Below are positions 1 through 64,000 of a stretch of 64,000 bases of DNA, in pieces. The translations under genes and the position numbers were made by a program. Source of the DNA: an uncultured Sphingomonadales bacterium (GTDB lineage Bacteria > Pseudomonadota > Alphaproteobacteria > Sphingomonadales > Govanellaceae); assembly GCA_964508185.1 (NCBI GenBank), contig CAZDSS010000002.1, positions 6,674 through 70,673 of the forward strand, in the 5' to 3' direction. The first letter of the stretch is position 1; the number at the start of each line of letters is the position of its first letter. The notes beneath the pieces were generated by a model. That model did not search any database, was not told the origin of the DNA, and was given only the letters and a program-made list of their open reading frames with translations.

Positions 1-147
1 CCGCATCTTGCCCGCGATCTCCTCGATCTGGGCCAGCATCTGGGCGCGGACCGCGTCGCGATCCTTGAGACGCTCCACCGACCGCGCCGCGATCTGGAAG
101 GCGAGCGCCGCATAGGGCGCCGGAGTCTTGTCCCCTGCCCCGCTCAT
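1..147 (-). CDS. Partial CDS (first 49 codons, runs off the window edge). Possibly a carbon-nitrogen hydrolase family protein.
   Basis: The minus-strand ATG at 147 overlaps the stop of the upstream FAD-oxidase gene (ATGA at 144-147). Translation is MSGAGDKTPAPYAALAFQIAARSVERLKDRDAVRAQMLAQIEEIAGKMR... The layout resembles the N-terminus of the CN-hydrolase at 27924-29057 (LGVAQSR...KANLQHMLNLID). 49 aa is too short for a firm call. Confidence 0.35.
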   Translation of the reverse strand, partial: MSGAGDKTPAPYAALAFQIAARSVERLKDRDAVRAQMLAQIEEIAGKMR

Positions 148-1712
148 GGCGCGAGCCCCAGACTGCCGGGGTTCATGAGATTGCGCGGGTCCACGTTGCG
201 CTTGATGGCGCGCAGGATCTCCCACGCCCGGGGATCCGTGGTCTCGGCCAGCGGATAGGTGCGCGCGACCTGAAGATGGGTGGCATCAAGCCCCTTGAAG
301 ACATCCACAATCGCGCGCCGCAGCCGCTGCACGAGGGCGCGGGATTCCGCGTTTTCCGGGAAGCGCTTGAGCTTGGCCAGGTGATCGGGCTCCAGCGACC
401 GGCAATGAATGTCGTCGAGCGCATCCGGCCAGAAGAACACGGGCTCGATCAGGCAGGTGGAGGTATCGACGGCGGCGAGCAGCGCGCCCGCGCCGACGCC
501 GAGCCGGTCCATCTCCGCGCTGTTCTCGGAAAACAGCCCCTGGATGCGGTTCCAGCCCTCGATCATGCGGCTGTGCGGCAGGAAGCCGTGCACCGGCACC
601 CAGCGCTCGCCCGCGGGCCCGACCATGGAATTCACCGGCGGGAACGGGTTGGCGCGCATGATCTTGGGGATGGTGTTCTCGATCGCCTTGCCGCCGAAGC
701 GCCGGGCGATCTCGTCGATCGCCGCGAGATCCGCATCCACCGCGGCCTGATGGCGTCCCTCGCATATGAGATGGAGGGAGAACGGCACGTCGTCGAGGAA
801 GGACCGGCCGGCCATCACCACCTTGGCCCCTTCCTTGAGGGCCTTCCAGGCGCTGCCCTGGGCCTTCATCATGTTGACGAGGGCCTTGGCGTCCTTGGAC
901 AGGCTGTCGCGCTTCATGCGCTGGGCCTGGAGATAGGGATCGAAGCCGAAGCTTTCGGAGGCGAGCCCTTCCCGCGCGATGGCGCTCATGGCGCCGAAGA
1001 AGGCGTCGGCGTCCGGCATGGCGAAGGAGCCGTAGGCGAAAGCCTCAGCTTCCCGCACCAGTTTGAGGGTTACCGTGGCCTTGATGCCGAGCGCGCCGCA
1101 ATCGGCGGCGAAGATGCCGGTGACATCGGGCCCGTAGGGCCGGAAGAATTGGGATCCCGTGCTGACGATGGCGCCGTCCGCCAGCACCACCTCGAAGCTC
1201 ACGGCGGCGTTCACCACGGTGCCGTTGCGCGCGCCCCAGAAGATGCCGTTCTGGCTCATGCCGCCGCCGACGGTGGCGTTGATGCCCGAGAGCGTCCCCC
1301 ACACCCTGGCGCGAAGGCCCCTGGGCTTGAGCGCCGCATGGAGCTTGGCCCAGGTGCAGCCCGCCTCGACGGTCGCCGTCATGTCCTCCTCGTTGATCTC
1401 GAGGATGCGGTTCATGGCGGCGGTGTCCACAAGGAGCGCGGCGGAGGTGGGCGCGAGGTACCCGCCCGTATAGCTCATGCCGCCGCCGCGCGGGATGACG
1501 GCAAGACCGGCACTGGTCGCCGCCGCGATCCCGCGGGCGAGCATGTCCTTGTCCGTCGGGCGGAAGATCGCGACCACTTCCGCGCCGCGGGAATAGACGT
1601 CCTGGGAGTAGAAGCGGCGCTCGGCCGCGTCGGTCACGAGATTTTCGGGCCCGACGGCCCGGGCAACGGGATCAAGCACTTCGACAGAAACCACACTTTC
1701 GTGCGCCATCAA
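144..1712 (-). CDS. FAD-binding (PCMH-type, GlcD-like) oxidoreductase
   Basis: 522-aa ORF with the FAD-binding motif AVIPRGGGMSYTGGY and VEAGCTW...LKPRGL. It is a clear paralog of 24913-26496. A 4-bp overlap couples it to the upstream MFS gene. Confidence 0.85.
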   Translation of the reverse strand: MMAHESVVSVEVLDPVARAVGPENLVTDAAERRFYSQDVYSRGAEVVAIFRPTDKDMLARGIAAATSAGLAVIPRGGGMSYTGGYLAPTSAALLVDTAAMNRILEINEEDMTATVEAGCTWAKLHAALKPRGLRARVWGTLSGINATVGGGMSQNGIFWGARNGTVVNAAVSFEVVLADGAIVSTGSQFFRPYGPDVTGIFAADCGALGIKATVTLKLVREAEAFAYGSFAMPDADAFFGAMSAIAREGLASESFGFDPYLQAQRMKRDSLSKDAKALVNMMKAQGSAWKALKEGAKVVMAGRSFLDDVPFSLHLICEGRHQAAVDADLAAIDEIARRFGGKAIENTIPKIMRANPFPPVNSMVGPAGERWVPVHGFLPHSRMIEGWNRIQGLFSENSAEMDRLGVGAGALLAAVDTSTCLIEPVFFWPDALDDIHCRSLEPDHLAKLKRFPENAESRALVQRLRRAIVDVFKGLDATHLQVARTYPLAETTDPRAWEILRAIKRNVDPRNLMNPGSLGLAP

Positions 1713-2977
1713 TGGGCTCCAGCAGGCTCAGCACGCGGGTCGACGAGCTCCTCGACCGTTGGGTAACGCCCGAGGCCGAGCAGCACCGCCCCGCCCGATG
1801 CAAAGAGGATCATGGCCGCCCCGAGGATCAGATCATAGCTCCCCGTGGCGTCGCGCGAGATGCCGTAGAGGATCGGCGATATGGCGGAGCCGATCCCGAA
1901 CGGCATGTAAAGGACGCCGTAGATCTTGCCGTAATGGGCCATGCCGAAATACTTGGCGGCGAGATAGGCGATGACGTCGGATTCCGCCCCCGCCGCGAAG
2001 CCGAGGAGGAAAGCGCCGAGCAGCACCAGGACGAGGCTGGTGCCGGTGCCCATCAGAAGCCAGCAGGCAATCGCCGGCGACAGCAGGGCCGGAAAGGCCA
2101 CGCCCGGCGCCCAGAAGCGGTCGAACAGGAAGCCGACGATCAGGCGCCCGGCGAGAATGCCGACGGCGACGACGCCGAGGACGCTCGCCGCCACATCCGC
2201 CGAAAAGCCGTGGAGCGACACGATCTGCGCGATATGGATATGGGCGCCGCCATAGGCGAAGGCGGTGAGCAGGATGGACGCCATCAGGATCCAGAAGCGG
2301 TAGCCCCGCGCCGCGGTGCGGAGCGTGAGGCCCGAAAGCTGCCCTTGCGCATTGGCGATGCCGGCCGGTCGTTCCTCCGGCCGCGGCTCACGGAACCACA
2401 GCAGGCCGACGGGCAGCGCGATGAACAGCGGCAGCAGCGCCACCACGGGGAACGCCATGCGCCAGCCCCCGGCGGAGATCGCCGCCTGGGCGATCTGCGG
2501 CACCGTGACGGCGGCAAGGCTCGTCCCCAGCAGCATGATGCCGAGGGCGAGGCCGCGATTGCGGTTGAACCACATGCTGATCGCCCGGCTCCAGGTCACC
2601 GGCGTCGAGCCGATGCCGATCGCGCCCAGAACCGCCCAGAACAGCCAGTAGCCGAGCTTCGACTGGGGCAGCAGATAGAAGGACGCGAAGACCAGGGCGA
2701 AAAGAAACAGGGATGTAAGCGCCACGGGGCGGACGCCGAAGCGGTCGGACAGACCACCGAACACCGGCGCCAGCAGCGAGGCGATGATGCCGAATACCGT
2801 CACACCTGCGCTGATCGAGGCGAAATCCCAACCAAACTCCAGATGAATCGGTCCCATGACAAGCGGGAGCACGTTGAAAGGGAGTGGCGAGGCTCCGCAC
2901 GCCACTCCCAGCAACGCTGCAGCCAGCGGCTTGGTGCCCAGTTTGAACTCCGAGCCCGCGCGTTCGGCTAGCGTCAT
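1709..2977 (-). CDS. MFS transporter
   Basis: Polytopic hydrophobic protein with about 12 TM segments. MFS loop motif GGLSDRFGVRP. I chose the ATG at 2977, which is preceded by GAGGAA; the ORF track starts at a GTG at 2992. Confidence 0.85.
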   Translation of the reverse strand: MTLAERAGSEFKLGTKPLAAALLGVACGASPLPFNVLPLVMGPIHLEFGWDFASISAGVTVFGIIASLLAPVFGGLSDRFGVRPVALTSLFLFALVFASFYLLPQSKLGYWLFWAVLGAIGIGSTPVTWSRAISMWFNRNRGLALGIMLLGTSLAAVTVPQIAQAAISAGGWRMAFPVVALLPLFIALPVGLLWFREPRPEERPAGIANAQGQLSGLTLRTAARGYRFWILMASILLTAFAYGGAHIHIAQIVSLHGFSADVAASVLGVVAVGILAGRLIVGFLFDRFWAPGVAFPALLSPAIACWLLMGTGTSLVLVLLGAFLLGFAAGAESDVIAYLAAKYFGMAHYGKIYGVLYMPFGIGSAISPILYGISRDATGSYDLILGAAMILFASGGAVLLGLGRYPTVEELVDPRAEPAGAH

Positions 2978-3007
2978 ACTTTCATTCCTCACAAAAGATG
3001 GCCCGGC

Positions 3008-5503
3008 TTAGAAATTATGCCGGGCGCGAACCATCCACCGCATCGGCGGGTCGAGATAGTAGCCGTTGGCCAGCGAGGTGTTCCCCGCAGTTTCGTTGAA
3101 GCAGTTGGTGCATTCAAGGGCCAGCTGCCACTTCTGTTCGGGACCGTTGAGCGCGAGGCTCGCGTTCACGAACCAGGCCTCACCCGAATAGGAGCCGGTG
3201 ATGAATTCGCCGCTGAACGGGTTCGACGGGAAGCTGCCGTTGGCGCCCGTGATCGAGCCCGAATAGATGCTGAAGTTGCTGGCGGCCACTTCCTGGCTGC
3301 TGCGGTAGCTGAGGTTGACGGACGGCACGAGCGTCATGCCGTTCTGACCGATGGGCTGTTCGTAGCTCGCACCCACCGCCAGGGTCACCTTCGGCGTCCG
3401 GGTCGGCTTGGAGAGCTCGCCCTTGGCGTTCACGATACCCGCGCCGCAGGTGGCCGCGCCGGGACCGCTCGGGATCAAGCCCGCCGCCAGAGCTTCCTGG
3501 CACGCCCGCTGCTGCGCCGCCACGGACTGGATGCCGTACTCGTCCTCATCCGGCGCGTTGCGGTCGATCTTGTACTTCGCGTCCTGCAGGCCGACATTGA
3601 GGTAGAGGCTCATGCGATCGGTCGGCATGTAGGTGAATTCGGCCTCGATACCCTTGTTCTCAAGGCTCGCGAAGTTGCGGGTGATGAAGGTGATGGCGCC
3701 CGTGGGGCCGACGAGACCCGCCGGGGTCTGAAGGTCCGACACGTCCACATAGAACGCGGTGATGTTGGCGCGGAGCCGCCGGTCGAAGAGGTCGGACTTG
3801 ACCCCCGCCTCATAGCTCCAGACCGTTTCCGGACCAAAGGGCTGGAAGGCGTTGGGCGCGGTGCTGCGCGCGTTCCAGCCGCCCGACTTGAAGCCGCGGG
3901 TGGCGGAGGCGAAGAGCATCACGTTGTCCGAGGCCTTGAAGTCGATGGCGAAGCGCGGCGTCCACTTCTTGGTTTCAAGCTCGGTGGGGATCACCTTGTT
4001 GGAGGGGGCGATCAGGTTCTCGTTGACGAGACAGTTCGCCTCGACCGTGCCGTCGTTGCAGGACGCGCGGTTGTCGGTCACCCGCACGGTCTTGGTTTCA
4101 TCCGTGTAGCGGACACCGGCGGTCAGCGTCAGCTGCTCGGTGACATGGAAGTCGGCCTGCAGGTAGCCAGCGTAGGCTTCCGTCTTGTTGTAAAGGAGCC
4201 GGTCGGCGAGGAGCAGCGGCACGCCGGAGCCGAGGGTGAAGACGTCGGCGAAGTCCGTATGGTTCTTTTCGTTGATGTAGTAGCCGCCGCCCACGAAGTC
4301 GACGAGACCGTTGAACAGCGTGCCGTTCAGCTTGATTTCCTGGGTGAACTGCTCGTGCTTGCCGTCGTTGACCACGGTGAAGCCGCCGTGCGGGAAGCCC
4401 TGCACCGGCGGGATGGGATTGCTGAGGGTCGCCCCCGTGCGGCCGTCATAGAAGTCCAGGGCATATTGCTGGACCTGATGTACGTAGCCGGAGATGAAGC
4501 TCAGCGTCAGGTCTTCGCTGATGTCGATGGAGAGATCGGAGGTCGCGAGATCCGTATCCGTCCGGTTGCCCTGCAGGTAATATGCCTTGCGACCCGTGAT
4601 GCCGAGATCGACGAAAGGCGAGTCCGCGGAGGTGCTGCCGGAACGCAGGCCGGTCGTGGCGAAGCGGCCGTTGCAGTCCGAAGGATTGGCCGGGTTGCAT
4701 TCATAGTTCAGGATGTTTTCGGCGTCCGCGGCGATGCGGGCATAGGAGCTGCGCCACCGCACGTTGTCCGCGAAGTCGGCGCGAACGCCAAGGCGGACAC
4801 CCCAGCCGTCCTCGTCATTGAGGCGCTGGTTGGTGGTGACGTTCTTCACGTAGCCGTCGTCATCCTGCCAGTAGCCGGACAGCTTGATCGCGAACTTCTC
4901 GGTGAACGGAACGTCGAAGGAGCCGCGCACCATCATCTTGTCGTAGCGGCCATAGCCCACTTCCGCGTATCCGCCGAACTCCTCGCCCGGATCGCGCATG
5001 ATGACGTTGACCGCGCCGCCCGTGGTGTTGCGCCCGAAGAGCGTGCCCTGCGGACCGCGCAACACTTCGACGCGCTCCACGTCGAAGAGGTTGATGTTGT
5101 TGGCGTTCTGACGGCTGAGATAAATGTCGTCCACATAGGTGCCGACGGGCGGGTCGAAGGTCGGGATCGATTCGGTGTTGCCGAGACCGCGGAGATAGAA
5201 GGCGTTCGCCGTACCCGCGCCCGTGTTGTTCATGGTGATGAGGTTGGGGACGAATCGGCCGAGGTCGAGGGTGTTCGAGATGCCCTGACGCATCAGCTGG
5301 TCGTTGGAGAAGGCGGAGACGGCGATCGGCACGCTTTGCACCGTTTCCTGGCGACGCTGCGCCGTCACGACGATGTCCTCGATGCCGCGCCAGACGGCGG
5401 CGTCCTCCGTGGCCGCAGGCGCCGCGGCGTCCTGCGCATACGCGGAAACTGTCGCCAGCGAGGTCACAAGAGCCGTGCTGGCCACACACAATATTCTCTT
5501 CAT
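3008..5503 (-). CDS. TonB-dependent receptor
   Basis: 831 aa. Signal peptide MKRILCVASTALVTSLATVSAYAQ. Plug region IVVTAQRRQETVQSVPIAVSAF and VEVLRGPQGTLFGRNTTGGAVNV. Beta-barrel ends in Phe. Confidence 0.92.
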   Translation of the reverse strand: MKRILCVASTALVTSLATVSAYAQDAAAPAATEDAAVWRGIEDIVVTAQRRQETVQSVPIAVSAFSNDQLMRQGISNTLDLGRFVPNLITMNNTGAGTANAFYLRGLGNTESIPTFDPPVGTYVDDIYLSRQNANNINLFDVERVEVLRGPQGTLFGRNTTGGAVNVIMRDPGEEFGGYAEVGYGRYDKMMVRGSFDVPFTEKFAIKLSGYWQDDDGYVKNVTTNQRLNDEDGWGVRLGVRADFADNVRWRSSYARIAADAENILNYECNPANPSDCNGRFATTGLRSGSTSADSPFVDLGITGRKAYYLQGNRTDTDLATSDLSIDISEDLTLSFISGYVHQVQQYALDFYDGRTGATLSNPIPPVQGFPHGGFTVVNDGKHEQFTQEIKLNGTLFNGLVDFVGGGYYINEKNHTDFADVFTLGSGVPLLLADRLLYNKTEAYAGYLQADFHVTEQLTLTAGVRYTDETKTVRVTDNRASCNDGTVEANCLVNENLIAPSNKVIPTELETKKWTPRFAIDFKASDNVMLFASATRGFKSGGWNARSTAPNAFQPFGPETVWSYEAGVKSDLFDRRLRANITAFYVDVSDLQTPAGLVGPTGAITFITRNFASLENKGIEAEFTYMPTDRMSLYLNVGLQDAKYKIDRNAPDEDEYGIQSVAAQQRACQEALAAGLIPSGPGAATCGAGIVNAKGELSKPTRTPKVTLAVGASYEQPIGQNGMTLVPSVNLSYRSSQEVAASNFSIYSGSITGANGSFPSNPFSGEFITGSYSGEAWFVNASLALNGPEQKWQLALECTNCFNETAGNTSLANGYYLDPPMRWMVRARHNF

Positions 5504-5577
5504 GTGGTTTCCCTTCCCAAGAATTGCTTCGATACCCCGTGCGGGGATTGCACCTTGACGGCGCTACGCATTTTTGT

Positions 5578-5620
5578 ACTTGTCTGGACAAATTTTCATG
5601 TAATGTACGAACTGTCAAGC
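5578..5620 (-). promoter_or_regulatory. Putative promoter plus operator for the TBDR/MFS/FAD-oxidase operon (operator copy 1, TTGTCTGGACAA at 5580-5591)
   Basis: Read on the minus strand: TTGACA (5618-5613), a 17-nt spacer containing TG, AAATTT, then the palindrome TTGTCCAGACAA. A 43-nt block is 34/43 identical to 29217-29259. Confidence 0.6.
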
Positions 5621-5646
5621 AGCCAAGCATCAAAGGGGAGAAAACG

Positions 5647-6327
5647 ATGGCGCTTTCCGATCTGGCCTATCCCAGTCTGGTCTATTTCCACATGTTTCTC
5701 TTCGTCATGTGGCTTGGCGCCGACGTGGGCGTCTATCTCGCCGGCCAGCATTTCCGAAAACGCGAAATTTATTCGCTGGATCAGCGGATTGCGCTGTTGA
5801 AGCTTCTCGTTCTGATCGACATGACGCCGCGCTCCGCCTGGGCGCTGATGGTGCCGGTGTCGCTCTCCGTCGTCACCATGGGCGGCTACTGGGCGGTGCC
5901 CGCCTGGCTGCTGATTCTCGCCTGGGTCATCGCCGGCATCTGGCTGTGGCTCATCTGGGACGCCCACTATCACGACATGACGCCGCGCGCCGCCCGCAAC
6001 CGGCGAATCGAGAGCTGGCTCCGAATCGGGCTCACGCTGTTCTATCTCTGGCTCGGCATCCAGTCGCTGCTGACCAACGCGCCGCTCGAGCCCGACTGGC
6101 TGGCGTCCAAGGCGCTTCTGTTCGGCCTGATCTTCGCCGCCGCCATCATGATCGACGTCACCTTCAAGCCGGTGGGGCCGCAGCTTGGCCGGCTCCTCAA
6201 GGAAGGCTCCAGCGACGAGACGGAAATTCCGCTGCGCCGGACCATGGACCGCACGCGGGTCTGGGTGCGCATCACCTATCTGCTTCTGGTCATCATCTCC
6301 TATGTGGGCCTGGTGAAGCCATTCTGA
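5647..6327 (+). CDS. Polytopic membrane protein of unknown function (paralog family M, copy 1)
   Basis: 226 aa starting at the ATG at 5647, preceded by AGGGGAG. About 6 TM segments. Shares H-x6-WLGAD and IDxxPR motifs with 26481-27143 and 35900-36583. Confidence 0.8.
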   Translation: MALSDLAYPSLVYFHMFLFVMWLGADVGVYLAGQHFRKREIYSLDQRIALLKLLVLIDMTPRSAWALMVPVSLSVVTMGGYWAVPAWLLILAWVIAGIWLWLIWDAHYHDMTPRAARNRRIESWLRIGLTLFYLWLGIQSLLTNAPLEPDWLASKALLFGLIFAAAIMIDVTFKPVGPQLGRLLKEGSSDETEIPLRRTMDRTRVWVRITYLLLVIISYVGLVKPF

Positions 6328-6359
6328 TGGCTTCACCGCGGCGGATGGCGAAGCGCGAC

Positions 6360-6387
6360 TTGAAATTTGTCTGGACAACCTTATAAG
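6360..6387 (+). promoter_or_regulatory. Putative sigma70-like promoter with embedded operator copy 2 (TTGTCTGGACAA at 6367-6378)
   Basis: TTGAAA (6360-6365), a 16-nt spacer, then TATAAG (6382-6387). The palindrome lies inside the spacer, directly upstream of the CitE-like gene. Confidence 0.55.
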
Positions 6388-6407
6388 CTGTGACCGGGAG
6401 TGAGGAA

Positions 6408-7244
6408 GTGAGCAGAGTGGTATCCTTCGCCAGCATGTTGTTCGTGCCCGGCAGCCGGCCGGAACGCTTCGCCAAGGCGCTGGCGAGCGGCGCCGACATC
6501 GTCTGCATCGACCTTGAGGACGCGGTGCCCGCGGCCGACAAGGCGGCGGCGCGGGCGGCGGCCCTTGAGGCCATTGCCATCATCGACGGACGCGAACGGC
6601 TGGCGCTGCGCATCAACGGCGTCACCACCCGCGCGGGCCTCGAGGATCTGGTGGCGCTCGCCGATGCGGCCGTACCCCCTGCCCTTCTGTTCGTGCCCAA
6701 GGTGGAAAGCAGCGCCGAGATCGCCGTCATCCGCGGCGCTCTGGGCGACAAGGCGCCGGGCATCGTGCCGCTCATCGAAAGCGTCGCAGGCATGGATGCG
6801 ATTCGCGACATCGCCCGGGCGCCGGGTGTCGCCGCCATGATGTTCGGCGGCGGCGACTTTGCGGGCGAACTTGGCGTCGAACTCACCTGGGACGCGCTTG
6901 CGACGGCGCGCGGGCTTTTCGTCATGGCCTGCGCGGGGGCCTGCATTCCGGCGATCGACGTTCCCTATCTCGCCCTCGACGACGCGGAAGGGCTGCTGGC
7001 CGAATGCAGGGCCGTGAAGCGCCTCGGGTTCACCGCCAAGGCGGCGATCCATCCGGCGCAGGTTGCCGCCATCAACGAGACATTTCGTCCCACCGCCGCC
7101 GAGATCGCCGAAGCGCGCGAGGCGGAAGCCGCCTTCATCGCGGCGAACGGTGCGGCGGTCAGATTCAAGGGCCGCATGCTCGAAGCACCGATCATGCGCC
7201 GCTATCAGAGGATTCTAGCAATGGAGAAGATTCACAATGCGTGA
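6408..7244 (+). CDS. HpcH/HpaI aldolase / citrate lyase beta (CitE)-like acyl-CoA lyase. Candidate citramalyl- or malyl-CoA lyase.
   Basis: N-terminus SMLFVPGSRPERFAKALASGADIVCIDLEDAV is typical of CitE-like lyases. I chose the GTG at 6408 (GGGAGTGAGGAA upstream); in-frame GTGs at 6390 and 6417 are alternatives. Confidence 0.85.
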   Translation: MSRVVSFASMLFVPGSRPERFAKALASGADIVCIDLEDAVPAADKAAARAAALEAIAIIDGRERLALRINGVTTRAGLEDLVALADAAVPPALLFVPKVESSAEIAVIRGALGDKAPGIVPLIESVAGMDAIRDIARAPGVAAMMFGGGDFAGELGVELTWDALATARGLFVMACAGACIPAIDVPYLALDDAEGLLAECRAVKRLGFTAKAAIHPAQVAAINETFRPTAAEIAEAREAEAAFIAANGAAVRFKGRMLEAPIMRRYQRILAMEKIHNA

Positions 7245-7746
7245 CGGCGTGATCGAAGTCGAACCCGGACGGTATCGCGAAACCTTCGGGCGTTATTTCG
7301 AGGACTTTGTGGTCGGTCACATCTACGAGCACCGACCCGGCCGGACTATCACGGACACGGACAATGTCTGGTTCACCTTGCTGACCATGAACACCCATCC
7401 GGCCCATTTCGACTATGAATTCGCGAAGAAGACCGAATTCAAGAAGCCGCTGGTCTGCTCGCCCTTCACGGTCGCCCTCATGGTCGGAATGAGCGTCTCC
7501 GACATCAGCCAGAAGGCGGTCGCGAATCTCGGCTGGGACAATATCCGTCTCACCCACCCGCTGTTCCCGGGCGACACCCTTTATGCGGAAAGCGAAGTGA
7601 TCGACAAGCGTGAATCGAGCTCGCGCCCGCAGCAGGGCATCGTCACCGTGAAGACCACGGGCAAGAACCAGCACGGCGACATCGTCTGCACCTTCAACCG
7701 CACCATGCTGATCTGGAAGCGCGGCTTCGGTCCCATGGACGACTAA
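7237..7746 (+). CDS. MaoC-like (R)-specific enoyl-CoA hydratase. Candidate itaconyl- or mesaconyl-CoA hydratase.
   Basis: 169-aa hot-dog fold protein. The sequence context RTITDTDNVWFTLLTMNTHPAHFD is typical of the MaoC dehydratase family. It overlaps the CitE-like gene by 8 nt. Confidence 0.85.
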   Translation: MRDGVIEVEPGRYRETFGRYFEDFVVGHIYEHRPGRTITDTDNVWFTLLTMNTHPAHFDYEFAKKTEFKKPLVCSPFTVALMVGMSVSDISQKAVANLGWDNIRLTHPLFPGDTLYAESEVIDKRESSSRPQQGIVTVKTTGKNQHGDIVCTFNRTMLIWKRGFGPMDD

Positions 7747-7758
7747 GGACCGCCTGAA

Positions 7759-8928
7759 ATGAGTGAAAAAGTCATACGCAGCATCGACCCCGACGAGGAG
7801 GCAGCGCTGCTCGATTCCATCGACAAATGGATCGAGCGCGAGGTCCGGCCCGTGGTCATGCATCACGACCACAACGACATCTGGCCCGCCCATCTCGTGG
7901 AGCAGATGAAGGAAATGGGCCTCTTCGGCGCCACCATTTCCCAGGAATACGGCGGCCTCGGCCTGCCGGCGACGACCTACGCCAAGATCATCTCGCGCAT
8001 CTCGTCCTACTGGATGGCGCTCACCGGCATCGTCAATTCCCACCTCATCATGGCGGCGGCGGTCGAGCGCTTCGGCACGCCCGAACAGAAGGAGGAATGG
8101 CTGCCCAGGTTCGCAAGCGGCGAGATCCGCGGCGGCCTCGCGCTCACCGAGCCTGACGCCGGCACCGACCTCCAGGGGATCCGCACCACGGCGGTGCGCG
8201 ACGGTGACGATTACGTCATCAACGGCACCAAGACCTGGATCACCAACGGCATCGAAGGGAGCTGCTTCGCCCTTCTCGTCAAGACCGATCCCAATGCCGA
8301 GCCGCGCTACAAGGGCATGAGCTTCTTCATCGCCCCCAAGGGCCCCGGCTTCACCGTGGGCAAGAAGCTCGAGAAGCTCGGATACAAGGCAATCGACAGC
8401 GCCGAGCTCGTCTTCGACAACTACCGCGTGCCGGCCAAGAACCTGATCGGCGGCGTCGAGGGCCAGGGCTTCTTCCAGGCGACCGGCGGTCTCGAGCTCG
8501 GCCGCATCAACGTCGCCGCCCGCGGCGTCGGCCTTGCCGAAGGGGCGCTGCGGCTTGCGACCGAATATGCCCAGATCCGCAAGACCATGGGCAAGCCCAT
8601 CTGCGAGCATCAGGCGATCCAGCTCAAGCTCGGCGAGATGGTGACCCGGGCGCGCGCCGCGCGGCTTCTCGTCATGGATGCGGCCAGGGCCTATGACCGC
8701 GGCGAACGCTGCGACATGGAAGCGGGGATGGCCAAGTTCTTCGCCTCCGAGGCGGCGGTGCGCAATTCGGAAGAAGCCATGCGCATCTTCGGCGGCTACA
8801 GCTATTCCAAGGAATACGAGATCGAGCGCTTCTACCGCGACGCGCTTCTGATGTGCATCGGCGAAGGCACCAACGAGATGCAGCGCATCATCATCGCCAA
8901 GCAGTGGGTCAAAAGGAATCCGGTGTGA
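7759..8928 (+). CDS. Acyl-CoA dehydrogenase
   Basis: 389 aa. ACAD motifs GLALTEPDAGTDL and FGGYSYSKEYEIERFYRDA...IGEGTNEMQR. Confidence 0.92.
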   Translation: MSEKVIRSIDPDEEAALLDSIDKWIEREVRPVVMHHDHNDIWPAHLVEQMKEMGLFGATISQEYGGLGLPATTYAKIISRISSYWMALTGIVNSHLIMAAAVERFGTPEQKEEWLPRFASGEIRGGLALTEPDAGTDLQGIRTTAVRDGDDYVINGTKTWITNGIEGSCFALLVKTDPNAEPRYKGMSFFIAPKGPGFTVGKKLEKLGYKAIDSAELVFDNYRVPAKNLIGGVEGQGFFQATGGLELGRINVAARGVGLAEGALRLATEYAQIRKTMGKPICEHQAIQLKLGEMVTRARAARLLVMDAARAYDRGERCDMEAGMAKFFASEAAVRNSEEAMRIFGGYSYSKEYEIERFYRDALLMCIGEGTNEMQRIIIAKQWVKRNPV

Positions 8929-10118
8929 GCAGCAATCTTCCCCTCACGGGCTTCCGCGTCCTGTCGGCGGAGCAGTATGGCGCCGCGCCCTATGGCACCA
9001 TGTTCCTCGCCCAGCTCGGCGCGGAGGTCATCAAGATCGAGCAGCCGGGTGCGGGCGACACCGCGCGCGCGGTGGGGCCGTTCTTCCTCCGCGACAACGA
9101 AAGCCTGTTCTTCCAGACCTTCAACCTCAACAAGCGGTCGATCACCCTCGACCTCAACAGCGCCGAGGGCAAGGAGATCCTGCACCGCCTGGCGCGCGAC
9201 GCCCATGCCCTGGTCAACAATCTGCGCGGCGACCTGCCGGAGCGCATGGGCCTTACCTACAAGCACATGCAGGAGACGAACCCGGCCCTCGTCTGCGCCC
9301 ATCTTTCGGCCTATGGCCGCGATACGGAGCGGGCCAAATGGCCGGGCTACGACTATCTCATGCAGGCGGAAGCGGGCTTCCTGTGGATGACCGGCGAGCC
9401 CGACGGGCCGCCCACCCGCTTCGGTCTGTCCATGGTGGATTTCATGACCGGCACCACGATGGCCATCGGCCTGCTCGCCGCCATGATGGACGCCCAGCGC
9501 AGCGGCAAGGGCCGCGACGTGGACGTGGACCTTCTCTCCACCGCGCTCCATCAGACGAGCTATCCCGCCATGTGGTATCTGAATACGGGCCACAAGGTGG
9601 AGCGCGTCTCCCGCTCCGCCCATCCGTCCGTGGTGCCGAGCCAGATGTTCCGCACCGCCGACGGCTGGATCTTCGTCATGGCGCAGCTTCCCAAATTCTG
9701 GAAGCTTCTGGTGGAGCGCATCGGCCGTCCCGAGCTTGCGGACGATCCGCGCTTCAGGACGCCTGCGGACCGGCTTCAGAACCGCGACGTCCTGATCCCC
9801 ATCCTCGAGGACGTCTTCATGACGCAGACGACGGCCCACTGGCTCGATCTCCTGGCCGGGGACATGCCGGTCGCGCCCGTCTACAAGCTGGATGAGGCGC
9901 TGGACAATCCCTACATGGCCCGGGTCGGCATGCTGGACAAGGCGCCCCATCCCGACCGCGAGGACATGCGGGTGCTCGCCAACCCCATCCGCATCGACGG
10001 CAAGCGCCTGCCCAACCGGGCGGCCCCCCTGCTCGGCATCGATACGGACGACGTTCTGCGTGAAGCGGGCTACAGCGCCGACGACATCGCGGCCTTCCGC
10101 GCCAAGGGTGTGATCTGA
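8925..10118 (+). CDS. Family III (CaiB/BaiF) CoA-transferase
   Basis: The GTG at 8925 overlaps the ACAD stop (GTGA). PLTGFRVLSAEQYGAAPYGTMFLAQLGAEVIKIEQP is the typical family III N-terminus. Confidence 0.88.
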   Translation: MSSNLPLTGFRVLSAEQYGAAPYGTMFLAQLGAEVIKIEQPGAGDTARAVGPFFLRDNESLFFQTFNLNKRSITLDLNSAEGKEILHRLARDAHALVNNLRGDLPERMGLTYKHMQETNPALVCAHLSAYGRDTERAKWPGYDYLMQAEAGFLWMTGEPDGPPTRFGLSMVDFMTGTTMAIGLLAAMMDAQRSGKGRDVDVDLLSTALHQTSYPAMWYLNTGHKVERVSRSAHPSVVPSQMFRTADGWIFVMAQLPKFWKLLVERIGRPELADDPRFRTPADRLQNRDVLIPILEDVFMTQTTAHWLDLLAGDMPVAPVYKLDEALDNPYMARVGMLDKAPHPDREDMRVLANPIRIDGKRLPNRAAPLLGIDTDDVLREAGYSADDIAAFRAKGVI

Positions 10119-10122
10119 GACC

Positions 10123-11214
10123 ATGGCGAAGCTTGCCGGAATCAAGGTCATCGACCTGTCGCAGTTCCTGCCGGGGCCGATGCTCACCCTCATGATGGCG
10201 GACCAGGGGGCAGACGTCATCAAGATCGAACCGCCTGCGGGCGACCCCGCGCGCGGGCTGGAACCCTATGAAGCGGGCCAGTCCATCTGGTTCCGCAATC
10301 TCAACCGGGGCAAGCGCAGCATCGCGCTCGACCTCAAGTCGGAAGCGGGAAAAGAGAAGCTCTGGGAGCTGATCGCCGACGCCGACGTCTTCGTCGAAGG
10401 CTTCCGCCCGGGCGTCATGGCGCGGCTCGGCTTTTCCTACGAGGCGGTCGCGGCGCGCAATCCGCGCATCGTCTATTGCTCCGTCTCCGCCTTCGGGCAG
10501 GAGGGGGAACTGTCGCACCATCCGGCTCACGACCTTGCGGTGCAGGCCTTGTCCGGCTTCCTGTCCGTCAATGACGGGCGCGACGGGCGGCCCGTGGTGC
10601 CGGGGGTGCCCTCCGCCGACATGGCGGCGGGGCTGACCGCGCTCTCGGCCGTGCTCATGGCATTGATCGGCCGCGAGCGCACGGGACGGGGCGACCATAT
10701 CGACGCCGCCATGTTCGACAGCCTGATCCCCTGGTGCGCCCATATCGTGGGGACGGCGATTCATGGCGGCGAGCCGCCGCGCTCCCACAGCCAGCGCTCC
10801 CTGGGCGGCGCCGCCTTCTACAACGTCTATGAAACCGCCGATGGAAAGTTCGTGGTGCTGGGCGGGCGCGAGACCAAGTTCGTCGCGAACCTCCTCAACG
10901 CCCTCGGCCGTCCGGACCTCATCCCGCTCGGCAGCGAGCCGCCGGGACCGGCGCAGGCGCCCCTCGTCCGCTATCTCGAGGAAACCTTCCGCGCCCGCAC
11001 GCGCGACGAATGGGTCGCCTGGTTCGCCGACAAGGACGTGGCCTTCGCCCCCGTCCTCGACTTCCGCGAGGCCTTGTCCGCGCCCCACGTCGCCGAACGG
11101 GGCATCGTCGTCGAGGCCGACGGCGCCCACCATATCGCGCCGGCCATCCGCTTCCGCTCCGAACCGGACTGGAAGCCGCGGCCGGCGCCGGAGCTCGACG
11201 CCGATGGCCGCTGA
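10123..11214 (+). CDS. Family III (CaiB/BaiF) CoA-transferase, second tandem copy
   Basis: 363 aa. LAGIKVIDLSQFLPGPMLTLMMADQGADVIKIEPPAGDP is the typical N-terminus. Confidence 0.88.
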   Translation: MAKLAGIKVIDLSQFLPGPMLTLMMADQGADVIKIEPPAGDPARGLEPYEAGQSIWFRNLNRGKRSIALDLKSEAGKEKLWELIADADVFVEGFRPGVMARLGFSYEAVAARNPRIVYCSVSAFGQEGELSHHPAHDLAVQALSGFLSVNDGRDGRPVVPGVPSADMAAGLTALSAVLMALIGRERTGRGDHIDAAMFDSLIPWCAHIVGTAIHGGEPPRSHSQRSLGGAAFYNVYETADGKFVVLGGRETKFVANLLNALGRPDLIPLGSEPPGPAQAPLVRYLEETFRARTRDEWVAWFADKDVAFAPVLDFREALSAPHVAERGIVVEADGAHHIAPAIRFRSEPDWKPRPAPELDADGR

Positions 11215-11215
11215 C

Positions 11216-11977
11216 CTAGCCGTCCACCTCCATATGCATGGAGTAGGCGAAGCGGTCGCCGGGATGGTGGCTGGCGGAGAATTCCAGCACGCGCCCGCTC
11301 GCGTCGTAATAGCAGCGGAGAATGCGCAGGCAGGGGCTGCGGCGCGGAATGCCGAGCTCCGCCGCCACCGCCGTGCTCGCCGGCACCGCCTGGATGTCCT
11401 GGGTCACCCGCACGATCTTCGTGCCCGACAGCCGTTCCAGTTGCTGGAAGATGGTGTCCTGGTTGGGCTTGATGGCCTTGGCCGCCGCGAGAAGGTCGGG
11501 ATGGATGTAGGTGTCGGTGAGCGCGATGGGCTCCGCCTGGCCGGTGCGCGTGCGCAGGCCGCGGAAATGATACCAGCGGCGCTTGTCCGTGATCCCCGCA
11601 TGGACGGCAAGGGACTTCGGCAGCGGCACCTCGCCCTGGGCCGTGAACAGATAGCGGGTGTCCCGCGCGTATTGCAGGATTTCGCCCACGTTCGACAGCG
11701 GCTGATAGAGCGCCCCGCCGCGGGCGGACGCCGGCTGGATCACCGTGCCCGAGCCCTGGCGTCGCTGGATGAGCCCTTCCGCCTGCAGGGAGCGCAGCGC
11801 CTCGCGCACGGTGAAGCGGCTCACCTCGAAACGGGCGCAAAGCTCGCTTTCGGTCGGGAACGGATTGGGGTGAAGATAGTCGCCGCGAAGGATCTCCGCG
11901 CGCAGTTCGTCCGCAAGTTCCTGATAACGGGGCTTGCGCGCCCGCTTCACGGCTACCGCCTGACTGGAACCCGGCAA
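11216..11977 (-). CDS. GntR-family transcriptional regulator, HutC subfamily (winged HTH plus UTRA domain)
   Basis: 253 aa. N-terminal GntR wHTH (LPTESELCARFEVSRFTVREALRSLQAEGLIQRRQGSGT). The C-terminal domain has the length and pattern of a UTRA effector domain. Confidence 0.88.
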   Translation of the reverse strand: MPGSSQAVAVKRARKPRYQELADELRAEILRGDYLHPNPFPTESELCARFEVSRFTVREALRSLQAEGLIQRRQGSGTVIQPASARGGALYQPLSNVGEILQYARDTRYLFTAQGEVPLPKSLAVHAGITDKRRWYHFRGLRTRTGQAEPIALTDTYIHPDLLAAAKAIKPNQDTIFQQLERLSGTKIVRVTQDIQAVPASTAVAAELGIPRRSPCLRILRCYYDASGRVLEFSASHHPGDRFAYSMHMEVDG

Positions 11978-12020
11978 GGCAATACTCCTTTTCTCAAATT
12001 GGCTCCCGGGAGACTGCCCG

Positions 12021-13268
12021 GTGATTGACGCGAATTATAGCTTAACAGAACGGCTTGCCCAGCATTGTCTGACGCCCGTTTCAGAAGTTATCCGGACAAA
12101 ATCCCGGCTTCATCTTCTGGACTGGCTGGGCTGCGTCATGGGTGCCCGGCGGGGCGAGGTCGCCCATGCGCTGAAGCATATGGATGATCTCTCGCCTGCA
12201 GGCAAGGCGGCATGGCTCGGCAACGTGCTGGAGATGGACGACGTCCATCGCACGGCGATCCTCCATCCCGGCCCGGTGGTGTGGCCGACGGTGCTCGCCG
12301 CCGCCCGCGGCCACGGGATGGACGAGGTGCTGGACGCCGCCGTCCGGGGTTACGAGGCGATGATTTCGATCGGCGCGACCTTCGACGCCCGTCATTACGC
12401 CCACTGGCACAACACGGCGACCGCGGGCCTGTTCGGGGCGGCTGCAGCCGCCGCCGCCTTGCAGGGCGCCGACCGGGCGCAGCTCGTCGCCGCCCTCGGC
12501 CTTGCGGGATCGGTGACCGGCGGCTTCTGGCAGATGCGGCACGAGCCGGTGACCGCCAAGCAATGGCACATCGCCCATGCCATGCGCACGGGGCTGGAGA
12601 CCGCGGCCTTCGCCCTCAGGGGGATCACGGGCCCCCGCTTCATCCTGGAAGGGCCGCAGGGGCTCTATGCCGGAACCTGCGACGCCGCGAAGCCCATGCT
12701 GCTGGCGGACGGGTGGCGCATCAGCGAAGTGAGCTTCAAGCCCTGGGGCGCCTGCCGCCACGCGCATCCCGCGATCGATGCGGCCCTCGAGCTCAAGAAG
12801 CAGGGCGCGCTTCAGGGCCCGGTGACCGTCGCCACCTACCGCGACGCGCTCACCTTCTGCGACCGGCCGGAGCCGCGCAGCGTGATCGAGGCCAAGTTCT
12901 CCCTCCAGCACGCGGTGGCGGTCGTCATGGAGCGGGGCGTGCCGGAGCTCGCCGATTTCGAGCCCGAGGCCATCGCCGCCCTTGCGGATGCCCGCAAGCT
13001 CGTGACGGTGGAGGAGGATCCCGCGCTCACCGCCGCCTACCCTGCCCATTTCGGCGCGCGGGTGACAAGCGCTGGCGCAAGCGTCACCCTGGCGGATACG
13101 CTGGGCGATCCCGAGCGGCCGCTCGATGAAGCGGGCGTCGTCGCCAAGGCGCGGGCGCTCATGGATTGGGGCGGGCTCGGTGGGCGGGCTGCGGACGAGG
13201 CGATCGCCGCCGCCCTTCACGGCGACCGCCCCGACGCTATCGTGGATATTCTGGAGCGCTGGCTATGA
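12021..13268 (+). CDS. MmgE/PrpD family protein
   Basis: 415 aa with a GTG start. Family-typical segments LDWLGCVMGA, HPGPVVWPT and KPWGACRHAHPAIDA. Confidence 0.85.
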   Translation: MIDANYSLTERLAQHCLTPVSEVIRTKSRLHLLDWLGCVMGARRGEVAHALKHMDDLSPAGKAAWLGNVLEMDDVHRTAILHPGPVVWPTVLAAARGHGMDEVLDAAVRGYEAMISIGATFDARHYAHWHNTATAGLFGAAAAAAALQGADRAQLVAALGLAGSVTGGFWQMRHEPVTAKQWHIAHAMRTGLETAAFALRGITGPRFILEGPQGLYAGTCDAAKPMLLADGWRISEVSFKPWGACRHAHPAIDAALELKKQGALQGPVTVATYRDALTFCDRPEPRSVIEAKFSLQHAVAVVMERGVPELADFEPEAIAALADARKLVTVEEDPALTAAYPAHFGARVTSAGASVTLADTLGDPERPLDEAGVVAKARALMDWGGLGGRAADEAIAAALHGDRPDAIVDILERWL

Positions 13269-14572
13269 CCGCGACGGCAAAAGTGGTTGAATTCGCGCGG
13301 GCGCAGCATCGGCTGCCCGCGGACGTGCGGGCTGCGGCCGTGGACCTTCTCGGCGATACGCTCGCGGTCGGCGCCGCGGGCTCGACCGCCCCGGGGGCGG
13401 ACGGCGTGCTGCGCGCGGCGGAAGGCTGGGGCGGGGGTGATGACGCCCGCGTCATCGCCCGGGGCGTCCGCCTTCCCGCAAGCGGCGCCGCCTTCGTGAA
13501 CGCCTTCCAGATCCATTGCCTCGAATGGGATTCGGTCCATGAACCCGCGGTGGTCCATGCCCTGTCCACCGTGACGGCGGCCCTCGGCGCCGCCATCGAC
13601 CGGCTCGGCGGCTGCGATCCGGAGGAAGCGGTCACGGCCCTGGCCGTCGGCGTCGATATCGCAAGCGGCCTCGGCCTTGCCGCCGACACGCCCCTCCGCT
13701 TCTTCCGCCCGGCGACCGCCGGTTGCATCGGCGCCGCGGCGGCCGTCGCCCGCATCATGAAGATCGAGCGCATGGAGGACGTGCTGGGCCTCGCCTATTC
13801 CCAGTGCGCCGGAACCATGCAGGCCCATGTGGAAGGATCGATCGCCCTGCCCCTGCAGATCGCGAACGCCGCGCGGGCGGCGATCACCGCGGCGGACCTG
13901 GTGGCGAATGGCCTCACCGGCCCCCATGACGTGTTCGAGGGGCCGTTCGGCTATTTCACCCTGTTCGATAACGGCGACTTCACGCGGTATACGGACCGGC
14001 TCGGCAGCGTCTGGCGCATCGCGGAGGTGAGCGTCAAGCCGTTCCCCTCGGGCCGGGCGAGCCACGGGGTGCTTGCGACCCTCTCCCGCCTTATCCGGGA
14101 CAAGGAATTCGCCGCCGACGACGTGCTGCAGATCGAAGCCTTCGTGCCGCCGCTCATCCAGCGGCTGGTGGGCCGCCCCATGAAGGCGGACATGACGCCC
14201 GCCTATGCGCGGCTCTGCCTGCCGTTCCTCGTCGCCCTCATGCTGCGCGACGGGCGCATCGACCCCAGGCGCTTCACGCCCGAGGCGTTCGCGGATCCGG
14301 AGCTTGCCGCGCTGGCGTCCCGGCTCGTCATCACCCTCGACGGCAATCCCGACCTCAACGCCCTGTCGCCGCAGCGGCTGGTGATAACCCTCAGCAACGG
14401 CCGCGTGCTGCGGCACCACATCCCGAAGACCGCGGGCCATCCCGAGGCGCCGCTCGATGCGGGCGAGACCGCGGCCAAACGGAATCTCGCGCGGGAGCTT
14501 GCGCTTTCCGTGCCGGATCCGCGACTGTTCGAAGATCCCCTGTCCTACTACACATGTCCGGAGGCGAAATGA
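13265..14572 (+). CDS. MmgE/PrpD family protein, second tandem copy
   Basis: The ATG at 13265 overlaps the upstream stop (ATGA). Family-typical segments LLGDTLAVGAAGS and VKPFPSGRASHGV. Confidence 0.85.
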   Translation: MTATAKVVEFARAQHRLPADVRAAAVDLLGDTLAVGAAGSTAPGADGVLRAAEGWGGGDDARVIARGVRLPASGAAFVNAFQIHCLEWDSVHEPAVVHALSTVTAALGAAIDRLGGCDPEEAVTALAVGVDIASGLGLAADTPLRFFRPATAGCIGAAAAVARIMKIERMEDVLGLAYSQCAGTMQAHVEGSIALPLQIANAARAAITAADLVANGLTGPHDVFEGPFGYFTLFDNGDFTRYTDRLGSVWRIAEVSVKPFPSGRASHGVLATLSRLIRDKEFAADDVLQIEAFVPPLIQRLVGRPMKADMTPAYARLCLPFLVALMLRDGRIDPRRFTPEAFADPELAALASRLVITLDGNPDLNALSPQRLVITLSNGRVLRHHIPKTAGHPEAPLDAGETAAKRNLARELALSVPDPRLFEDPLSYYTCPEAK

Positions 14573-15942
14573 CCTTCCCCACCTATTTCGAGGCCCTCGA
14601 CATCCGTCAGCTGCTGGAGGAATACCCCGTCGGCGACGCCTTCGTCCGCCGCTACACCTCCATGAGCCGCGACGAGCTTTTTGACCTCCAGAACAAGCGC
14701 TTTCTCAAGCTCATGAAGCGGGGCTGGGAAATTCCCTTCTACCAGCGGCTGTGGGGCGACAAGGGGATCGAGCCCGGCGACATCCGAAGCCTCGAGGACA
14801 TCACCAAGCTTCCGGTCTACGACAAGTCGGACCTCATGAAGTCCATCGCCGAATTCCCGCCCTATGGCGATTTCGCGGGGATTCCGGATTCGAACGACCG
14901 CCCGCCGGTGATCTTTCATACGACCTCCGGCACCACTGGCCGCCCGCAGGCGCTTCTCTTCGGCCCCAAGGGGCGCGAGGTGACCAATCTTCTCGTCGGC
15001 CGCATGTATCGCTGGCAGGGGCTGAAGCCGTCGGACGTGGTGCATTCGGTCTATGGCCACGGCATGATCAACGGCGGCCACTATATCCGCGAGGCCGTGA
15101 CCCATTTCACCAATTCCCTGTTCCTCTCCGCCGGCACCGGGATCGAGACCCGCTCGGTCAACCAGGTGCGGCTCATGGCCGACTTCAACGTGACGGTGAT
15201 CGTCGGCTTCATCGACTATATCCGCAAGCTCGCCCAGGTGGCGAAGGACGAGGGGCTGCTCGACAAGATCAATATCCGCATGATCTGCGGCCATCTCGGG
15301 ACCGAGGACCGGGCGGCGGTGGAAGCGGCCTGGGGCGGCGCCAGGGCCTATGACTGGTACGGCGTGGGCGACACCGGCACGATCGCCGGCGAAGGGCCCG
15401 AGCGCGACGGCCTCTATGTGTGGGAGGACGCCCAGTATCTCGAAATCCTCGACATCGACACCGGCAGGCCGGTGGCGCCGGGCGAGACGGGCGACATGGT
15501 GGTGACCTGCCTCTTCAAGGACGACGTCGCCCCCTGCATCCGCTTCAACACCCACGACGTGACCCACGAGCTTCTGGGCCGGAACCAGACGGGCATGGTG
15601 TTCAAGCGCATCGCGGGCTTCAAGGGCCGCAGCGACAACATGGTGAAGCTCCGCGGCATCAACGTGTTCCCCCATGCGATCGGCGCGCTCATCGAGAACC
15701 GGCCGGATCTCACCGGCGAATATGTCTGCCGCGTGTCCCGCGACGCGTCGGGCCGCGACGAGATGCTGGTGATCCTCGAAAGCCGCGGCGGCACGGACGA
15801 AGCGGCGCTTGCGGCCCTCCTGCGTCAGGGCCTCGGCGTCGAGGTGGACGTGAAGCTCGTCGGCCCCGGCGAGACCGCGGCGGACACCCAGATCGAGGTG
15901 CGGCAGAAGCCCATCCGTCTCATCGACGAGCGCAAGCTATGA
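14569..15942 (+). CDS. Phenylacetate-CoA ligase (PaaK)/F390-synthetase-like adenylate-forming enzyme
   Basis: AMP-binding loop HTTSGTTGRPQ. PaaK-like N-terminus with DIRSLEDITKLPVYDKSDL. The ATG at 14569 (GGAGG upstream) overlaps the upstream stop; the ATG at 14554 is an alternative. Confidence 0.82.
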   Translation: MTFPTYFEALDIRQLLEEYPVGDAFVRRYTSMSRDELFDLQNKRFLKLMKRGWEIPFYQRLWGDKGIEPGDIRSLEDITKLPVYDKSDLMKSIAEFPPYGDFAGIPDSNDRPPVIFHTTSGTTGRPQALLFGPKGREVTNLLVGRMYRWQGLKPSDVVHSVYGHGMINGGHYIREAVTHFTNSLFLSAGTGIETRSVNQVRLMADFNVTVIVGFIDYIRKLAQVAKDEGLLDKINIRMICGHLGTEDRAAVEAAWGGARAYDWYGVGDTGTIAGEGPERDGLYVWEDAQYLEILDIDTGRPVAPGETGDMVVTCLFKDDVAPCIRFNTHDVTHELLGRNQTGMVFKRIAGFKGRSDNMVKLRGINVFPHAIGALIENRPDLTGEYVCRVSRDASGRDEMLVILESRGGTDEAALAALLRQGLGVEVDVKLVGPGETAADTQIEVRQKPIRLIDERKL

Positions 15943-17243
15943 GCGACTGGCGCCACGCGGACATCGCGACGCTCCACGCAGCCTATGGGCAAGGCGCGGT
16001 CACGGCGCGCGCGGTGACCGCCCATTTCCTCGACCGCATCCGCCGCCACAATCCCCAGCTTCACGCCTTCATCGAGGTTGACGAAGCGGGGGCGCTGGAC
16101 GCGGCCGCGGAATCCGACCGGCGCATCCGCGAGGGCGCGTTGCGTCCGCTCGAAGGAATCCCTGTCGCCGTCAAGTCCAACATTGCGGTCAGGGGCCTTT
16201 CCTGGAACGCGGGCATGGAGCTTCGCCGCCACATCATCGCGGCGGAAGACGCGGAAACCGTCGCACGCCTTCGTCATGCCGGCGCCGTCATCCTCGGCAC
16301 ACTCAACATGCATGAGGCGGCGCTCGGCGCCACCACCGCCAATCCCTGGTTCGGACACGCCATGAACCCGCACCGCCCCGGCCACACGCCCGGCGGATCG
16401 TCGGGCGGCAGCGGCGCCGCAGTGGCGGCGGGGCTTTGCGTCGCGGCCCTCGGCACCGACACCCTCGGCTCCGTGCGCATTCCCGCGGCCTATAACGGCG
16501 TCTACGGCATCAAGCCGACGCAGGGTGCGGTATCCGACGACGGCCTCGTGCCCCTCAGCACCTGGCTCGACTGCATCGGCCCCCTGGCGCGCACGCTCGA
16601 CGATCTCGACCGCATGCTGCGCGTGCTGACGGACGTGAAGCCCGCCGCCGGCCCGCGCCGCCTTCTGGTGCTGGGGCAGCTGGAAGAAGGGTGCGAGCCC
16701 GAAATCGTCGCTGCCTACGAACGCGCGCTCGCCGCGCTGCCGCTCAAGCCGGAAGCCCTCGCCCTCCCCCACAGCCTGGCCGAAATCCGCTTTGCGGGCT
16801 TCGTGGAGACGGCGCGTGAGCTTACCCGGCATCTCGGGTCCAGCATCGAGACGGACGCCGACCGCATCTCGCGCGAGCTCCATTTCCTGCTCGGCGTCGC
16901 ACGCAAGAAGGAAAGCGAATATCCGGCGCTTTACGCCGTCCTGCAGGCGACGCGGGACGCAATCCGCGCCGCCATCGGCCAGGACGGCATCCTGCTGACG
17001 CCCACGACGCCGCAGGCGGCATTCGTCCATTGCGACCGCCCGCCGGCAACACAGGCGAGCTTCACGGCCCTTGCCAACATCGCGGGGCTTCCCGCCATCA
17101 GCATCCCGGCGGGCGTCAATGGCGATGGCCTGCCCGTCGCCGTGCAGGCCATCGGCTGGCCCGGAAGCGAAGCGGCGCTCGTCGAGCTCGCGCGACAACT
17201 TGAAACGGAACTGGGTGGTTCCATAATTCCCGCCCTCGCCTAG
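15939..17243 (+). CDS. Amidase-signature (AS) family amidase
   Basis: 434 aa. AS motif GGSSGGSGAAVAAGLCVAALGTDTLGSVRIPAAYNG. ATGA overlap with the upstream gene. Confidence 0.9.
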   Translation: MSDWRHADIATLHAAYGQGAVTARAVTAHFLDRIRRHNPQLHAFIEVDEAGALDAAAESDRRIREGALRPLEGIPVAVKSNIAVRGLSWNAGMELRRHIIAAEDAETVARLRHAGAVILGTLNMHEAALGATTANPWFGHAMNPHRPGHTPGGSSGGSGAAVAAGLCVAALGTDTLGSVRIPAAYNGVYGIKPTQGAVSDDGLVPLSTWLDCIGPLARTLDDLDRMLRVLTDVKPAAGPRRLLVLGQLEEGCEPEIVAAYERALAALPLKPEALALPHSLAEIRFAGFVETARELTRHLGSSIETDADRISRELHFLLGVARKKESEYPALYAVLQATRDAIRAAIGQDGILLTPTTPQAAFVHCDRPPATQASFTALANIAGLPAISIPAGVNGDGLPVAVQAIGWPGSEAALVELARQLETELGGSIIPALA

Positions 17244-17259
17244 ATCAAGGAGAAGTCCC

Positions 17260-17565
17260 ATGCGGATCATCGTCCTCTTCAATCTCAAGCCCGGCGCCGA
17301 CCGGAGCGCCTATGAAAACTGGGCGCGCAGCACGGACATTCCGGGTGTTCGCGCCCTCGGCTCCATCAAGGACTTCCAGGTCTACCGCACCACCGGGCTG
17401 CTCGGCGCGGAAGACAGGCCGCCCTATGAATATATCGAGGTGATCGACGTCGCCGACATGGAGGCTTTCGGCCGCGACGTCTCGAGCGACGCCGTGCAGA
17501 AGGTCGCCGCCGAGTTCCGCAACTTCGCCGACAATCCCCTGTTCATCACCACGGAGGCCCTGTGA
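17260..17565 (+). CDS. Small dimeric alpha/beta-barrel protein (EthD/REDY-HapK-like)
   Basis: 101 aa. The size and the MRIIVLFNLKPG...YEYIEV pattern fit the Dabb/EthD-like fold. The function call is tentative. Confidence 0.6.
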   Translation: MRIIVLFNLKPGADRSAYENWARSTDIPGVRALGSIKDFQVYRTTGLLGAEDRPPYEYIEVIDVADMEAFGRDVSSDAVQKVAAEFRNFADNPLFITTEAL

Positions 17566-18398
17566 TGCGGCGGTTCGAAGGCAAGACCATCGTCGTCACC
17601 GGCTCCGGCCGCCACAAGGGTCTGGGCCAGGGCATCCTCCAGCGCTTCGCCGACGAGGGCGCCAATTGCGTGGTGTCCGACATCGGCCGCCCCGCCGAAC
17701 ATATGGGCGAAGGCGACATCGGCACCACGACGGAGATGGAGGAAATCGCCGAGGAGCTGCGCCAGCGCGGCGCGAAGGCGATCGCGGTCCCATGCGACGT
17801 GCGCAAGGAAGCGGATTGCGAGGCCCTGGCGCGCAAGGCTAGGGAAGCCTTCGGCTCCCTCGACATCTGGGTCAACAACGCCGGGATCGGCTACATCATG
17901 AAGCCGCTGCTGGAAACCACGGCGAGCGAGTGGGAGGCGGTGATCGGCGTCAATCTCACCGGCGCGTTCTTCGGGACGAAGGCGGCGGCGCGCATCATGA
18001 TCGAACAGGGCCGCGGCGGCCGCATCATCAATATCGCGAGCCAGGCGGCCAAATCCGGCTTCCCGCACATGGCGCCCTATACCAGCTCCAAGCACGGCAT
18101 GGTGGGGCTCACCCGCTCCACCGCCATCGAGCTCGGCCCCCACGGCATCACCGTGAACGCCGTCTGCCCCAATCACGTGACCACGGGGCTCGGCGCCAGG
18201 CAGAACGAATATTTCTCGAAGCTTCTCGGCTTCGACAGCGTCGAGGCCTATCTCGACAACATGAAGCGCAAGAACCCCATGGGCCGCCCGGGCCTTGCGA
18301 GCGACACCGCCGCCGCCTGCGCCTGGCTGGCGTCGGACGACGCCTTCTATGTGACGGGCGAGGCCCTCAATGTTTCCGGCGGAGAGGAAATGCACTGA
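17565..18398 (+). CDS. Short-chain dehydrogenase/reductase (SDR)
   Basis: Cofactor motif TGSGRHKGLGQG, NNAG, and catalytic YTSSKHG. The ATG at 17565 shares one base with the upstream TGA; the in-frame GTG at 17562 is an alternative. Confidence 0.9.
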   Translation: MRRFEGKTIVVTGSGRHKGLGQGILQRFADEGANCVVSDIGRPAEHMGEGDIGTTTEMEEIAEELRQRGAKAIAVPCDVRKEADCEALARKAREAFGSLDIWVNNAGIGYIMKPLLETTASEWEAVIGVNLTGAFFGTKAAARIMIEQGRGGRIINIASQAAKSGFPHMAPYTSSKHGMVGLTRSTAIELGPHGITVNAVCPNHVTTGLGARQNEYFSKLLGFDSVEAYLDNMKRKNPMGRPGLASDTAAACAWLASDDAFYVTGEALNVSGGEEMH

Positions 18399-19264
18399 TG
18401 CAGGAAGAACGGATCGACTGGCCGAACGACGCCAGGATCGCATTGTCGGTCGTGGTCAATGTGGAGGAGGGCTCCGAAATGACGGTCGCCCGCGGCGACC
18501 GCGGCATGGAGCCGGTGGACGAGCTGGGCATCCACATCAAGTCGCCCATCCGCAACTACGGCAATGAATCGAACTATCTCTACGGCATCAAGGCGGGCGC
18601 GCCGCGCATCGTGAAGCTGTTGCGCAACTACGGCATCAAGGCGAGCTGGACGGTCGCGGCCATGAGCCTCGAGAACCATCCGCAGATCGCCGAGGCCATC
18701 GCCGAACTCGGGCACGAGCCCGTGAGCCATGGCTGGCGCTGGATCCACCAGTTCAAGATGAACGAGGAACAGGAGCGGGAATTCATCCGCCGCGCCGTCA
18801 CCTCCATCGAGCGCACGGTGGGGGTCCGCCCCTATGGCTGGCTCAGCCGCTATTTCCACACCGACAACACCCGGCGCTTGCTGATCGAGGAAGGTTTCGA
18901 ATATCACATGGATGACTATTCGGGCGACGTGCCGTTCTGGGACCGCGAGACGGTGCCGGGCAAGCCCATCGTCATCGTGCCCTATCAGCTCGACAGCAAC
19001 GACATGAAGATGTGGACCGACCCGGCGATGACCCCGACCCAGTGGCTGGACTACGCGAAGCGCTGCTTCGACCAGCTCTACCGCGAGGGGCAGGAGGGCA
19101 ATCCGAAGATGATGTCCCTCGGTCTCCATCTCCGCATCATCGGCCGTCCGGGGCGCATCTGGGCCCTTGAGGAGTTCTTCCGGCACGTGACGAGCAAGCC
19201 CGACGTCTGGATCACCACCCGGCGCGAGATCGCCGAACATTTCCGGAAGGTACAGCCTGCATGA
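18398..19264 (+). CDS. Polysaccharide deacetylase / PuuE-like family hydrolase
   Basis: 288 aa. The ATG at 18398 overlaps the SDR stop. RIALSVVVNVEEGSE...YGNESNYLYG...SHGWRW is typical of the divergent NodB-fold deacetylase group. Confidence 0.75.
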   Translation: MQEERIDWPNDARIALSVVVNVEEGSEMTVARGDRGMEPVDELGIHIKSPIRNYGNESNYLYGIKAGAPRIVKLLRNYGIKASWTVAAMSLENHPQIAEAIAELGHEPVSHGWRWIHQFKMNEEQEREFIRRAVTSIERTVGVRPYGWLSRYFHTDNTRRLLIEEGFEYHMDDYSGDVPFWDRETVPGKPIVIVPYQLDSNDMKMWTDPAMTPTQWLDYAKRCFDQLYREGQEGNPKMMSLGLHLRIIGRPGRIWALEEFFRHVTSKPDVWITTRREIAEHFRKVQPA

Positions 19265-20025
19265 GTTTGCGTCTTGAAAGAGACGGCGCCGTCGCCCGTC
19301 TGATCCTGGACCGCGCGGAAAAGCGCAATGCCTTCACCCAGGCCATGTGGGAAGAATTCCCGCGGCTTCTCGCTGACGCCATGAACGATTCCGCCGTCCG
19401 CGTCATGATCCTGCAGTCGGCGGCGCCCGGCATCTTCTCCGCCGGGGCTGATATCGCGGAATTCTCCACCGGCGCCCGCGATCCCCAGTGGCGCGCGCGC
19501 AACCAGGCGGCGATCCGCACGGCGCAGTACGAGCTTGCCCGCGCGCCAAAGCCGGTGATCGCCCTTGTGGACGGCGACTGCGTGGGCGGCGGCTGCGGCC
19601 TCGCGCTTGCCTGCGACATGCGGGTCGCCACCCCGCGCTCCCGCTTCGGCATCACGCCGGCGAAGCTCGGCCTCGTCTATTCGCTCCACGACACCAAGCT
19701 GCTCGTGGATCTCGTGGGGCCGGCCCAGGCCAAGCGCATCCTGTTCACGGCGCAGCTCATCGGCGCCGAGGAAGCGGCGCGCATCGGCATGGTGGAATTC
19801 CTGACCGATGACGCCGAGGCGCAGGCCCAGTCGCTTGCGGAAACCATCGCCCAGTCCTCGCCCCATTCGGTGCGCGAGACCAAGGCCATGGTGCGCCGCA
19901 TCCTCGACGGCCAGGCGGAGGACAACGACGAGACGCGCGCCCTGTTCGATGCGGCCTTCACCGGCCCCGATTTCGAAGAAGGGGTGTCGGCCTTCCTCGA
20001 GAAACGAAAGGCGGTCTTCAAATGA
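19261..20025 (+). CDS. Enoyl-CoA hydratase/isomerase (crotonase) family protein
   Basis: 254 aa. Crotonase motifs FSAGADI and DGDCVGGGCGLALACDMRVA. Confidence 0.9.
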   Translation: MSLRLERDGAVARLILDRAEKRNAFTQAMWEEFPRLLADAMNDSAVRVMILQSAAPGIFSAGADIAEFSTGARDPQWRARNQAAIRTAQYELARAPKPVIALVDGDCVGGGCGLALACDMRVATPRSRFGITPAKLGLVYSLHDTKLLVDLVGPAQAKRILFTAQLIGAEEAARIGMVEFLTDDAEAQAQSLAETIAQSSPHSVRETKAMVRRILDGQAEDNDETRALFDAAFTGPDFEEGVSAFLEKRKAVFK

Positions 20026-20924
20026 AGGGCGGGCTCACCCACGGGCAGATCGTCGGCGGCGTCATCACGACGCCCGATCTCGACGCGGCGATCACGGATT
20101 ACGCGGACAAGCTGCAGCTGACCCTCGTCGAGCGCGGCGCGATCGATGCCGACCTCGCCGCAAGCTGGGGCTGCCCGGCGAGCGCCGGCGCGCGCTTCGC
20201 CGCCCTGCAGCCGAAAAGCGGCGCCCATTGCTTCTTCCGCCTTGTGGAAGCACCCGTCCCCGCGGATTTCCGCCCCACCCGCACCTATGGCTGGGCGGCC
20301 TACGAGATGACCGTGCAGGACGTGACGGGCTGGCCGGAGCGCCTTGCCGGCAGCGGCTTCCGCATCGTGGGGCAGCCCAAGCCGCTCGACGGCCTTCCCT
20401 TCATCGTCGCCATGCAGATGCTGGGGCGCGGCGACGAGATGCTTTACCTCACCGAGATCTTCGGCGATACGCCGGGATCCGAACTGCCGCGCGCCGCATC
20501 CTTGTCCGACCACATCTTCATCGCCGTGCTTGCAAGCCCTGACCGCGAGGCGAGCGTCGCCTGGTATCGCGACCGCCTCAGGCTCGAGCCCGGCGGCAGC
20601 TATACCCTGACCTACACCATGATCAACAACGCCTTCGGCCTGCCGCCCACGCACCGCACCACCCTCACCATGGTGCAGAAGGGCGCGATGCCGATCATGG
20701 AGGTGAACGACTATCCGGCGGAGGCGACGGAGCGGCCCTGCAACCCCGGCATGCTGCCGCCGGGGAATTCGTTGCTCACCCTTGCGGTTGATAGCCTCGG
20801 TGCGCTCGATCTCCCCTTCATCGCGCAGCCCAGGCCGCGTGAAGGCGCGCTTTATGGCGGCCGCCGCGCGGCGACGGTGCGCGGGCCTGCGGGCGAGCTG
20901 GTGGAGCTTCTGGAAATCGCCTGA
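20022..20924 (+). CDS. Two-domain VOC (glyoxalase/dioxygenase)-like protein. Function unknown.
   Basis: 300-aa ORF, ATGA-coupled to the crotonase gene. The two repeated beta-alpha-beta-like halves suggest a VOC fold. No metal ligands are confidently assigned. Confidence 0.5.
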   Translation: MKGGLTHGQIVGGVITTPDLDAAITDYADKLQLTLVERGAIDADLAASWGCPASAGARFAALQPKSGAHCFFRLVEAPVPADFRPTRTYGWAAYEMTVQDVTGWPERLAGSGFRIVGQPKPLDGLPFIVAMQMLGRGDEMLYLTEIFGDTPGSELPRAASLSDHIFIAVLASPDREASVAWYRDRLRLEPGGSYTLTYTMINNAFGLPPTHRTTLTMVQKGAMPIMEVNDYPAEATERPCNPGMLPPGNSLLTLAVDSLGALDLPFIAQPRPREGALYGGRRAATVRGPAGELVELLEIA

Positions 20925-20931
20925 TCAGTTC

Positions 20932-20968
20932 AAAAAAATCCCGCCCCCGCGGAGCAATACGGGGGCGG
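20932..20968 (-). terminator. Intrinsic terminator between convergent genes, canonical for the minus-strand qor transcript
   Basis: A 9-bp GC stem (CCGCCCCCG 20941-20949 / CGGGGGCGG 20960-20968) with a 10-nt loop. On the minus strand it is followed by a U7 tract (A7 at 20932-20938). Confidence 0.7.
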
Positions 20969-20988
20969 CAGTGGTGCCATCCCTGTTG

Positions 20989-21963
20989 TCAGGGAAGAAG
21001 AATGCTCGAACCCGTGGTGCGGCGGCCTTCGAGATCCGCATGGGCCCTGGCCGCGTCACGCAAGGCATAGCGCTGGCCGATGGTGACCGAAAGCTTGCCT
21101 GAGCGCAACATGTCCCAGACCCGCGCGGCGCCCGCCGCCCGTTCGCCGGGTTCCGCGTAATAGTGATAGAGCGCCGGGCGCGTATGGAACAATGATCCCT
21201 TGCGCGCGAGCGGTCCCATGTCCACGGGCCCCGTGGGCGCGTCCGCATTGCCGTAGACGACGATGAGGCCGCGCACCCCGCAGCTGTCGATGGAGGCATC
21301 CCACGTCGCCTTGCCGACGCCGTCGAACACCACGCGGACACCGGCGCCGCCGGTGATTTCGCGCACCCGCGCCGCCGTGTCCTCCTCGGTATAGAGAATG
21401 AGGTGATCGGCCCCGGCGGCCCTCGCCGCTTCGGCCTTGGCGGGCGTGCTGACCGTGCCGATGACGACGGCGCCGACGGCCTTCAGCCACTGCAGGAGCA
21501 GAAGCCCGAGCCCCCCCGCCGCCGCATGGACGAGTACGGGTGAGCCCGGTTCCACCTTCGCGCAGCGTTCCACCAGGAACTCCGCCGTGCAGGCCTTGAG
21601 GAAGGCGGCGGCCGCCACTTCGTCCGAAATGTCGTCGGGGATGGGGAACCACAGGAATTCGTCCAGCACCCGCTCGGTCGCGTAGCTCCCGATGTCGGGG
21701 CCGAAGGTCACGACGCGGTCACCGGGCTTGAAGCGGGTGACCCCCTCGCCCACCGCTTCCACGACGCCTGCGGCCTCGACCCCGAGGCCGGTGGGCAGCG
21801 ATACGGGATAGATTCCGCGCCGGTGATAGGTGTCGATGAAATTGACGCCGATCGCGGTGTGGCGGACGCGAACCTCCGTGCCGCGCGGCGCCGGAATGTC
21901 GACCTCCTCGAAGCGGATGACGTCGGGCGAGCCGGTCTCATGGACGCGGGCGACAAGCGCCAT
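20989..21963 (-). CDS. qor: NADPH:quinone oxidoreductase (zinc-independent MDR family)
   Basis: 324 aa. MDR pattern GVNFIDTYHRRGIYP and nucleotide motif AAAGGLGLLLLQW. Confidence 0.85.
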   Translation of the reverse strand: MALVARVHETGSPDVIRFEEVDIPAPRGTEVRVRHTAIGVNFIDTYHRRGIYPVSLPTGLGVEAAGVVEAVGEGVTRFKPGDRVVTFGPDIGSYATERVLDEFLWFPIPDDISDEVAAAAFLKACTAEFLVERCAKVEPGSPVLVHAAAGGLGLLLLQWLKAVGAVVIGTVSTPAKAEAARAAGADHLILYTEEDTAARVREITGGAGVRVVFDGVGKATWDASIDSCGVRGLIVVYGNADAPTGPVDMGPLARKGSLFHTRPALYHYYAEPGERAAGAARVWDMLRSGKLSVTIGQRYALRDAARAHADLEGRRTTGSSILLP

Positions 21964-21974
21964 GTCGCCCTCCG

Positions 21975-22283
21975 TTACCAGGTCTTGCCGCCGACCCAGT
22001 CGCCGGCGGCGGCATTGAAGGCGCTGATCTCGATGCGATCCCAGATGTCGGCGCGGAAATAGGGATCCTGCTCCAGAAAGGCGCGGGCGTCTTCAACGCT
22101 TTCCGCCTTCACCACCAGAAGGGATCCCACGAAATTCCCCGCCTCGTCCCGCAGCGGCCCGGCGACCGCGATGCGGTCCAGCACCTTTTCCACATGGGCG
22201 AGATGCTGCATGAGCTTTTCCTTGCGCACCGCGCCGGCGCCGGGCTTGTCGCGGGTGACGATCGCATAGAGACCAGACATCAT
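21975..22283 (-). CDS. YciI-family protein
   Basis: 102 aa with a YciI-like pattern (H...GPL...G...DPY). Confidence 0.75.
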   Translation of the reverse strand: MMSGLYAIVTRDKPGAGAVRKEKLMQHLAHVEKVLDRIAVAGPLRDEAGNFVGSLLVVKAESVEDARAFLEQDPYFRADIWDRIEISAFNAAAGDWVGGKTW

Positions 22284-22301
22284 TCTTGCTCCCCTGTTGT
22301 C

Positions 22302-22331
22302 GTTCGCCCGGACGACCCCGCCCGGGCGAAC
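22302..22331 (-). terminator. Stem-loop downstream of the TBDR gene. Possible terminator or mRNA stabiliser.
   Basis: A 10-bp inverted repeat (GTTCGCCCGG 22302-22311 / CCGGGCGAAC 22322-22331). There is no U-tract, so the function is uncertain. Confidence 0.35.
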
Positions 22332-22344
22332 ATGACCTAGCCTA

Positions 22345-24729
22345 TCAGAACGCCTTGCGGACGATCACGCCCCATTCGGCCTTCGAGGGCGGCGTGATGC
22401 TGAAGGCGCGGACCGAATCGCCCGTCGCCGCAGCCGGCACGCCGAGATCGATATAGCGCATGATGCCGTCCGGCGTCTCGTTGCCGAGCACGTTCTTGCC
22501 GTAGGCGGTGACGCGCCAGCCGTTGTTGTCGGTCACGCCCGCCTGCAGGTTGACCTTGGTGGCGTCGCCGGTATGGGCCAGGTTGTGCACCTGGGCGTAG
22601 AAGCGGCTGCGATAGATCACGTCGATGCCGGAGAAGAACGCCCAACCGTTTCCGATCTCGTGATCGAAGCGCAGGCCGATGGCGCCGTTATGCTTGGATA
22701 CCAGCGGCGGACGCTGGCCGACGATGGACGCCGCCTCGCGGCAGCCCGGAAGGTCGAGATTGATGGCCGAGCCGGTCTTGCAGGCCGCGCCCAGCAGCAG
22801 GACCGCATGATCGGGCTCGACACCCTCGCGGATCTTGGCATCCAGATAGGTGTAGTTGAACTGCAGGGTGAACATGCGGTTGGCGAGCGGCAGCGCGCCT
22901 TCCACCTCGATCCCGCGGATCCGCGTCTTGCCGATATTGGCCTTGTAGGAGTCGATCAGGGTTTCGGTCACATAGGTGTTGGTCAGGACCTGGTTCTTGT
23001 AGTTCTGCCAGAAGGCCGAAACGTTCAGGTAGTCGAAGCCGAACTTCGAGGTCTTGAAGCCGATTTCGTAGTTGATGAGCTTCTCTTCGTCATAGGTGGT
23101 GGTCGGCGCGGTCAGCGGGTTGAAGCCGCCCGGCGAGTTGCCCTGGGAATACTGGGCATAGACCGACCAGTCGCGGGCGGGCGACCAGTTGACGGTGACG
23201 CGCGGCAGGGTCGCCTTGAACTTGGCGTTGCGCTCGCCAGCCGTGCCGACGATCTGGTCGGGGTTCGGGTACAGGAGCTCCGCCAGTTCCTCGTCGCTGA
23301 AGAGGTCGCCGGCGCGGTAGGTGACGCCGGTCGAGCGCACCTTGTCGATCTGGCGACGCAGCTCGGCGCCGATGGTGAGGTCCTCGGTCACGTCCAGATC
23401 GATGCCGCCGAAGAAGGCGAGGTTCTTGACCCGCGTGGCATCAGGCAGGATGTCGAGGCCCACTTCCGTCGCCTCCACATAGTCCGGATTGGGCTTCACG
23501 CGGTCGCGGCTGGTGAACACACCGACGCGCCAGCGGAAGCGATCCGCGCCGGGCGAGGTCAGGCGCCATTCATAGGTCTCGGTCTCGCGCTTCAGGCCGT
23601 CGGTGGTGTTGAACGGCGACTGGCTGCAGTCCTGGTTGCCGATCGGAATGAAGGCGCAGGCGCCGCGGAACAGGAAGAAGTTGCGGTCGTCGAAGGACTG
23701 GTCGGTGCCCACCACCTGGACCATGTCGCTGTAGCCCACCTGGAACGACGCCTCGTAGCCCGAGCCCATGATGTCCCAGCGAATGTCGCCGATGAAGCGG
23801 TCGGCGTTGCGGTAGAGGCCCGGCCGCATCAGGCGGTCCGTATTGATCCCGTAGGACTTGGGAACCTGCACCTCGCCGCAGTAGTACTGGCGGGTATCCA
23901 GAAAGCAGTTGTTCTCGGACGCGGGCTGCAGGCCGATGGCATAATGGCCGTCGTCGTCCTTCTGATGGATCCACTGCACGGAGGCGCTGATGTCCGGCGT
24001 CGGATCAAGGAACACGCCCGCCATGTACTGATGCGTCTTCTCGTCGCCAAGGCGCTCGCCCGGGATCAGCGCATTGTCGTACTGGCCGTTCACGTCATAG
24101 AACTTGAAACCCGCCTGAACGCCGAGCCAGGGGGTGACCGGCGTCGAAAGGAAAGCGCTGAATTCCTTGCGGTTGTAGTTGCCCACATTGGCCGTCACCT
24201 GCCCCTCGAGCTCCTCGCCCGGGCGCTTCAACACCACGTTGACGGCGCCGCTCAGGGTGCCGCGGCCGAAGACCGCCGACTGCGGGCCCTTGATGACCTC
24301 GACCCGCTCCACATTGGCGAGATCGAGCGACGAGAAGTCGCCGAGATAGGGCACGCCATTGAGGAACACGCCCACCTTGCCCTCGGCCATGAGGATGTTG
24401 GACGCGCCGCGGATCACCGGACGGTCGCCGTTGCGGCCGAAGGCCTCCTGGATCTGGAAGCCGGGGGTGAATTCGGCGATGTCCACGATGCTCTGCACCA
24501 GCCGGTCTTCCATGCGCAGGGAGTCGAAGGCGCTGACGGCGATCGGCACGTCCATCAGGCTTTCCTCGCGCTTGCGCGCCGTGACCACGATGTTCTCGAG
24601 GGTCATGGACTGGCTGGACGCCGTGGGCGCGGCGTCCTGCGCCTGGGCGTAGACGGGCGCCGCGAAGGCGACGGCAGCCGCGGACAGCATGAGGTTGAGG
24701 CGGCGAAGAGAATGCAGTCTGTGGGTCAT
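22345..24729 (-). CDS. TonB-dependent receptor
   Basis: 794 aa. Signal peptide ending AAPVYAQA. Plug region IVVTARKREESLMDVPIAVSAF and VEVIKGPQSAVFGRGTLSGAVNV. C-terminal Phe. Confidence 0.92.
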   Translation of the reverse strand: MTHRLHSLRRLNLMLSAAAVAFAAPVYAQAQDAAPTASSQSMTLENIVVTARKREESLMDVPIAVSAFDSLRMEDRLVQSIVDIAEFTPGFQIQEAFGRNGDRPVIRGASNILMAEGKVGVFLNGVPYLGDFSSLDLANVERVEVIKGPQSAVFGRGTLSGAVNVVLKRPGEELEGQVTANVGNYNRKEFSAFLSTPVTPWLGVQAGFKFYDVNGQYDNALIPGERLGDEKTHQYMAGVFLDPTPDISASVQWIHQKDDDGHYAIGLQPASENNCFLDTRQYYCGEVQVPKSYGINTDRLMRPGLYRNADRFIGDIRWDIMGSGYEASFQVGYSDMVQVVGTDQSFDDRNFFLFRGACAFIPIGNQDCSQSPFNTTDGLKRETETYEWRLTSPGADRFRWRVGVFTSRDRVKPNPDYVEATEVGLDILPDATRVKNLAFFGGIDLDVTEDLTIGAELRRQIDKVRSTGVTYRAGDLFSDEELAELLYPNPDQIVGTAGERNAKFKATLPRVTVNWSPARDWSVYAQYSQGNSPGGFNPLTAPTTTYDEEKLINYEIGFKTSKFGFDYLNVSAFWQNYKNQVLTNTYVTETLIDSYKANIGKTRIRGIEVEGALPLANRMFTLQFNYTYLDAKIREGVEPDHAVLLLGAACKTGSAINLDLPGCREAASIVGQRPPLVSKHNGAIGLRFDHEIGNGWAFFSGIDVIYRSRFYAQVHNLAHTGDATKVNLQAGVTDNNGWRVTAYGKNVLGNETPDGIMRYIDLGVPAAATGDSVRAFSITPPSKAEWGVIVRKAF

Positions 24730-24799
24730 TTGCAGAAACCTCCCTGACGGATTTGCAACTTCTATTGGTTCGAATTCAGCCTAGATTTGGCCGCGTATC

Positions 24800-24811
24800 T
24801 TGTCCAGACAA
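24800..24811 (-). promoter_or_regulatory. Operator copy 3 (TTGTCCAGACAA), 71 nt upstream of the TBDR start codon
   Basis: The minus strand reads ACTTGAAGGAAAATTTGTCTGGACAAGAT. The flank and orientation are the same as copy 2. It lies in an AT-rich 183-bp intergenic region. Confidence 0.6.
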
Positions 24812-24912
24812 ATTTTCCTTCAAGTCTTTCCAGATACCGCTCATATCCAACCTAAACTGCGCTTTGATGATCTGAGTTCAGGTAAAAGATTAACTCAAAA
24901 TTGGATCCAACA

Positions 24913-26496
24913 TTAACGGCCCAGCCCGATGACGCCGGGATTCATCAGGCGACCGGGATCCAGGATCGCCTTGATGCCTTTGAGAAGCTCGGCCGGAACG
25001 GGGGACAGCGCCTCGAGATAGGGATAGGTCCGGCCGATCTGGTTCGATGCGGCCCCGAGCTTTCGGAAAAGCTGCACCGTCTCGAGGCGCAGCTGGTCTA
25101 CGAGCTTGCGGGCCGCGGGATTGGTCTCAGGCTCCGTCATCTTCTGCAGGAAGGCGGGCTCCGGCGCGCGGCGGTGGAGCGGCTGCCAGGAATCCTTCCA
25201 GTGGAACACGGGCTCGAAGCTGAAGGCATGGTTGGAGAGCGCCGAGGCGAGCCGGGTAAGCCACACGCCATGCGCCGCCATTTCGGAAAGATAGGGCGCG
25301 ATCATGGCGTCGAACGCCGCGATAAGATCGCGCGCGTCGGAATGCGCCACCTTGGCGTTCAGCGCCGCCCAGCGGCTGCCGTCGGCGCCGAGCACCGCAT
25401 TGAGATCCTGGAAAAGCGTCGCCCGCGCGACCCGCGGAATGGTGGGCGCGACCGGCCGCCCGCCGAGATCGGCGGCGATCCGCGCCGCGCGACGGAGGTC
25501 GTGCCGCACGGCGGCGGCGCAGCGCCCGGCCGCCGTCATGTGGAGGGAATAGTGCCCCGGCGGGATGAACTGCGTCCCCCCGCGGGCGAGGGACAGAAGC
25601 GCCGATGCCGCGCGCAGCGGTCCGCCCGCACGGCGCGCGACGGAGAGCGCCGTCCGCAGTTTTTCGCCGCCATCCGCCGCGATCGCCCCGGTGGAGACGG
25701 GATCGAGCACATAGATTTCTTCGGCGAGATCCGCCCGCGCAATGGCCGAAAGCGCATCGGCCGCATGCGCGAGATCGGCGAAGGCGAAGCTCAGATAGTC
25801 CTCATGCCGCGGCGCTTCGATGAGGCGCAGGCTTGCCGCCGTCTTGATGCCGAAGGCGCCGCCGTCATGGGTGAAAAGGCCGGTGAGATCGGGCCCGAAG
25901 CTGCGGAGGAACGGCTTCGCGCCCACGGCGAGCGCCCCCTGCCCCGTCCTCAGGATGCGCCCGTCGGCCAGCACCACTTCGAGCCCCAGCACCATCTCGG
26001 CGGCGGAGCCGTAGCGGGCCGAGCCGAAGAACAGCGCCCCGTGGGACAGCCCGCCGCCGACCGTGGCGCCCGCGCCGGAAAAGGTGCCGAAGAACGGCAG
26101 CCGCAGCCCCCGCGGCTTCAGCGCCGCCGCGATTTGGCGCCAGGTGACGCCCGCTTCCACCGTCATCACCATGTCCTGTTCCGATATGTGGATGATGCGG
26201 TCGAGGGCCGAAAGGTCGAAGGTCACGGACCTGTCCGTCGGCGGCGCATAGCCGCCCGTATAGCTGAGCCCGCCGCCCCGCGGCAGGACGGCATAGCCGC
26301 GGGACGTTGCGGCGGCGACAGCGGCGGCAAGGGCATCCCGGTCCTGCGGCCGCACCACGGCGGCCGGCAGCGCGCCCGTCACATGGAGATCGGCGGCGGC
26401 AAGCCGCCGGGCCTCCATGTCCGTGAGGACGGAGCCCTTGCCCGCGGCGCTTTCCAGCGCCGCCAGCAGGTCCTGGTCGGTCACATGGGTTTCCAC
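24913..26496 (-). CDS. FAD-binding (PCMH-type, GlcD-like) oxidoreductase, paralog of 144-1712
   Basis: Motifs AVLPRGGGLSYTGGY and VEAGVTW...LKPRGL. I trimmed the ORF-track 650-aa ORF to the in-frame GTG at 26496; the extension overlaps the real membrane gene. The GTG at 26484 is an alternative. Confidence 0.82.
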   Translation of the reverse strand: METHVTDQDLLAALESAAGKGSVLTDMEARRLAAADLHVTGALPAAVVRPQDRDALAAAVAAATSRGYAVLPRGGGLSYTGGYAPPTDRSVTFDLSALDRIIHISEQDMVMTVEAGVTWRQIAAALKPRGLRLPFFGTFSGAGATVGGGLSHGALFFGSARYGSAAEMVLGLEVVLADGRILRTGQGALAVGAKPFLRSFGPDLTGLFTHDGGAFGIKTAASLRLIEAPRHEDYLSFAFADLAHAADALSAIARADLAEEIYVLDPVSTGAIAADGGEKLRTALSVARRAGGPLRAASALLSLARGGTQFIPPGHYSLHMTAAGRCAAAVRHDLRRAARIAADLGGRPVAPTIPRVARATLFQDLNAVLGADGSRWAALNAKVAHSDARDLIAAFDAMIAPYLSEMAAHGVWLTRLASALSNHAFSFEPVFHWKDSWQPLHRRAPEPAFLQKMTEPETNPAARKLVDQLRLETVQLFRKLGAASNQIGRTYPYLEALSPVPAELLKGIKAILDPGRLMNPGVIGLGR

Positions 26497-27143
26497 AGGC
26501 TGACGACCACGATTCCGGCGATGAACACCCAAAGCAGGATCAGCACGCTGGTGGCCCGCCAATAGGTGCGGCGGATGATGGCGTTGGTCTCGTCCGTCGG
26601 CCCCTCCTTGGCCATTCTGGCCCAGGTGCGGAAGTGGGACAGAAGCGCGATGCGGATCCCGACGCCCGACGCCATCACCCCGGCAAAGAGGCCGAGCTTC
26701 CAGCGCAGGAACAGCGGCATGGGCCAGTCGCCGCCGATGAGCCCGAAGGCGAGCGCGATGAGGATGACCATCAGCACATAGCGCGAACCGCGGTCGAAGG
26801 TCTGGAGCTTCTTGCCCACGGGCGTCTTGCGCAGGCGGTGCGTCACCTCCACAAAGGCGAGCCACAGGGCGGCAATGATGCCGGCGGCGATGGCCACGGT
26901 CTCGCCCCCGGGGAACCAGCCGTAAAGGGCGGCGATCGCCGTCCCCAGCCCCGCCTGCAGGATGAGGGCGTAGCGCACATGCTGGTCCACCTTCATGACA
27001 TGGTCCATGAGGCGCGAGCGGTCCGGGAACGGCAGCTCGTCATGATAGCAGACATAGCGGTAGGTGCTGTTGATGACCAGCTCGGACCCGAGCCAGTAGC
27101 CGAGCACGGTGATATGGGCGGCGAGCAGCCAGGAAATGATCAT
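26481..27143 (-). CDS. Polytopic membrane protein of unknown function (paralog family M, copy 2)
   Basis: 220 aa, about 6 TM segments. Motifs H-ITVLGY-WLGSE and KVDQHVR. The ATG overlaps the stop of the upstream family-S gene (ATGA at 27140-27143). Confidence 0.8.
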   Translation of the reverse strand: MIISWLLAAHITVLGYWLGSELVINSTYRYVCYHDELPFPDRSRLMDHVMKVDQHVRYALILQAGLGTAIAALYGWFPGGETVAIAAGIIAALWLAFVEVTHRLRKTPVGKKLQTFDRGSRYVLMVILIALAFGLIGGDWPMPLFLRWKLGLFAGVMASGVGIRIALLSHFRTWARMAKEGPTDETNAIIRRTYWRATSVLILLWVFIAGIVVVSLWKPM

Positions 27144-27892
27144 CGCGCGTCTCCCGTGGCGTCGTAAGCGGTGAGTTCGTAGGCGGTCATCATGTAGCCG
27201 CCGACGGTGGCCTTCAGCAGCACGTAATCACCATCGGCCGTGCACCAGAGATCATAGGGCGGATAGGCTTCGGGCAGCCCCGGCACGTCCACCATGCGGA
27301 AATGGAGGGCGTCGAACCGTCCCGCCGCCACGGTGAGCTTGGTCGGGCCCACATACTGGATCGCGAGATCGGTGCGGAAAAGAAGCGGCCCCGTCGCCCC
27401 GCGGTGGTCTGGGGACGACAGCAGGATGTCCCGGATCACCTGGACGCCTGGGCCTTGAGAGAGGTCGTAGAGGGAGAGAAGAAACCCGTCATTGACCATG
27501 GCATGGTTGCCGAAGGCGACCAGAGGCTTGTCGAGCGCCATCGTCTGGGTGACGCGCCCTTCCGCCGTGGTGAAGGCCTCGCACTCGGCCAGATCATCGG
27601 CAAAGCGGAACCAGCCCGAGCCGCGGAAAGCCCCGCCCACCGCGATGCGCACGAAGCCCTCGAGCGGCCGGTTGTCGGGGCCGAGGCGCAAGCTCACGTC
27701 GCGCACCACGGCGGGGGCGTCATCGATCTCGCCGTGGGCGGCGATCACCCGCGAGCCGTCCTGATGGATGTCCATGCGGAACTGCTCACGCCCGCGCTCG
27801 GCGCCCTTCCGTTCGGGCTTGTCGCTCGTATAGCGGATATAGCCCGTGATGCTGCGGCGAACGCCGCCGGTCGCTTGCCTGTTCGCCATCAT
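27140..27892 (-). CDS. Cytoplasmic protein of unknown function (paralog family S, copy 1)
   Basis: 250 aa with no signal peptide. AGGAGGGGGA lies upstream of the ATG. Collinear with 36580-37290: DGSR, GxGWxRF, FGxH, SSxxHxGxxGP, TVxAGxF, LWC, GGYxxTxYEL. Confidence 0.8.
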   Translation of the reverse strand: MMANRQATGGVRRSITGYIRYTSDKPERKGAERGREQFRMDIHQDGSRVIAAHGEIDDAPAVVRDVSLRLGPDNRPLEGFVRIAVGGAFRGSGWFRFADDLAECEAFTTAEGRVTQTMALDKPLVAFGNHAMVNDGFLLSLYDLSQGPGVQVIRDILLSSPDHRGATGPLLFRTDLAIQYVGPTKLTVAAGRFDALHFRMVDVPGLPEAYPPYDLWCTADGDYVLLKATVGGYMMTAYELTAYDATGDAR

Positions 27893-27923
27893 CTCCCCCT
27901 CCTAGAACCTGCTCCCCCCTGCC

Positions 27924-29057
27924 TCATTTCCAGTTGGACTTGTCGCGCAGGTAGCGGGCTGCATCCTGCAGGTCCTCCGGCTGGTAATCGGCGAAGAGAT
28001 TGGGCGAGTAGCGCGGCACATAGCCGTTGAGCACGTCCATGTAGAGCGCGGGATGAAGCGTGGGCTGGCGATGCCGGGCGCGGAAGGCGCCGATGGGAAT
28101 GCGCGCGGTGACCAGCGTCTCGTTCGGCGACTTCGCGATCGCCATCGCCTCGCCGTCGGGACCATAGATGGCGGAGCCGCCCGCATTGCTGTCCTCGAAG
28201 AAGGGCGAGCCGGGCGAGATCGCCTGGTTGGCGACGGCCACATAGACGCCGTTGTAAAGCGCGGTCGCCGCCACATCGAGCGGGCTGAAGCCGCCCGTCG
28301 CCGTGCGCAGGATCACTTCCGCCCCCTTGATGGCCATGGCGCGGAACAGTTCGGGCTCCCGCTGCACGGAACTCATGGCGATGTTGCCGAGGGGCGTCTG
28401 CACCACGGGAATGACGGCGTCCTGCCCGTACATTTCCACGTAACGGTCGTAGACGTCGTAGATGGTGGTGGTGAAAAGCTCGATCTGGCCGCCGAACGCG
28501 CCCTTGATGTTCCGCGCCTTCCATTCGCGCGCGAGAATCTTGCCGTCGGGCCCGATCATGGTGGTGATCGACAGCACATGGCCGGGCCAGTCCTTGTCGC
28601 GGGCATAGGAGCCGAACACCAGATAGATGCCGCGCTCCCGCGCCTTCCTGGCGAGCGCCTCCGTCTCCTCGCCGGGGATCTCGATCGCGACCTTCAGGAT
28701 GTCCTTCCGCGTCCATCCCGCGCCGAAGCCGGTGATGGGGAATTCGTGGAAGAACAGCATGTCCGGCCCCATGCCGAAGCCGAATGCCGCGTCGATGAGG
28801 TTCAGCATATGCTGCAGATTGGCCTTGCGGCTCGCATCCACCCGGCCGAGATCGACGGGAATCGAGCGGGACTGGGCGACGCCCAGGGTCCACATTTCCT
28901 TGGCGAGCGGCACGGTCGGATATTTCCCGTCCGCCCCGATCTCCACAGCCTTGCCCGGCGTCGCCGCCCCGGCGATGGAGGGCGCAAGACCCAGGGCCGC
29001 CGTCAGGCCAAGCCCGCCGGCAGCGCCCAGAAGCCCGCGGCGCGTGAGGGCGCTCAT
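27924..29057 (-). CDS. Tat-signal-bearing carbon-nitrogen hydrolase (nitrilase superfamily) fold protein lacking the catalytic cysteine
   Basis: 377 aa. Twin-arginine signal MSALTRRGLLGAAGGLGLTAALGLAPSIAGAA. CN-hydrolase blocks FFHEFP, REWKARN, GNIAMSSVQREPELFRAMAIKGAEVIL and YNGVYVAVANQA...GGSAIYGPDGE. The translated protein contains no Cys residue. Confidence 0.8.
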   Translation of the reverse strand: MSALTRRGLLGAAGGLGLTAALGLAPSIAGAATPGKAVEIGADGKYPTVPLAKEMWTLGVAQSRSIPVDLGRVDASRKANLQHMLNLIDAAFGFGMGPDMLFFHEFPITGFGAGWTRKDILKVAIEIPGEETEALARKARERGIYLVFGSYARDKDWPGHVLSITTMIGPDGKILAREWKARNIKGAFGGQIELFTTTIYDVYDRYVEMYGQDAVIPVVQTPLGNIAMSSVQREPELFRAMAIKGAEVILRTATGGFSPLDVAATALYNGVYVAVANQAISPGSPFFEDSNAGGSAIYGPDGEAMAIAKSPNETLVTARIPIGAFRARHRQPTLHPALYMDVLNGYVPRYSPNLFADYQPEDLQDAARYLRDKSNWK

Positions 29058-29216
29058 TTCGCACCTCCGCGGCGTTCGACCCGGCGACCATGGGATTCGG
29101 CAACCGCCGCGCGGGCGACAGAACTGGAAATTCTCATCTGGGCTCCCCTTTGTGCTTGATATGATCGGGCGGAACCGTTCCGGCCCCGGTGCCTTCCCCG
29201 CGCTCCGCCCCGCCCC

Positions 29217-29259
29217 ACTTGTCTGGACAAATTTTCACGTTAATCGGGGGCTGTCAAGC
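29217..29259 (-). promoter_or_regulatory. Putative promoter plus operator for the CN-hydrolase/S/M/FAD-oxidase operon (operator copy 4, TTGTCTGGACAA at 29219-29230)
   Basis: Same architecture as 5578-5620: minus-strand TTGACA (29257-29252), a 17-nt spacer with TG, AAATTT, then the palindrome. 34/43 nt are identical to copy 1. Confidence 0.6.
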
Positions 29260-29408
29260 GGCTTCGGACTGTTTGCCGCACGCAGAAAGGGCGCAGCCCG
29301 GCACCGTCGCCATGCGTCAGGATCGCATGTCGGCGGCCCGGGCAGCGCCCTGGCGGATTGTCGTCGGATTGTGTCCGAGCCTCACTTGCGCGCTTGCTTC
29401 ATCGCGCC

Positions 29409-29933
29409 TCAGATGGCGCCGCGCGGCTTGAAGCTGTAGTAGCTCGGATCGTCATAGGCCTTCCAGTCGCGGGACACGCGCACCTCGTTGATGACCGTGC
29501 GCTGGAACAGGCGGCCCTTGCGGTACCAGTGCCAGGTGCGGTTCTTGGCCTCGCGGTCCTCGGCCACGGTGATCATCTCGTAATAGCGGAAGTCCGGCTC
29601 ATGGGCGCGGGTCCAGCCGACCATGATCGTGCGGTTGGTGGGATCGAGGCTCACCGAGCCCGTCCAGCCGTCGATGAGATCGTTCTTGATCCACACCCGG
29701 TCGCCCTTGAAGACGCCGTCGAAATACCGGATCTCCTGCGTGCCGTCGGCCCAGGTGTAGATGTTGGTCTGGGACAGGCGCGCTTCGCCGTCGGGGCCGT
29801 CGAACAGACGGCAGACGAGGCGCGACTTGTGCCGGTCGATGATGTTCTGGTCGGCGTCCAGATGGACATATTCGCCTTCCCAGACGCCCGCCTGGTCGGC
29901 AACGAGCGGCATCTTTTCGCTGATGATCTTCAT
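29409..29933 (-). CDS. Hypothetical protein, beta-rich, no signal peptide
   Basis: 174 aa from the ATG at 29933, preceded by GGAGGTG. The ORF-track start at 30041 has no RBS. I recognise no family. Confidence 0.65.
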   Translation of the reverse strand: MKIISEKMPLVADQAGVWEGEYVHLDADQNIIDRHKSRLVCRLFDGPDGEARLSQTNIYTWADGTQEIRYFDGVFKGDRVWIKNDLIDGWTGSVSLDPTNRTIMVGWTRAHEPDFRYYEMITVAEDREAKNRTWHWYRKGRLFQRTVINEVRVSRDWKAYDDPSYYSFKPRGAI

Positions 29934-30039
29934 GCTGAGCACCTCCGTTATCGTTTTCCGAAGATTGCCCAAGGAGGGGTGTTCTTGGCTAACAACTTTT
30001 TGTCTTTGTCTCCATCCATCGGTTGTATATAAGGATGCC

Positions 30040-30945
30040 ATGGAATCCCGTCACATCCGTCATTTCCTTGCGGCCTACGACGCCGGCACCTTCGCCGCCG
30101 CCGCCGAGCGCCTGGGCCTCAGCCAGCAGGCGGTGAGCAAGAGCATCCTTCGCCTTGAAAGCCAGCTCGGCGTGCGTCTCTTCGAGCGCGACGGGCGGCG
30201 CATCCGCCCCACCGAATATGCCGAGCTGTTCCTGCCCCATGCCCGCACCATGGCGGCGGAGGCGGAGCGATTCCGCGCCGGCCTCGATGACATGCTGGGC
30301 GGGCGGCGCGGCCTGGTGCGTGTGGGCGTGGGGCCGAGCGCCGCGGCCCACATGGTGGCCGCCGCCGCCGACCATCTGGTGCGCGAACGGCCGGGGCTTC
30401 GCATGCAGGTGCTGGCCGGGATCTACGAGGACATGATCGAGGATCTGGTGTGCGGCAAGCTCGACCTGTTCGTCGCCGTGCGCCTCGTGGAGCGGCGCTC
30501 CCCCCTGATCCGGGAAGAAAAGCTCTGCGACATCGATTATGTGGTGGTGGCGGGGCCGGACCATCCGCTGGCCGATCTCGAGGACATCACCCTTGAACGG
30601 CTTGTCCAGGAGCGCTGGATATCCGGCGCCAATCTCGGCGTCATCGAGGAAGCGATCGAGAACAGCTTCGCCGCCGAGGGTCTCGCCCTCCCCCGGCCGG
30701 AGATCGAGACCACGTCCCTGCTTTTCACCCTCGCCATGCTCGACCGCGGGCGGCATCTCAGCATCCTGCCCGAAATGCTGGTGAGCCACGAAATCGCTTC
30801 CGGCCGCCTCGTGAAGCTCAGGCTGCGCGCCGCGCCCTGGCGGCGGCCGCTGATCGTGGCGACGCGCGCGCGGGGCGTGAAATCTCCCCTCGTCGAGATG
30901 CTGATCGCGCAGTTCAGAAATCATCTCGCAACGGCACAAGGATAA
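30040..30945 (+). CDS. LysR-family transcriptional regulator
   Basis: 301 aa. N-terminal HTH MESRHIRHFLAAYDAGTFAAAAERLGLSQQAVSKSILRLESQLGVRLFER. Divergent from 29409-29933. Confidence 0.9.
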   Translation: MESRHIRHFLAAYDAGTFAAAAERLGLSQQAVSKSILRLESQLGVRLFERDGRRIRPTEYAELFLPHARTMAAEAERFRAGLDDMLGGRRGLVRVGVGPSAAAHMVAAAADHLVRERPGLRMQVLAGIYEDMIEDLVCGKLDLFVAVRLVERRSPLIREEKLCDIDYVVVAGPDHPLADLEDITLERLVQERWISGANLGVIEEAIENSFAAEGLALPRPEIETTSLLFTLAMLDRGRHLSILPEMLVSHEIASGRLVKLRLRAAPWRRPLIVATRARGVKSPLVEMLIAQFRNHLATAQG

Positions 30946-31151
30946 GAGCCGGAGCGAAAGCGTCGGAAATACTTACATGTCCGGCCTCACCACCCGGCCA
31001 AGGGACTGGCAGGGCTTGGCGTTCGGATTCGGCATGAAAATTGCGTTAAAGTGGGCGCCCATGAATTCACCTTTTGCCAGGCGGCCGGCAGAGCCGGTGA
31101 CGTCCTTCGGTGGATTTCCGCGGCCTGCCTGTCGCCCGATGGAGACAGGAC

Positions 31152-31739
31152 ATGTTTCGTATCGTTGTTTATGCGCTCGCCGCCCTCGCGGCGGGATCGC
31201 TCGGCGGCACGCAGGCCGCGCCCATCACATTCACGGCAAGCCTCAGTGGCGATGCCGAGAATCCGCCGATTGTGTCACCGGGCACCGGCTCCGCCACCGT
31301 CATCTTTGATCCCGACGCCCACAGCATGAGCGTCAATGTCAGCTTCGACAATCTGACGGGAATGACCACCGTAGCCCATATCCACGGCCCCGTGACGGAG
31401 CCCGGCGGCAACGCTGGCGTGGCAACCCAGGTGCCGAGCTTCGTCGATTTTCCGGCGAACGTGACGAGCGGCAGCTACACCCGCGACTTCGACACCCTGG
31501 ACCCTGCCACCTACAACCCCGCCTTCGTCACCGCCAATGGCGGCAGCGTGGAAGAAGCGGAAGCGGCGTTTTTCGCCATGCTGCTGGCGGGCAGTGCCTA
31601 TCTCAACATCCACACCACGAATTTCCCGGCGGGCGAGATTCGCGGTTTCCTCATCGCACAGACGGTCGCGGCGCCGCCTGCCGGCTTCATTCTCGCCGCG
31701 GGCGCCCTGTTGCTCACCGGGATGCGGCGGCGGGCGTGA
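31152..31739 (+). CDS. CHRD-domain protein with signal peptide and PEP-CTERM/VPLPA-CTERM-like C-terminal anchor
   Basis: 195 aa from the ATG at 31152 (GGAGA upstream). Signal peptide MFRIVVYALAALAAGSLGGTQA. CHRD-like blocks LSGDAENPP...GTGSATV, HIHGP and YLNIHT..FP.GEIRG. The C-terminus is AAPPAGFILAAGALLLTGMRRRA. Confidence 0.75.
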   Translation: MFRIVVYALAALAAGSLGGTQAAPITFTASLSGDAENPPIVSPGTGSATVIFDPDAHSMSVNVSFDNLTGMTTVAHIHGPVTEPGGNAGVATQVPSFVDFPANVTSGSYTRDFDTLDPATYNPAFVTANGGSVEEAEAAFFAMLLAGSAYLNIHTTNFPAGEIRGFLIAQTVAAPPAGFILAAGALLLTGMRRRA

Positions 31740-31745
31740 AGGGTT

Positions 31746-33212
31746 TTATTGCCACTTCCAGCGGCTGCGGGTTTCAAGATACTGGTCGAGGCCCGTCTTC
31801 TTCAGGATGTCGCCCAAGGCCCATTCCGCCTCGCCGAGCACTTCGGCAAGCTTCACGGACCGGTGGCGGCCGTCGGATATCAGAAGCTCGCCGTCCACGT
31901 AGACTTCGCGCACCGCCCAGGGATCGTTGGAATAGACGAGGTTGGAGAGCGCCGTCTGCCACGGCGCGATGGGCAGGCGGCTTGCGTCGATGACGATGAC
32001 GTCGGCGCGCTTGCCCGTTTCCAGGGACCCGATCTCGTCTTCCATGTGAAGCGCCGCGGCGCCGCCGCGGGTCATGAGCTCGAGCGCAAGCTCCGCCCCG
32101 CCGAAGGACGCCCGTTCCAGCCGCTGCTTCTGGAACAGCATGGCCATCTTCATGGTCTCCCACACGTTCTGGCTGTTGTTGGTGGAAGCACCATCGACGC
32201 CAAGGCCGACGCGCACGCCCTTGTCGAGAAGCTCCGCAAGCCGCGCGACCCCCGCCGCGTAATAGGCGTTTGCCACGGGATTGTGGGAGATCCCCGTCTG
32301 CCGTTCGGCAAGGCAGGCGATCTCGTCGTCATCAAGCCAGATGGTATGGGCGAGAAGCGTCTTTGGCCCCAGCACGCCGAGGCGCTCGAGCTCCGAGACG
32401 CTGCCATGGCCGAAGCGGGCGCGGCTTTCGTCCCGCTCGTCCTGGGAGCTTGCCACATGCATGGTGAAATGGCTGCCCGTGCGCACCGCCAGGGCATGCA
32501 TGGCCTGGATCATCTCCGGCGTGCAGCGGAGAACGCCGAGCGCTTCCGGCACCACCGACAGGCGGTCGGAATTGTAATCCCTCTGCAAGCGCAGAAGCTC
32601 GTCCGTCGCCTGTTCCGGGGTTTCGCGGAAGGCCTCGGGGATGAACTGGGCCGGGCTGCTGTCGTCGGCGCTGTCCATGACGATGCGCGACACGACGGCG
32701 CGCATGCCGAGGGTCTGCAGCGCCGTCATCACGCCGTCCATGGATTCCCGGCGCGGCGTGCAGATCTCGCCGCTCGCCGTGGTGGTGACGCCCGTGGACA
32801 GCAGCTCGAGGCCGGACAGGAAGGTCCCCGCCGCCGCCGCGCGCGCGCTCATGCTGTCGAGGACCGGCCACATGCCCTTGGCGAACCACACTTCGAGCGG
32901 CATCTCGTCATAGATGCCGCGCAGGACGCCGTTCCCGAGATGGGTATGGCAGTTGACGAGGCCCGGCATGATGATGTGGCGCTCGAACGAACGGCGGGTC
33001 ACGTTGGGGGGAACGCTCCCCAGTTCCGACATGGGCCCCACACGGTGGATGCGCCCGTCCTTCAGCCACACGAAACCCCTGGCGAACGCCCGGCGCTCGT
33101 CGTCCATGGTAATGACCACGGCATCGGTCAGGATCACTTCCGGTCCCTTGGGGGTGATCCGGTCGCTGCCCGGCCTTGCGGCCCGTGCCGCATCCTCTTG
33201 CCTGCCTGTCAT
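31746..33212 (-). CDS. Amidohydrolase (TRZ/ATZ / SsnA-like metal-dependent hydrolase or deaminase)
   Basis: 488 aa. Motifs PGLVNCHTHLGN and later H/D ligands (HVAS, HTIWL, VGLGVDG). Confidence 0.85.
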   Translation of the reverse strand: MTGRQEDAARAARPGSDRITPKGPEVILTDAVVITMDDERRAFARGFVWLKDGRIHRVGPMSELGSVPPNVTRRSFERHIIMPGLVNCHTHLGNGVLRGIYDEMPLEVWFAKGMWPVLDSMSARAAAAGTFLSGLELLSTGVTTTASGEICTPRRESMDGVMTALQTLGMRAVVSRIVMDSADDSSPAQFIPEAFRETPEQATDELLRLQRDYNSDRLSVVPEALGVLRCTPEMIQAMHALAVRTGSHFTMHVASSQDERDESRARFGHGSVSELERLGVLGPKTLLAHTIWLDDDEIACLAERQTGISHNPVANAYYAAGVARLAELLDKGVRVGLGVDGASTNNSQNVWETMKMAMLFQKQRLERASFGGAELALELMTRGGAAALHMEDEIGSLETGKRADVIVIDASRLPIAPWQTALSNLVYSNDPWAVREVYVDGELLISDGRHRSVKLAEVLGEAEWALGDILKKTGLDQYLETRSRWKWQ

Positions 33213-33322
33213 GTACTACTCCCTGGAAACGCGGACGGCACCGGACGCGGCCGGCGCCATGCCGTTCTTGGATCCACTATCTGAAATTCCCCGGTCATTC
33301 GGCCACCAACTTCCCGTCTTTT

Positions 33323-34612
33323 TCAGCAACCATCCGTCACGGCGCGCGTCAGGCGGCGGAAGGCCGGATAGGCGCCCGCAAGGAGCAGGAAGGATCCCGC
33401 GGCCGATCCCGCGAAGGTCGCGGACAGCGCAAGATCGATGGCCGAGCCGCCGGGCCAGAAATCGTTGAGCGAGCCCACCGCGAGCGGCCCGAAGGTCGCC
33501 GAGACGAGCCCGACGAGGGCGGTATAAAGGGCCGTCATGCGGCCGCGGAGCTCGTTCGGCGTGATGTCGGCGATGGCGGCGAGCACCGCGACCGCGGGAT
33601 AATTGGCGAAGACGCCGGACAGCGCGAACAGCGCCATGCACCATTTCCCGTCCGGCATCAGGGGCGCGAGCGCGCCGGGCACGAGACAGGCGAGCGAGCC
33701 CCAGAGGCATACGAGCCAGGACGCATGGGCGAAGCCGCGGCGGGTGAGCCAGTCGGTGACCCAGCCGACGGAGACGGAGCCGAAGACGCCGACCACGCCC
33801 GCAATCGCGCCGAAGACCAGCGCCACGTCCTGCGCCGCCCAGGCGTATTTGCGCATGAACAGGGCGGGCATGAAGGCAAGCTGACCGTACATGGCGGCGA
33901 AAGCGAAGGCGACGCCGCCGAAGAGCGCGGCGAAGACCCAGCCGCGGCGGAGAACGAAACGCACCGCCGCCCCGTGGGACACCGGCTCCTCGCTCAGTTC
34001 CTGCCGCACCGGCTCGCGAAAGCCCATGAGCAGGATGGGGATCAGAAGCCCGAGCCCGCCGAGCAGCATCATCGCCGCCTGCCAGTCGGCCACACCGAGA
34101 GGGCCTGCCATCAGGCTGCCGACGGCGACCGCCGCCGCCGCCGCGAAATAGGCGCCCGAGGTACCAAGGGCCGTGCCCGCGACGAAGACGCCGTAGCCCG
34201 TCGCCCGCCGCTCTGGCGGGAACATGTCGGCGATGAGTGACGTGGATCCCGGCTGCACGATGGATTGCGCCGCGCCGGTAACGATGCGGCCGACCACGAT
34301 GCTCATGTAAGAAAAGACGCCGAAGGCCGTGCCCGCGCTCCAGATCAGGGCGCAGACCGCAATGAGGCGCAGGCGATGGAAACGGTCCACGAGCCAGCCC
34401 ATGAACGGCGCAGAGAGGGTATAGGGTATGGCGAAGCACGCCCCGGTGATGAGCCCGATCGCCGTGTCGCTGAGGGCGAGATCGGCGCGCATGGGCTCCA
34501 CGAAAAGGCTGATGCCGATCCGGTGCAGGAAGCCGATGGCATAGGCGAAGGTGAGCGCAAGCGTCATGCCCCAGGCCGCGCGCGTCGATGGCCATTGTGT
34601 CGCCGGGATCAT
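33323..34612 (-). CDS. MFS transporter
   Basis: 429 aa, about 12 TM segments. MFS loop motif MGWLVDRFHRLR. Confidence 0.85.
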   Translation of the reverse strand: MIPATQWPSTRAAWGMTLALTFAYAIGFLHRIGISLFVEPMRADLALSDTAIGLITGACFAIPYTLSAPFMGWLVDRFHRLRLIAVCALIWSAGTAFGVFSYMSIVVGRIVTGAAQSIVQPGSTSLIADMFPPERRATGYGVFVAGTALGTSGAYFAAAAAVAVGSLMAGPLGVADWQAAMMLLGGLGLLIPILLMGFREPVRQELSEEPVSHGAAVRFVLRRGWVFAALFGGVAFAFAAMYGQLAFMPALFMRKYAWAAQDVALVFGAIAGVVGVFGSVSVGWVTDWLTRRGFAHASWLVCLWGSLACLVPGALAPLMPDGKWCMALFALSGVFANYPAVAVLAAIADITPNELRGRMTALYTALVGLVSATFGPLAVGSLNDFWPGGSAIDLALSATFAGSAAGSFLLLAGAYPAFRRLTRAVTDGC

Positions 34613-35919
34613 GCACTCAACTCCTGCACCACAAGAGGCCGCCCCACCCGGCGGAGCACCAGAAGGCCCGCAATGAGCAGCAGGGCGGCGACGCCGAAGA
34701 CGCCAAAGCGCTGCTCCCCCGTGATCACGGTGGAGAGCGCCACAAAAAGCGGCGCCATGAAGGATGACGCCCGCCCGATCATCACGTAAAGCCCGAAGGC
34801 TTCGCCGAGGGCGTCGGGATCGGCGAGAGAGACGAGAAGCGACCGGCTCGCCGCCATGATGACGCCGAGCATGCCGCAGGCGGCGACCGCCAGGGCGAGA
34901 TAGGCGTAGTCGGCGGGCCCCGTGAAGCCCCCGCCAGCGCCGCGCGCCGTCGCGATCACCAGCGCAAGCGCCCCCGTGATGGCGAGCAGGCCGGAAAGCG
35001 CCAGCACCAGCGTGCGGCGCGTGCCGAACAGCCCTTCAAGCCGCCCGGCGACGAGCCCTGCCGCAGCGCCGGCGATGAGGCCGAGGAAACCGAACACCGT
35101 CACCTCCGCCGTGCCCCAGCCGAGACGAGTCGCGGCGACGATGGAGATGAATGAGAAAAGGCACATGGTGCCGTCCCAGTAGAGCATGCGCGCAAGCAGA
35201 AAGGTGCGAAGGCCCTTCTGCGCCATGAACCGGGACCAGAGGCCCGAGAGCTCGCGAAAGCCCCGGGCAACCGCCGCGCCGAGCGACGCCTCGCTCCGCG
35301 CCGCGGGCTGCGGGCAGAACAGAAGGCACGGCAGAATGAAAAGGACGAGCCACAAGCCGCTTCCTGCGGAAAGCGCCCGCGCCGCCACATCATCCCCCAC
35401 CCCCGCCGCCGTCGCGCCGTAGCCGAGGCCGAGATAGAGAAGGCTCGCGACGAAGCCGAGCCCCACGCCAAGGCCGCTCAATTTTCCGGTCTCCGCCGCG
35501 GGCACAAGCCCGGGCAGCAGGCTGTCCGTATGTATGCGCGACCATTCGATCCCGAGCTGGGCGAGGCCGACGGACGCCAGCACCCACAGCACATGCCCCG
35601 GCGTGGCGGAGGCGAACCACAGGCTCAGAAGCGCCGCACAGGCAAGGGCGACGCTCATCACCAGCCACGGCCGCCGCGTGCCGGTGGCGTCCGCCAGCGC
35701 CCCGGCGACGGGCGCCGTCAGGATCAGGGTGAGGCTCGTCGCCGACAGGCCATAGCCCCACCAGGCGGTGCCGCGCACCGGGTCCGCGGCCACGACGCTC
35801 ACGAAGAAGGGCGGAAAGGCGAGCGACAGCACGAAGGAGAAGAACGGCTCCCGCGCGAAGTCCGCAAGCGCCCAGGACAGGCGGGCGCGGCCCGCTTTCT
35901 CAGACAAACTTGGCCACAC
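34609..35919 (-). CDS. MFS transporter, UMF1/Atg22-like subfamily
   Basis: 436 aa. N-terminus SWALADFAREPFFSFV is typical of UMF1-type MFS. The GTG at 35919 is taken from the ORF track; the TTG at 35907 is an alternative. It overlaps the upstream membrane gene. Confidence 0.78.
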   Translation of the reverse strand: MWPSLSEKAGRARLSWALADFAREPFFSFVLSLAFPPFFVSVVAADPVRGTAWWGYGLSATSLTLILTAPVAGALADATGTRRPWLVMSVALACAALLSLWFASATPGHVLWVLASVGLAQLGIEWSRIHTDSLLPGLVPAAETGKLSGLGVGLGFVASLLYLGLGYGATAAGVGDDVAARALSAGSGLWLVLFILPCLLFCPQPAARSEASLGAAVARGFRELSGLWSRFMAQKGLRTFLLARMLYWDGTMCLFSFISIVAATRLGWGTAEVTVFGFLGLIAGAAAGLVAGRLEGLFGTRRTLVLALSGLLAITGALALVIATARGAGGGFTGPADYAYLALAVAACGMLGVIMAASRSLLVSLADPDALGEAFGLYVMIGRASSFMAPLFVALSTVITGEQRFGVFGVAALLLIAGLLVLRRVGRPLVVQELSA

Positions 35920-36583
35920 CGAGCACTACCATCACACCGGACAGGGACCACATGCCGAAGGCGATCCAGCGCGCCCGGGCGAGGGAATCCGTGAAGAGGG
36001 CGTCCACCTCGGGGCTTCGCCCCTCGGTCGCGAGGCGCCGGAAGCCTTCGGCCCAGGCGCGCATGATGTGACGCAGGATGAGGCCCACCACGATCATCAG
36101 GCCAAAGACCAGAATCTTCGCCGCGATGAAGGTATGCGGGATCGGGTCGTCGGTCGCGAGCGACCACAGGCCGATGCCGATGAGCACCGGCGCCATCGCC
36201 ATGCGGATCCGCGTGTCGATCAGGCGGATGCGGTCGCCAGCAGGCGAGCCCATCCTGCGGTAGCCGTTGATGTTGAGGACGAGCCAGGCGATGCCGAGGA
36301 TCCAGACCGCGATCATGAACGGCCCCGTGGGCGACCACAGGCCGTAGAAGGATGCAAGCTGCAGGCCCACGGGCAGAAGCAGGGTGAACGCCATGCGCGG
36401 CATCAGGTCGATGCGGAACGCCGCCTGCAGGAAGCGCCGCCGCTCGTCCATGGGCAATTCCGGATTGGCGACGTAGCGGGAGGTGACGAACACCCCCCAG
36501 TCCGCGCCGAGCCAGTAGGCGAACAGCAGCACATGCACGATCACGAAGACGGTATGGACGGTCATGGGTTGGCACCCCGTCAC
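35900..36583 (-). CDS. Polytopic membrane protein of unknown function (paralog family M, copy 3)
   Basis: 227 aa. Motifs H-VLLFAY-WLGAD and RIDLMPR. The GTG at 36583 overlaps the stop of the upstream family-S gene (GTGA). The ATG at 36565 is an alternative. Confidence 0.8.
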   Translation of the reverse strand: MTGCQPMTVHTVFVIVHVLLFAYWLGADWGVFVTSRYVANPELPMDERRRFLQAAFRIDLMPRMAFTLLLPVGLQLASFYGLWSPTGPFMIAVWILGIAWLVLNINGYRRMGSPAGDRIRLIDTRIRMAMAPVLIGIGLWSLATDDPIPHTFIAAKILVFGLMIVVGLILRHIMRAWAEGFRRLATEGRSPEVDALFTDSLARARWIAFGMWSLSGVMVVLGVAKFV

Positions 36584-37290
36584 ATGGAAAGTTCAACGAG
36601 CTCGTAGGTGGTGGCGAGATAGCCGCCGACCCGGATCTTCACGAAGATGAAGTCGTCGGGCAGGCACCACAGCTCTTCCGGCGGATGCTCCTTGGGCAGC
36701 GCGCCCGCGAGATGGAACAGATAGCTGTCCACCTCGAAGGTGCCGGCGCGCACCGTGATGGTCTCGCGCCCGCGATATTCGATGCCGAAGCGGATGGGCA
36801 GGATCATGGGCCCACCGCTGCCGTCATGCTCCAGCGAACTCAGGTAGGACCGCTCCATCATCTGGACGCCGCCCTTCTTGTGGTCGTAGGCGGCAAGATG
36901 CCAGATGTCGCAGGACAGGGGGTGAGGTCCGAAGGTCTCGATGGGCGACGGCAGGCTGATGCGCTGGTCGATGCGGCCGAGATCGCGGTTCCAGCTCTGG
37001 AGCTCGATCTCCGTGCCGTTGAAGCGGTACCAGCCGGTGCCCTGCAGGCTGCCGTCCTTGATGAGACGGATATAGCTGTCGATGGGCCGGAAATTGCGGT
37101 CCACCGAATAGACGATGTCCTTGGACAGCGCCCGGTCGAAGATTTCGCATGTGGCGTGCAGCGTGCGGCTGCCGTCGGGGGCGACGCTCACCGAGAAGCG
37201 CTCGGTGCCGCGCAGGCCGACCTCGTCCCCGATGGCCTCGATGACGCCCGCGTAATGGCGGCGTCCCTGCCCTTGCGATCGTGATGACAT
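36580..37290 (-). CDS. Cytoplasmic protein of unknown function (paralog family S, copy 2)
   Basis: 236 aa from the ATG at 37290, preceded by GAGGGAGGG. Collinear with 27140-27892. Confidence 0.8.
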   Translation of the reverse strand: MSSRSQGQGRRHYAGVIEAIGDEVGLRGTERFSVSVAPDGSRTLHATCEIFDRALSKDIVYSVDRNFRPIDSYIRLIKDGSLQGTGWYRFNGTEIELQSWNRDLGRIDQRISLPSPIETFGPHPLSCDIWHLAAYDHKKGGVQMMERSYLSSLEHDGSGGPMILPIRFGIEYRGRETITVRAGTFEVDSYLFHLAGALPKEHPPEELWCLPDDFIFVKIRVGGYLATTYELVELSM

Positions 37291-37315
37291 CCCTTGTCCC
37301 TCCCTCAAGACAGGT

Positions 37316-37339
37316 CCGGCACGGATGATACCGTGCCGG
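37316..37339 (-). other. Intercistronic stem-loop between the TBDR gene and the family-S gene
   Basis: A 9-bp inverted repeat (CCGGCACGG / CCGTGCCGG) with a 6-nt loop and no U-tract. It could be a partial terminator or a processing/stability element. Confidence 0.4.
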
Positions 37340-37363
37340 AGCCGAATGCGGATTGGCCCGCCG

Positions 37364-39649
37364 TTACATCTGGTAGCGCGCGGTGAGCGTCCACATGCGC
37401 GGCGGATTGAAGTAGATGGCGTTGAAGCCGAGCGCCGGGATGAAGAACTGGCCGGTGGAATATTCTTCCTTGAACAGGTTCTTCACCGCGAGCGCAAGAC
37501 GGAAGCGGCTGTCGTCCGTCTCCCAGGCGACCTGCGCATCCACGAGATCATAGCCGTCCTCGCGCGACGCCACCGGGTTGCAGGAGCTGTGATAGTAGCC
37601 GCTCTTGCGGGTCCAGTTGCCGCCGATGGACATGGTGCCGCCCAGCACCTCGGGGATCGCGTAGTCGATCGCAAGGTTGCTCGAGAAGCTCGGCGCGAAC
37701 TTCTGCCGGAGCTTCGCCGTGCCGGTGCCCACCGGGCCGCAGTCCGCCACCTGGTCGAAATTGATCTTGGTGTACTTGTTGGCGAGATAGCCGACCGAGG
37801 CATTGACCTGCAGATTGCGGATGGGAAGCGCGGTCAGTTCAAGCTCCACGCCCTCGGTGCGCACGTCGCCCACGGAGAAGCGGGTGAGCGCGCCTGTCAC
37901 CTGGTCGGTGCCGGTGCCCTGCAGATCGTCGATCTCGTTGCGGAACACGGCCACGTTGGTGCGCAGGCGGCGGTCGAGCCAGTCGGCCTTGACGCCCGCC
38001 TCATAGGCCCAGACCTTCTCCGGCGCGATGGGCTCGAGCTTGTAGAGCTGGGTGCTCATCTCGCGGCCGTCGAACGCGCCCGACTTGAAGCCCTTGGAGA
38101 CCGAGGCATAGAGCAGCAGGTCATCGCGCACCGCGTAATCCACCGCAAAGCGCGGCGTGACGGAGGACCAGCTTTCCTTGATCTGGCGGGCGAGCGGCAC
38201 GGTGACCGCGCCCGCCGGGCTCGCGCCGTCGCACGGGCCGGCGGAGAACACGTCGCGGCCCACGGGCGCGGCGCAGATCAGGCTCGGCGAACCGTCGGGA
38301 TGGAACATGGCCGAGGCGAAATCCTTCTCGTCCCGGGTCCAGCGGATGCCGGTCGTCACCGTCCAGCGGTCGGAAAGGTGCCACGAGCCCGACGCGAAGA
38401 CGGCGATGCTGTCCGTATCCAGCGTGGTGTCCGCATAATCGTTGGCGCCAGCAGGCGCGAGGATCATGTTCTCGGTGATCTGGCTGTTTTCCTCGCGGAA
38501 CCAGTAGACGCCGACCACGTAATCAAGCAGTCCGCCGAAGGCCTGGCCGGACGCCTGCAGTTCCTGGCTGAACTGCTCCTGGTCCTGGTCCTGATAGAGA
38601 TGGAGGCACGGCAGATCGAAGCCGAAGCAGGTATCCTGCCCGTCGGCGTCCAGTACGAATTCGGAGCTCATCTCGCGCCAGGCGGTGATGGAGCGCAGCG
38701 TCACCGCGCCGAGATCGTAGCTGATGTTGAGCGAGGCGCCGCGCTGGTCGATCTCGCTCATGGGGTTCGTGAGATCGGAGCGCAGGGTGTAGACGTCGCG
38801 GTCGCCGTCCACCTGCTGGTTCTTGTCCCACAGGCCGAGATCCGCCGGCGGCTGCAGGAGGACGCCGGTCGCGAACGCCGGGTCCGAATGGTCGCGGATC
38901 TCGTCATAGGAAATGAGGATGTCGAGGCGCTCGTTGGGCTGCCAGCGCAGGGAGGCGCGGCCCGCCAGCACGTCCTGATCGTTGACGTCGGCGCCGTTCA
39001 CCAGGTTCTTGGCCCAGCCGTCGCGCTGGCGCGACAGGAAGGCAAGCTGGCCGTAGAGCCCTTCGGCGAGCTTGCCGGAGACGCTCGCGCGCACGTCGAT
39101 CCGCTCGTGATTGCCGACGGTGCCTTCGAGCATCAGGCGGGTTTCCTCGTCCGGCTTGCGGCTCACGAGCTTGATGGCGCCGGCCGAGGTGTTGCGGCCG
39201 TAGAGCGTGCCCTGCGGTCCGCGCAGCACTTCGATGCGCTCGATGTCGTAGAGGTCGAACAGCGCGCCGTTCTGACGCGGAATGTAGACGTCGTCCACAT
39301 AGATCCCGACCGGCGGGTCGGAGGTGAAGAAGCTTTCATCCTCGCCGATGCCGCGGAGCGCGGCGCGGGCGCCGTTCTGCAGGCCCGTATTGGGCTCCAT
39401 CCAGAGGTTGGGGACGAAGTTCTGCACCTCGCGGACGGAGAAGACCTGCATGCGGTCGAGGGCGTTGGCGTCAAAGGCGCTGACCGCGATCGGTACGTCC
39501 TGCAGACGCTCCTCGCGGCGCTGGGCGGTGACGACGATCTCGTCGAGGGCGATGCCCTCCCGCAGCTGGGCGTGGCCGCTGTCGGCGACGAATACGGATG
39601 AAGCAAGGGCAATAGGCAGTACTAACGAACGACCAATGGCGTGATCCAT
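37364..39649 (-). CDS. TonB-dependent receptor
   Basis: 761 aa from the ATG at 39649 (GGGAGGA upstream). Plug region IVVTAQRREERLQDVPIAVSAF and IEVLRGPQGTLYGRNTSAGAIKL. The C-terminal residue is Met rather than the usual aromatic. Confidence 0.9.
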   Translation of the reverse strand: MDHAIGRSLVLPIALASSVFVADSGHAQLREGIALDEIVVTAQRREERLQDVPIAVSAFDANALDRMQVFSVREVQNFVPNLWMEPNTGLQNGARAALRGIGEDESFFTSDPPVGIYVDDVYIPRQNGALFDLYDIERIEVLRGPQGTLYGRNTSAGAIKLVSRKPDEETRLMLEGTVGNHERIDVRASVSGKLAEGLYGQLAFLSRQRDGWAKNLVNGADVNDQDVLAGRASLRWQPNERLDILISYDEIRDHSDPAFATGVLLQPPADLGLWDKNQQVDGDRDVYTLRSDLTNPMSEIDQRGASLNISYDLGAVTLRSITAWREMSSEFVLDADGQDTCFGFDLPCLHLYQDQDQEQFSQELQASGQAFGGLLDYVVGVYWFREENSQITENMILAPAGANDYADTTLDTDSIAVFASGSWHLSDRWTVTTGIRWTRDEKDFASAMFHPDGSPSLICAAPVGRDVFSAGPCDGASPAGAVTVPLARQIKESWSSVTPRFAVDYAVRDDLLLYASVSKGFKSGAFDGREMSTQLYKLEPIAPEKVWAYEAGVKADWLDRRLRTNVAVFRNEIDDLQGTGTDQVTGALTRFSVGDVRTEGVELELTALPIRNLQVNASVGYLANKYTKINFDQVADCGPVGTGTAKLRQKFAPSFSSNLAIDYAIPEVLGGTMSIGGNWTRKSGYYHSSCNPVASREDGYDLVDAQVAWETDDSRFRLALAVKNLFKEEYSTGQFFIPALGFNAIYFNPPRMWTLTARYQM

Positions 39650-39751
39650 GGAAATCCTCCCGAAATCTCCCACAGTGACCGGCGCTTGTGCCCGATCATC
39701 CAGCTTCATGCTGGGCCGCAGATCGCCTTCAAGGCCATCAACTAGTTGTCT

Positions 39752-40684
39752 TTATCGGCAACCCGCGGTTGGCAGGGTTGCGGAACTCCCCTTCGCCACG
39801 ATCTTGCGCACCTCGTCGAGGAAGCGGACGGAATCGGGCGAGCGCGTGCTGTTCTTGCGGAAGAAGACGGCGGTGGGCCGCTGCCACGGCGGCGAGGCCA
39901 CGTCGATCACCGCGAGCAATCCCGCCTCCACGTCGCGCCGCACCATCTCGTAGGGCAGCAGGAACAGGGCGTCCGACGCCTGGGCGAGGCTGACGGCGAA
40001 GGCCACCGAATCCGTCCGGAACTGGGCCTGCGGCGGCTCGAGCCCCGCGGCCTCGAAGCTTTCGCGCGCTTCCTCGATCGCCCGGTCCTCGTCCAGTCCC
40101 ATGATCCAGGGATAGGTTTCAAGCTCCTCGAGGGTCACGGCCTTGCGCCCGGCCAGGGGGTGTCCCGCGCGGCCGAACAGGTGATAGGTTTCCTGATTGA
40201 CGATGTGATGGCCGATCAGGGGATCCACCTCGTCCCGCGTCATGATGCTGACGAAGACGTCGATCTTGCCGTTGACGAGCTGCGGCATCAGGGTTTCATA
40301 GGTCCCTTCCACCACGGTGACCGAGAGCTTCGGATTCCAGCGCTTCACGGCCAGCACGGCGCAGGCGGCGATCTGCATGGCCGCGGCGGCGCCGACGCCG
40401 ATCGCGAGATCGTTGGTGCCCGTGCCCAGCATCTGGTCGAGATCGCGGCGGAGGCTCCGCACCTCGGCGTCGATGTTGCGGGCATAGGCCTCGATGCGCT
40501 CGGCGAAAAGGGTCGGATTCACCGAGCGGCTGTCGCGGTCGAACAGCCGGACGCCGAGGCTTTCCTCGAAACGGCGGATGCTCTTGCTCAGCGCCTGGGG
40601 CGTCAGATGGCACATCTCCGCCGCGCGCCAGTAGCTTCGCGTTTCCATGAGCGCCAGAAAATGGCGCAATTGCCGGATCTCCAT
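39752..40684 (-). CDS. LysR-family transcriptional regulator
   Basis: 310 aa. HTH MEIRQLRHFLALMETRSYWRAAEMCHLTPQALSKSIRRFEESLGVRLFDR. Same strand as, and directly upstream of, the TBDR cassette. Confidence 0.9.
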   Translation of the reverse strand: MEIRQLRHFLALMETRSYWRAAEMCHLTPQALSKSIRRFEESLGVRLFDRDSRSVNPTLFAERIEAYARNIDAEVRSLRRDLDQMLGTGTNDLAIGVGAAAAMQIAACAVLAVKRWNPKLSVTVVEGTYETLMPQLVNGKIDVFVSIMTRDEVDPLIGHHIVNQETYHLFGRAGHPLAGRKAVTLEELETYPWIMGLDEDRAIEEARESFEAAGLEPPQAQFRTDSVAFAVSLAQASDALFLLPYEMVRRDVEAGLLAVIDVASPPWQRPTAVFFRKNSTRSPDSVRFLDEVRKIVAKGSSATLPTAGCR

Positions 40685-40707
40685 GGTCCTCCCCCTGTTG
40701 CCGCGAT

Positions 40708-40719
40708 TTGTCTGGACAA
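40708..40719 (+). promoter_or_regulatory. Operator copy 5 (TTGTCTGGACAA) in the LysR / ba3-oxidase divergent region
   Basis: GATTTGTCTGGACAACGGG lies 23 nt upstream of the LysR ATG (40684) and about 180 nt upstream of the cbaD-like start. The A/T flank is oriented toward the plus-strand oxidase operon. Confidence 0.55.
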
Positions 40720-40898
40720 CGGGATCATTTCAGCATTTGGGGAGTCCCTTGGCAAGGGGCGCAGCGAGAAGCACCGGCTGGATGATGGTGTATGCCGCCC
40801 CTCAATTCCCGCCTGCCGGGGAACTTTTGCCCCCCTTGCGCCCTTATCCCCAGAGGCCGGTGCTGATGTCCGCAGGTCGGCCGGAAAGGGGGACGACC

Positions 40899-41099
40899 AT
40901 GTATCCCTATGACGAACCCTCCGCCGCAGACCGGCCAGAAGACGTGGAAGATCGCGTGAACGAAGACGATCTCGACCGCGTGATGGCCGAGGTCCCGCGC
41001 GGCGCCATGGCCCTTGCGGGCGTCGCCCTCCTCGTCCTCATGCTGTTCTGGCTCGTCATCTATTTCGGCGTCTTCATTCCCCGCGGCCCGGTGAATTGA
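40899..41099 (+). CDS. cbaD: ba3-type cytochrome oxidase small subunit IIa (CbaD-like) with acidic N-terminal extension
   Basis: 66 aa. The ATG at 40899 is preceded by AAAGGGGGA. The single TM tail PRGAMALAGVALLVLMLFWLVIYFGVFIPRG closely resembles, from memory, Thermus subunit IIa (...KPKGALAVILVLTLTILVFWLGVYAVFFARG). It sits directly upstream of subunits II and I. Confidence 0.65.
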   Translation: MYPYDEPSAADRPEDVEDRVNEDDLDRVMAEVPRGAMALAGVALLVLMLFWLVIYFGVFIPRGPVN

Positions 41100-41109
41100 G
41101 GAGTCGCAC

Positions 41110-41649
41110 ATGGACGAGCGCGACATCCTGAGGACCGAGCTGCGCTGGGGCGCCGTGGTGGCCGCCGCGGTCGCCCTCATCATCGCGGTGATCGTGGTCA
41201 CCGGCCTCGCCATGGCGCTGCACCCGCCGAGCAATGTGGAGCTCGTGAGCCCCACCCGCATCCATCTCGAAGGCGAGTTCGCCGAAAGCAATCTCGGCAG
41301 CATGGAAAACCCGGACGGCTCGGTGACCGTGCGCGTCGTCGCGACCCAGTTCACCTTCCTGCCGCGCTGCATTCCGGTGCCTGTCGATCGGCCGGTGAGC
41401 CTGCGCATCACCAGTCCCGACGTGATCCACGGCCTCATCGTCAGCGGCACCAATGTGAACACCATGGTCGTCCCCGGCTACGTGGCGGAGGTCAACACCC
41501 GCTTCCGCGCCGCGGGCGACCATCTGATGCCCTGCCACGAATATTGCGGCCTCGGGCACAGCGAGATGTGGAGCATCATCCGCGTCCTGCCGGCGGAGCG
41601 CTGGCAGCCGGACGAGAACGGGAGGGTCGCTTGTGACTTACAGGGCTGA
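41110..41649 (+). CDS. cbaB: Cytochrome c oxidase subunit II, ba3 (B-family) type, CuA cupredoxin
   Basis: 179 aa with one N-terminal TM segment. ITSPDVIHG plus CuA ligands CHEYCGLGHSEM. Confidence 0.88.
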   Translation: MDERDILRTELRWGAVVAAAVALIIAVIVVTGLAMALHPPSNVELVSPTRIHLEGEFAESNLGSMENPDGSVTVRVVATQFTFLPRCIPVPVDRPVSLRITSPDVIHGLIVSGTNVNTMVVPGYVAEVNTRFRAAGDHLMPCHEYCGLGHSEMWSIIRVLPAERWQPDENGRVACDLQG

Positions 41650-43264
41650 CCGACTGATCCTCGCCCATCTCTGGGTCGCCTTCGCGGCCTTCGCCTTCGC
41701 CGCGGTGCTTGGCGCATGGCAGATGCTGGTGCGAAGCCCGCTGCCCGCGCCCTTCGCCCATAACGAAACCTATTTCGCCTCGGTCACCGCCCACGGCACC
41801 CTCATGGCCTATGTGCTGACGACGCTGTTCGTCATGGGCTTCGGCTATTTCGTGGCGGTGACCGCCCTCGACCGGCCGCTGCCCAGCATGCGCGCGGCCT
41901 GGGTCGGGTTCTGGCTGGCGGTTGCAGGGATCGTTCTTGCCGCCGTCACCGTGCTTTCGGGCCGCGCCACGGTGCTTTACACCTTCTACCCGCCCCTCAC
42001 GGGGAGCGTGTTCTATTATCTCGGCGTCCTCCTCGTGGTCATCGGCTCGTGGATCTGGTGCGCGCTGATGATCATCGCCCTCATGCGCTGGAAGCGGGAG
42101 CAGCCGGGACGTCCCGTTCCGCTCGCCATGTATGCGACGGTCGCCAATGTGGTGCTGTGGCTCTGGACCACGGTGGGGGTCGGCGTCGAACTGCTGTTCC
42201 AGGTGATCCCCGCCGCCCTCGGTCTCACCGAGACGGTGGATGTGGGGCTGTCCCGCACCCTCTTTTCCTGGACCCTGCATGCCATCGTCTATTTCTGGCT
42301 GATCCCGGCCTATATCGCGTTCTACACCATCCTGCCGCGGGCGGCGGGCGGGCGGCTTTACAGCGACACCATGGGGCGGCTGAGCTTCATCCTGTTCCTG
42401 CTCTACAGCCTGCCCGTTGGCATGCATCACCTGTTCATGGATCCGGAGCACGGGAGCGGCTTCAAGTTCCTGCAGATGATGCTGACGGCGCTTGTCACCG
42501 TGCCCACCCTGCTCACGATCTTCACCATCGGCGCGTCGCTCGAGATCGCAGGCCGGCTCAGGGGCGGCAAGGGCCTTTTCGGCTGGCTCCGCACCCTGCC
42601 CTATGACCGGCCCATGGTGCTGGCGGCGGCGCTTGCCTTCATCATGCTGGGGCTCGGCGGCTTCGGCGGCCTCATCAACATGGCCTACGGCATGAACGCC
42701 ATGGTTCACAACACGTCGTGGGTCACCGCGCACTTCCACCTGATCTTCGGCGGCTCCGTCGTCATCATGTATTTCGCGATCGCCTACGAGATCTGGCCGA
42801 AGCTCACCAACCGCCGCGCGCCCTCCGTCGCCCTGCAGCGCCTGCAGCTCTGGACATGGTTCGTCGGCATCATGGTGACCACGCTGCCATGGCATGCCCT
42901 GGGCCTCTTTGGTCAGCCGCGGCGGGTTGCGACCTTCGACTACGACAACCCGATCCTCAGCCACTGGGGGCCGTGGACGGTGGTCTCCGCCGTCGGCGGC
43001 TTCATCATGCTGGTGGGCGCGCTTCTCTTCGTCTGGAACCTCGCGCGGCATCATGGCGGCGTCGTCGCGCCCGCCCGGCGCATGACCTATGCCCTCGCCG
43101 TCCATCCGCCGCAGCGCCTGCCCGCGGCGCTCAACGGCTTCGCGCTGTGGAACTGGCTGGTGCTGTTCCTGATGGCGGTGGCTTACGGCTATCCCATCGC
43201 CCAGTTCTTCCTGATCGATGTGGAGCCCGCGCTCATCCACCGCGTCGCCGGGGGAGGCCCGTGA
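41633..43264 (+). CDS. cbaA: Cytochrome c oxidase subunit I, ba3 (B-family) type
   Basis: 543 aa. GTG start after GGGAGGG. B-family blocks ATVLYTFYPPL, HAIVYFWLIPAY (His-Tyr), VGMHHLF, GRLRGGKGLFGWLRTLP and HNTSWVTAHFH. Confidence 0.92.
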   Translation: MTYRADRLILAHLWVAFAAFAFAAVLGAWQMLVRSPLPAPFAHNETYFASVTAHGTLMAYVLTTLFVMGFGYFVAVTALDRPLPSMRAAWVGFWLAVAGIVLAAVTVLSGRATVLYTFYPPLTGSVFYYLGVLLVVIGSWIWCALMIIALMRWKREQPGRPVPLAMYATVANVVLWLWTTVGVGVELLFQVIPAALGLTETVDVGLSRTLFSWTLHAIVYFWLIPAYIAFYTILPRAAGGRLYSDTMGRLSFILFLLYSLPVGMHHLFMDPEHGSGFKFLQMMLTALVTVPTLLTIFTIGASLEIAGRLRGGKGLFGWLRTLPYDRPMVLAAALAFIMLGLGGFGGLINMAYGMNAMVHNTSWVTAHFHLIFGGSVVIMYFAIAYEIWPKLTNRRAPSVALQRLQLWTWFVGIMVTTLPWHALGLFGQPRRVATFDYDNPILSHWGPWTVVSAVGGFIMLVGALLFVWNLARHHGGVVAPARRMTYALAVHPPQRLPAALNGFALWNWLVLFLMAVAYGYPIAQFFLIDVEPALIHRVAGGGP

Positions 43265-44130
43265 TGCAGGACCGGCCCGCAGTCCCCGCCGAACAGGAAG
43301 CCCTGAACCGCCCGTGGCGCGTCTGGGCGACGGTCGCCGTCGTCGTCTTCGTGGCGGTGAGCGTGCTTCTGGGCTTCGTCGTGCTCCCCAAGCAAGCGGG
43401 CGCCGACGACAGCCTGTTCGCCGCCATCTGCCGGGCGATCGGCATACCCGGCTATGGCGCGCCCCAAGACTCGGGAGCGGGCGCGGGCGACAAGCCGATC
43501 GCCGCATCCAACGTCGCCTGGTCGCCCGAGATCCGCGGCGGCCTCAAGCGCGCCAACCTCGAGAACGGCGCAAGGATCGCGGGCGAGATCTGCGTCAGCT
43601 GCCATGGCGAGGACGGGATCGCGGTCGATCCCATCTATCCCAATCTCGCCCACCAGTCGCCGCGCGCCATCTTCAAGCAGCTGCAGGACTATGCGGACGG
43701 GCGGCGCACCGGCGGCCAGGCGGAGGTGATGATGCCCTTCGCCCAGCAGCTCGACGACCAGCAGCGCTTCGATGTGGCTGTCCATTACGCCGCCCAGACG
43801 CCGAAACCGCAGATCGTGGCGGCAAGCGCCGTCGATCCGAGGATCGCCGAGATCGCCCGCCACGGCCATATCGGCCGCGGCATTCCGGCCTGTGATTCCT
43901 GCCACGGCATCGGGCTTACGGGACCCGAGGAGACGCCGGTGCTCAACGGCCAGCCACGGGACTATCTGGAACAGCAATTGACCAGTTTCGCGAACGGCGA
44001 ACGCAGCAACGACATCTATGCGCGGATGCGGGAGATCGCGCGGCTCCTGACGCCCGAGGAGATCCGCCAGCTTGCGATCTATTACAGCGGCAAGCCGGAG
44101 ACCCGCTACAAGCCGCACCCCCTGCGCTGA
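43264..44130 (+). CDS. Membrane-anchored dihaem c-type cytochrome
   Basis: 288 aa from the ATG at 43264, which shares one base with the subunit I TGA. N-terminal TM segment VWATVAVVVFVAVSVLLGFVVL. Two haem c motifs, CVSCHG and CDSCHG. Confidence 0.85.
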   Translation: MQDRPAVPAEQEALNRPWRVWATVAVVVFVAVSVLLGFVVLPKQAGADDSLFAAICRAIGIPGYGAPQDSGAGAGDKPIAASNVAWSPEIRGGLKRANLENGARIAGEICVSCHGEDGIAVDPIYPNLAHQSPRAIFKQLQDYADGRRTGGQAEVMMPFAQQLDDQQRFDVAVHYAAQTPKPQIVAASAVDPRIAEIARHGHIGRGIPACDSCHGIGLTGPEETPVLNGQPRDYLEQQLTSFANGERSNDIYARMREIARLLTPEEIRQLAIYYSGKPETRYKPHPLR

Positions 44131-44133
44131 GGC

Positions 44134-44907
44134 TCAATAGGGCTTGATGAGGCTGCCGCCGTCCACGGGGAAGGCCGCGCCGGTGGTGAAGCGGGATTCT
44201 TCGGACGCGAGGAACAGGTTGGCCAGCGCCACCTCCTCCGCCGTGCCGATGCGCTTGATGGCGTGGCAGGACGCGAAATAGGCGCGAAGCCCATCGGGAT
44301 CCTCGGCGGCGTCCAGATATTCCTGCAGCATGGGCGTGTCGATCGCCGCCGGATGGACGGAATTGCAGCGGATATTGTAGCCGCTTTCGGCGCAATGGAG
44401 GGCGACGGTCTTGGTGAGATTGTCGAGCGCCGCCTTGCTTGCCCCATAGGCGCAGAGCATGGCGCCGGTGCGGATGCTCTCGATCGACGAGATGTTGATG
44501 ATGGAGCCGTAGCCCGACCGCTTCATGGCCGGGATCGCGTATTTGCAGCCAAGGAACGCCCCTTCCGCATTGGTCAGCTGATGGTCGCGCCATTCTGCGA
44601 GGTCGATCTCCTCGATGGTGCCGGGGCGGCTGATCCCGGCGCTCTGCACCAGGACATGGAGGGCGCCGAAGGTCCGCTCCACTTCCTCGATGGTCCGGAT
44701 CCAGGAATCCTCCGCCCGCACGTCGAGGGGAAGCTCGATCGCGCCGTCGCCAAGCTCCGCCGCAAGGGCCCGGGCCCGTTCCCGGTCGATGTCTCCGATC
44801 GCGACGCGCGCGCCCTCGGCATGGAACAGGCGCACCGTCGCCTCCCCGATCCCCGATGCGCCGCCGGTGACCAGCGCCACCTTGTCCTTGAGCCTGCCCT
44901 GCGTCAT
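44134..44907 (-). CDS. Short-chain dehydrogenase/reductase (SDR)
   Basis: 257 aa. TGGASGIGEA, catalytic YGASKAAL, and NSVHPAAIDTPM. Confidence 0.9.
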   Translation of the reverse strand: MTQGRLKDKVALVTGGASGIGEATVRLFHAEGARVAIGDIDRERARALAAELGDGAIELPLDVRAEDSWIRTIEEVERTFGALHVLVQSAGISRPGTIEEIDLAEWRDHQLTNAEGAFLGCKYAIPAMKRSGYGSIINISSIESIRTGAMLCAYGASKAALDNLTKTVALHCAESGYNIRCNSVHPAAIDTPMLQEYLDAAEDPDGLRAYFASCHAIKRIGTAEEVALANLFLASEESRFTTGAAFPVDGGSLIKPY

Positions 44908-45009
44908 TGAAGCCTCCTTCTGTCTTTCGCTGAGGCTTCCTTTGTACCCCGCGCCCCGACTGCCACCAAGGGTAGTTCTGGCGGTCCCGGCGGCGGAATC
45001 GCGCGCGGC

Positions 45010-46083
45010 TCAGCGCCGCATGGCCGCCCGCGCCCGCCACAGATAGATGCCGAGGCAGACCATGGAAACCAGCCAGATCGCGATGACGAGCACGATCACG
45101 CGCCCGATGGTGCCCACATATTCCCCCGTATGAATGGGGTAGATGGCGTTGAGGAAGGCGGGCCCCGGCCCTTCCTTCAGGGCGTCATGATCGGCGAGAA
45201 TCTGGCCGTTCGCCGCATCCACATAGACCTGCGTGGTGCCGAAGATGCGCCGCGGCTCCTCCGGCTGGCGGATGGTGACGCGGTACCAGTAGGCGTCGGC
45301 CCGCGGCATGGTGAGGATCGAAAGCCGCGCCCCCGGATAGCGGGCGAGCGCCGTCTCGATCGCCGCGTCCGGCGAGACCGGCACGGCGGCGGGATCGCCG
45401 GTGCGGGTGACGGTGGGCGACGCGCTCACCGGGCCGAGCCAGTCATAGAGCGGCCCGCCCCAGACCTGGAGGATACCGGTGGTAACGATGAGGATCGCCG
45501 GAATGCCGAGCCACAGGCCGAGCGCGCGATGCCAGCCATAGGCCTTGGCGGCGCCGCCCTTCGCCTTTGCCGGCGCGAGCGCCCTTCCCCAGCGCCCCGC
45601 CTGCGGCCAGGCGAGCTTGAGGCCAAGGATCAGGTTGGTGAGCAGCAGAAAGCCGCTCGTTCCCACGAGCCAGGCGGACCATTCGCCGGCGAACATGGTC
45701 TCGTGCCAGGTATGGGCGATCTTGAGGATGCCCGCATTCAGGAAATCGTGGTTCGACGGCCGCTCGCGGAGCACGGCGCCGTCGCCGTCCACATGGCGGA
45801 TGCGGGACTTGCCCTCCCCGTCCACGAGATAGATGTCGAAGCGGTCGGGATTGCCGCGGCTTGCATAGACATAGGGAATGCGGCGGTCGGGATTGTCCGC
45901 CTGGGCCTCGGCGATGGCGCGCCCGAGGGCGGCGACGTCCAGCGGATGGGTCTCCCGGTCGATCGACGCCTGATCGAGCTCTCCCTGGAATACGAGCAGG
46001 GCGCCTGTGAGGCCCTGCAACAGCCAGAAAATGGCAAGGATCACGCTGAGCCAGCGATGAATGCGACGCAGGTTGTTCTTCAT
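45010..46083 (-). CDS. PepSY-associated TM-helix protein (PiuB-like)
   Basis: 357 aa. N-terminus RRIHRWLSVILAIFWLLQGLTGALLVF and C-terminal IHTGEYVG are typical of PepSY_TM proteins. Confidence 0.8.
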   Translation of the reverse strand: MKNNLRRIHRWLSVILAIFWLLQGLTGALLVFQGELDQASIDRETHPLDVAALGRAIAEAQADNPDRRIPYVYASRGNPDRFDIYLVDGEGKSRIRHVDGDGAVLRERPSNHDFLNAGILKIAHTWHETMFAGEWSAWLVGTSGFLLLTNLILGLKLAWPQAGRWGRALAPAKAKGGAAKAYGWHRALGLWLGIPAILIVTTGILQVWGGPLYDWLGPVSASPTVTRTGDPAAVPVSPDAAIETALARYPGARLSILTMPRADAYWYRVTIRQPEEPRRIFGTTQVYVDAANGQILADHDALKEGPGPAFLNAIYPIHTGEYVGTIGRVIVLVIAIWLVSMVCLGIYLWRARAAMRR

Positions 46084-46192
46084 GGGGTCAGTCCCCTTTT
46101 CCTTTCAAGCGTCGGTCGAGATTACCGGGTCGCCCCGGATCCGTCTTGACGAGCAGGGCCGAATTTTATCGCAATCGGGCCGCGCCCGTTCA

Positions 46193-49100
46193 TCAATTCG
46201 TGAGCCCGTCCTCGCCATGGAACCAGAGGGGCGGCAACGGCTTCTGGCGCGGCCAGACCTCGTCCAGCGTGTTGCCGTCATAAAGCCGCCCGTTCTTCAT
46301 GACGAACTCGATCGCGCGGGCATGGCGCACGTTTTCAAGGGGGTTGCGGGTGAGAACGAGTAGATCGGCGTATTTCCCGGGCTCGATGCTGCCCATCTGC
46401 CGCCCGCGCCCGATCATGGTGCTGGAGCCGAGGGTCGCGATCCGCAGCACTTCGTGAGGTGTCAGGGCCGAGGCCAGCAGTTCCATTTCCCAATGCATGG
46501 CGACCCCCTCGAACTCGCTGTGGCTCCCGGCGCCGACGATGCCGCCGTTGCGGACGATCTGCGCCACCGCCTTCGCGTAATGGGGATAGGCGTAGCGGTC
46601 GTCGCGGAAGATGGTGAGCCGCTGGCTTTTCTCGTCGATATGGAAGCGCGGGAAGAAGCGGCGGACCTTGGGGTCGTTCGCAAGGTCGTCCTTCAGGGTC
46701 ATCAGGTGCAGGCCCGCGACCCCGTCGCTGATGTCGAGCGTCGGGCTGTAGCCCGTTCCCGTTGCGCGGAACATCTGCACCACGTCGTCGCCGAAGGGTG
46801 TGGCCGGGATCGCATGCTCGACCCCCGCATAGCCGTCGATCACCATGGTGAGATCGAGCTTGAGATTGCTCGCCCCCTCGGTCGTCGGCATCAGCTTCAT
46901 TTCCCGCGCAACATTGGCGAACCACTGCCGCACCTGCCGGTTGCCGACGCGGTACTGCTTCAGGTTCTGCACGCGGTAATGATCCCGGTAGCGGGTGAGC
47001 ACGTCGCGCACCTGCTGCTCGGACCTGAATTCGTTGAAGGAGAAGACGGCGGGCCCCGTGGAATAGGCGCGAAGCCCCGTCATCATCCCCGCCGCCAGCA
47101 TGTCCTCGTAGGGCAGCATGTCGATGGTGAGCGGCGACACATCGAGCCCCGCGGTCACGCCGAAGGCGAGGTTGGCGAGGAAGGCGTAATTTTCCAGATC
47201 CAGCACCCGGCGGCGGATCTCCGCCCAATGGGCGTGACTGTCCACGAGCCCCGGCATGACGAAGCGGCCCGAAAGATCGCGCAGCTCCGCCCCCTCCGGC
47301 ACGGGGAAGGATCCGCGGGAGCCGATGGCCGCGATGCGATTGTCGCGGATCAGGATGTCGGCGTCATGGATCACCTCGTCGCCCTTCATGGTGATGGCGG
47401 TCGCGCCGCGAAGGAGGAGCAAACCCTCCGGCTTGTCGCGCGGCATCTCCACGACGGCGACGAAACTCTGCGTGCTGCGGGCGATGGTGTCGTTCGTCTC
47501 CGGCGGGCCGGAGAAATCGATGCTCGCGAGCGGACGGCGGTAGAAGCTCGACCCCACCGCCCAGGTGATTGTGCGCCCGTCATCCGCCCAGTTCATGAAA
47601 TCGGCGCCGACGGTCGTGAGCTGGCGATGGGCGACCGCCGCGCCGCCCACATCCGCTTCCACCGCCGCGCCGCTGAGCGGCGGCATGGCGACGAGATATA
47701 GCTGCGACCGGATCTGGGCGAGCAGCCATTTGCCGTCGGGGCTGAGGCGCAGATCGAAGACGGGGACGCGGCCTTCCTCGAAATAATATGCGGGGCCCGT
47801 CACCTTCACATGCCGCCGCCGGTCGGAGCCGTCGGGCCGGAAGGAGGTGAGTCCTTCCGCCGCATGGATGAAAACCCGGTCGGCGTCCCTCGTGAACTGC
47901 GCCGGGCCGCCGAAGGCGCCGCTTGCGATCCGCTCCGCCCGCCCCGTTTCCAGATCGATGCGGACGAGATCCGCCTGGCGAAACGCGCCATATTCCATGC
48001 GGCTGTGGAGCCGGGCATGATGGCTCGACCGCAGGACCATCACGCTCCGCCCGTCGGGCGTGAAAACGGGATCGCTGTAATAGGCGGCATCCTGCGTGAG
48101 GCGTTCGGGCGTCCCGCCGTCGCGGGCGACGCGCCACACATGCCCCCCGTCCCGCGCCGTCCAGGTGACGAAGGTGACCTGTTTTCCGTCCGGCGACCAG
48201 GCGGGCTGGAATTCGGGAAGATCGCCGTCGGTGAGACGCCGCGGCGTCGCGCCGTTTGCCGCAAGATCCATGGCGTAGATCCGCGCGAAGGCGGAAAAGA
48301 CCAGAAGCTTGCCGTCGGGCGACTGGCTGGGGTTGCGGATGAGGCGGGCGCGCACCGGGCCCTCGTCGTCCGCAAGCTCGCGGCGGAGCGATGGGCCCGC
48401 CACAAGCCGCACATCCGCCGTGAAGGGAATGACCGTGGCCTCGCCGGTATCAAGGGCCACGCGCCGGATGCGCCCCTCATGGGCGAAGATCACGGCCTCC
48501 CCGTCCGGCGTGAAGGCGTAGCGGGGAATGAGGTCGAGGGTCGGCCAGCTTTCCTGCTCGTCCATCTGCACGGGATAGGCGACGAGCCGGTCGTCCCCCG
48601 TCTCGAGATCGCGAAGCCTCAGCGCCGTGCCGTCCTTGAGCCGCGTCGCATAGAGCAGCTTGCGGCCGTCGCGGGACAGCACCGGGCGCATGGCGCTCCC
48701 CTGCGCGGTCACCACCGTCTCCTCGTCGCCGGTCGCAAGGTCACGGCGCTGGATGGACCAGAGGGGCAGCGCATCGCTGCTCGCGAAGCGGCCCGCCTTG
48801 CTGGCGTAATAGACATGCCGCCCGTCGGGAGAGGCCGCGACCCCGAGGGCGTTGCGTCCGTTCTCGCGGAACACGGGAAGGCCCGTGCCGCCCGCCACGT
48901 CATAGGCCCAGATCTCGAACAGGCCGCGGTCCGGCCGGATGCGCGAGACATAGACGAAGCGACCGTCCGGCGACCAGGCGGGCGACGTGAACTCCGTATT
49001 GTCGTCGATCTGGGAAAGCTGGCGCGGATTGCCGCCGTCCGCATCCGCGATCCACAGGTTTTCGTTGCCGCTGCGGTCGCTGACGAAGGCGATGCGCCTG

Positions 49101-49387
49101 CCGTCGGGCGAAAAGACCGGCTGGGATTCGAAGGCAAGGCCCCTGAGGATCGGTCGGGCCTTGCCGCCACTCGCATCGACGGCATAGATGTCGCCCAGCA
49201 TGTCGAAGATGATGCTGCGGCCGTCGGGCGACATGTCGAGCCACATCCAGGTGCCCGTCTCCGTGGTGAAGCGGATCTCCCGCGTGTTGCGGAGCGGCAG
49301 CGGATCCTCGGCGGCGAGGCCCGAAACCGGCAGCAGGGCGGCCGCCGCAAGACACAGGATCCGCGTGAAGGGCAGGATGCGCATCAT
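46193..49387 (-). CDS. Periplasmic TolB-like beta-propeller / amidohydrolase fusion protein
   Basis: 1064 aa. Signal peptide MMRILPFTRILCLAAAALLPVSGLAA. The N-terminal roughly 600 aa contain repeated PxFSPDG/WSPDG propeller blades. The C-terminal amidohydrolase domain carries PGLVDSHAHW. Confidence 0.85.
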   Translation of the reverse strand: MMRILPFTRILCLAAAALLPVSGLAAEDPLPLRNTREIRFTTETGTWMWLDMSPDGRSIIFDMLGDIYAVDASGGKARPILRGLAFESQPVFSPDGRRIAFVSDRSGNENLWIADADGGNPRQLSQIDDNTEFTSPAWSPDGRFVYVSRIRPDRGLFEIWAYDVAGGTGLPVFRENGRNALGVAASPDGRHVYYASKAGRFASSDALPLWSIQRRDLATGDEETVVTAQGSAMRPVLSRDGRKLLYATRLKDGTALRLRDLETGDDRLVAYPVQMDEQESWPTLDLIPRYAFTPDGEAVIFAHEGRIRRVALDTGEATVIPFTADVRLVAGPSLRRELADDEGPVRARLIRNPSQSPDGKLLVFSAFARIYAMDLAANGATPRRLTDGDLPEFQPAWSPDGKQVTFVTWTARDGGHVWRVARDGGTPERLTQDAAYYSDPVFTPDGRSVMVLRSSHHARLHSRMEYGAFRQADLVRIDLETGRAERIASGAFGGPAQFTRDADRVFIHAAEGLTSFRPDGSDRRRHVKVTGPAYYFEEGRVPVFDLRLSPDGKWLLAQIRSQLYLVAMPPLSGAAVEADVGGAAVAHRQLTTVGADFMNWADDGRTITWAVGSSFYRRPLASIDFSGPPETNDTIARSTQSFVAVVEMPRDKPEGLLLLRGATAITMKGDEVIHDADILIRDNRIAAIGSRGSFPVPEGAELRDLSGRFVMPGLVDSHAHWAEIRRRVLDLENYAFLANLAFGVTAGLDVSPLTIDMLPYEDMLAAGMMTGLRAYSTGPAVFSFNEFRSEQQVRDVLTRYRDHYRVQNLKQYRVGNRQVRQWFANVAREMKLMPTTEGASNLKLDLTMVIDGYAGVEHAIPATPFGDDVVQMFRATGTGYSPTLDISDGVAGLHLMTLKDDLANDPKVRRFFPRFHIDEKSQRLTIFRDDRYAYPHYAKAVAQIVRNGGIVGAGSHSEFEGVAMHWEMELLASALTPHEVLRIATLGSSTMIGRGRQMGSIEPGKYADLLVLTRNPLENVRHARAIEFVMKNGRLYDGNTLDEVWPRQKPLPPLWFHGEDGLTN

Positions 49388-49396
49388 CAGGACACC

Positions 49397-50686
49397 TCAG
49401 CGATAGGCGGGCGGCAGTCCGGAATTCCGGTTCTTCGGGTGATAACGGTCGCGAAGCTCCGTTTCACGGGTCTTCAGCGATACGGGCGTCCCGCCGACGA
49501 TGACTTCGACAGGCGCGCTCGTCACCTCCAGCGGATCGCCGTCCCAGATCACGAGATCGGCCGCGTGGCCTGCGGCGATGACGCCCGCGTCCGCCATGCC
49601 CCAGATCTTCGCAGCGTTACGGGTGAGCGCCGCAAGCGCCGCATCCCAGGGAAGGCCGTTCGCGACCGCGATCCCGGCGCTTTCGCGGGGACTTGCGCCC
49701 GCATGGTAGGTCATGTTGATGCCGGAATTGAAGAAGGCGATCGTCACCCCCGCTTCATGGAGCATCGCCGCATTGTCGCGCCGCGCGCCCATCTGGTCGA
49801 AGCTCGTGGGCAGATTGTCGGCGGGATCGATCACCACCGGAATGTTCCTGGCGGCAAGCAGGTCCGCGACCCGCCAGGCCTCCGCCGCCCCGACGAGGAT
49901 GACGCGGATGCCGTAGTCGTCCGCAAGGCGCACCGCCTCGCGAATGTCCGACTCCCGATGGACGGAAAGGGCGAGCGGGATTTCCCCCTTCAGCACCGGC
50001 TGCAGGGCTTCGACATCGATCTGCCGCAAAAACTGCTCCCCGCCCGGACGGTTGCGGAAGACGCGGAGGAAACTGCCCTGCGCGCGCGCCTCGTCGAAGG
50101 CGCGGCGGATCATCTGCCATTCGGCGCTTCGCGACCGGTCGCCCTCGCCCGTGGTGCCGCCGCCGACGGCGGCGAAGAGCGCGATTTTCGGCCGGTCCAG
50201 AATGTCGGACCCGGGCAGGAGGCGGAGACCGGCGCCGAAGCCGAGAAAGGGCGTTCCCGTCTGGCTGCTCGGCGCGGCGACGGCGCGGGTGAGCCCCTCC
50301 GCCCGCGCGATGGGGATCGCGACGGATGCGGCATTGATGCCGTATTGCACGTCGAAGGCGATGCCATAGCCCTGCGCCCCCTGGGCGTGGTCCACCGTAT
50401 CTTCCGCATTCCCCACCTCGACGAGGCCGAGGCGGGTGAGCGAATTCGTGAGGCCGGGGGTCACGAACCTTCCCCCCGCATCGATCACGCGGGCATCATC
50501 CGGAGCATCGGTTTCTGTACCCACCGCCGCGATCTTTCCATCGCGAATGACGATCGTCGCGTCATCAAGCGTGCCCCCGTCGGTCATGGTGACGGCGCGG
50601 GCATGGGTGATGACGACGGTTTCCGCCGCGGCGGGAGCGGACGCGAGAAGAAGGGCCGTGGCCAGGGCCGCAACACATGTCCTCAT
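49397..50686 (-). CDS. Periplasmic amidohydrolase family protein
   Basis: 429 aa. Signal peptide ending SAPAAA. Amidohydrolase-like composite-domain N-terminus (IVIRDGKIAAVG). 4-bp overlap with the upstream gene. Confidence 0.8.
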   Translation of the reverse strand: MRTCVAALATALLLASAPAAAETVVITHARAVTMTDGGTLDDATIVIRDGKIAAVGTETDAPDDARVIDAGGRFVTPGLTNSLTRLGLVEVGNAEDTVDHAQGAQGYGIAFDVQYGINAASVAIPIARAEGLTRAVAAPSSQTGTPFLGFGAGLRLLPGSDILDRPKIALFAAVGGGTTGEGDRSRSAEWQMIRRAFDEARAQGSFLRVFRNRPGGEQFLRQIDVEALQPVLKGEIPLALSVHRESDIREAVRLADDYGIRVILVGAAEAWRVADLLAARNIPVVIDPADNLPTSFDQMGARRDNAAMLHEAGVTIAFFNSGINMTYHAGASPRESAGIAVANGLPWDAALAALTRNAAKIWGMADAGVIAAGHAADLVIWDGDPLEVTSAPVEVIVGGTPVSLKTRETELRDRYHPKNRNSGLPPAYR

Positions 50687-52101
50687 CGCCGCCCCTCCCC
50701 GGCAAAGCCCAGCTCAAGGTCTGAGCCCGGCTGAAACGCCGGATCCGCCCGGTCATAGACAAGGGCGCCGTCGATATAGACCTGATCGGCCTTGCTGTAG
50801 GTGCTGAAGGGATCGCCGGACCAGACGACGAGGTCGGCATTCTTGCCCGGCTCGATGGAGCCGATCCTGTCCTCGAGCCCGATGAGGCGGGCCGCATTCA
50901 GCGTTACCCAGCGGATTGCATGCTCGCTCGGGATATCAAGCCCGGCGCGGCGCCCCGCCGCCATGGCCTTGGCCGCTTCCAGATTGAGCCGCTGCCCGAC
51001 GACAGGGGAATCCGAATGCATGGCGGCGCAGCCGCCCGCGGCGTCGAGGAAGGCCGCATTCTCGCGGATGCCGTCGATCCCTTCCATCTTGAAGCCCCAC
51101 CAGTCGGACCAGACGGCGGCGCAGATTCCCTTTTCGGCAAGCAGGGGCGCGATCTTGTAGGCCTCCGTCGCATGATGGAAGGCCGCAAGGCGCAGGCCGA
51201 ACTCGGCCGCCACGTCCATGACGTTCGCCATGTCGTCGGCGCGGTAGCAATGGACATGGACCCGGATTTCACCCTGAAGCGCCCGCGCGAGGGTTTCGAG
51301 CCTGAAGTCCCGGGCGGGCGGCGGATCGTCGTCCCCTTCGGCAAGCTCCCGCCGGTATTCATCCCACTTGGCCATGTATTCGCGCGCCGCCTGCAGCGCC
51401 TGGCGCATGCCGGCGACGACACCCATGCGGCTTCCCGGCGCCATGCCGCGCAGCCCATAGTTGTATTTGGGATTTTCCCCGCAGGCCATCTTGAGCGGCA
51501 CCGGCGCGCCGGGGAATTTTCGGTCCTGCACGGTCACCGTCGGCACGTTCTTGAGGACGACGCCCCGGCCGCCGAAGAGATTGGTGGAGCCGGGCAGGAT
51601 CTGCAGCGTGGTCACGCCCCCTTCGAGCGCGCGGACGAAGGCCGGATCCTGGGCGAAGATCGCGTGCTCGGCGAAGACATGGGCGGTGTTGGGATCGGTG
51701 CGCTCGTTCACGTCCCAGGACTTGAGCTCGAGCGGCGTGATGGGAAGCGGCGCGTTGCCGAGATGGGAATGAGGGTCGACGATCCCGGGGGTGAGCCACC
51801 GTCCCGCGCCGTCGATGACCTCGACGCCGGCCGGGATCTCGAGATCCGCGCCGATGGCCGCGATCTTGCCGTCCCGCACCAGAACCGCGCCCTTCTCGAT
51901 GCGACCGCCCGCGCCGTCGAGGATGGTGACATTGGTGATCGCAAGGTCATGGCGGGGAAGCGGCGCATAGGTGCTGGGGAACGGGTCCGGATCGAAGGGA
52001 AAGAGGTCGTCCGCCATGGCTTGGCCGGTCAATGCGGCAAGGATCAAAACCGCTGCCGCCACATGTCCCACCGCGCGCCCCCTGAGCTTTTCCTCCGTCA
52101 A
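50683..52101 (-). CDS. Periplasmic amidohydrolase family protein (imidazolonepropionase/dipeptidase-like)
   Basis: 472 aa with a signal peptide. Motifs LVRDGKIAAIGA, PGIVDPHSHLG and later HCY/HH ligand blocks. Confidence 0.82.
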   Translation of the reverse strand: MTEEKLRGRAVGHVAAAVLILAALTGQAMADDLFPFDPDPFPSTYAPLPRHDLAITNVTILDGAGGRIEKGAVLVRDGKIAAIGADLEIPAGVEVIDGAGRWLTPGIVDPHSHLGNAPLPITPLELKSWDVNERTDPNTAHVFAEHAIFAQDPAFVRALEGGVTTLQILPGSTNLFGGRGVVLKNVPTVTVQDRKFPGAPVPLKMACGENPKYNYGLRGMAPGSRMGVVAGMRQALQAAREYMAKWDEYRRELAEGDDDPPPARDFRLETLARALQGEIRVHVHCYRADDMANVMDVAAEFGLRLAAFHHATEAYKIAPLLAEKGICAAVWSDWWGFKMEGIDGIRENAAFLDAAGGCAAMHSDSPVVGQRLNLEAAKAMAAGRRAGLDIPSEHAIRWVTLNAARLIGLEDRIGSIEPGKNADLVVWSGDPFSTYSKADQVYIDGALVYDRADPAFQPGSDLELGFAGEGRR

Positions 52102-52195
52102 CGAACCGCCCCCCTTCGGATCTTCGCCAAAAACAGCCGTGGCCCGGAAACAATTGTGGCGTGGATCATATCAGATCCACGCCACCCGTGCAGGA

Positions 52196-54376
52196 TCAGA
52201 ACTTGCGGGTGATGGAGCCCACCACCTGCCGCTTCACGCCGTAGAAGCAGTCGGTGGCGGAGCTGCAACGCTGGACATATTCCTTGTCGAACAGGTTGTT
52301 GGCATTGACCGCAAGCCGCCACTGTTCGGTGTCGTAATGGATGATGGCGTCGAACAGGGTGACGCTGCCCGTGCGCCACAGATTGGCCTCATCCCCGAAG
52401 ACGGAGCTGATATGGCGCACGCCCGCGCCAGCGCCGAGACCGGCGAGCGGCCCGTCCTGGAAGGTATAGTCCACGAGGAGCGACGCCTTGTGCTTCGGCA
52501 CCGCCATCAGGCGGGAGCCGAGGACGGCGGGATCGTTGCTCTCGGTCACCTCGCTGTCCGTGTAGGTGTAGGAGGCGTTGATGCTCAGGCGCTCGCGCCA
52601 GCGCATGACGCCTTCAAGCTCGACGCCGTTCACCTCCACTTCCCCTTCCTGCACCTGGGCGAAGGGGTTGCTCGGGTCGTTGGCCGGGGTCAGCACGTTC
52701 TTCTGCACCAGGTTGAACACCGCGGCGGAGGCGAAGACCTTGAGATCGGGGCCGAGATTGGCGCCATCATACTTGATCCCCGCTTCGTACTGCGTGCCGG
52801 TCGTCGGCACGAACGGGTCGCCCGTATAGACGCTGCGGCCCGCCACCGGCTGGAAGGACTTGGCCATCTGCACATAGGGCGCGATGCCGCTCGGGAAGAC
52901 GTAGTTGAGGCCCACGCGATAGGTGAACTTGTCGTCCTTCGTGCGGTCGCCGGCATTGGCGCTGGACACCCAGTCCTGACGGCCGCTGACGGTGAGCACC
53001 AGACGGTCGAAGCGGATCTGGTCCTGGATGTAGAGGCCCTTCTGCTTCTGCTGCTGGTCGTCGAACGGGAACAGCGCGGGCATGGGCACGTCGGCGCCAT
53101 AGACCGGATTGAAGATGTCGATGGACGGCGCGACGGCAAAGCCGAATTCCGACTGATAGTCATAGTCACGGTAATCGAAGCCGACGAGGATCGAATGTTC
53201 GAGCGCGCCGGTGTTCACCTGCCAGTGCAGGCGCGTGTCCACGTTGAACGACTTCACCACCTCGTTGAACGGGAAGTCGTAGCGGTTGAGCGTGCGGTAG
53301 TCGTCCGGCACGCCGTCGAAGTCGGCGTCCAGCAGCCCCGCGCCGTAGATCACGCGGGACTCCGTCTCGGCCTTGAAATATTTCAGGTTCTGCTGCAGCG
53401 ACAGGTTGTCGGCGAAGCTGTGGGAGAAGTCATAGCCCACCGCCCACTGCTCGCGGTTGAAGAAGTTGACCCCCGGCTCGCCGGGGAAGAAGCTCGGCGA
53501 GATCTTGCCGAGGGGGTTCGGCAGCAGCGTGCCGAAGGCCGGCAGGAAGCCGTGGGTCTCGTTGTCCACGTCATCCTTCTGGTAATAGGCAAGCAGCGTG
53601 AGCTGGGTCTCGGGCTTGAGCTGCATGGTCAGCGCCGGGGCCACATAGACGCGCTCGGACTCGGCGTAATCCACCTGGCTTTCGCGGTCGCGATAGAGGC
53701 CGGTCAGGCGGAAGGCGAGATTTTCGGTGATCGGGCCGGTGATGTCGGCGTTGGCCTGCTTGTGATCGTAATTGCCGTACTGGATCTCGGCCTCGCCGCC
53801 CCATTCGAACTGGGGCCGGCGGCTGCGCATGTTGACGATGCCGCCGGGCGGCGTCTGGCCGTAGAGCACCGAGGACGGACCCTTGAGCACATCGACGCTC
53901 TCGAAGCCGTAAAGATCGGTGCCCGTATTGGTGACCGAGCCCACCGGGGCCTGCAGGCCGTCGATATACTGGACGGGATAGAAGCCGCGCACGGTCAGCC
54001 AGTCATAGCGGTCATCAGGCCCGAAATTCTCGCCCGTCACACCCGCCGTGTAGCGCATGGCGTCCTGCAGGCTGCTCCAGTTCAGAAGGTCGATCTGGTC
54101 GCGGGAGATGAGGGTCACCGATTGCGGGATCTCGACCAGCGGCGCATCGTCCTTGAGCGCCGACCGGCTCGCGCTCGGCACGTATTCCGGCGCGCTCACG
54201 ATGATTTCTTCCATGGAAAGGGGCCGGTCCTTGTCGGCCGCCGCGTTTCCACCCTCCTGAGCGACCGCCGCCGTCGCGCCGGCGATGATGACGAGCGCCG
54301 TGGTGCCGCGGCAGAGCGCCCGCAGGGACCGCAGCGCGGCGGCCCGTTTTCCTTGTTCAGATGCCATAGCGGCCAT
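52196..54376 (-). CDS. TonB-dependent siderophore-type receptor (FhuA/FhuE-like)
   Basis: 726 aa from the ATG at 54376 (GGGAGAGGA upstream). Plug region VDVLKGPSSVLYGQTPPGGIVNM. C-terminal Phe. The PepSY_TM gene lies nearby. Confidence 0.88.
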   Translation of the reverse strand: MAAMASEQGKRAAALRSLRALCRGTTALVIIAGATAAVAQEGGNAAADKDRPLSMEEIIVSAPEYVPSASRSALKDDAPLVEIPQSVTLISRDQIDLLNWSSLQDAMRYTAGVTGENFGPDDRYDWLTVRGFYPVQYIDGLQAPVGSVTNTGTDLYGFESVDVLKGPSSVLYGQTPPGGIVNMRSRRPQFEWGGEAEIQYGNYDHKQANADITGPITENLAFRLTGLYRDRESQVDYAESERVYVAPALTMQLKPETQLTLLAYYQKDDVDNETHGFLPAFGTLLPNPLGKISPSFFPGEPGVNFFNREQWAVGYDFSHSFADNLSLQQNLKYFKAETESRVIYGAGLLDADFDGVPDDYRTLNRYDFPFNEVVKSFNVDTRLHWQVNTGALEHSILVGFDYRDYDYQSEFGFAVAPSIDIFNPVYGADVPMPALFPFDDQQQKQKGLYIQDQIRFDRLVLTVSGRQDWVSSANAGDRTKDDKFTYRVGLNYVFPSGIAPYVQMAKSFQPVAGRSVYTGDPFVPTTGTQYEAGIKYDGANLGPDLKVFASAAVFNLVQKNVLTPANDPSNPFAQVQEGEVEVNGVELEGVMRWRERLSINASYTYTDSEVTESNDPAVLGSRLMAVPKHKASLLVDYTFQDGPLAGLGAGAGVRHISSVFGDEANLWRTGSVTLFDAIIHYDTEQWRLAVNANNLFDKEYVQRCSSATDCFYGVKRQVVGSITRKF

Positions 54377-54517
54377 GATTTCCTCTCCCGTCCTGTCTTG
54401 TGATCTTGACGCCACGCTGGAAGGGGCCATTCAGGCGCGATTTCCCGCCTGGGCACATGACCCCGAACTTCACTTTAGACCTCTGCCACAAACCCGCTTT
54501 CGCATAAGGGCCGTAGA

Positions 54518-55531
54518 TTATCGCGACCGGGCCATGACCTTTTTCAGCCAGTCCGCCGTGTCCGCGAAGGCACGGTCGGCGACTTCCGCGATCGATACGG
54601 CCTCGAGAAAGCTGTGGGTCGCCCCTTCATAGACCCTGGCGTCCGCTGAAACGCCCGCGGCGTGCAAACGTTCGGCCATGATGAGGCTCTGCTCGGTCAG
54701 AAGGTCGCATTCGGGAATGACGAGAAAGGCCGGCGGCAGCCCCTCGAGCCGCGCCCGCAGGGGGCAGACGAGAGGATCCGCGCGGTCCCTGTCGTCGCGC
54801 AGGTAATTGTCCCAGAACACGTCCATCTCGTCGCTTCCCAGCATGTAGCCGGGGCCGCCGAAGCGGCTGCGGGATTCTTCCGATGTCTCCACGTCGAACG
54901 CGCCGTAGTTCAGCACCATGGCGGAGATCACGTCGCCCTCCCCCGCATCCCGCAGGGTGAGCGCCGTCGCCACGGTCAGATTGGCGCCCGCGGAATCGCC
55001 TCCCATGGCAAGGCGGGCGGTGTCGATGTTCCACTCCGCCCCGTTGTCCTTCAGCCACCGGGTCGCATCCACGATCTGCTCCAGCGCCACGGGATACTTC
55101 ACCTCGGGCGACAGGGCGTAATCGACGCCCACGACGATCACTTCGGCCCGCGCCGCATATTCTCGCATCAGCCGGTCGTGGGTGTCGAGGCTGAATACCG
55201 TCCAGCCGCCGCCATGGATGTAGATCAGCGCCGGAAGCGCCCCCTCCCCCTTCGGATCATGGATCCGCAGCCGCACCGGGCCGTGGCGGGACGGCGCCGT
55301 CACCTCCGTGGTGCGGGCCATGGCGGGTCCGCCCGCGGCCCAGGGAGCGCGGATTTCCTCGATCACCCGCCGCCGTTCGGGGTAGGACATGGTGGCAAAA
55401 CCGGGATAGCGCCCATAGGCGCCGCTGATGGAATCAACGAAGCGCTTCACGTCCGGATCCAGATCCCGCGCCGCGTCGCCCCCCTTGCTTTTGTTGAGCC
55501 GGAGTTTATCTTCGCCATTGATGCCGTTCAA
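54518..55531 (-). CDS. Alpha/beta hydrolase, family IV (HSL-like) esterase/lipase
   Basis: Oxyanion motif HGGGW and nucleophile elbow GDSAGANL. I trimmed the ORF-track 625-aa ORF to the TTG at 55531 (GGGAG upstream). The exact start is uncertain. Confidence 0.78.
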   Translation of the reverse strand: MNGINGEDKLRLNKSKGGDAARDLDPDVKRFVDSISGAYGRYPGFATMSYPERRRVIEEIRAPWAAGGPAMARTTEVTAPSRHGPVRLRIHDPKGEGALPALIYIHGGGWTVFSLDTHDRLMREYAARAEVIVVGVDYALSPEVKYPVALEQIVDATRWLKDNGAEWNIDTARLAMGGDSAGANLTVATALTLRDAGEGDVISAMVLNYGAFDVETSEESRSRFGGPGYMLGSDEMDVFWDNYLRDDRDRADPLVCPLRARLEGLPPAFLVIPECDLLTEQSLIMAERLHAAGVSADARVYEGATHSFLEAVSIAEVADRAFADTADWLKKVMARSR

Positions 55532-55639
55532 ATCGGACTCCCTCGAGCCTCGCACAAACCAATCAACCGCTGAAAAATCTAGTCTTGTGCGGGCGGCGCT
55601 GCTATCGCGCGCGGAACAATAAACATCTAGGGCGGGCCA

Positions 55640-56422
55640 ATGAATCGCAGCACACGCGGAATCGATTATCAGAACGTGCCGCGGCCGGTGGCGGCGCTGG
55701 CGGACGAATATCCCCCCAATTTCGTGGACCCGCCGCACAGCCATCCGCGGGCGCAGCTCGTCTATGCGGCGACGGGGGTGATTTCGGTCATCACCCATGC
55801 GGGAAGCTTCATGGTGCCGCCCCAGCGCGCGGTCTGGGTCCCCGCCGGCATGGTGCACGAGGCCCATTGCCGCGGCCATGTATCGGTCCGCACCCTCTAT
55901 ATCGATACCCGCGCGCGGCCGGACCTTCCCAGGTCCTGCCGGGTGATCGAGGTCTCGACCCTGCTCCGCGAGCTCATCATCGAGGCGACCCAGATCCCCA
56001 TCGAATACGACGTCAACGGCCGCGACGGCCGGGTGATGGAGCTGATCCTGGACGAAATCACGGCGACGCCCGCCGCCCCCCTTCATATCCCCATGCCGCA
56101 GAGCATGCGGCTCTTGAAGGTCTGCCGCGAGATCCTGGCGAATCCCGCCAACAACCAGACCCTGGACGAATGGGCGGCGGCGGCCGCCATGGGGCGGCGC
56201 ACCTTCACGCGCATGTTCCGCAAGGAAACGGGGATGAGCTTCGCCTTCTGGCGCCAGCATGTGCGCCTCATGGAGGCGCTGTCCCGCCTCGCCACCGGGC
56301 AGCGGGTGACGACGGTGGCGCTGGACGTGGGCTACAACAGCCCGAGCGCCTTCACCGCCATGTTCCGCCGCACCTTCGGCATGGCGCCGTCGCAATATTT
56401 CGGCAACGGCGGCGAGGAATGA
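55640..56422 (+). CDS. AraC-family transcriptional regulator (cupin N-domain plus HTH)
   Basis: 260 aa. The C-terminal AraC HTH region includes LDEWAAAAAMGRRTFTRMFRKETGMSF and GYNSPSAFTAMFRRTFG. Confidence 0.88.
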   Translation: MNRSTRGIDYQNVPRPVAALADEYPPNFVDPPHSHPRAQLVYAATGVISVITHAGSFMVPPQRAVWVPAGMVHEAHCRGHVSVRTLYIDTRARPDLPRSCRVIEVSTLLRELIIEATQIPIEYDVNGRDGRVMELILDEITATPAAPLHIPMPQSMRLLKVCREILANPANNQTLDEWAAAAAMGRRTFTRMFRKETGMSFAFWRQHVRLMEALSRLATGQRVTTVALDVGYNSPSAFTAMFRRTFGMAPSQYFGNGGEE

Positions 56423-56428
56423 CGGGAA

Positions 56429-57055
56429 TCAGGCGCGGCCCGGATTGAAGTCGCGCATCCAGGCGGCAAGCTCCGTGTCCCCGCCCGCGTCCAGCCCCTT
56501 GAGGATGTCCGCCAGCACGTCCGGCCGCTCGTCCTGGCCGAGCTTGAACCTGGCGCGGGTATCCTTGATGCGGGCGCGGAAGCCGACGATGCGGGACGCG
56601 AGCATCTCGTAGCGCGCGCCCATTTCAGGGATGGACCAGGCGCGCTCCCGCCCCGCCTCCATGGCGCCGACGAGATCGTCGAGATGGGCGCGGATTTCCG
56701 CCGGATCCTCGAAGAATTCGATCTCCGCCGCAAACTGCGCGCTTGCATAGTTCCAGGTGGGCGCCTGGGTCCTGTCCGCCATCCATGACGGGGAGATGTA
56801 GCCGTTGACGCCAAGGAACAGGATGAGCGCCCGCGGATCGGCGCGAAGGGCCGCAAGATGGGCGTTGCCGCGGGCGAAATGGCCCATGAAGCCCAAAAGA
56901 TTCCCGTCTTCCTCCATGGGCCGCAGGGGCAGAAGGGTCGCATTGAAGCCCGCATCCCCGCCGCCGGATACGATCCAGGCCAGGGGCTGCCCCGCCACCA
57001 GGCGCTTCACATCCTCCGCCGAGCGCGGGGCAAAGAGATCACGCTTGTCGCTCAT
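56429..57055 (-). CDS. paiB: FMN-binding negative transcriptional regulator PaiB-like
   Basis: 208 aa. The pattern (HFARGNAH, ISPSWM, VPTWNY, RFKLGQ) is typical of the PaiB family. Confidence 0.75.
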   Translation of the reverse strand: MSDKRDLFAPRSAEDVKRLVAGQPLAWIVSGGGDAGFNATLLPLRPMEEDGNLLGFMGHFARGNAHLAALRADPRALILFLGVNGYISPSWMADRTQAPTWNYASAQFAAEIEFFEDPAEIRAHLDDLVGAMEAGRERAWSIPEMGARYEMLASRIVGFRARIKDTRARFKLGQDERPDVLADILKGLDAGGDTELAAWMRDFNPGRA

Positions 57056-58617
57056 CCTTGAGACTTCCCGATTTCAGGACATGGGGCCGCATCCTCCCGA
57101 CCGGCCCGCGCATGTCGCACGCCATAGGTGAAATAGAGCACGAGCCCGGCCACCGCATAGCTGCCGAGGATCACGGCCGGGATGATGTCGCCGCGCAAGG
57201 CCTGACCCACGATGTCCATGAGCACCGGCACGATCATCAGCCAGCACAACAGGATCGCCGCCACTGGAATATAGCCGATCCAGACCTTCCCGACCATGAA
57301 GCCGCCGAACGGCACCTTGAACGGACGCGCGAGATCGGGGCGCTTGCTGCGCAGCCACATGAGGCTGAAACAGACGATGGAAAAGGCGGAGGCGATCCCG
57401 AGGCTGATGAGATCGGCCAAAAGCGTGATGGGCAGAAGCGCCGCGCCCGCCGCCGAGATCACGCCATAGGTGATGGTGCCGAGCCAGGGGGTGACGTACT
57501 TCGGGTGAAGCGCGCTGAACAGGGGCGGAAGCAATCCGTCCTTGGACATGGCGAAGCTCACCCGCGACTGCCCGTAGGCATTGACGAGCAGCACGGAGCC
57601 GAGCCCCATGAGCGCGCCGAACTTCACGACCACCGCGAATTCCGGCATTGCCATGCGGTCAACCGCAAGGGCGATCGGGTCCGGCACGTTGAGCTCGCGG
57701 AACGGCACGATGCCCGTGAGGACCAGGGATACCGCGATATAGACCGTGGTGCAGACGATGAGCGCGCCGAGGATTCCGATGGGCACGTCCCGCTGGGGCT
57801 TGCGCGCCTCCGCCGCGGCGGTCGAGACCGTCTCGAACCCGATATAGGCGAAGAACAGGACGGATGCGGCGCGGAACACGCCCGCCCAGCCATAGGTGAA
57901 TTCGCCCTCGTTCTCAGGAATGAAGGGTTGCCAGTTCTCGGGCGCGACTGCGCTCACCCCGACGATGATGAAGGCGATCAGCACCAGGATCTTGATGACC
58001 ACCATCACGTTGTTGGCCTGGGCCGATTCCCGGATGCCGATGACGAGGATGACGGTGACGATCGCTATGGTCGCCGCGGCAATCAGGTTGACGCCGCCGC
58101 CATAGATGAAGTCCGTGCCGCCGGGCGTTATCACCGACTGCACCGTGGGGGTGGCGATGAAGGCCGGAACGAGAATGCCGAAATCGGCGAGAAGGCTCGT
58201 GAGATAGCCGGAAAACCCGACGGCGAGCGCCGCCGCGGCGAGTCCGTATTCGAGAAGGAGCAGCCAGCCGAGCGCCCAGGCCGCGATCTCGCCGATGGTC
58301 GCATAGCAATAGGTGTAGGACGAGCCCGAGACCGGCATGGTCGAGGCAAGCTCCGCATAGCAGAGCCCCGTGAGGGCGCAGGCGAGCCCCGCGATCATGA
58401 AGGACAACACGACGCCGGGCCCCGCGAAATTGGCGGCCGCCGTTCCGGTCATGACGAAGATCCCGGCGCCCAGGATGCAGCCGACGCCGAGGAACACCAG
58501 ATTGGTTGCGCTCAGGCTGCGCTTCAGGCCTTGTGACAGCGCCTCGGCCTGAACCGTCTCGACCGTCTTGCGTGTGAAGATTCTCGAACGCAGCGCGCGT
58601 CCGCTCCTGTCGCTCAT
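57052..58617 (-). CDS. APC-superfamily amino acid permease
   Basis: 521 aa from the ATG at 58617 (GGGAG upstream). Motif NLVFLGVGCILGAGIFV. 12-14 TM segments. Confidence 0.88.
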   Translation of the reverse strand: MSDRSGRALRSRIFTRKTVETVQAEALSQGLKRSLSATNLVFLGVGCILGAGIFVMTGTAAANFAGPGVVLSFMIAGLACALTGLCYAELASTMPVSGSSYTYCYATIGEIAAWALGWLLLLEYGLAAAALAVGFSGYLTSLLADFGILVPAFIATPTVQSVITPGGTDFIYGGGVNLIAAATIAIVTVILVIGIRESAQANNVMVVIKILVLIAFIIVGVSAVAPENWQPFIPENEGEFTYGWAGVFRAASVLFFAYIGFETVSTAAAEARKPQRDVPIGILGALIVCTTVYIAVSLVLTGIVPFRELNVPDPIALAVDRMAMPEFAVVVKFGALMGLGSVLLVNAYGQSRVSFAMSKDGLLPPLFSALHPKYVTPWLGTITYGVISAAGAALLPITLLADLISLGIASAFSIVCFSLMWLRSKRPDLARPFKVPFGGFMVGKVWIGYIPVAAILLCWLMIVPVLMDIVGQALRGDIIPAVILGSYAVAGLVLYFTYGVRHARAGREDAAPCPEIGKSQG

Positions 58618-58821
58618 GATTGCGGAACTCCCAACTCCCCTTGCTTGTGATATTAGAACTTTACGCTCTTCCCACATACGCGCGCGGGCCAATGATTTTC
58701 TCGATCAGGCCAAAGGGGGCGAAACGGGGCAGACATCCGCCCATTGCACGCTATGTTCGGGCGGGGGCGCGGATTCCATCCCGCGCCTGCCTGTATTCAA
58801 GTTGCAACGAAGGACGCCATC

Positions 58822-59991
58822 ATGCTTCGCAATACGCATGCGGTCAGCCCTTTGGCCCTGCTCACCTTTCTGGTTGCGCCCGCGGCCGCCGCGGCGGAGG
58901 AAAGCGCCGCCCGCTTCGACATCCGGTATATCGCCGACGTCATGTCCAACCTGTCCGGCGGCCTCGAGACCGGCAGCCGCTACATGGACAATCTGGACCT
59001 GTCGCTCGAAGTGGATGCGGAGCGCGCCATGGGCTGGAACGGCGCGACCCTGTTCCTTTACGGCGTCTACAACAACGGCAAGGCCCTGTCCGGCGATCTC
59101 GTGGGCGACGCCCAGGCCCTGAGCAGCATCGAGACGGGCGTCGAGGCCGCCCGCCTTCTGGAAGCCTGGATCGACCAGCGCTTTCTCGACGACCGCGCCT
59201 CGATCCGGGTGGGACTCTATGACCTCAACAGCGAATTCGACGTGATCGACACGGCGGACCTGTTCCTGCACGCGGCGCAGACCACCACCTTCGCCCTCGC
59301 CCAGAGCGGGGAAGCGGGACCTTCGATCTTTCCGGTAACCTCCCTCGCCGCGCGGGCCGAATTCCGGCTGACCGACGCCCTTCTCCTGCGCACGGCGGTG
59401 CTCGACGGCGTGCCCGGCGATCCCGATCATCCGAAGCGCACGGCGGTCAAGCTCGGCGACGGCGACGGCGCCTTGCTTGTAAGCGAGCTGGAATATGGCG
59501 CTGGCAGCATGCGCGCGGCCGCCGGATACTGGCGCTATACGGCTCGGTTCGAGGATCTGGAGACGGGACGCTTGCGCCGCGGCAATGACGGGATCTATGC
59601 CCTGGTGGAAGGCCGGGTCTACGAGGACCCCGACGATCCGCGCCGTGGCCTCGCCCTTTATGCCCATGGCGGCTGGGCGAGCGCCGGGGTCAATCCGTTC
59701 AAATATTCCCTGGCCGCCGGCGCGGTCTATACGGGGATCCTCCCGGCGCGGCCGGAGGACGATCTCGGCCTTTCCGTCGCCTGGGTCGAAAGCGGCGGGC
59801 CGTACAAGCGCGCGGACGACGCGCTCAAGCGGGAGGTCGCCTTCGAACTCACCTACCGCGCCCGCATCAACGACATGATCGCCATCCAGCCCGACATCCA
59901 GTACGTGATCAATCCCGGCGTCGCGCCGGACGTGAAGGACGCCTTCGTCATCGGCCTCAGGCTCGATCTCGCCTGGGGGACGGATCTCTAG
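58822..59991 (+). CDS. oprB: OprB-family (carbohydrate-selective) porin
   Basis: 389 aa from the ATG at 58822, with a signal peptide ending AAAAAA. Blocks LLEAWIDQRF, RVGLYDLNSEF and IQPDIQYVINPG are typical of the OprB family. Confidence 0.72.
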   Translation: MLRNTHAVSPLALLTFLVAPAAAAAEESAARFDIRYIADVMSNLSGGLETGSRYMDNLDLSLEVDAERAMGWNGATLFLYGVYNNGKALSGDLVGDAQALSSIETGVEAARLLEAWIDQRFLDDRASIRVGLYDLNSEFDVIDTADLFLHAAQTTTFALAQSGEAGPSIFPVTSLAARAEFRLTDALLLRTAVLDGVPGDPDHPKRTAVKLGDGDGALLVSELEYGAGSMRAAAGYWRYTARFEDLETGRLRRGNDGIYALVEGRVYEDPDDPRRGLALYAHGGWASAGVNPFKYSLAAGAVYTGILPARPEDDLGLSVAWVESGGPYKRADDALKREVAFELTYRARINDMIAIQPDIQYVINPGVAPDVKDAFVIGLRLDLAWGTDL

Positions 59992-60174
59992 CGCCTTGCG
60001 AGAGGCGGCCGCCGACACGGAATCGGCGCCGCCATTTGCCAATCCCCCTCGCGTCGCCAAAGCGCCGATCGCATCTTGATCGACATTGGCCATCTCATTG
60101 TTCATTCTTCTGTTGCCGAGCGAGGCCGGGCAATACCGGTTCCGGGTTGACGAAGACTGCATGCGAGGGGGTGT

Positions 60175-61288
60175 ATGGCACACGGTGTTCTTTTTACTGT
60201 TGATCCTGACGGCAGCCTGAGGCGGATGACGCCCCTCGGCGCCCGAGACGGAAGACAGGGTGCAGAGCTTGGTGGCGCGATACCCTGAACTCATTGCTGA
60301 CGGGGACGGCCCCCTGTTGCTGATCCGGCGGGAACAGGCCATCAGCGATAACGAGCAAGGCAACGGCCGCTGGTCCGTCGATCATCTGTTCGTGACCCAG
60401 GATGCAGTCCCGGTTCTGGTTGAGGTCAAACGGGCTGCCGATACTCGCCTCCGCCGGGAGGTCGTCGGCCAGATGCTGGATTATGCGGCGAACGCCACCG
60501 CGTATTGGCAGGCGGGAAGCATCGCCCGAAGCTTCGCTGAAACTGCCGAGGCCGCGGGCATGGATCCGGAGACCGCACTGCAGCAGTTCATCGGCGATCA
60601 GGACCCGGCGGTATTCTGGGATCAGGTCGACGCAAATTTCAAAGCGGGACGCATCAAACTCGTGTTCGTCGCCGACGAGATCCCACGGGAGCTGGCGCGC
60701 GTACTGGAGTTTCTCAACGACCAGATGCGCGCAGACGTTCGCGCCGTGGAACTCCGCTGGTTCGCGGGTGACGGCGGCGCCGTCACCTTGAGCCCGCGCG
60801 TGATCGGCGAAACGGAACGGGCCGCCGCTGCCAAGTCTTCCCGGCTCGCCTTGCCCCCGCTCTCATGTGAGGAATGGCTGGAGAAACATATCACGGAAGG
60901 TGACAAGGATGCACGTGAGGGCGCAGCCGCCTTCATCGCGCTGACGGAAAGCCTTGGCGCCCGAACAGGCGTCTCGAAGGGCCAGGCCTCGATCTATGCC
61001 GCCTTCCCGTGGCATGACGGCAAGGAAATCCAGCCGCTTCATCTCTGGCAATGGGGCAAGCGCGGCCTTCTTGTCTCGTTCACCCTCCGCAATCTGTACT
61101 ACCAGCCGGGCTTCGAGGATGAAGAGGTTCGCCGCCACTTTCGGGAAGAACTCGAGCGGATCGTAGGTCCGCTCACGACAACGAACCTGCGCGGCTTTCC
61201 TGCCTTCAGGGTCGCTCTTCTTGCGGATGACGAGATCGTCGCAAAGCTGAAGCAGTGGCTTTCCGCTCTGCTCGACTTGGGCAGATGA
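60175..61288 (+). pseudogene. PD-(D/E)XK (NucS/DUF91-like) nuclease-fold protein gene with an apparent +1 frameshift in a C4 run. Alternatively an intact GTG-start CDS at 60260-61288.
   Basis: The ATG at 60175 (GAGGGGG upstream) encodes MAHGVLFTVDPDGSLRRMTP, then leaves the long frame at CCCC 60232-60235. Skipping one C gives ...RRMTPSAPETEDRVQSLVARYPELI..., continuous with the 342-aa ORF. Nuclease-like core DHLFVTQDAVPVLVEVKRA...QMLDY. Confidence 0.5.
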
Positions 61289-61298
61289 GGATGACTGC

Positions 61299-61598
61299 CT
61301 AGCGCCGCAGCACGTCCTGCCATTCGGGATGGCGGTCGAACTGGGCCTTGGCGAAGGGGCAGAGGGCGATGATGGCGCGGCCTTCGCGCCGGGCGTCCTC
61401 GACCGCGCGCTCGACGAGCGCCCGTCCCACCGCGCGGCCGCGAAGGGCGTCCGGTACTGACGTGTGATCGATGATGACGATGGCGGCGCCGGCGCGGGAA
61501 TAGGTCATCTCCGCTTCCACACCGTCAAGGCGGGCCACATAGCGGCCCTTGCTCGGCCCCTCCACCCGATTGATGACGAGGTCTTCCGGTGTCTCCAT
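61299..61598 (-). CDS. Small GNAT-like acetyltransferase (YjdJ/Acetyltransf_CG type)
   Basis: 99 aa. GRGVG-like motif RGRAVGRALV and C-terminal CPFAKAQF are typical of this mini-GNAT family. Confidence 0.75.
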   Translation of the reverse strand: METPEDLVINRVEGPSKGRYVARLDGVEAEMTYSRAGAAIVIIDHTSVPDALRGRAVGRALVERAVEDARREGRAIIALCPFAKAQFDRHPEWQDVLRR

Positions 61599-61601
61599 GG
61601 C

Positions 61602-62582
61602 TCAGGATCCTTGGCTTGGGACGGGCGACGTCAAAGGTCGCGGGCGGCGCGGGACGCCGAGGGGACATTCCAAGGCATCACGATCCCAGCGCCCGAGATC
61701 GGCGGCGGCCCTGTAGGTGCTCTCCAGAAAGGCCAGCAAGGTCGCTTCCGGATCTTCTGCCGTGCGCACGGCGTCATAGGGCAGGATGAACTCGCCGAGT
61801 TGTTCATCGAACCGCGCGGCGGCGGGCGCGACGGGCGCCGCGGCGAAGCCCGCGGGCATGGGATAGGCGTAGGAATAGAAGGCCGCGTGATCGAGGCCCC
61901 CGCCCCCGGGCCAGAAGCCGGCGGACGAGACCTCGTGGCTGTAGGCCTCTTGCGTCACGGCGTCGGGCAGATGGGGGACGCCGCCGGGATGGAGCGGCGC
62001 GCGACGGCCCGAAAAGCGGGTCACCGCCAGATCGAAGCTGCCCCAGAAGAAATGCACGGGACTGGACTTTCCGATGAAGCCGGTGCGGAAGCGCTGCAAG
62101 ACCCGCGTCGCCGCAACGATCACCTGATGGAAGCGCGTCACCGCCGCGGCGTCATAGGGCCGCTCCTCGTGATCGTCGATGAAGGGCACGGGATCGGGAA
62201 TCTCGTTCGGAACGCCGTGGAAGGTCGCGGTGGCGCCCAGGGCATCGAGCAGCGCCGTCAGCCGTCCGTGAAATTCCGCGACCGACATGGGCCGAAGGGC
62301 GAAGCGCGCGCTTCTCCCCTCGCTCGTCATGCCCAGGACTTCGTGATCGATGAGGTCCAGCACGATCTCCACCCCGCCCGCGGCATCCGGCACGAGGCCG
62401 GTGGTGAAGCCGCGGCCGGTGGAATAGAGGGTCGCGTGCCACGAATGATTGAGCCAGGGCGTCCGGGCAAGGCGATACTTGCCGATCATCTGGCACCAGA
62501 GATGAAGCGCCCGGCAGGTCTCCGCCCATTCCGGGTAATGTAGGGGCGGCCAGTGGATGCCGCCGTTCGCCGCCGCCGTCAT
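61602..62582 (-). CDS. DUF5996-like hypothetical protein
   Basis: 326 aa from the ATG at 62582, which overlaps the GST stop (ATGA). N-terminus WPPLHYPEWAETCRALHLWCQMIGKYRLA matches my recollection of the DUF5996 family. The upstream ORF-track extension is rejected. Confidence 0.6.
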   Translation of the reverse strand: MTAAANGGIHWPPLHYPEWAETCRALHLWCQMIGKYRLARTPWLNHSWHATLYSTGRGFTTGLVPDAAGGVEIVLDLIDHEVLGMTSEGRSARFALRPMSVAEFHGRLTALLDALGATATFHGVPNEIPDPVPFIDDHEERPYDAAAVTRFHQVIVAATRVLQRFRTGFIGKSSPVHFFWGSFDLAVTRFSGRRAPLHPGGVPHLPDAVTQEAYSHEVSSAGFWPGGGGLDHAAFYSYAYPMPAGFAAAPVAPAAARFDEQLGEFILPYDAVRTAEDPEATLLAFLESTYRAAADLGRWDRDALECPLGVPRRPRPLTSPVPSQGS

Positions 62583-63205
62583 CCCACGGGTTCCATCCCC
62601 TGCCGCTGCAGTGCACGCTTCACCCCCTCGTCCGTCTCCATGCGCGCGCGATGGGAGGCAAGGACCGGATAATCGCCGATGGAGAGCGGCGTCAGCTCGA
62701 TCCAGCGGCAGAGGACATAAAGGAACGCATCGGCGAAGGAGCGCTTGCCCAGATACCATTCGCCGCCATTGGCCTTGAGCGTGTCCTCGAGCCGCCGGTA
62801 ATGTTCGCCGAGCTTCTCGTAGGTCTTGCGCTTCACCTCGTCCTGCGCCGCCTTGCTTTGGGCGAAGGCCCCGGGGGCGAAATGGCCGCCGTACGTCGCA
62901 TGGACCTCGGACGTCATGTAGGCGAGCGCCTCCTCCTCCTTGCGCCCCAAGGGCGTGTCCCGTGCGAAGCCCGGCCCGCCGAAGGCAGCGCCGAGCCAGG
63001 TCAGGATCGCCGCCGCTTCCGTCAGAACGTCGCCATCGTCGAAGCGGAGCGCCGGGACCTTCCCCTTGGGATTGATCGCCAGGAATTCCGGCTTCTTGTG
63101 GTCGCCATAGGCCATGTTGTGAATCTCGACCGGCGCATCGAGCCAGGCGATCGCGATATTGGGAGCGAGGGAACAGGTTCCCGGCATGGTATAGAGCGTC
63201 GTCAT
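62579..63205 (-). CDS. Glutathione S-transferase
   Basis: 208 aa from the ATG at 63205. The N-terminal thioredoxin-like domain carries INPKGKVPAL and LTEAAAILTWL. Confidence 0.85.
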   Translation of the reverse strand: MTTLYTMPGTCSLAPNIAIAWLDAPVEIHNMAYGDHKKPEFLAINPKGKVPALRFDDGDVLTEAAAILTWLGAAFGGPGFARDTPLGRKEEEALAYMTSEVHATYGGHFAPGAFAQSKAAQDEVKRKTYEKLGEHYRRLEDTLKANGGEWYLGKRSFADAFLYVLCRWIELTPLSIGDYPVLASHRARMETDEGVKRALQRQGMEPVG

Positions 63206-63387
63206 CCAGCCGTCCTTTCGTGGAGGGTTGATGGTTCGCCGCCCGGCACCGGACAAACGCAGGCAGGAAGCTGTCCGTTCCCCCAGCCGCGCGGGAAAGG
63301 CATGGCCCGGATGATGCAAACGCAGTCGCATTTCACTTGGAATGCGTTATAAGCGGCGGAACGCTGCGTATCATGTGAGTTCCCGGG

Positions 63388-64000
63388 ATGGAGACAACGT
63401 CCCCCGCATCCGCCCTGTCGAGATCCCGCAAGCCGAGGCCGGAGGCCCTGCGCGGCCTGATGGACGCCTTGCCGGTGGGCGCGGGCTTCGTGCCCTTCGC
63501 CCTCGTCCTCGGTGCCCAGGCGGCGCAGAAGGGTCTCTCGATCGTCGAGGTGCCGCTGCTCACGGGGCTCAATTTCGGCGGCGGATCCGAATTCGCGGCG
63601 ATCGCCCTCTGGACTTCGCCGCCGCATGTGCTGCTGATCGCCGCCGTCGCCTTCCTCATCAACAGCCGCCACCTTCTGATGGGCGCGGTGCTCGCGCCCC
63701 ATCTGCAGCATCTGCCGAAGCGCAAGGTACTGCCCGCATTGGCCATCATGTGCGACGAATCCTGGGCACTCGCCATCAGCGACGTGCAACGTCGGCAGCT
63801 TGCGGGAGAAAGGCCCGCCTTCAGCCTGCCCTATTATCTCGGCGCGGCAATACCCCTTTATCTCACCTGGCTCGTCTTCACGTTCGTGGGGGCCTTCGTC
63901 GGCCCGCTCATCGGCGACATCGAGGCCTGGGGCCTTCATCTCGCCTTCCCCGCCGTGATCCTCGTGCTGCTCCGCGGCATGTGGCGCGGCCTGCGACCGG
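63388..64000 (+). CDS. azlC: AzlC-family branched-chain amino acid exporter subunit (partial, runs off the window)
   Basis: My own translation from the ATG at 63388: METTSPASALSRSRKPRPEALRGLMDALPVGAGFVPFALVLGAQAAQKGLS...NFGGGSEFAAIAL...INSRHLLMGAVLAP. There is no stop before the window end, so it is absent from the ORF track. Confidence 0.75.
   Translation, partial: METTSPASALSRSRKPRPEALRGLMDALPVGAGFVPFALVLGAQAAQKGLSIVEVPLLTGLNFGGGSEFAAIALWTSPPHVLLIAAVAFLINSRHLLMGAVLAPHLQHLPKRKVLPALAIMCDESWALAISDVQRRQLAGERPAFSLPYYLGAAIPLYLTWLVFTFVGAFVGPLIGDIEAWGLHLAFPAVILVLLRGMWRGLRP

Follow-up and report, generated by a model that had tools for sequence, protein, structure and literature searches.

The best-described relative of the locus considered here is the ba3 oxidase of Thermus thermophilus (CbaA/CbaB/CbaD; PDB 1EHK, 1XME, 3S8F), which has a three-subunit core with the gene order IIa-II-I and which uses a soluble cytochrome, c552. 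The second-best solved relative of subunits I and II, more distant than the Thermus enzyme, is the oxidase of PDB entry 7DEG, which we take to be the B-family oxidase of Aquifex aeolicus; to our knowledge, the Aquifex enzyme has no co-encoded c4 partner. An oxidase operon that encodes an anchored dihaem c-type cytochrome as electron entry is found among the cbb3 systems, with CcoP and with the delivery of electrons from c4 to cbb3 in Pseudomonas, Neisseria, and Vibrio. B-family oxidases are sporadic in Alphaproteobacteria according to the searchable text of two surveys (Degli Esposti et al. 2014, PMC4013037; 2019, PMC6431628), and that text describes neither a four-gene cassette containing c4 nor the host lineage of the present locus.

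The operon analysed here shares with Thermus ba3 the three-subunit core and its gene order, the haem and CuB ligands, Tyr cross-link, and K-channel residues of subunit I, a CuA subunit II with one TM segment, and a single-helix IIa. It differs from Thermus ba3 by the anchored dihaem c4 encoded in a fourth conserved gene, by its origin in a mesophilic proteobacterial clade, and by an acidic extension of about 28 aa at the N terminus of IIa. With the cbb3 systems it has the anchored dihaem cytochrome in common, but its core is B-family with CuA rather than C-family, and its cytochrome belongs to the c4 family (2e-26) rather than to CcoP.

Organization of the Operon and Its Subunits

In the window, i.e., the whole stretch of 64,000 nucleotides that was analysed, ORF calls place four closely spaced, intact genes at 40899-44130 on the plus strand, in the order IIa-II-I-c4:

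40899..41099, plus strand: coxIIa, subunit IIa, 66 aa (PF08113, 1xme_C match, SD AAGGGGGA)
41110..41649, plus strand: subunit II with CuA, 179 aa (COX2 Pfam, 1ehk_B match)
41633..43264, plus strand: subunit I, B-family haem-copper O2 reductase by sequence, 543 aa (COX1 Pfam, Thermus ba3 match)
43264..44130, plus strand: dihaem cytochrome of c4 type with an N-terminal anchor, 288 aa (Cytochrom_C Pfam, c4 structures)

These genes form a complete, intact ba3-type oxidase operon with its own anchored dihaem cytochrome. All four ORFs have strong SD sites, that of coxIIa being AAGGGGGA 5' of its ATG, and they overlap or are adjacent. The ORFs of subunits II and I have 17 nt in common, and the stop codon of subunit I shares one base with the c4 ATG at 43264 (TGATG), immediately 5' of which lies GGGGGAGG. 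The Pfam scores are 8e-91 for COX1, 2e-8 for COX2, and 1e-4 for CoxIIa (PF08113), and Cytochrom_C is matched as well. The earlier note on this DNA had proposed a complete B-family operon, and the tree and the structure-sequence matches described below agree with it; the motifs that it quoted are all found, ATVLYTFYPPL, HAIVYFWLIPAY, and GRLRGGKGLFGW in the 543-aa ORF and CHEYCGLGHSEM in the 179-aa ORF.

The earlier note had also asked for a phylogenetic placement of subunit I, and by that placement the protein falls with Thermus ba3, in the B family, and not with A or C. In phmmer searches it matches Thermus ba3 at 3.6e-98 (40% identity, 333 bits) and caa3 at 3.6e-21 (79 bits); the match to 7deg is 1.7e-79 and that to the CcoN model 1e-6 (27 bits). 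In a tree built without eNOR, bNOR, sNOR, and gNOR sequences, it is sister to Thermus ba3 (SH-aLRT 89), and the A, C, and NOR-like enzymes of kin genomes form clades apart from it; one row of the tree, L046, a wrongly picked ORF on a long branch, was disregarded. Judged by its sequence, subunit I is thus a B-family (ba3-type) haem-copper O2 reductase.

The alignment pairs the metal ligands H54, H369, H367, H216, H265, and H266, together with Y220, with H72, H386, H384, H233, H282, H283, and Y237 of the Thermus enzyme. The six metal histidines and the His-Tyr pair of helix VI (HxxxY; HAIVY, H216...Y220) are invariant in 77 sequences, i.e., in the query and 76 relatives. Within HAIVY the helix-VI position is Ile, as in Thermus, where A1 enzymes have Glu. 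The K-channel residues Y227, Y231, S244, T292 (for S309), T295, and T298 are kept in subunit I, and at the channel entrance subunit II has E10, which corresponds in the alignment to E15(II). The clade as a whole departs from Thermus ba3 by the changes G232 to L, D372 to N, S309T, and W229S/A. Since G232L and D372N occur throughout the clade and both sites are important in Thermus ba3, oxygen access or pumping may differ from that of the model enzyme.

Subunit II has its best PDB match in subunit II of Thermus ba3 (1ehk_B, 2e-26; 7deg, 1e-14). Its CuA ligands lie in DVIHG...CHEYCGLGHSEM, with the pattern H-x34-C-x-E-x-C-x3-H-x2-M, and it has one hydrophobic segment (residues 9-41) and no CxxCH motif, as expected from the earlier description of a CuA subunit without a fused cytochrome c. 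Subunit IIa exceeds the PF08113 cut-off by a small margin (1e-4, 22.5 bits, the cut-off being 20.7), and its residues 29-63 align with the entire 34-aa subunit IIa of Thermus ba3 (1xme_C, E 2e-3). As the small subunit that provides the helix missing from subunit II, it consists of a single TM helix preceded by the acidic extension, which is kept in part among relatives, where tblastn matches span up to 63 aa.

The product of the fourth gene aligns over residues 94-277 with cytochrome c4 structures (8uf3, 2e-26; 6q2u, 1e-22; 1etp, 5e-20), while its match to the CcoP model, 1e-5, is far under the cut-off. A hydrophobic segment at residues 17-47 precedes the two haem motifs, CVSCH at residue 110 and CDSCH at residue 210, so that the separate, membrane-anchored dihaem cytochrome that had been described as overlapping subunit I by 1 nt is indeed present. 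The c4 alignment takes in the Met-containing stretches VMMP and ARMRE, and both class-I domains were found to have a CxxCH motif with Met as sixth ligand. Among the c4 ORFs of relatives, exactly two CxxCH motifs occur in 49/49 and an N-terminal hydrophobic segment in 46/49. The c4-type protein is presumed to be an electron-entry subunit or a donor of the oxidase.

Distribution and Origin of the Cassette

For a comparison of gene neighbourhoods, 80 related cassettes were fetched from Alpha- and Gammaproteobacteria and Acidobacteria. The four-gene cassette is kept in nearly all of them. Of the 79 relatives with DNA extending far enough, 78 have the c4 gene directly 3' of subunit I. No fifth conserved gene was found around the 80 cassettes, the next gene cluster being present in at most six loci.

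The earlier remark that B-family oxidases are uncommon holds among the kin of the host, in that the ba3 cassette was found in 0/150 genomes of the same order and in 3/400 of the class. The nearest homologues, with 77-81% identity, are those of Bauldia, Geminicoccaceae, and gammaproteobacterial Steroidobacteraceae MAGs. For the CtaB of the host genome, Govanella and MAGs labelled Sphingomonadales are the nearest. A genome of the same family (G003) is syntenic as far as the PepSY gene and then continues without SDR, ba3, and LysR. The nearest counterparts of the ba3 operon, at about 80% identity, are found in other orders and in another class, and the operon was therefore acquired laterally. Its GC content and GC3 (0.89-0.90) equal those of the neighbouring genes, and composition therefore gives no independent sign of a recent transfer.

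The cassette is, with good probability, a self-contained unit that spreads by lateral transfer among Alphaproteobacteria, Gammaproteobacteria, and Acidobacteria of soil, and in soil metagenomes it is common, with thousands of homologues. It is also present in cultured bacteria, among them Microvirga massiliensis JC119, Microvirga brassicacearum CDVBN77, Enterovirga aerilata DB1703, and Methyloferula stellata. No characterised member of the c4-coupled ba3 clade was found in the searchable literature; the clade appears to be uncharacterised, and the present operon adds an ordinary new member to an enzyme family already known. In public annotation the cassette proteins are named "cbb3-type", which is misleading.

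The Intergenic Region between lysR and coxIIa

The earlier note had placed a LysR gene divergent from the oxidase operon, where it is indeed found, and had proposed that the oxidase is induced together with a catabolic regulon through operator copy 5. The features on which this proposal bears are the following:

11216..11977, minus strand: GntR/HutC-type regulator (PF00392 GntR, 4e-21; PF07702 UTRA, 8e-23)
39752..40684, minus strand: LysR-family regulator (PF00126 and PF03466), transcribed divergently from the oxidase operon and in the same direction as the TBDR cassette
40685..40898, no strand: divergent lysR-coxIIa intergenic region, 214 bp (sequence reading)
40708..40719, no strand: operator copy 5, the HutC/GntR-type palindrome TTGTCTGGACAA (exact-copy count)
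40746..40758, no strand: perfect 13-bp palindrome CCCTTGGCAAGGG (custom scan), unique in the window and overlapping the proposed -35 element of lysR

The palindrome TTGTCTGGACAA has five exact copies in the window, where 0.04 are expected, and no others in the 2.9-Mb genome; all five lie inside an island of 35 kb. Among 40 relatives there is no enrichment of the palindrome, with 0-2 copies per relative as in the control. The HutC-type regulator is the likely protein to bind it. Copy 5 precedes the ATG of lysR by 24 nt, and 180 nt separate it from that of coxIIa. On the minus strand there is a promoter of good match, TTGCCA-17-TGAAAT with an extended -10 TG, and the operator lies 7 nt downstream of it, at about +1. 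This placement, close to the lysR ATG and downstream of a minus-strand promoter, fits repression of lysR, and the operator in the shared intergenic region would most likely repress lysR rather than the oxidase. Copy 5 thus lies in the region upstream of the oxidase, as had been claimed; its orientation toward the oxidase is uninformative, since the site is a near-perfect palindrome.

On the plus strand no sigma-70-like promoter for the oxidase was found, and a promoter and terminator scan of 40500-44400 gave nothing relevant. No sigma-54 site was seen by manual inspection, the window scan gave no FNR-type box, and a repeat search found no inverted repeats in the intergenic region, where the custom scan gave the one 13-bp palindrome, CCCTTGGCAAGGG, possibly the site of a regulator. 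As no promoter of the oxidase has been identified, its control may still be exerted from the region that it shares with lysR. In 8 relatives FNR/FixK-type boxes lie 5' of the cassette; 10 of them occur in about 21 kb, the background frequency being 0.009 per 300 nt.

The LysR protein shares 37% identity, along its full length, with a second LysR of the window, encoded at 30043-30945. No orthologues of the LysR were found in 400 genomes of the class, and none of the cassette-C TBDR in 150 order genomes. Classically, an LTTR gene is divergent from its target, as is the LysR gene here from the oxidase operon.

Alternative Explanations

Consider now the case in which the oxidase does belong to the catabolic regulon. 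Its derepression would go along with that of the TBDR and CoA-pathway genes, by the direct action of operator copy 5 or by way of a HutC-controlled LysR that acts on its divergent neighbour, and the enzyme would reoxidise carriers fed by the ACAD and FAD-oxidase steps. In favour of such a connection stands the confinement of the only five palindromes of the genome to the 35-kb island, with one of them between lysR and coxIIa; the island also holds the HutC-type regulator gene and genes for ACAD and FAD-linked oxidases, and LTTR genes are often divergent from their targets. The position of the operator speaks against it, as it is much farther from coxIIa than from lysR and lies past the good minus-strand promoter, and no T-N11-A dyad of LTTR type was found in 40685-40898. 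A LysR gene occurs within 5 kb of 0/80 related cassettes, no TBDR, SDR, PepSY, or other gene of the island is a conserved neighbour among these 80 relatives, and none of the 150 order genomes searched has the oxidase. Moreover, the electrons of ACAD normally enter at the quinone pool, and a dedicated oxidase is then not needed. We therefore regard membership of the regulon as unlikely; the proposal of the earlier note finds no support in the position of the operator, in the plus-strand promoter search, or in the neighbourhoods of the relatives. If oxidase and regulon are linked at all, the link would be an indirect one via LysR, and this too is improbable. Were substrate induction mediated by LysR nevertheless true, the make-up of the respiratory chain would be tied to a single catabolic pathway, which is unusual; the evidence at hand does not point to it.

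Two further explanations concern the nature of the enzyme and the reality of the locus, and both are very improbable. The enzyme might be a nitric-oxide reductase or another non-O2 derivative of the B family (eNOR, bNOR, sNOR, or gNOR-like), since several NOR families derive from B-family oxidases with their CuA subunits retained (PMC11214002) and since the catalytic Tyr is missing from some alphaproteobacterial "ba3-like" enzymes (PMC6431628). Loss of the Tyr is a mark of the NOR families (PMC11214002), but the query and 76 relatives all keep the His-Tyr pair and the three CuB histidines unchanged, and neither nor nor nir genes are conserved beside the cassette; a NOR-type enzyme was rejected because the Tyr is conserved. 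The adjacency of lysR and oxidase could also be an artefact of assembly or binning, or the operon a decaying remnant, given that the MAG is fragmented into 227 contigs and that an identical protein is otherwise recorded only on a low-coverage contig of 2.7 kb, which does not extend across the junctions. Against this stand four intact ORFs with strong SD sites and the full set of catalytic residues, a GC3 equal to that of the neighbouring genes, and more than 20 kb of coherent genes on either side, of which the right flank is syntenic with a genome of the same family. A pseudogene or artefact was rejected on account of the intact genes and their matching codon usage.

Function and Host

As a whole, the explanation that we hold to be probable is that subunits I, II, and IIa would constitute a B-family (ba3-type), proton-pumping cytochrome c oxidase with a dedicated, membrane-tethered dihaem c4 alongside, pumping and haem types being presumed. 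Electrons would pass from quinol by the bc1 complex, or from periplasmic dehydrogenases, to the anchored c4, and from there to CuA of subunit II, to the low-spin haem, and to the site of high-spin haem and CuB-Tyr, where oxygen would be reduced to water. Protons would enter by a single K-type channel. The cassette is the fifth terminal oxidase of the host and lies beside lysR at the edge of a variable catabolic island. Other B-family enzymes, taken as analogues, and the FNR-type boxes of some relatives suggest that the ba3 oxidase most likely serves low or fluctuating oxygen.

A more far-reaching conjecture, which we consider distinctly doubtful, is that IIa-II-I-c4 represents a mesophilic subclass of the B family, so far uncharacterised and mobile by lateral transfer, in which the membrane-anchored c4, in convergence on CcoP of cbb3, would serve as a fourth subunit in stoichiometric amount, and the invariant G232L and D372N would retune oxygen access and proton exit. 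The cassette would here have been captured by LysR, and the oxidase would be co-induced with the nutrient-catabolic island.

The host genome is that of a Govanella-like alphaproteobacterial MAG, 89% complete with 2% contamination. It encodes, as other terminal oxidases, two of A type (aa3 and caa3-like), a cbb3, and a bd, so that both the aa3 and the cbb3 operons for which the earlier note suggested a check are present. Counting the ba3 operon, which came in laterally as a finished set of four genes, this small-genome, TonB-receptor-rich alphaproteobacterium has five terminal oxidases. CtaA, CtaB, and cytochrome c1 are also encoded, and the genes for haem o synthase and haem a synthase indicate a capacity, and only a capacity, for b/a3-type haems.

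Identity of the Oxidase

The haem-copper oxidase operon at 40899-44130 and its surroundings were delimited by ORF listing together with GC3-based gene calling:

39752-40684, minus strand: LysR gene, divergent from coxIIa across a 214-bp gap
40899-41099, plus strand: coxIIa (subunit IIa), 66 aa
41110-41649, plus strand: subunit II, 179 aa
41633-43264, plus strand: subunit I, 543 aa, GTG start
43264-44130, plus strand: c4 cytochrome, 288 aa
44134-44907, minus strand: SDR gene, converging 3 nt past the c4 stop codon

The divergence from the LysR gene is as the earlier note described it. A strong Shine-Dalgarno sequence precedes each of the four oxidase starts (AAGGGGGA, GAGGAG, GGGAGGG and GGGGGAGG, in gene order), the genes for subunits II and I overlap by 17 nt, and those for subunit I and the c4 cytochrome overlap by 1 nt, as TGATG. 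It follows that, judged by layout, the four genes should form one translationally coupled operon.

The Pfam matches of the products are CoxIIa (PF08113, above the cut-off), COX2, COX1 (8e-91) and Cytochrom_C. When the subunits are compared against all PDB chains, subunit I finds its best match in the ba3 oxidase of Thermus thermophilus (3.6e-98, 333 bits, 40% identity) and its second in the B-type enzyme 7DEG (1.7e-79), while Thermus caa3 (3.6e-21) ranks with other A-type enzymes below both; the cbb3 CcoN model gives 27 bits. The best match of subunit II is ba3 subunit II (2e-26), and the 34-aa ba3 subunit IIa is covered in full by residues 29-63 of the small protein. With the printed subunit I alignment carried onto Thermus numbering, H72, H386 and H384 as haem ligands, H233, H282 and H283 as CuB ligands, and the cross-linked Y237 are all kept, as are Y244, Y248, S261, T312 and T315 of the K channel. 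In that channel S309 has become Thr, and at its entrance E10 of subunit II is the aligned counterpart of E15(II). Helix VI reads HAIVY, with Ile at the place of the D-channel Glu of A1 enzymes. Subunit II has one TM segment, the complete CuA pattern H...C-x-E-x-C-x3-H-x2-M and zero CxxCH motifs, which agrees with the earlier description of a CuA subunit lacking a fused cytochrome c. The separate, membrane-anchored dihaem cytochrome c described there is likewise recovered: the fourth protein carries CVSCH and CDSCH motifs behind a 30-residue N-terminal hydrophobic segment, and matches cytochromes c4 across residues 94-277 (8uf3 at 2e-26; 6q2u; 1etp).

By every sequence-level mark of membership, the enzyme belongs to the B family. 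The phylogenetic check proposed for this assignment points the same way. A quick ML tree combined the query with 19 relatives, Thermus ba3 and a further 15 HCO subunits I taken from its own genome and kin; in it the query falls in a clade with SH-aLRT 99, sister to Thermus ba3 (SH-aLRT 89). This clade is separate from those of the A-type, cbb3 and NOR-like enzymes in the tree, which was built without the B-derived NOR families. The refuting outcome named in the earlier note, a position of subunit I outside the B family, did not arise. A Tyr-less NO reductase of B-family descent is ruled out, because the active-site Tyr, whose loss is named as the criterion for such enzymes in PMC11214002 and PMC6431628, is invariant.

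B-family oxidases of Alphaproteobacteria are already catalogued, as PMC4013037 and PMC6431628 record, and the present oxidase would be a further member of a known family. The c4-coupled clade appears uncharacterised, in that the searchable literature yielded no account of a four-gene cassette that includes c4, an absence which is no proof of novelty. It is this clade, together with the unusual LysR neighbourhood, that deserves notice.

Conservation of the Cassette

Homologues number in the thousands; the best 120 share 70-80% identity, and soil and freshwater metagenomes are their chief source. Many are named "cbb3-type cytochrome c oxidase subunit I" by NCBI, a misleading and systematic misnomer which hides the clade.

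The cassette was compared at 80 loci of species-representative genomes (Hyphomicrobiales, Geminicoccaceae, Caulobacteraceae, a few sphingomonads, gammaproteobacterial Steroidobacteraceae and Acidiferrobacterales, and Acidobacteriota); in nearly all that are sufficiently long, the genes for IIa, II, I and c4 follow one another in the same order and with the same spacing. The c4 ORFs of relatives have two CxxCH motifs in 49 of 49 cases and an N-terminal hydrophobic segment in 46 of 49. Clustering of all flanking ORFs gave no further gene conserved beside these four, and the next cluster is present in at most 6 loci. The four genes therefore make up a self-contained cassette whose context varies.

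The 77 subunit I sequences that were aligned (window 41633-43264 and loci L006-L085 from relatives) all have Leu at Thermus G232 and Asn at Thermus D372, while S309 is Thr and W229 is either Ser or Ala; on this alignment these substitutions define the clade. G232 is a position in the O2 channel, and D372 lies close to the exit path and the haem a3 propionates; both may matter in Thermus mutants, which is a lead only.

Lateral Origin

The cassette is rare among the kin of this bacterium: it occurs in 0 of 150 same-order genomes searched, including 0 of 6 from the same family, and in 3 of 400 sampled across the class. The closest relatives of its subunit I (77-81%) are from Bauldia, Geminicoccaceae and Steroidobacteraceae MAGs. 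The haem o synthase of the bacterium, in contrast, has its nearest relatives in Govanella unica (77%; Emcibacterales in NCBI taxonomy) and in MAGs that bear the label Sphingomonadales, so that the label "sphingomonad", as placed by this one marker protein, is loose. The same-family genome G003, compared over positions 100000-132000 of contig C3, is collinear with window 45010-59991 (PepSY, three amidohydrolases, a 744-aa ORF, AraC and two further genes), and beyond PepSY, G003 is devoid of the SDR gene, the ba3 genes, the LysR gene and the TBDR cassette that this LysR gene heads (cassette C). Synteny thus stops exactly at PepSY, which sets the boundary of the variable catabolic island there, adjoining the SDR and ba3 genes. 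Together, rarity in kin, foreign nearest homologues and the synteny break indicate that the cassette was laterally acquired at the island's edge; base composition of the operon adds no further signal of transfer.

Regulation

The palindromic operator TTGTCTGGACAA has five copies in the window, against 0.04 expected, and zero elsewhere in the genome, and is not enriched in 40 relatives. Its sequence is similar to HutC/DasR-type GTCTAGAC operators, and at 11216-11977 the window encodes a GntR + UTRA regulator. Copy 5 (40708-40719) stands upstream of lysR, 24 nt from its ATG, and is 180 nt from the ATG of coxIIa. On the minus strand the order is cTTGCCA, 17 nt ending in TGC, TGAAAT, 7 nt, the palindrome, the Shine-Dalgarno sequence and ATG, which reads as a good extended -10 promoter for lysR whose +1 would roughly coincide with the operator. 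The arrangement recurs at copies 1 and 4, where the minus strand has TTGACA. Copy 5 had been described as upstream of the oxidase and oriented toward it; the intergenic location stands, but the orientation is meaningless, because the two strands of the palindrome differ only at the central two bases.

An LTTR gene is found within 5 kb of the cassette in 0 of 80 relatives. The island's two LysR genes are paralogues that share 37% identity, and the one beside coxIIa is therefore part of the island and not of the oxidase cassette. With the operator at the proposed lysR promoter and coxIIa 180 nt away, the operator most likely controls lysR. This position of copy 5 and the lack of LTTR genes near the cassettes of relatives speak against the earlier proposal that the oxidase is induced together with the catabolic regulon, which is now rather unlikely, though not remote, and would have to work by an indirect route.

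A scan of the region gave no sigma-70-like promoter for the oxidase on the plus strand, the lysR-coxIIa intergenic region has no LTTR-type dyad, and the window has no FNR box. Upstream of coxIIa in 8 relatives, within 300 nt, there are perfect FNR/FixK-type boxes (TTGA-N6-TCAA; among them loci L016, L020, L033, L038, L042, L044 and L050), 10 being observed upstream of the cassette against about 0.6 expected. The boxes suggest that oxygen regulates the cassette in those lineages, in keeping with the usual view of B-family enzymes as intermediate- to high-affinity oxidases (PMC6431628).

The lysR-coxIIa gap also holds a perfect 13-bp palindrome, CCCTTGGCAAGGG (40746-40758), which occurs only once in the window, overlaps the proposed lysR -35 element and is a possible regulator site. 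The other LysR gene is preceded, at 29980-30040, by two tandem TTGTCT half-sites (TTTTTGTCTTTGTCTCC) without a full palindrome.

Other Respiratory Genes

The genome, a fragmented MAG (2.9 Mb, 227 contigs, 89% complete), was searched for aa3 and cbb3 enzymes, as had been suggested, and has both: an aa3 operon with CtaB, divided over two contig ends, and a cbb3 CcoN truncated by a contig end. It further encodes a second A-type (caa3-like) enzyme with cytochrome c fused to its subunit II, a bd oxidase, CtaA and cytochrome c1. The ba3 enzyme is therefore the fifth terminal oxidase, and cofactor pathways for a-type haem are, by gene content, predicted to be present. Immediately upstream of the partial ccoN (contig C182, L004 594-1265) is an Rrf2/NsrR-type regulator gene. 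The caa3-like operon has, immediately upstream of it, a second c4-like dihaem cytochrome gene (C91:3883-4434, minus strand; 36% identity). In a same-family genome, a very divergent COX1-family protein (L098, G001:C15:67677-68975; 231 bits) has a long branch and falls outside the A, B and C clades of the ML tree.
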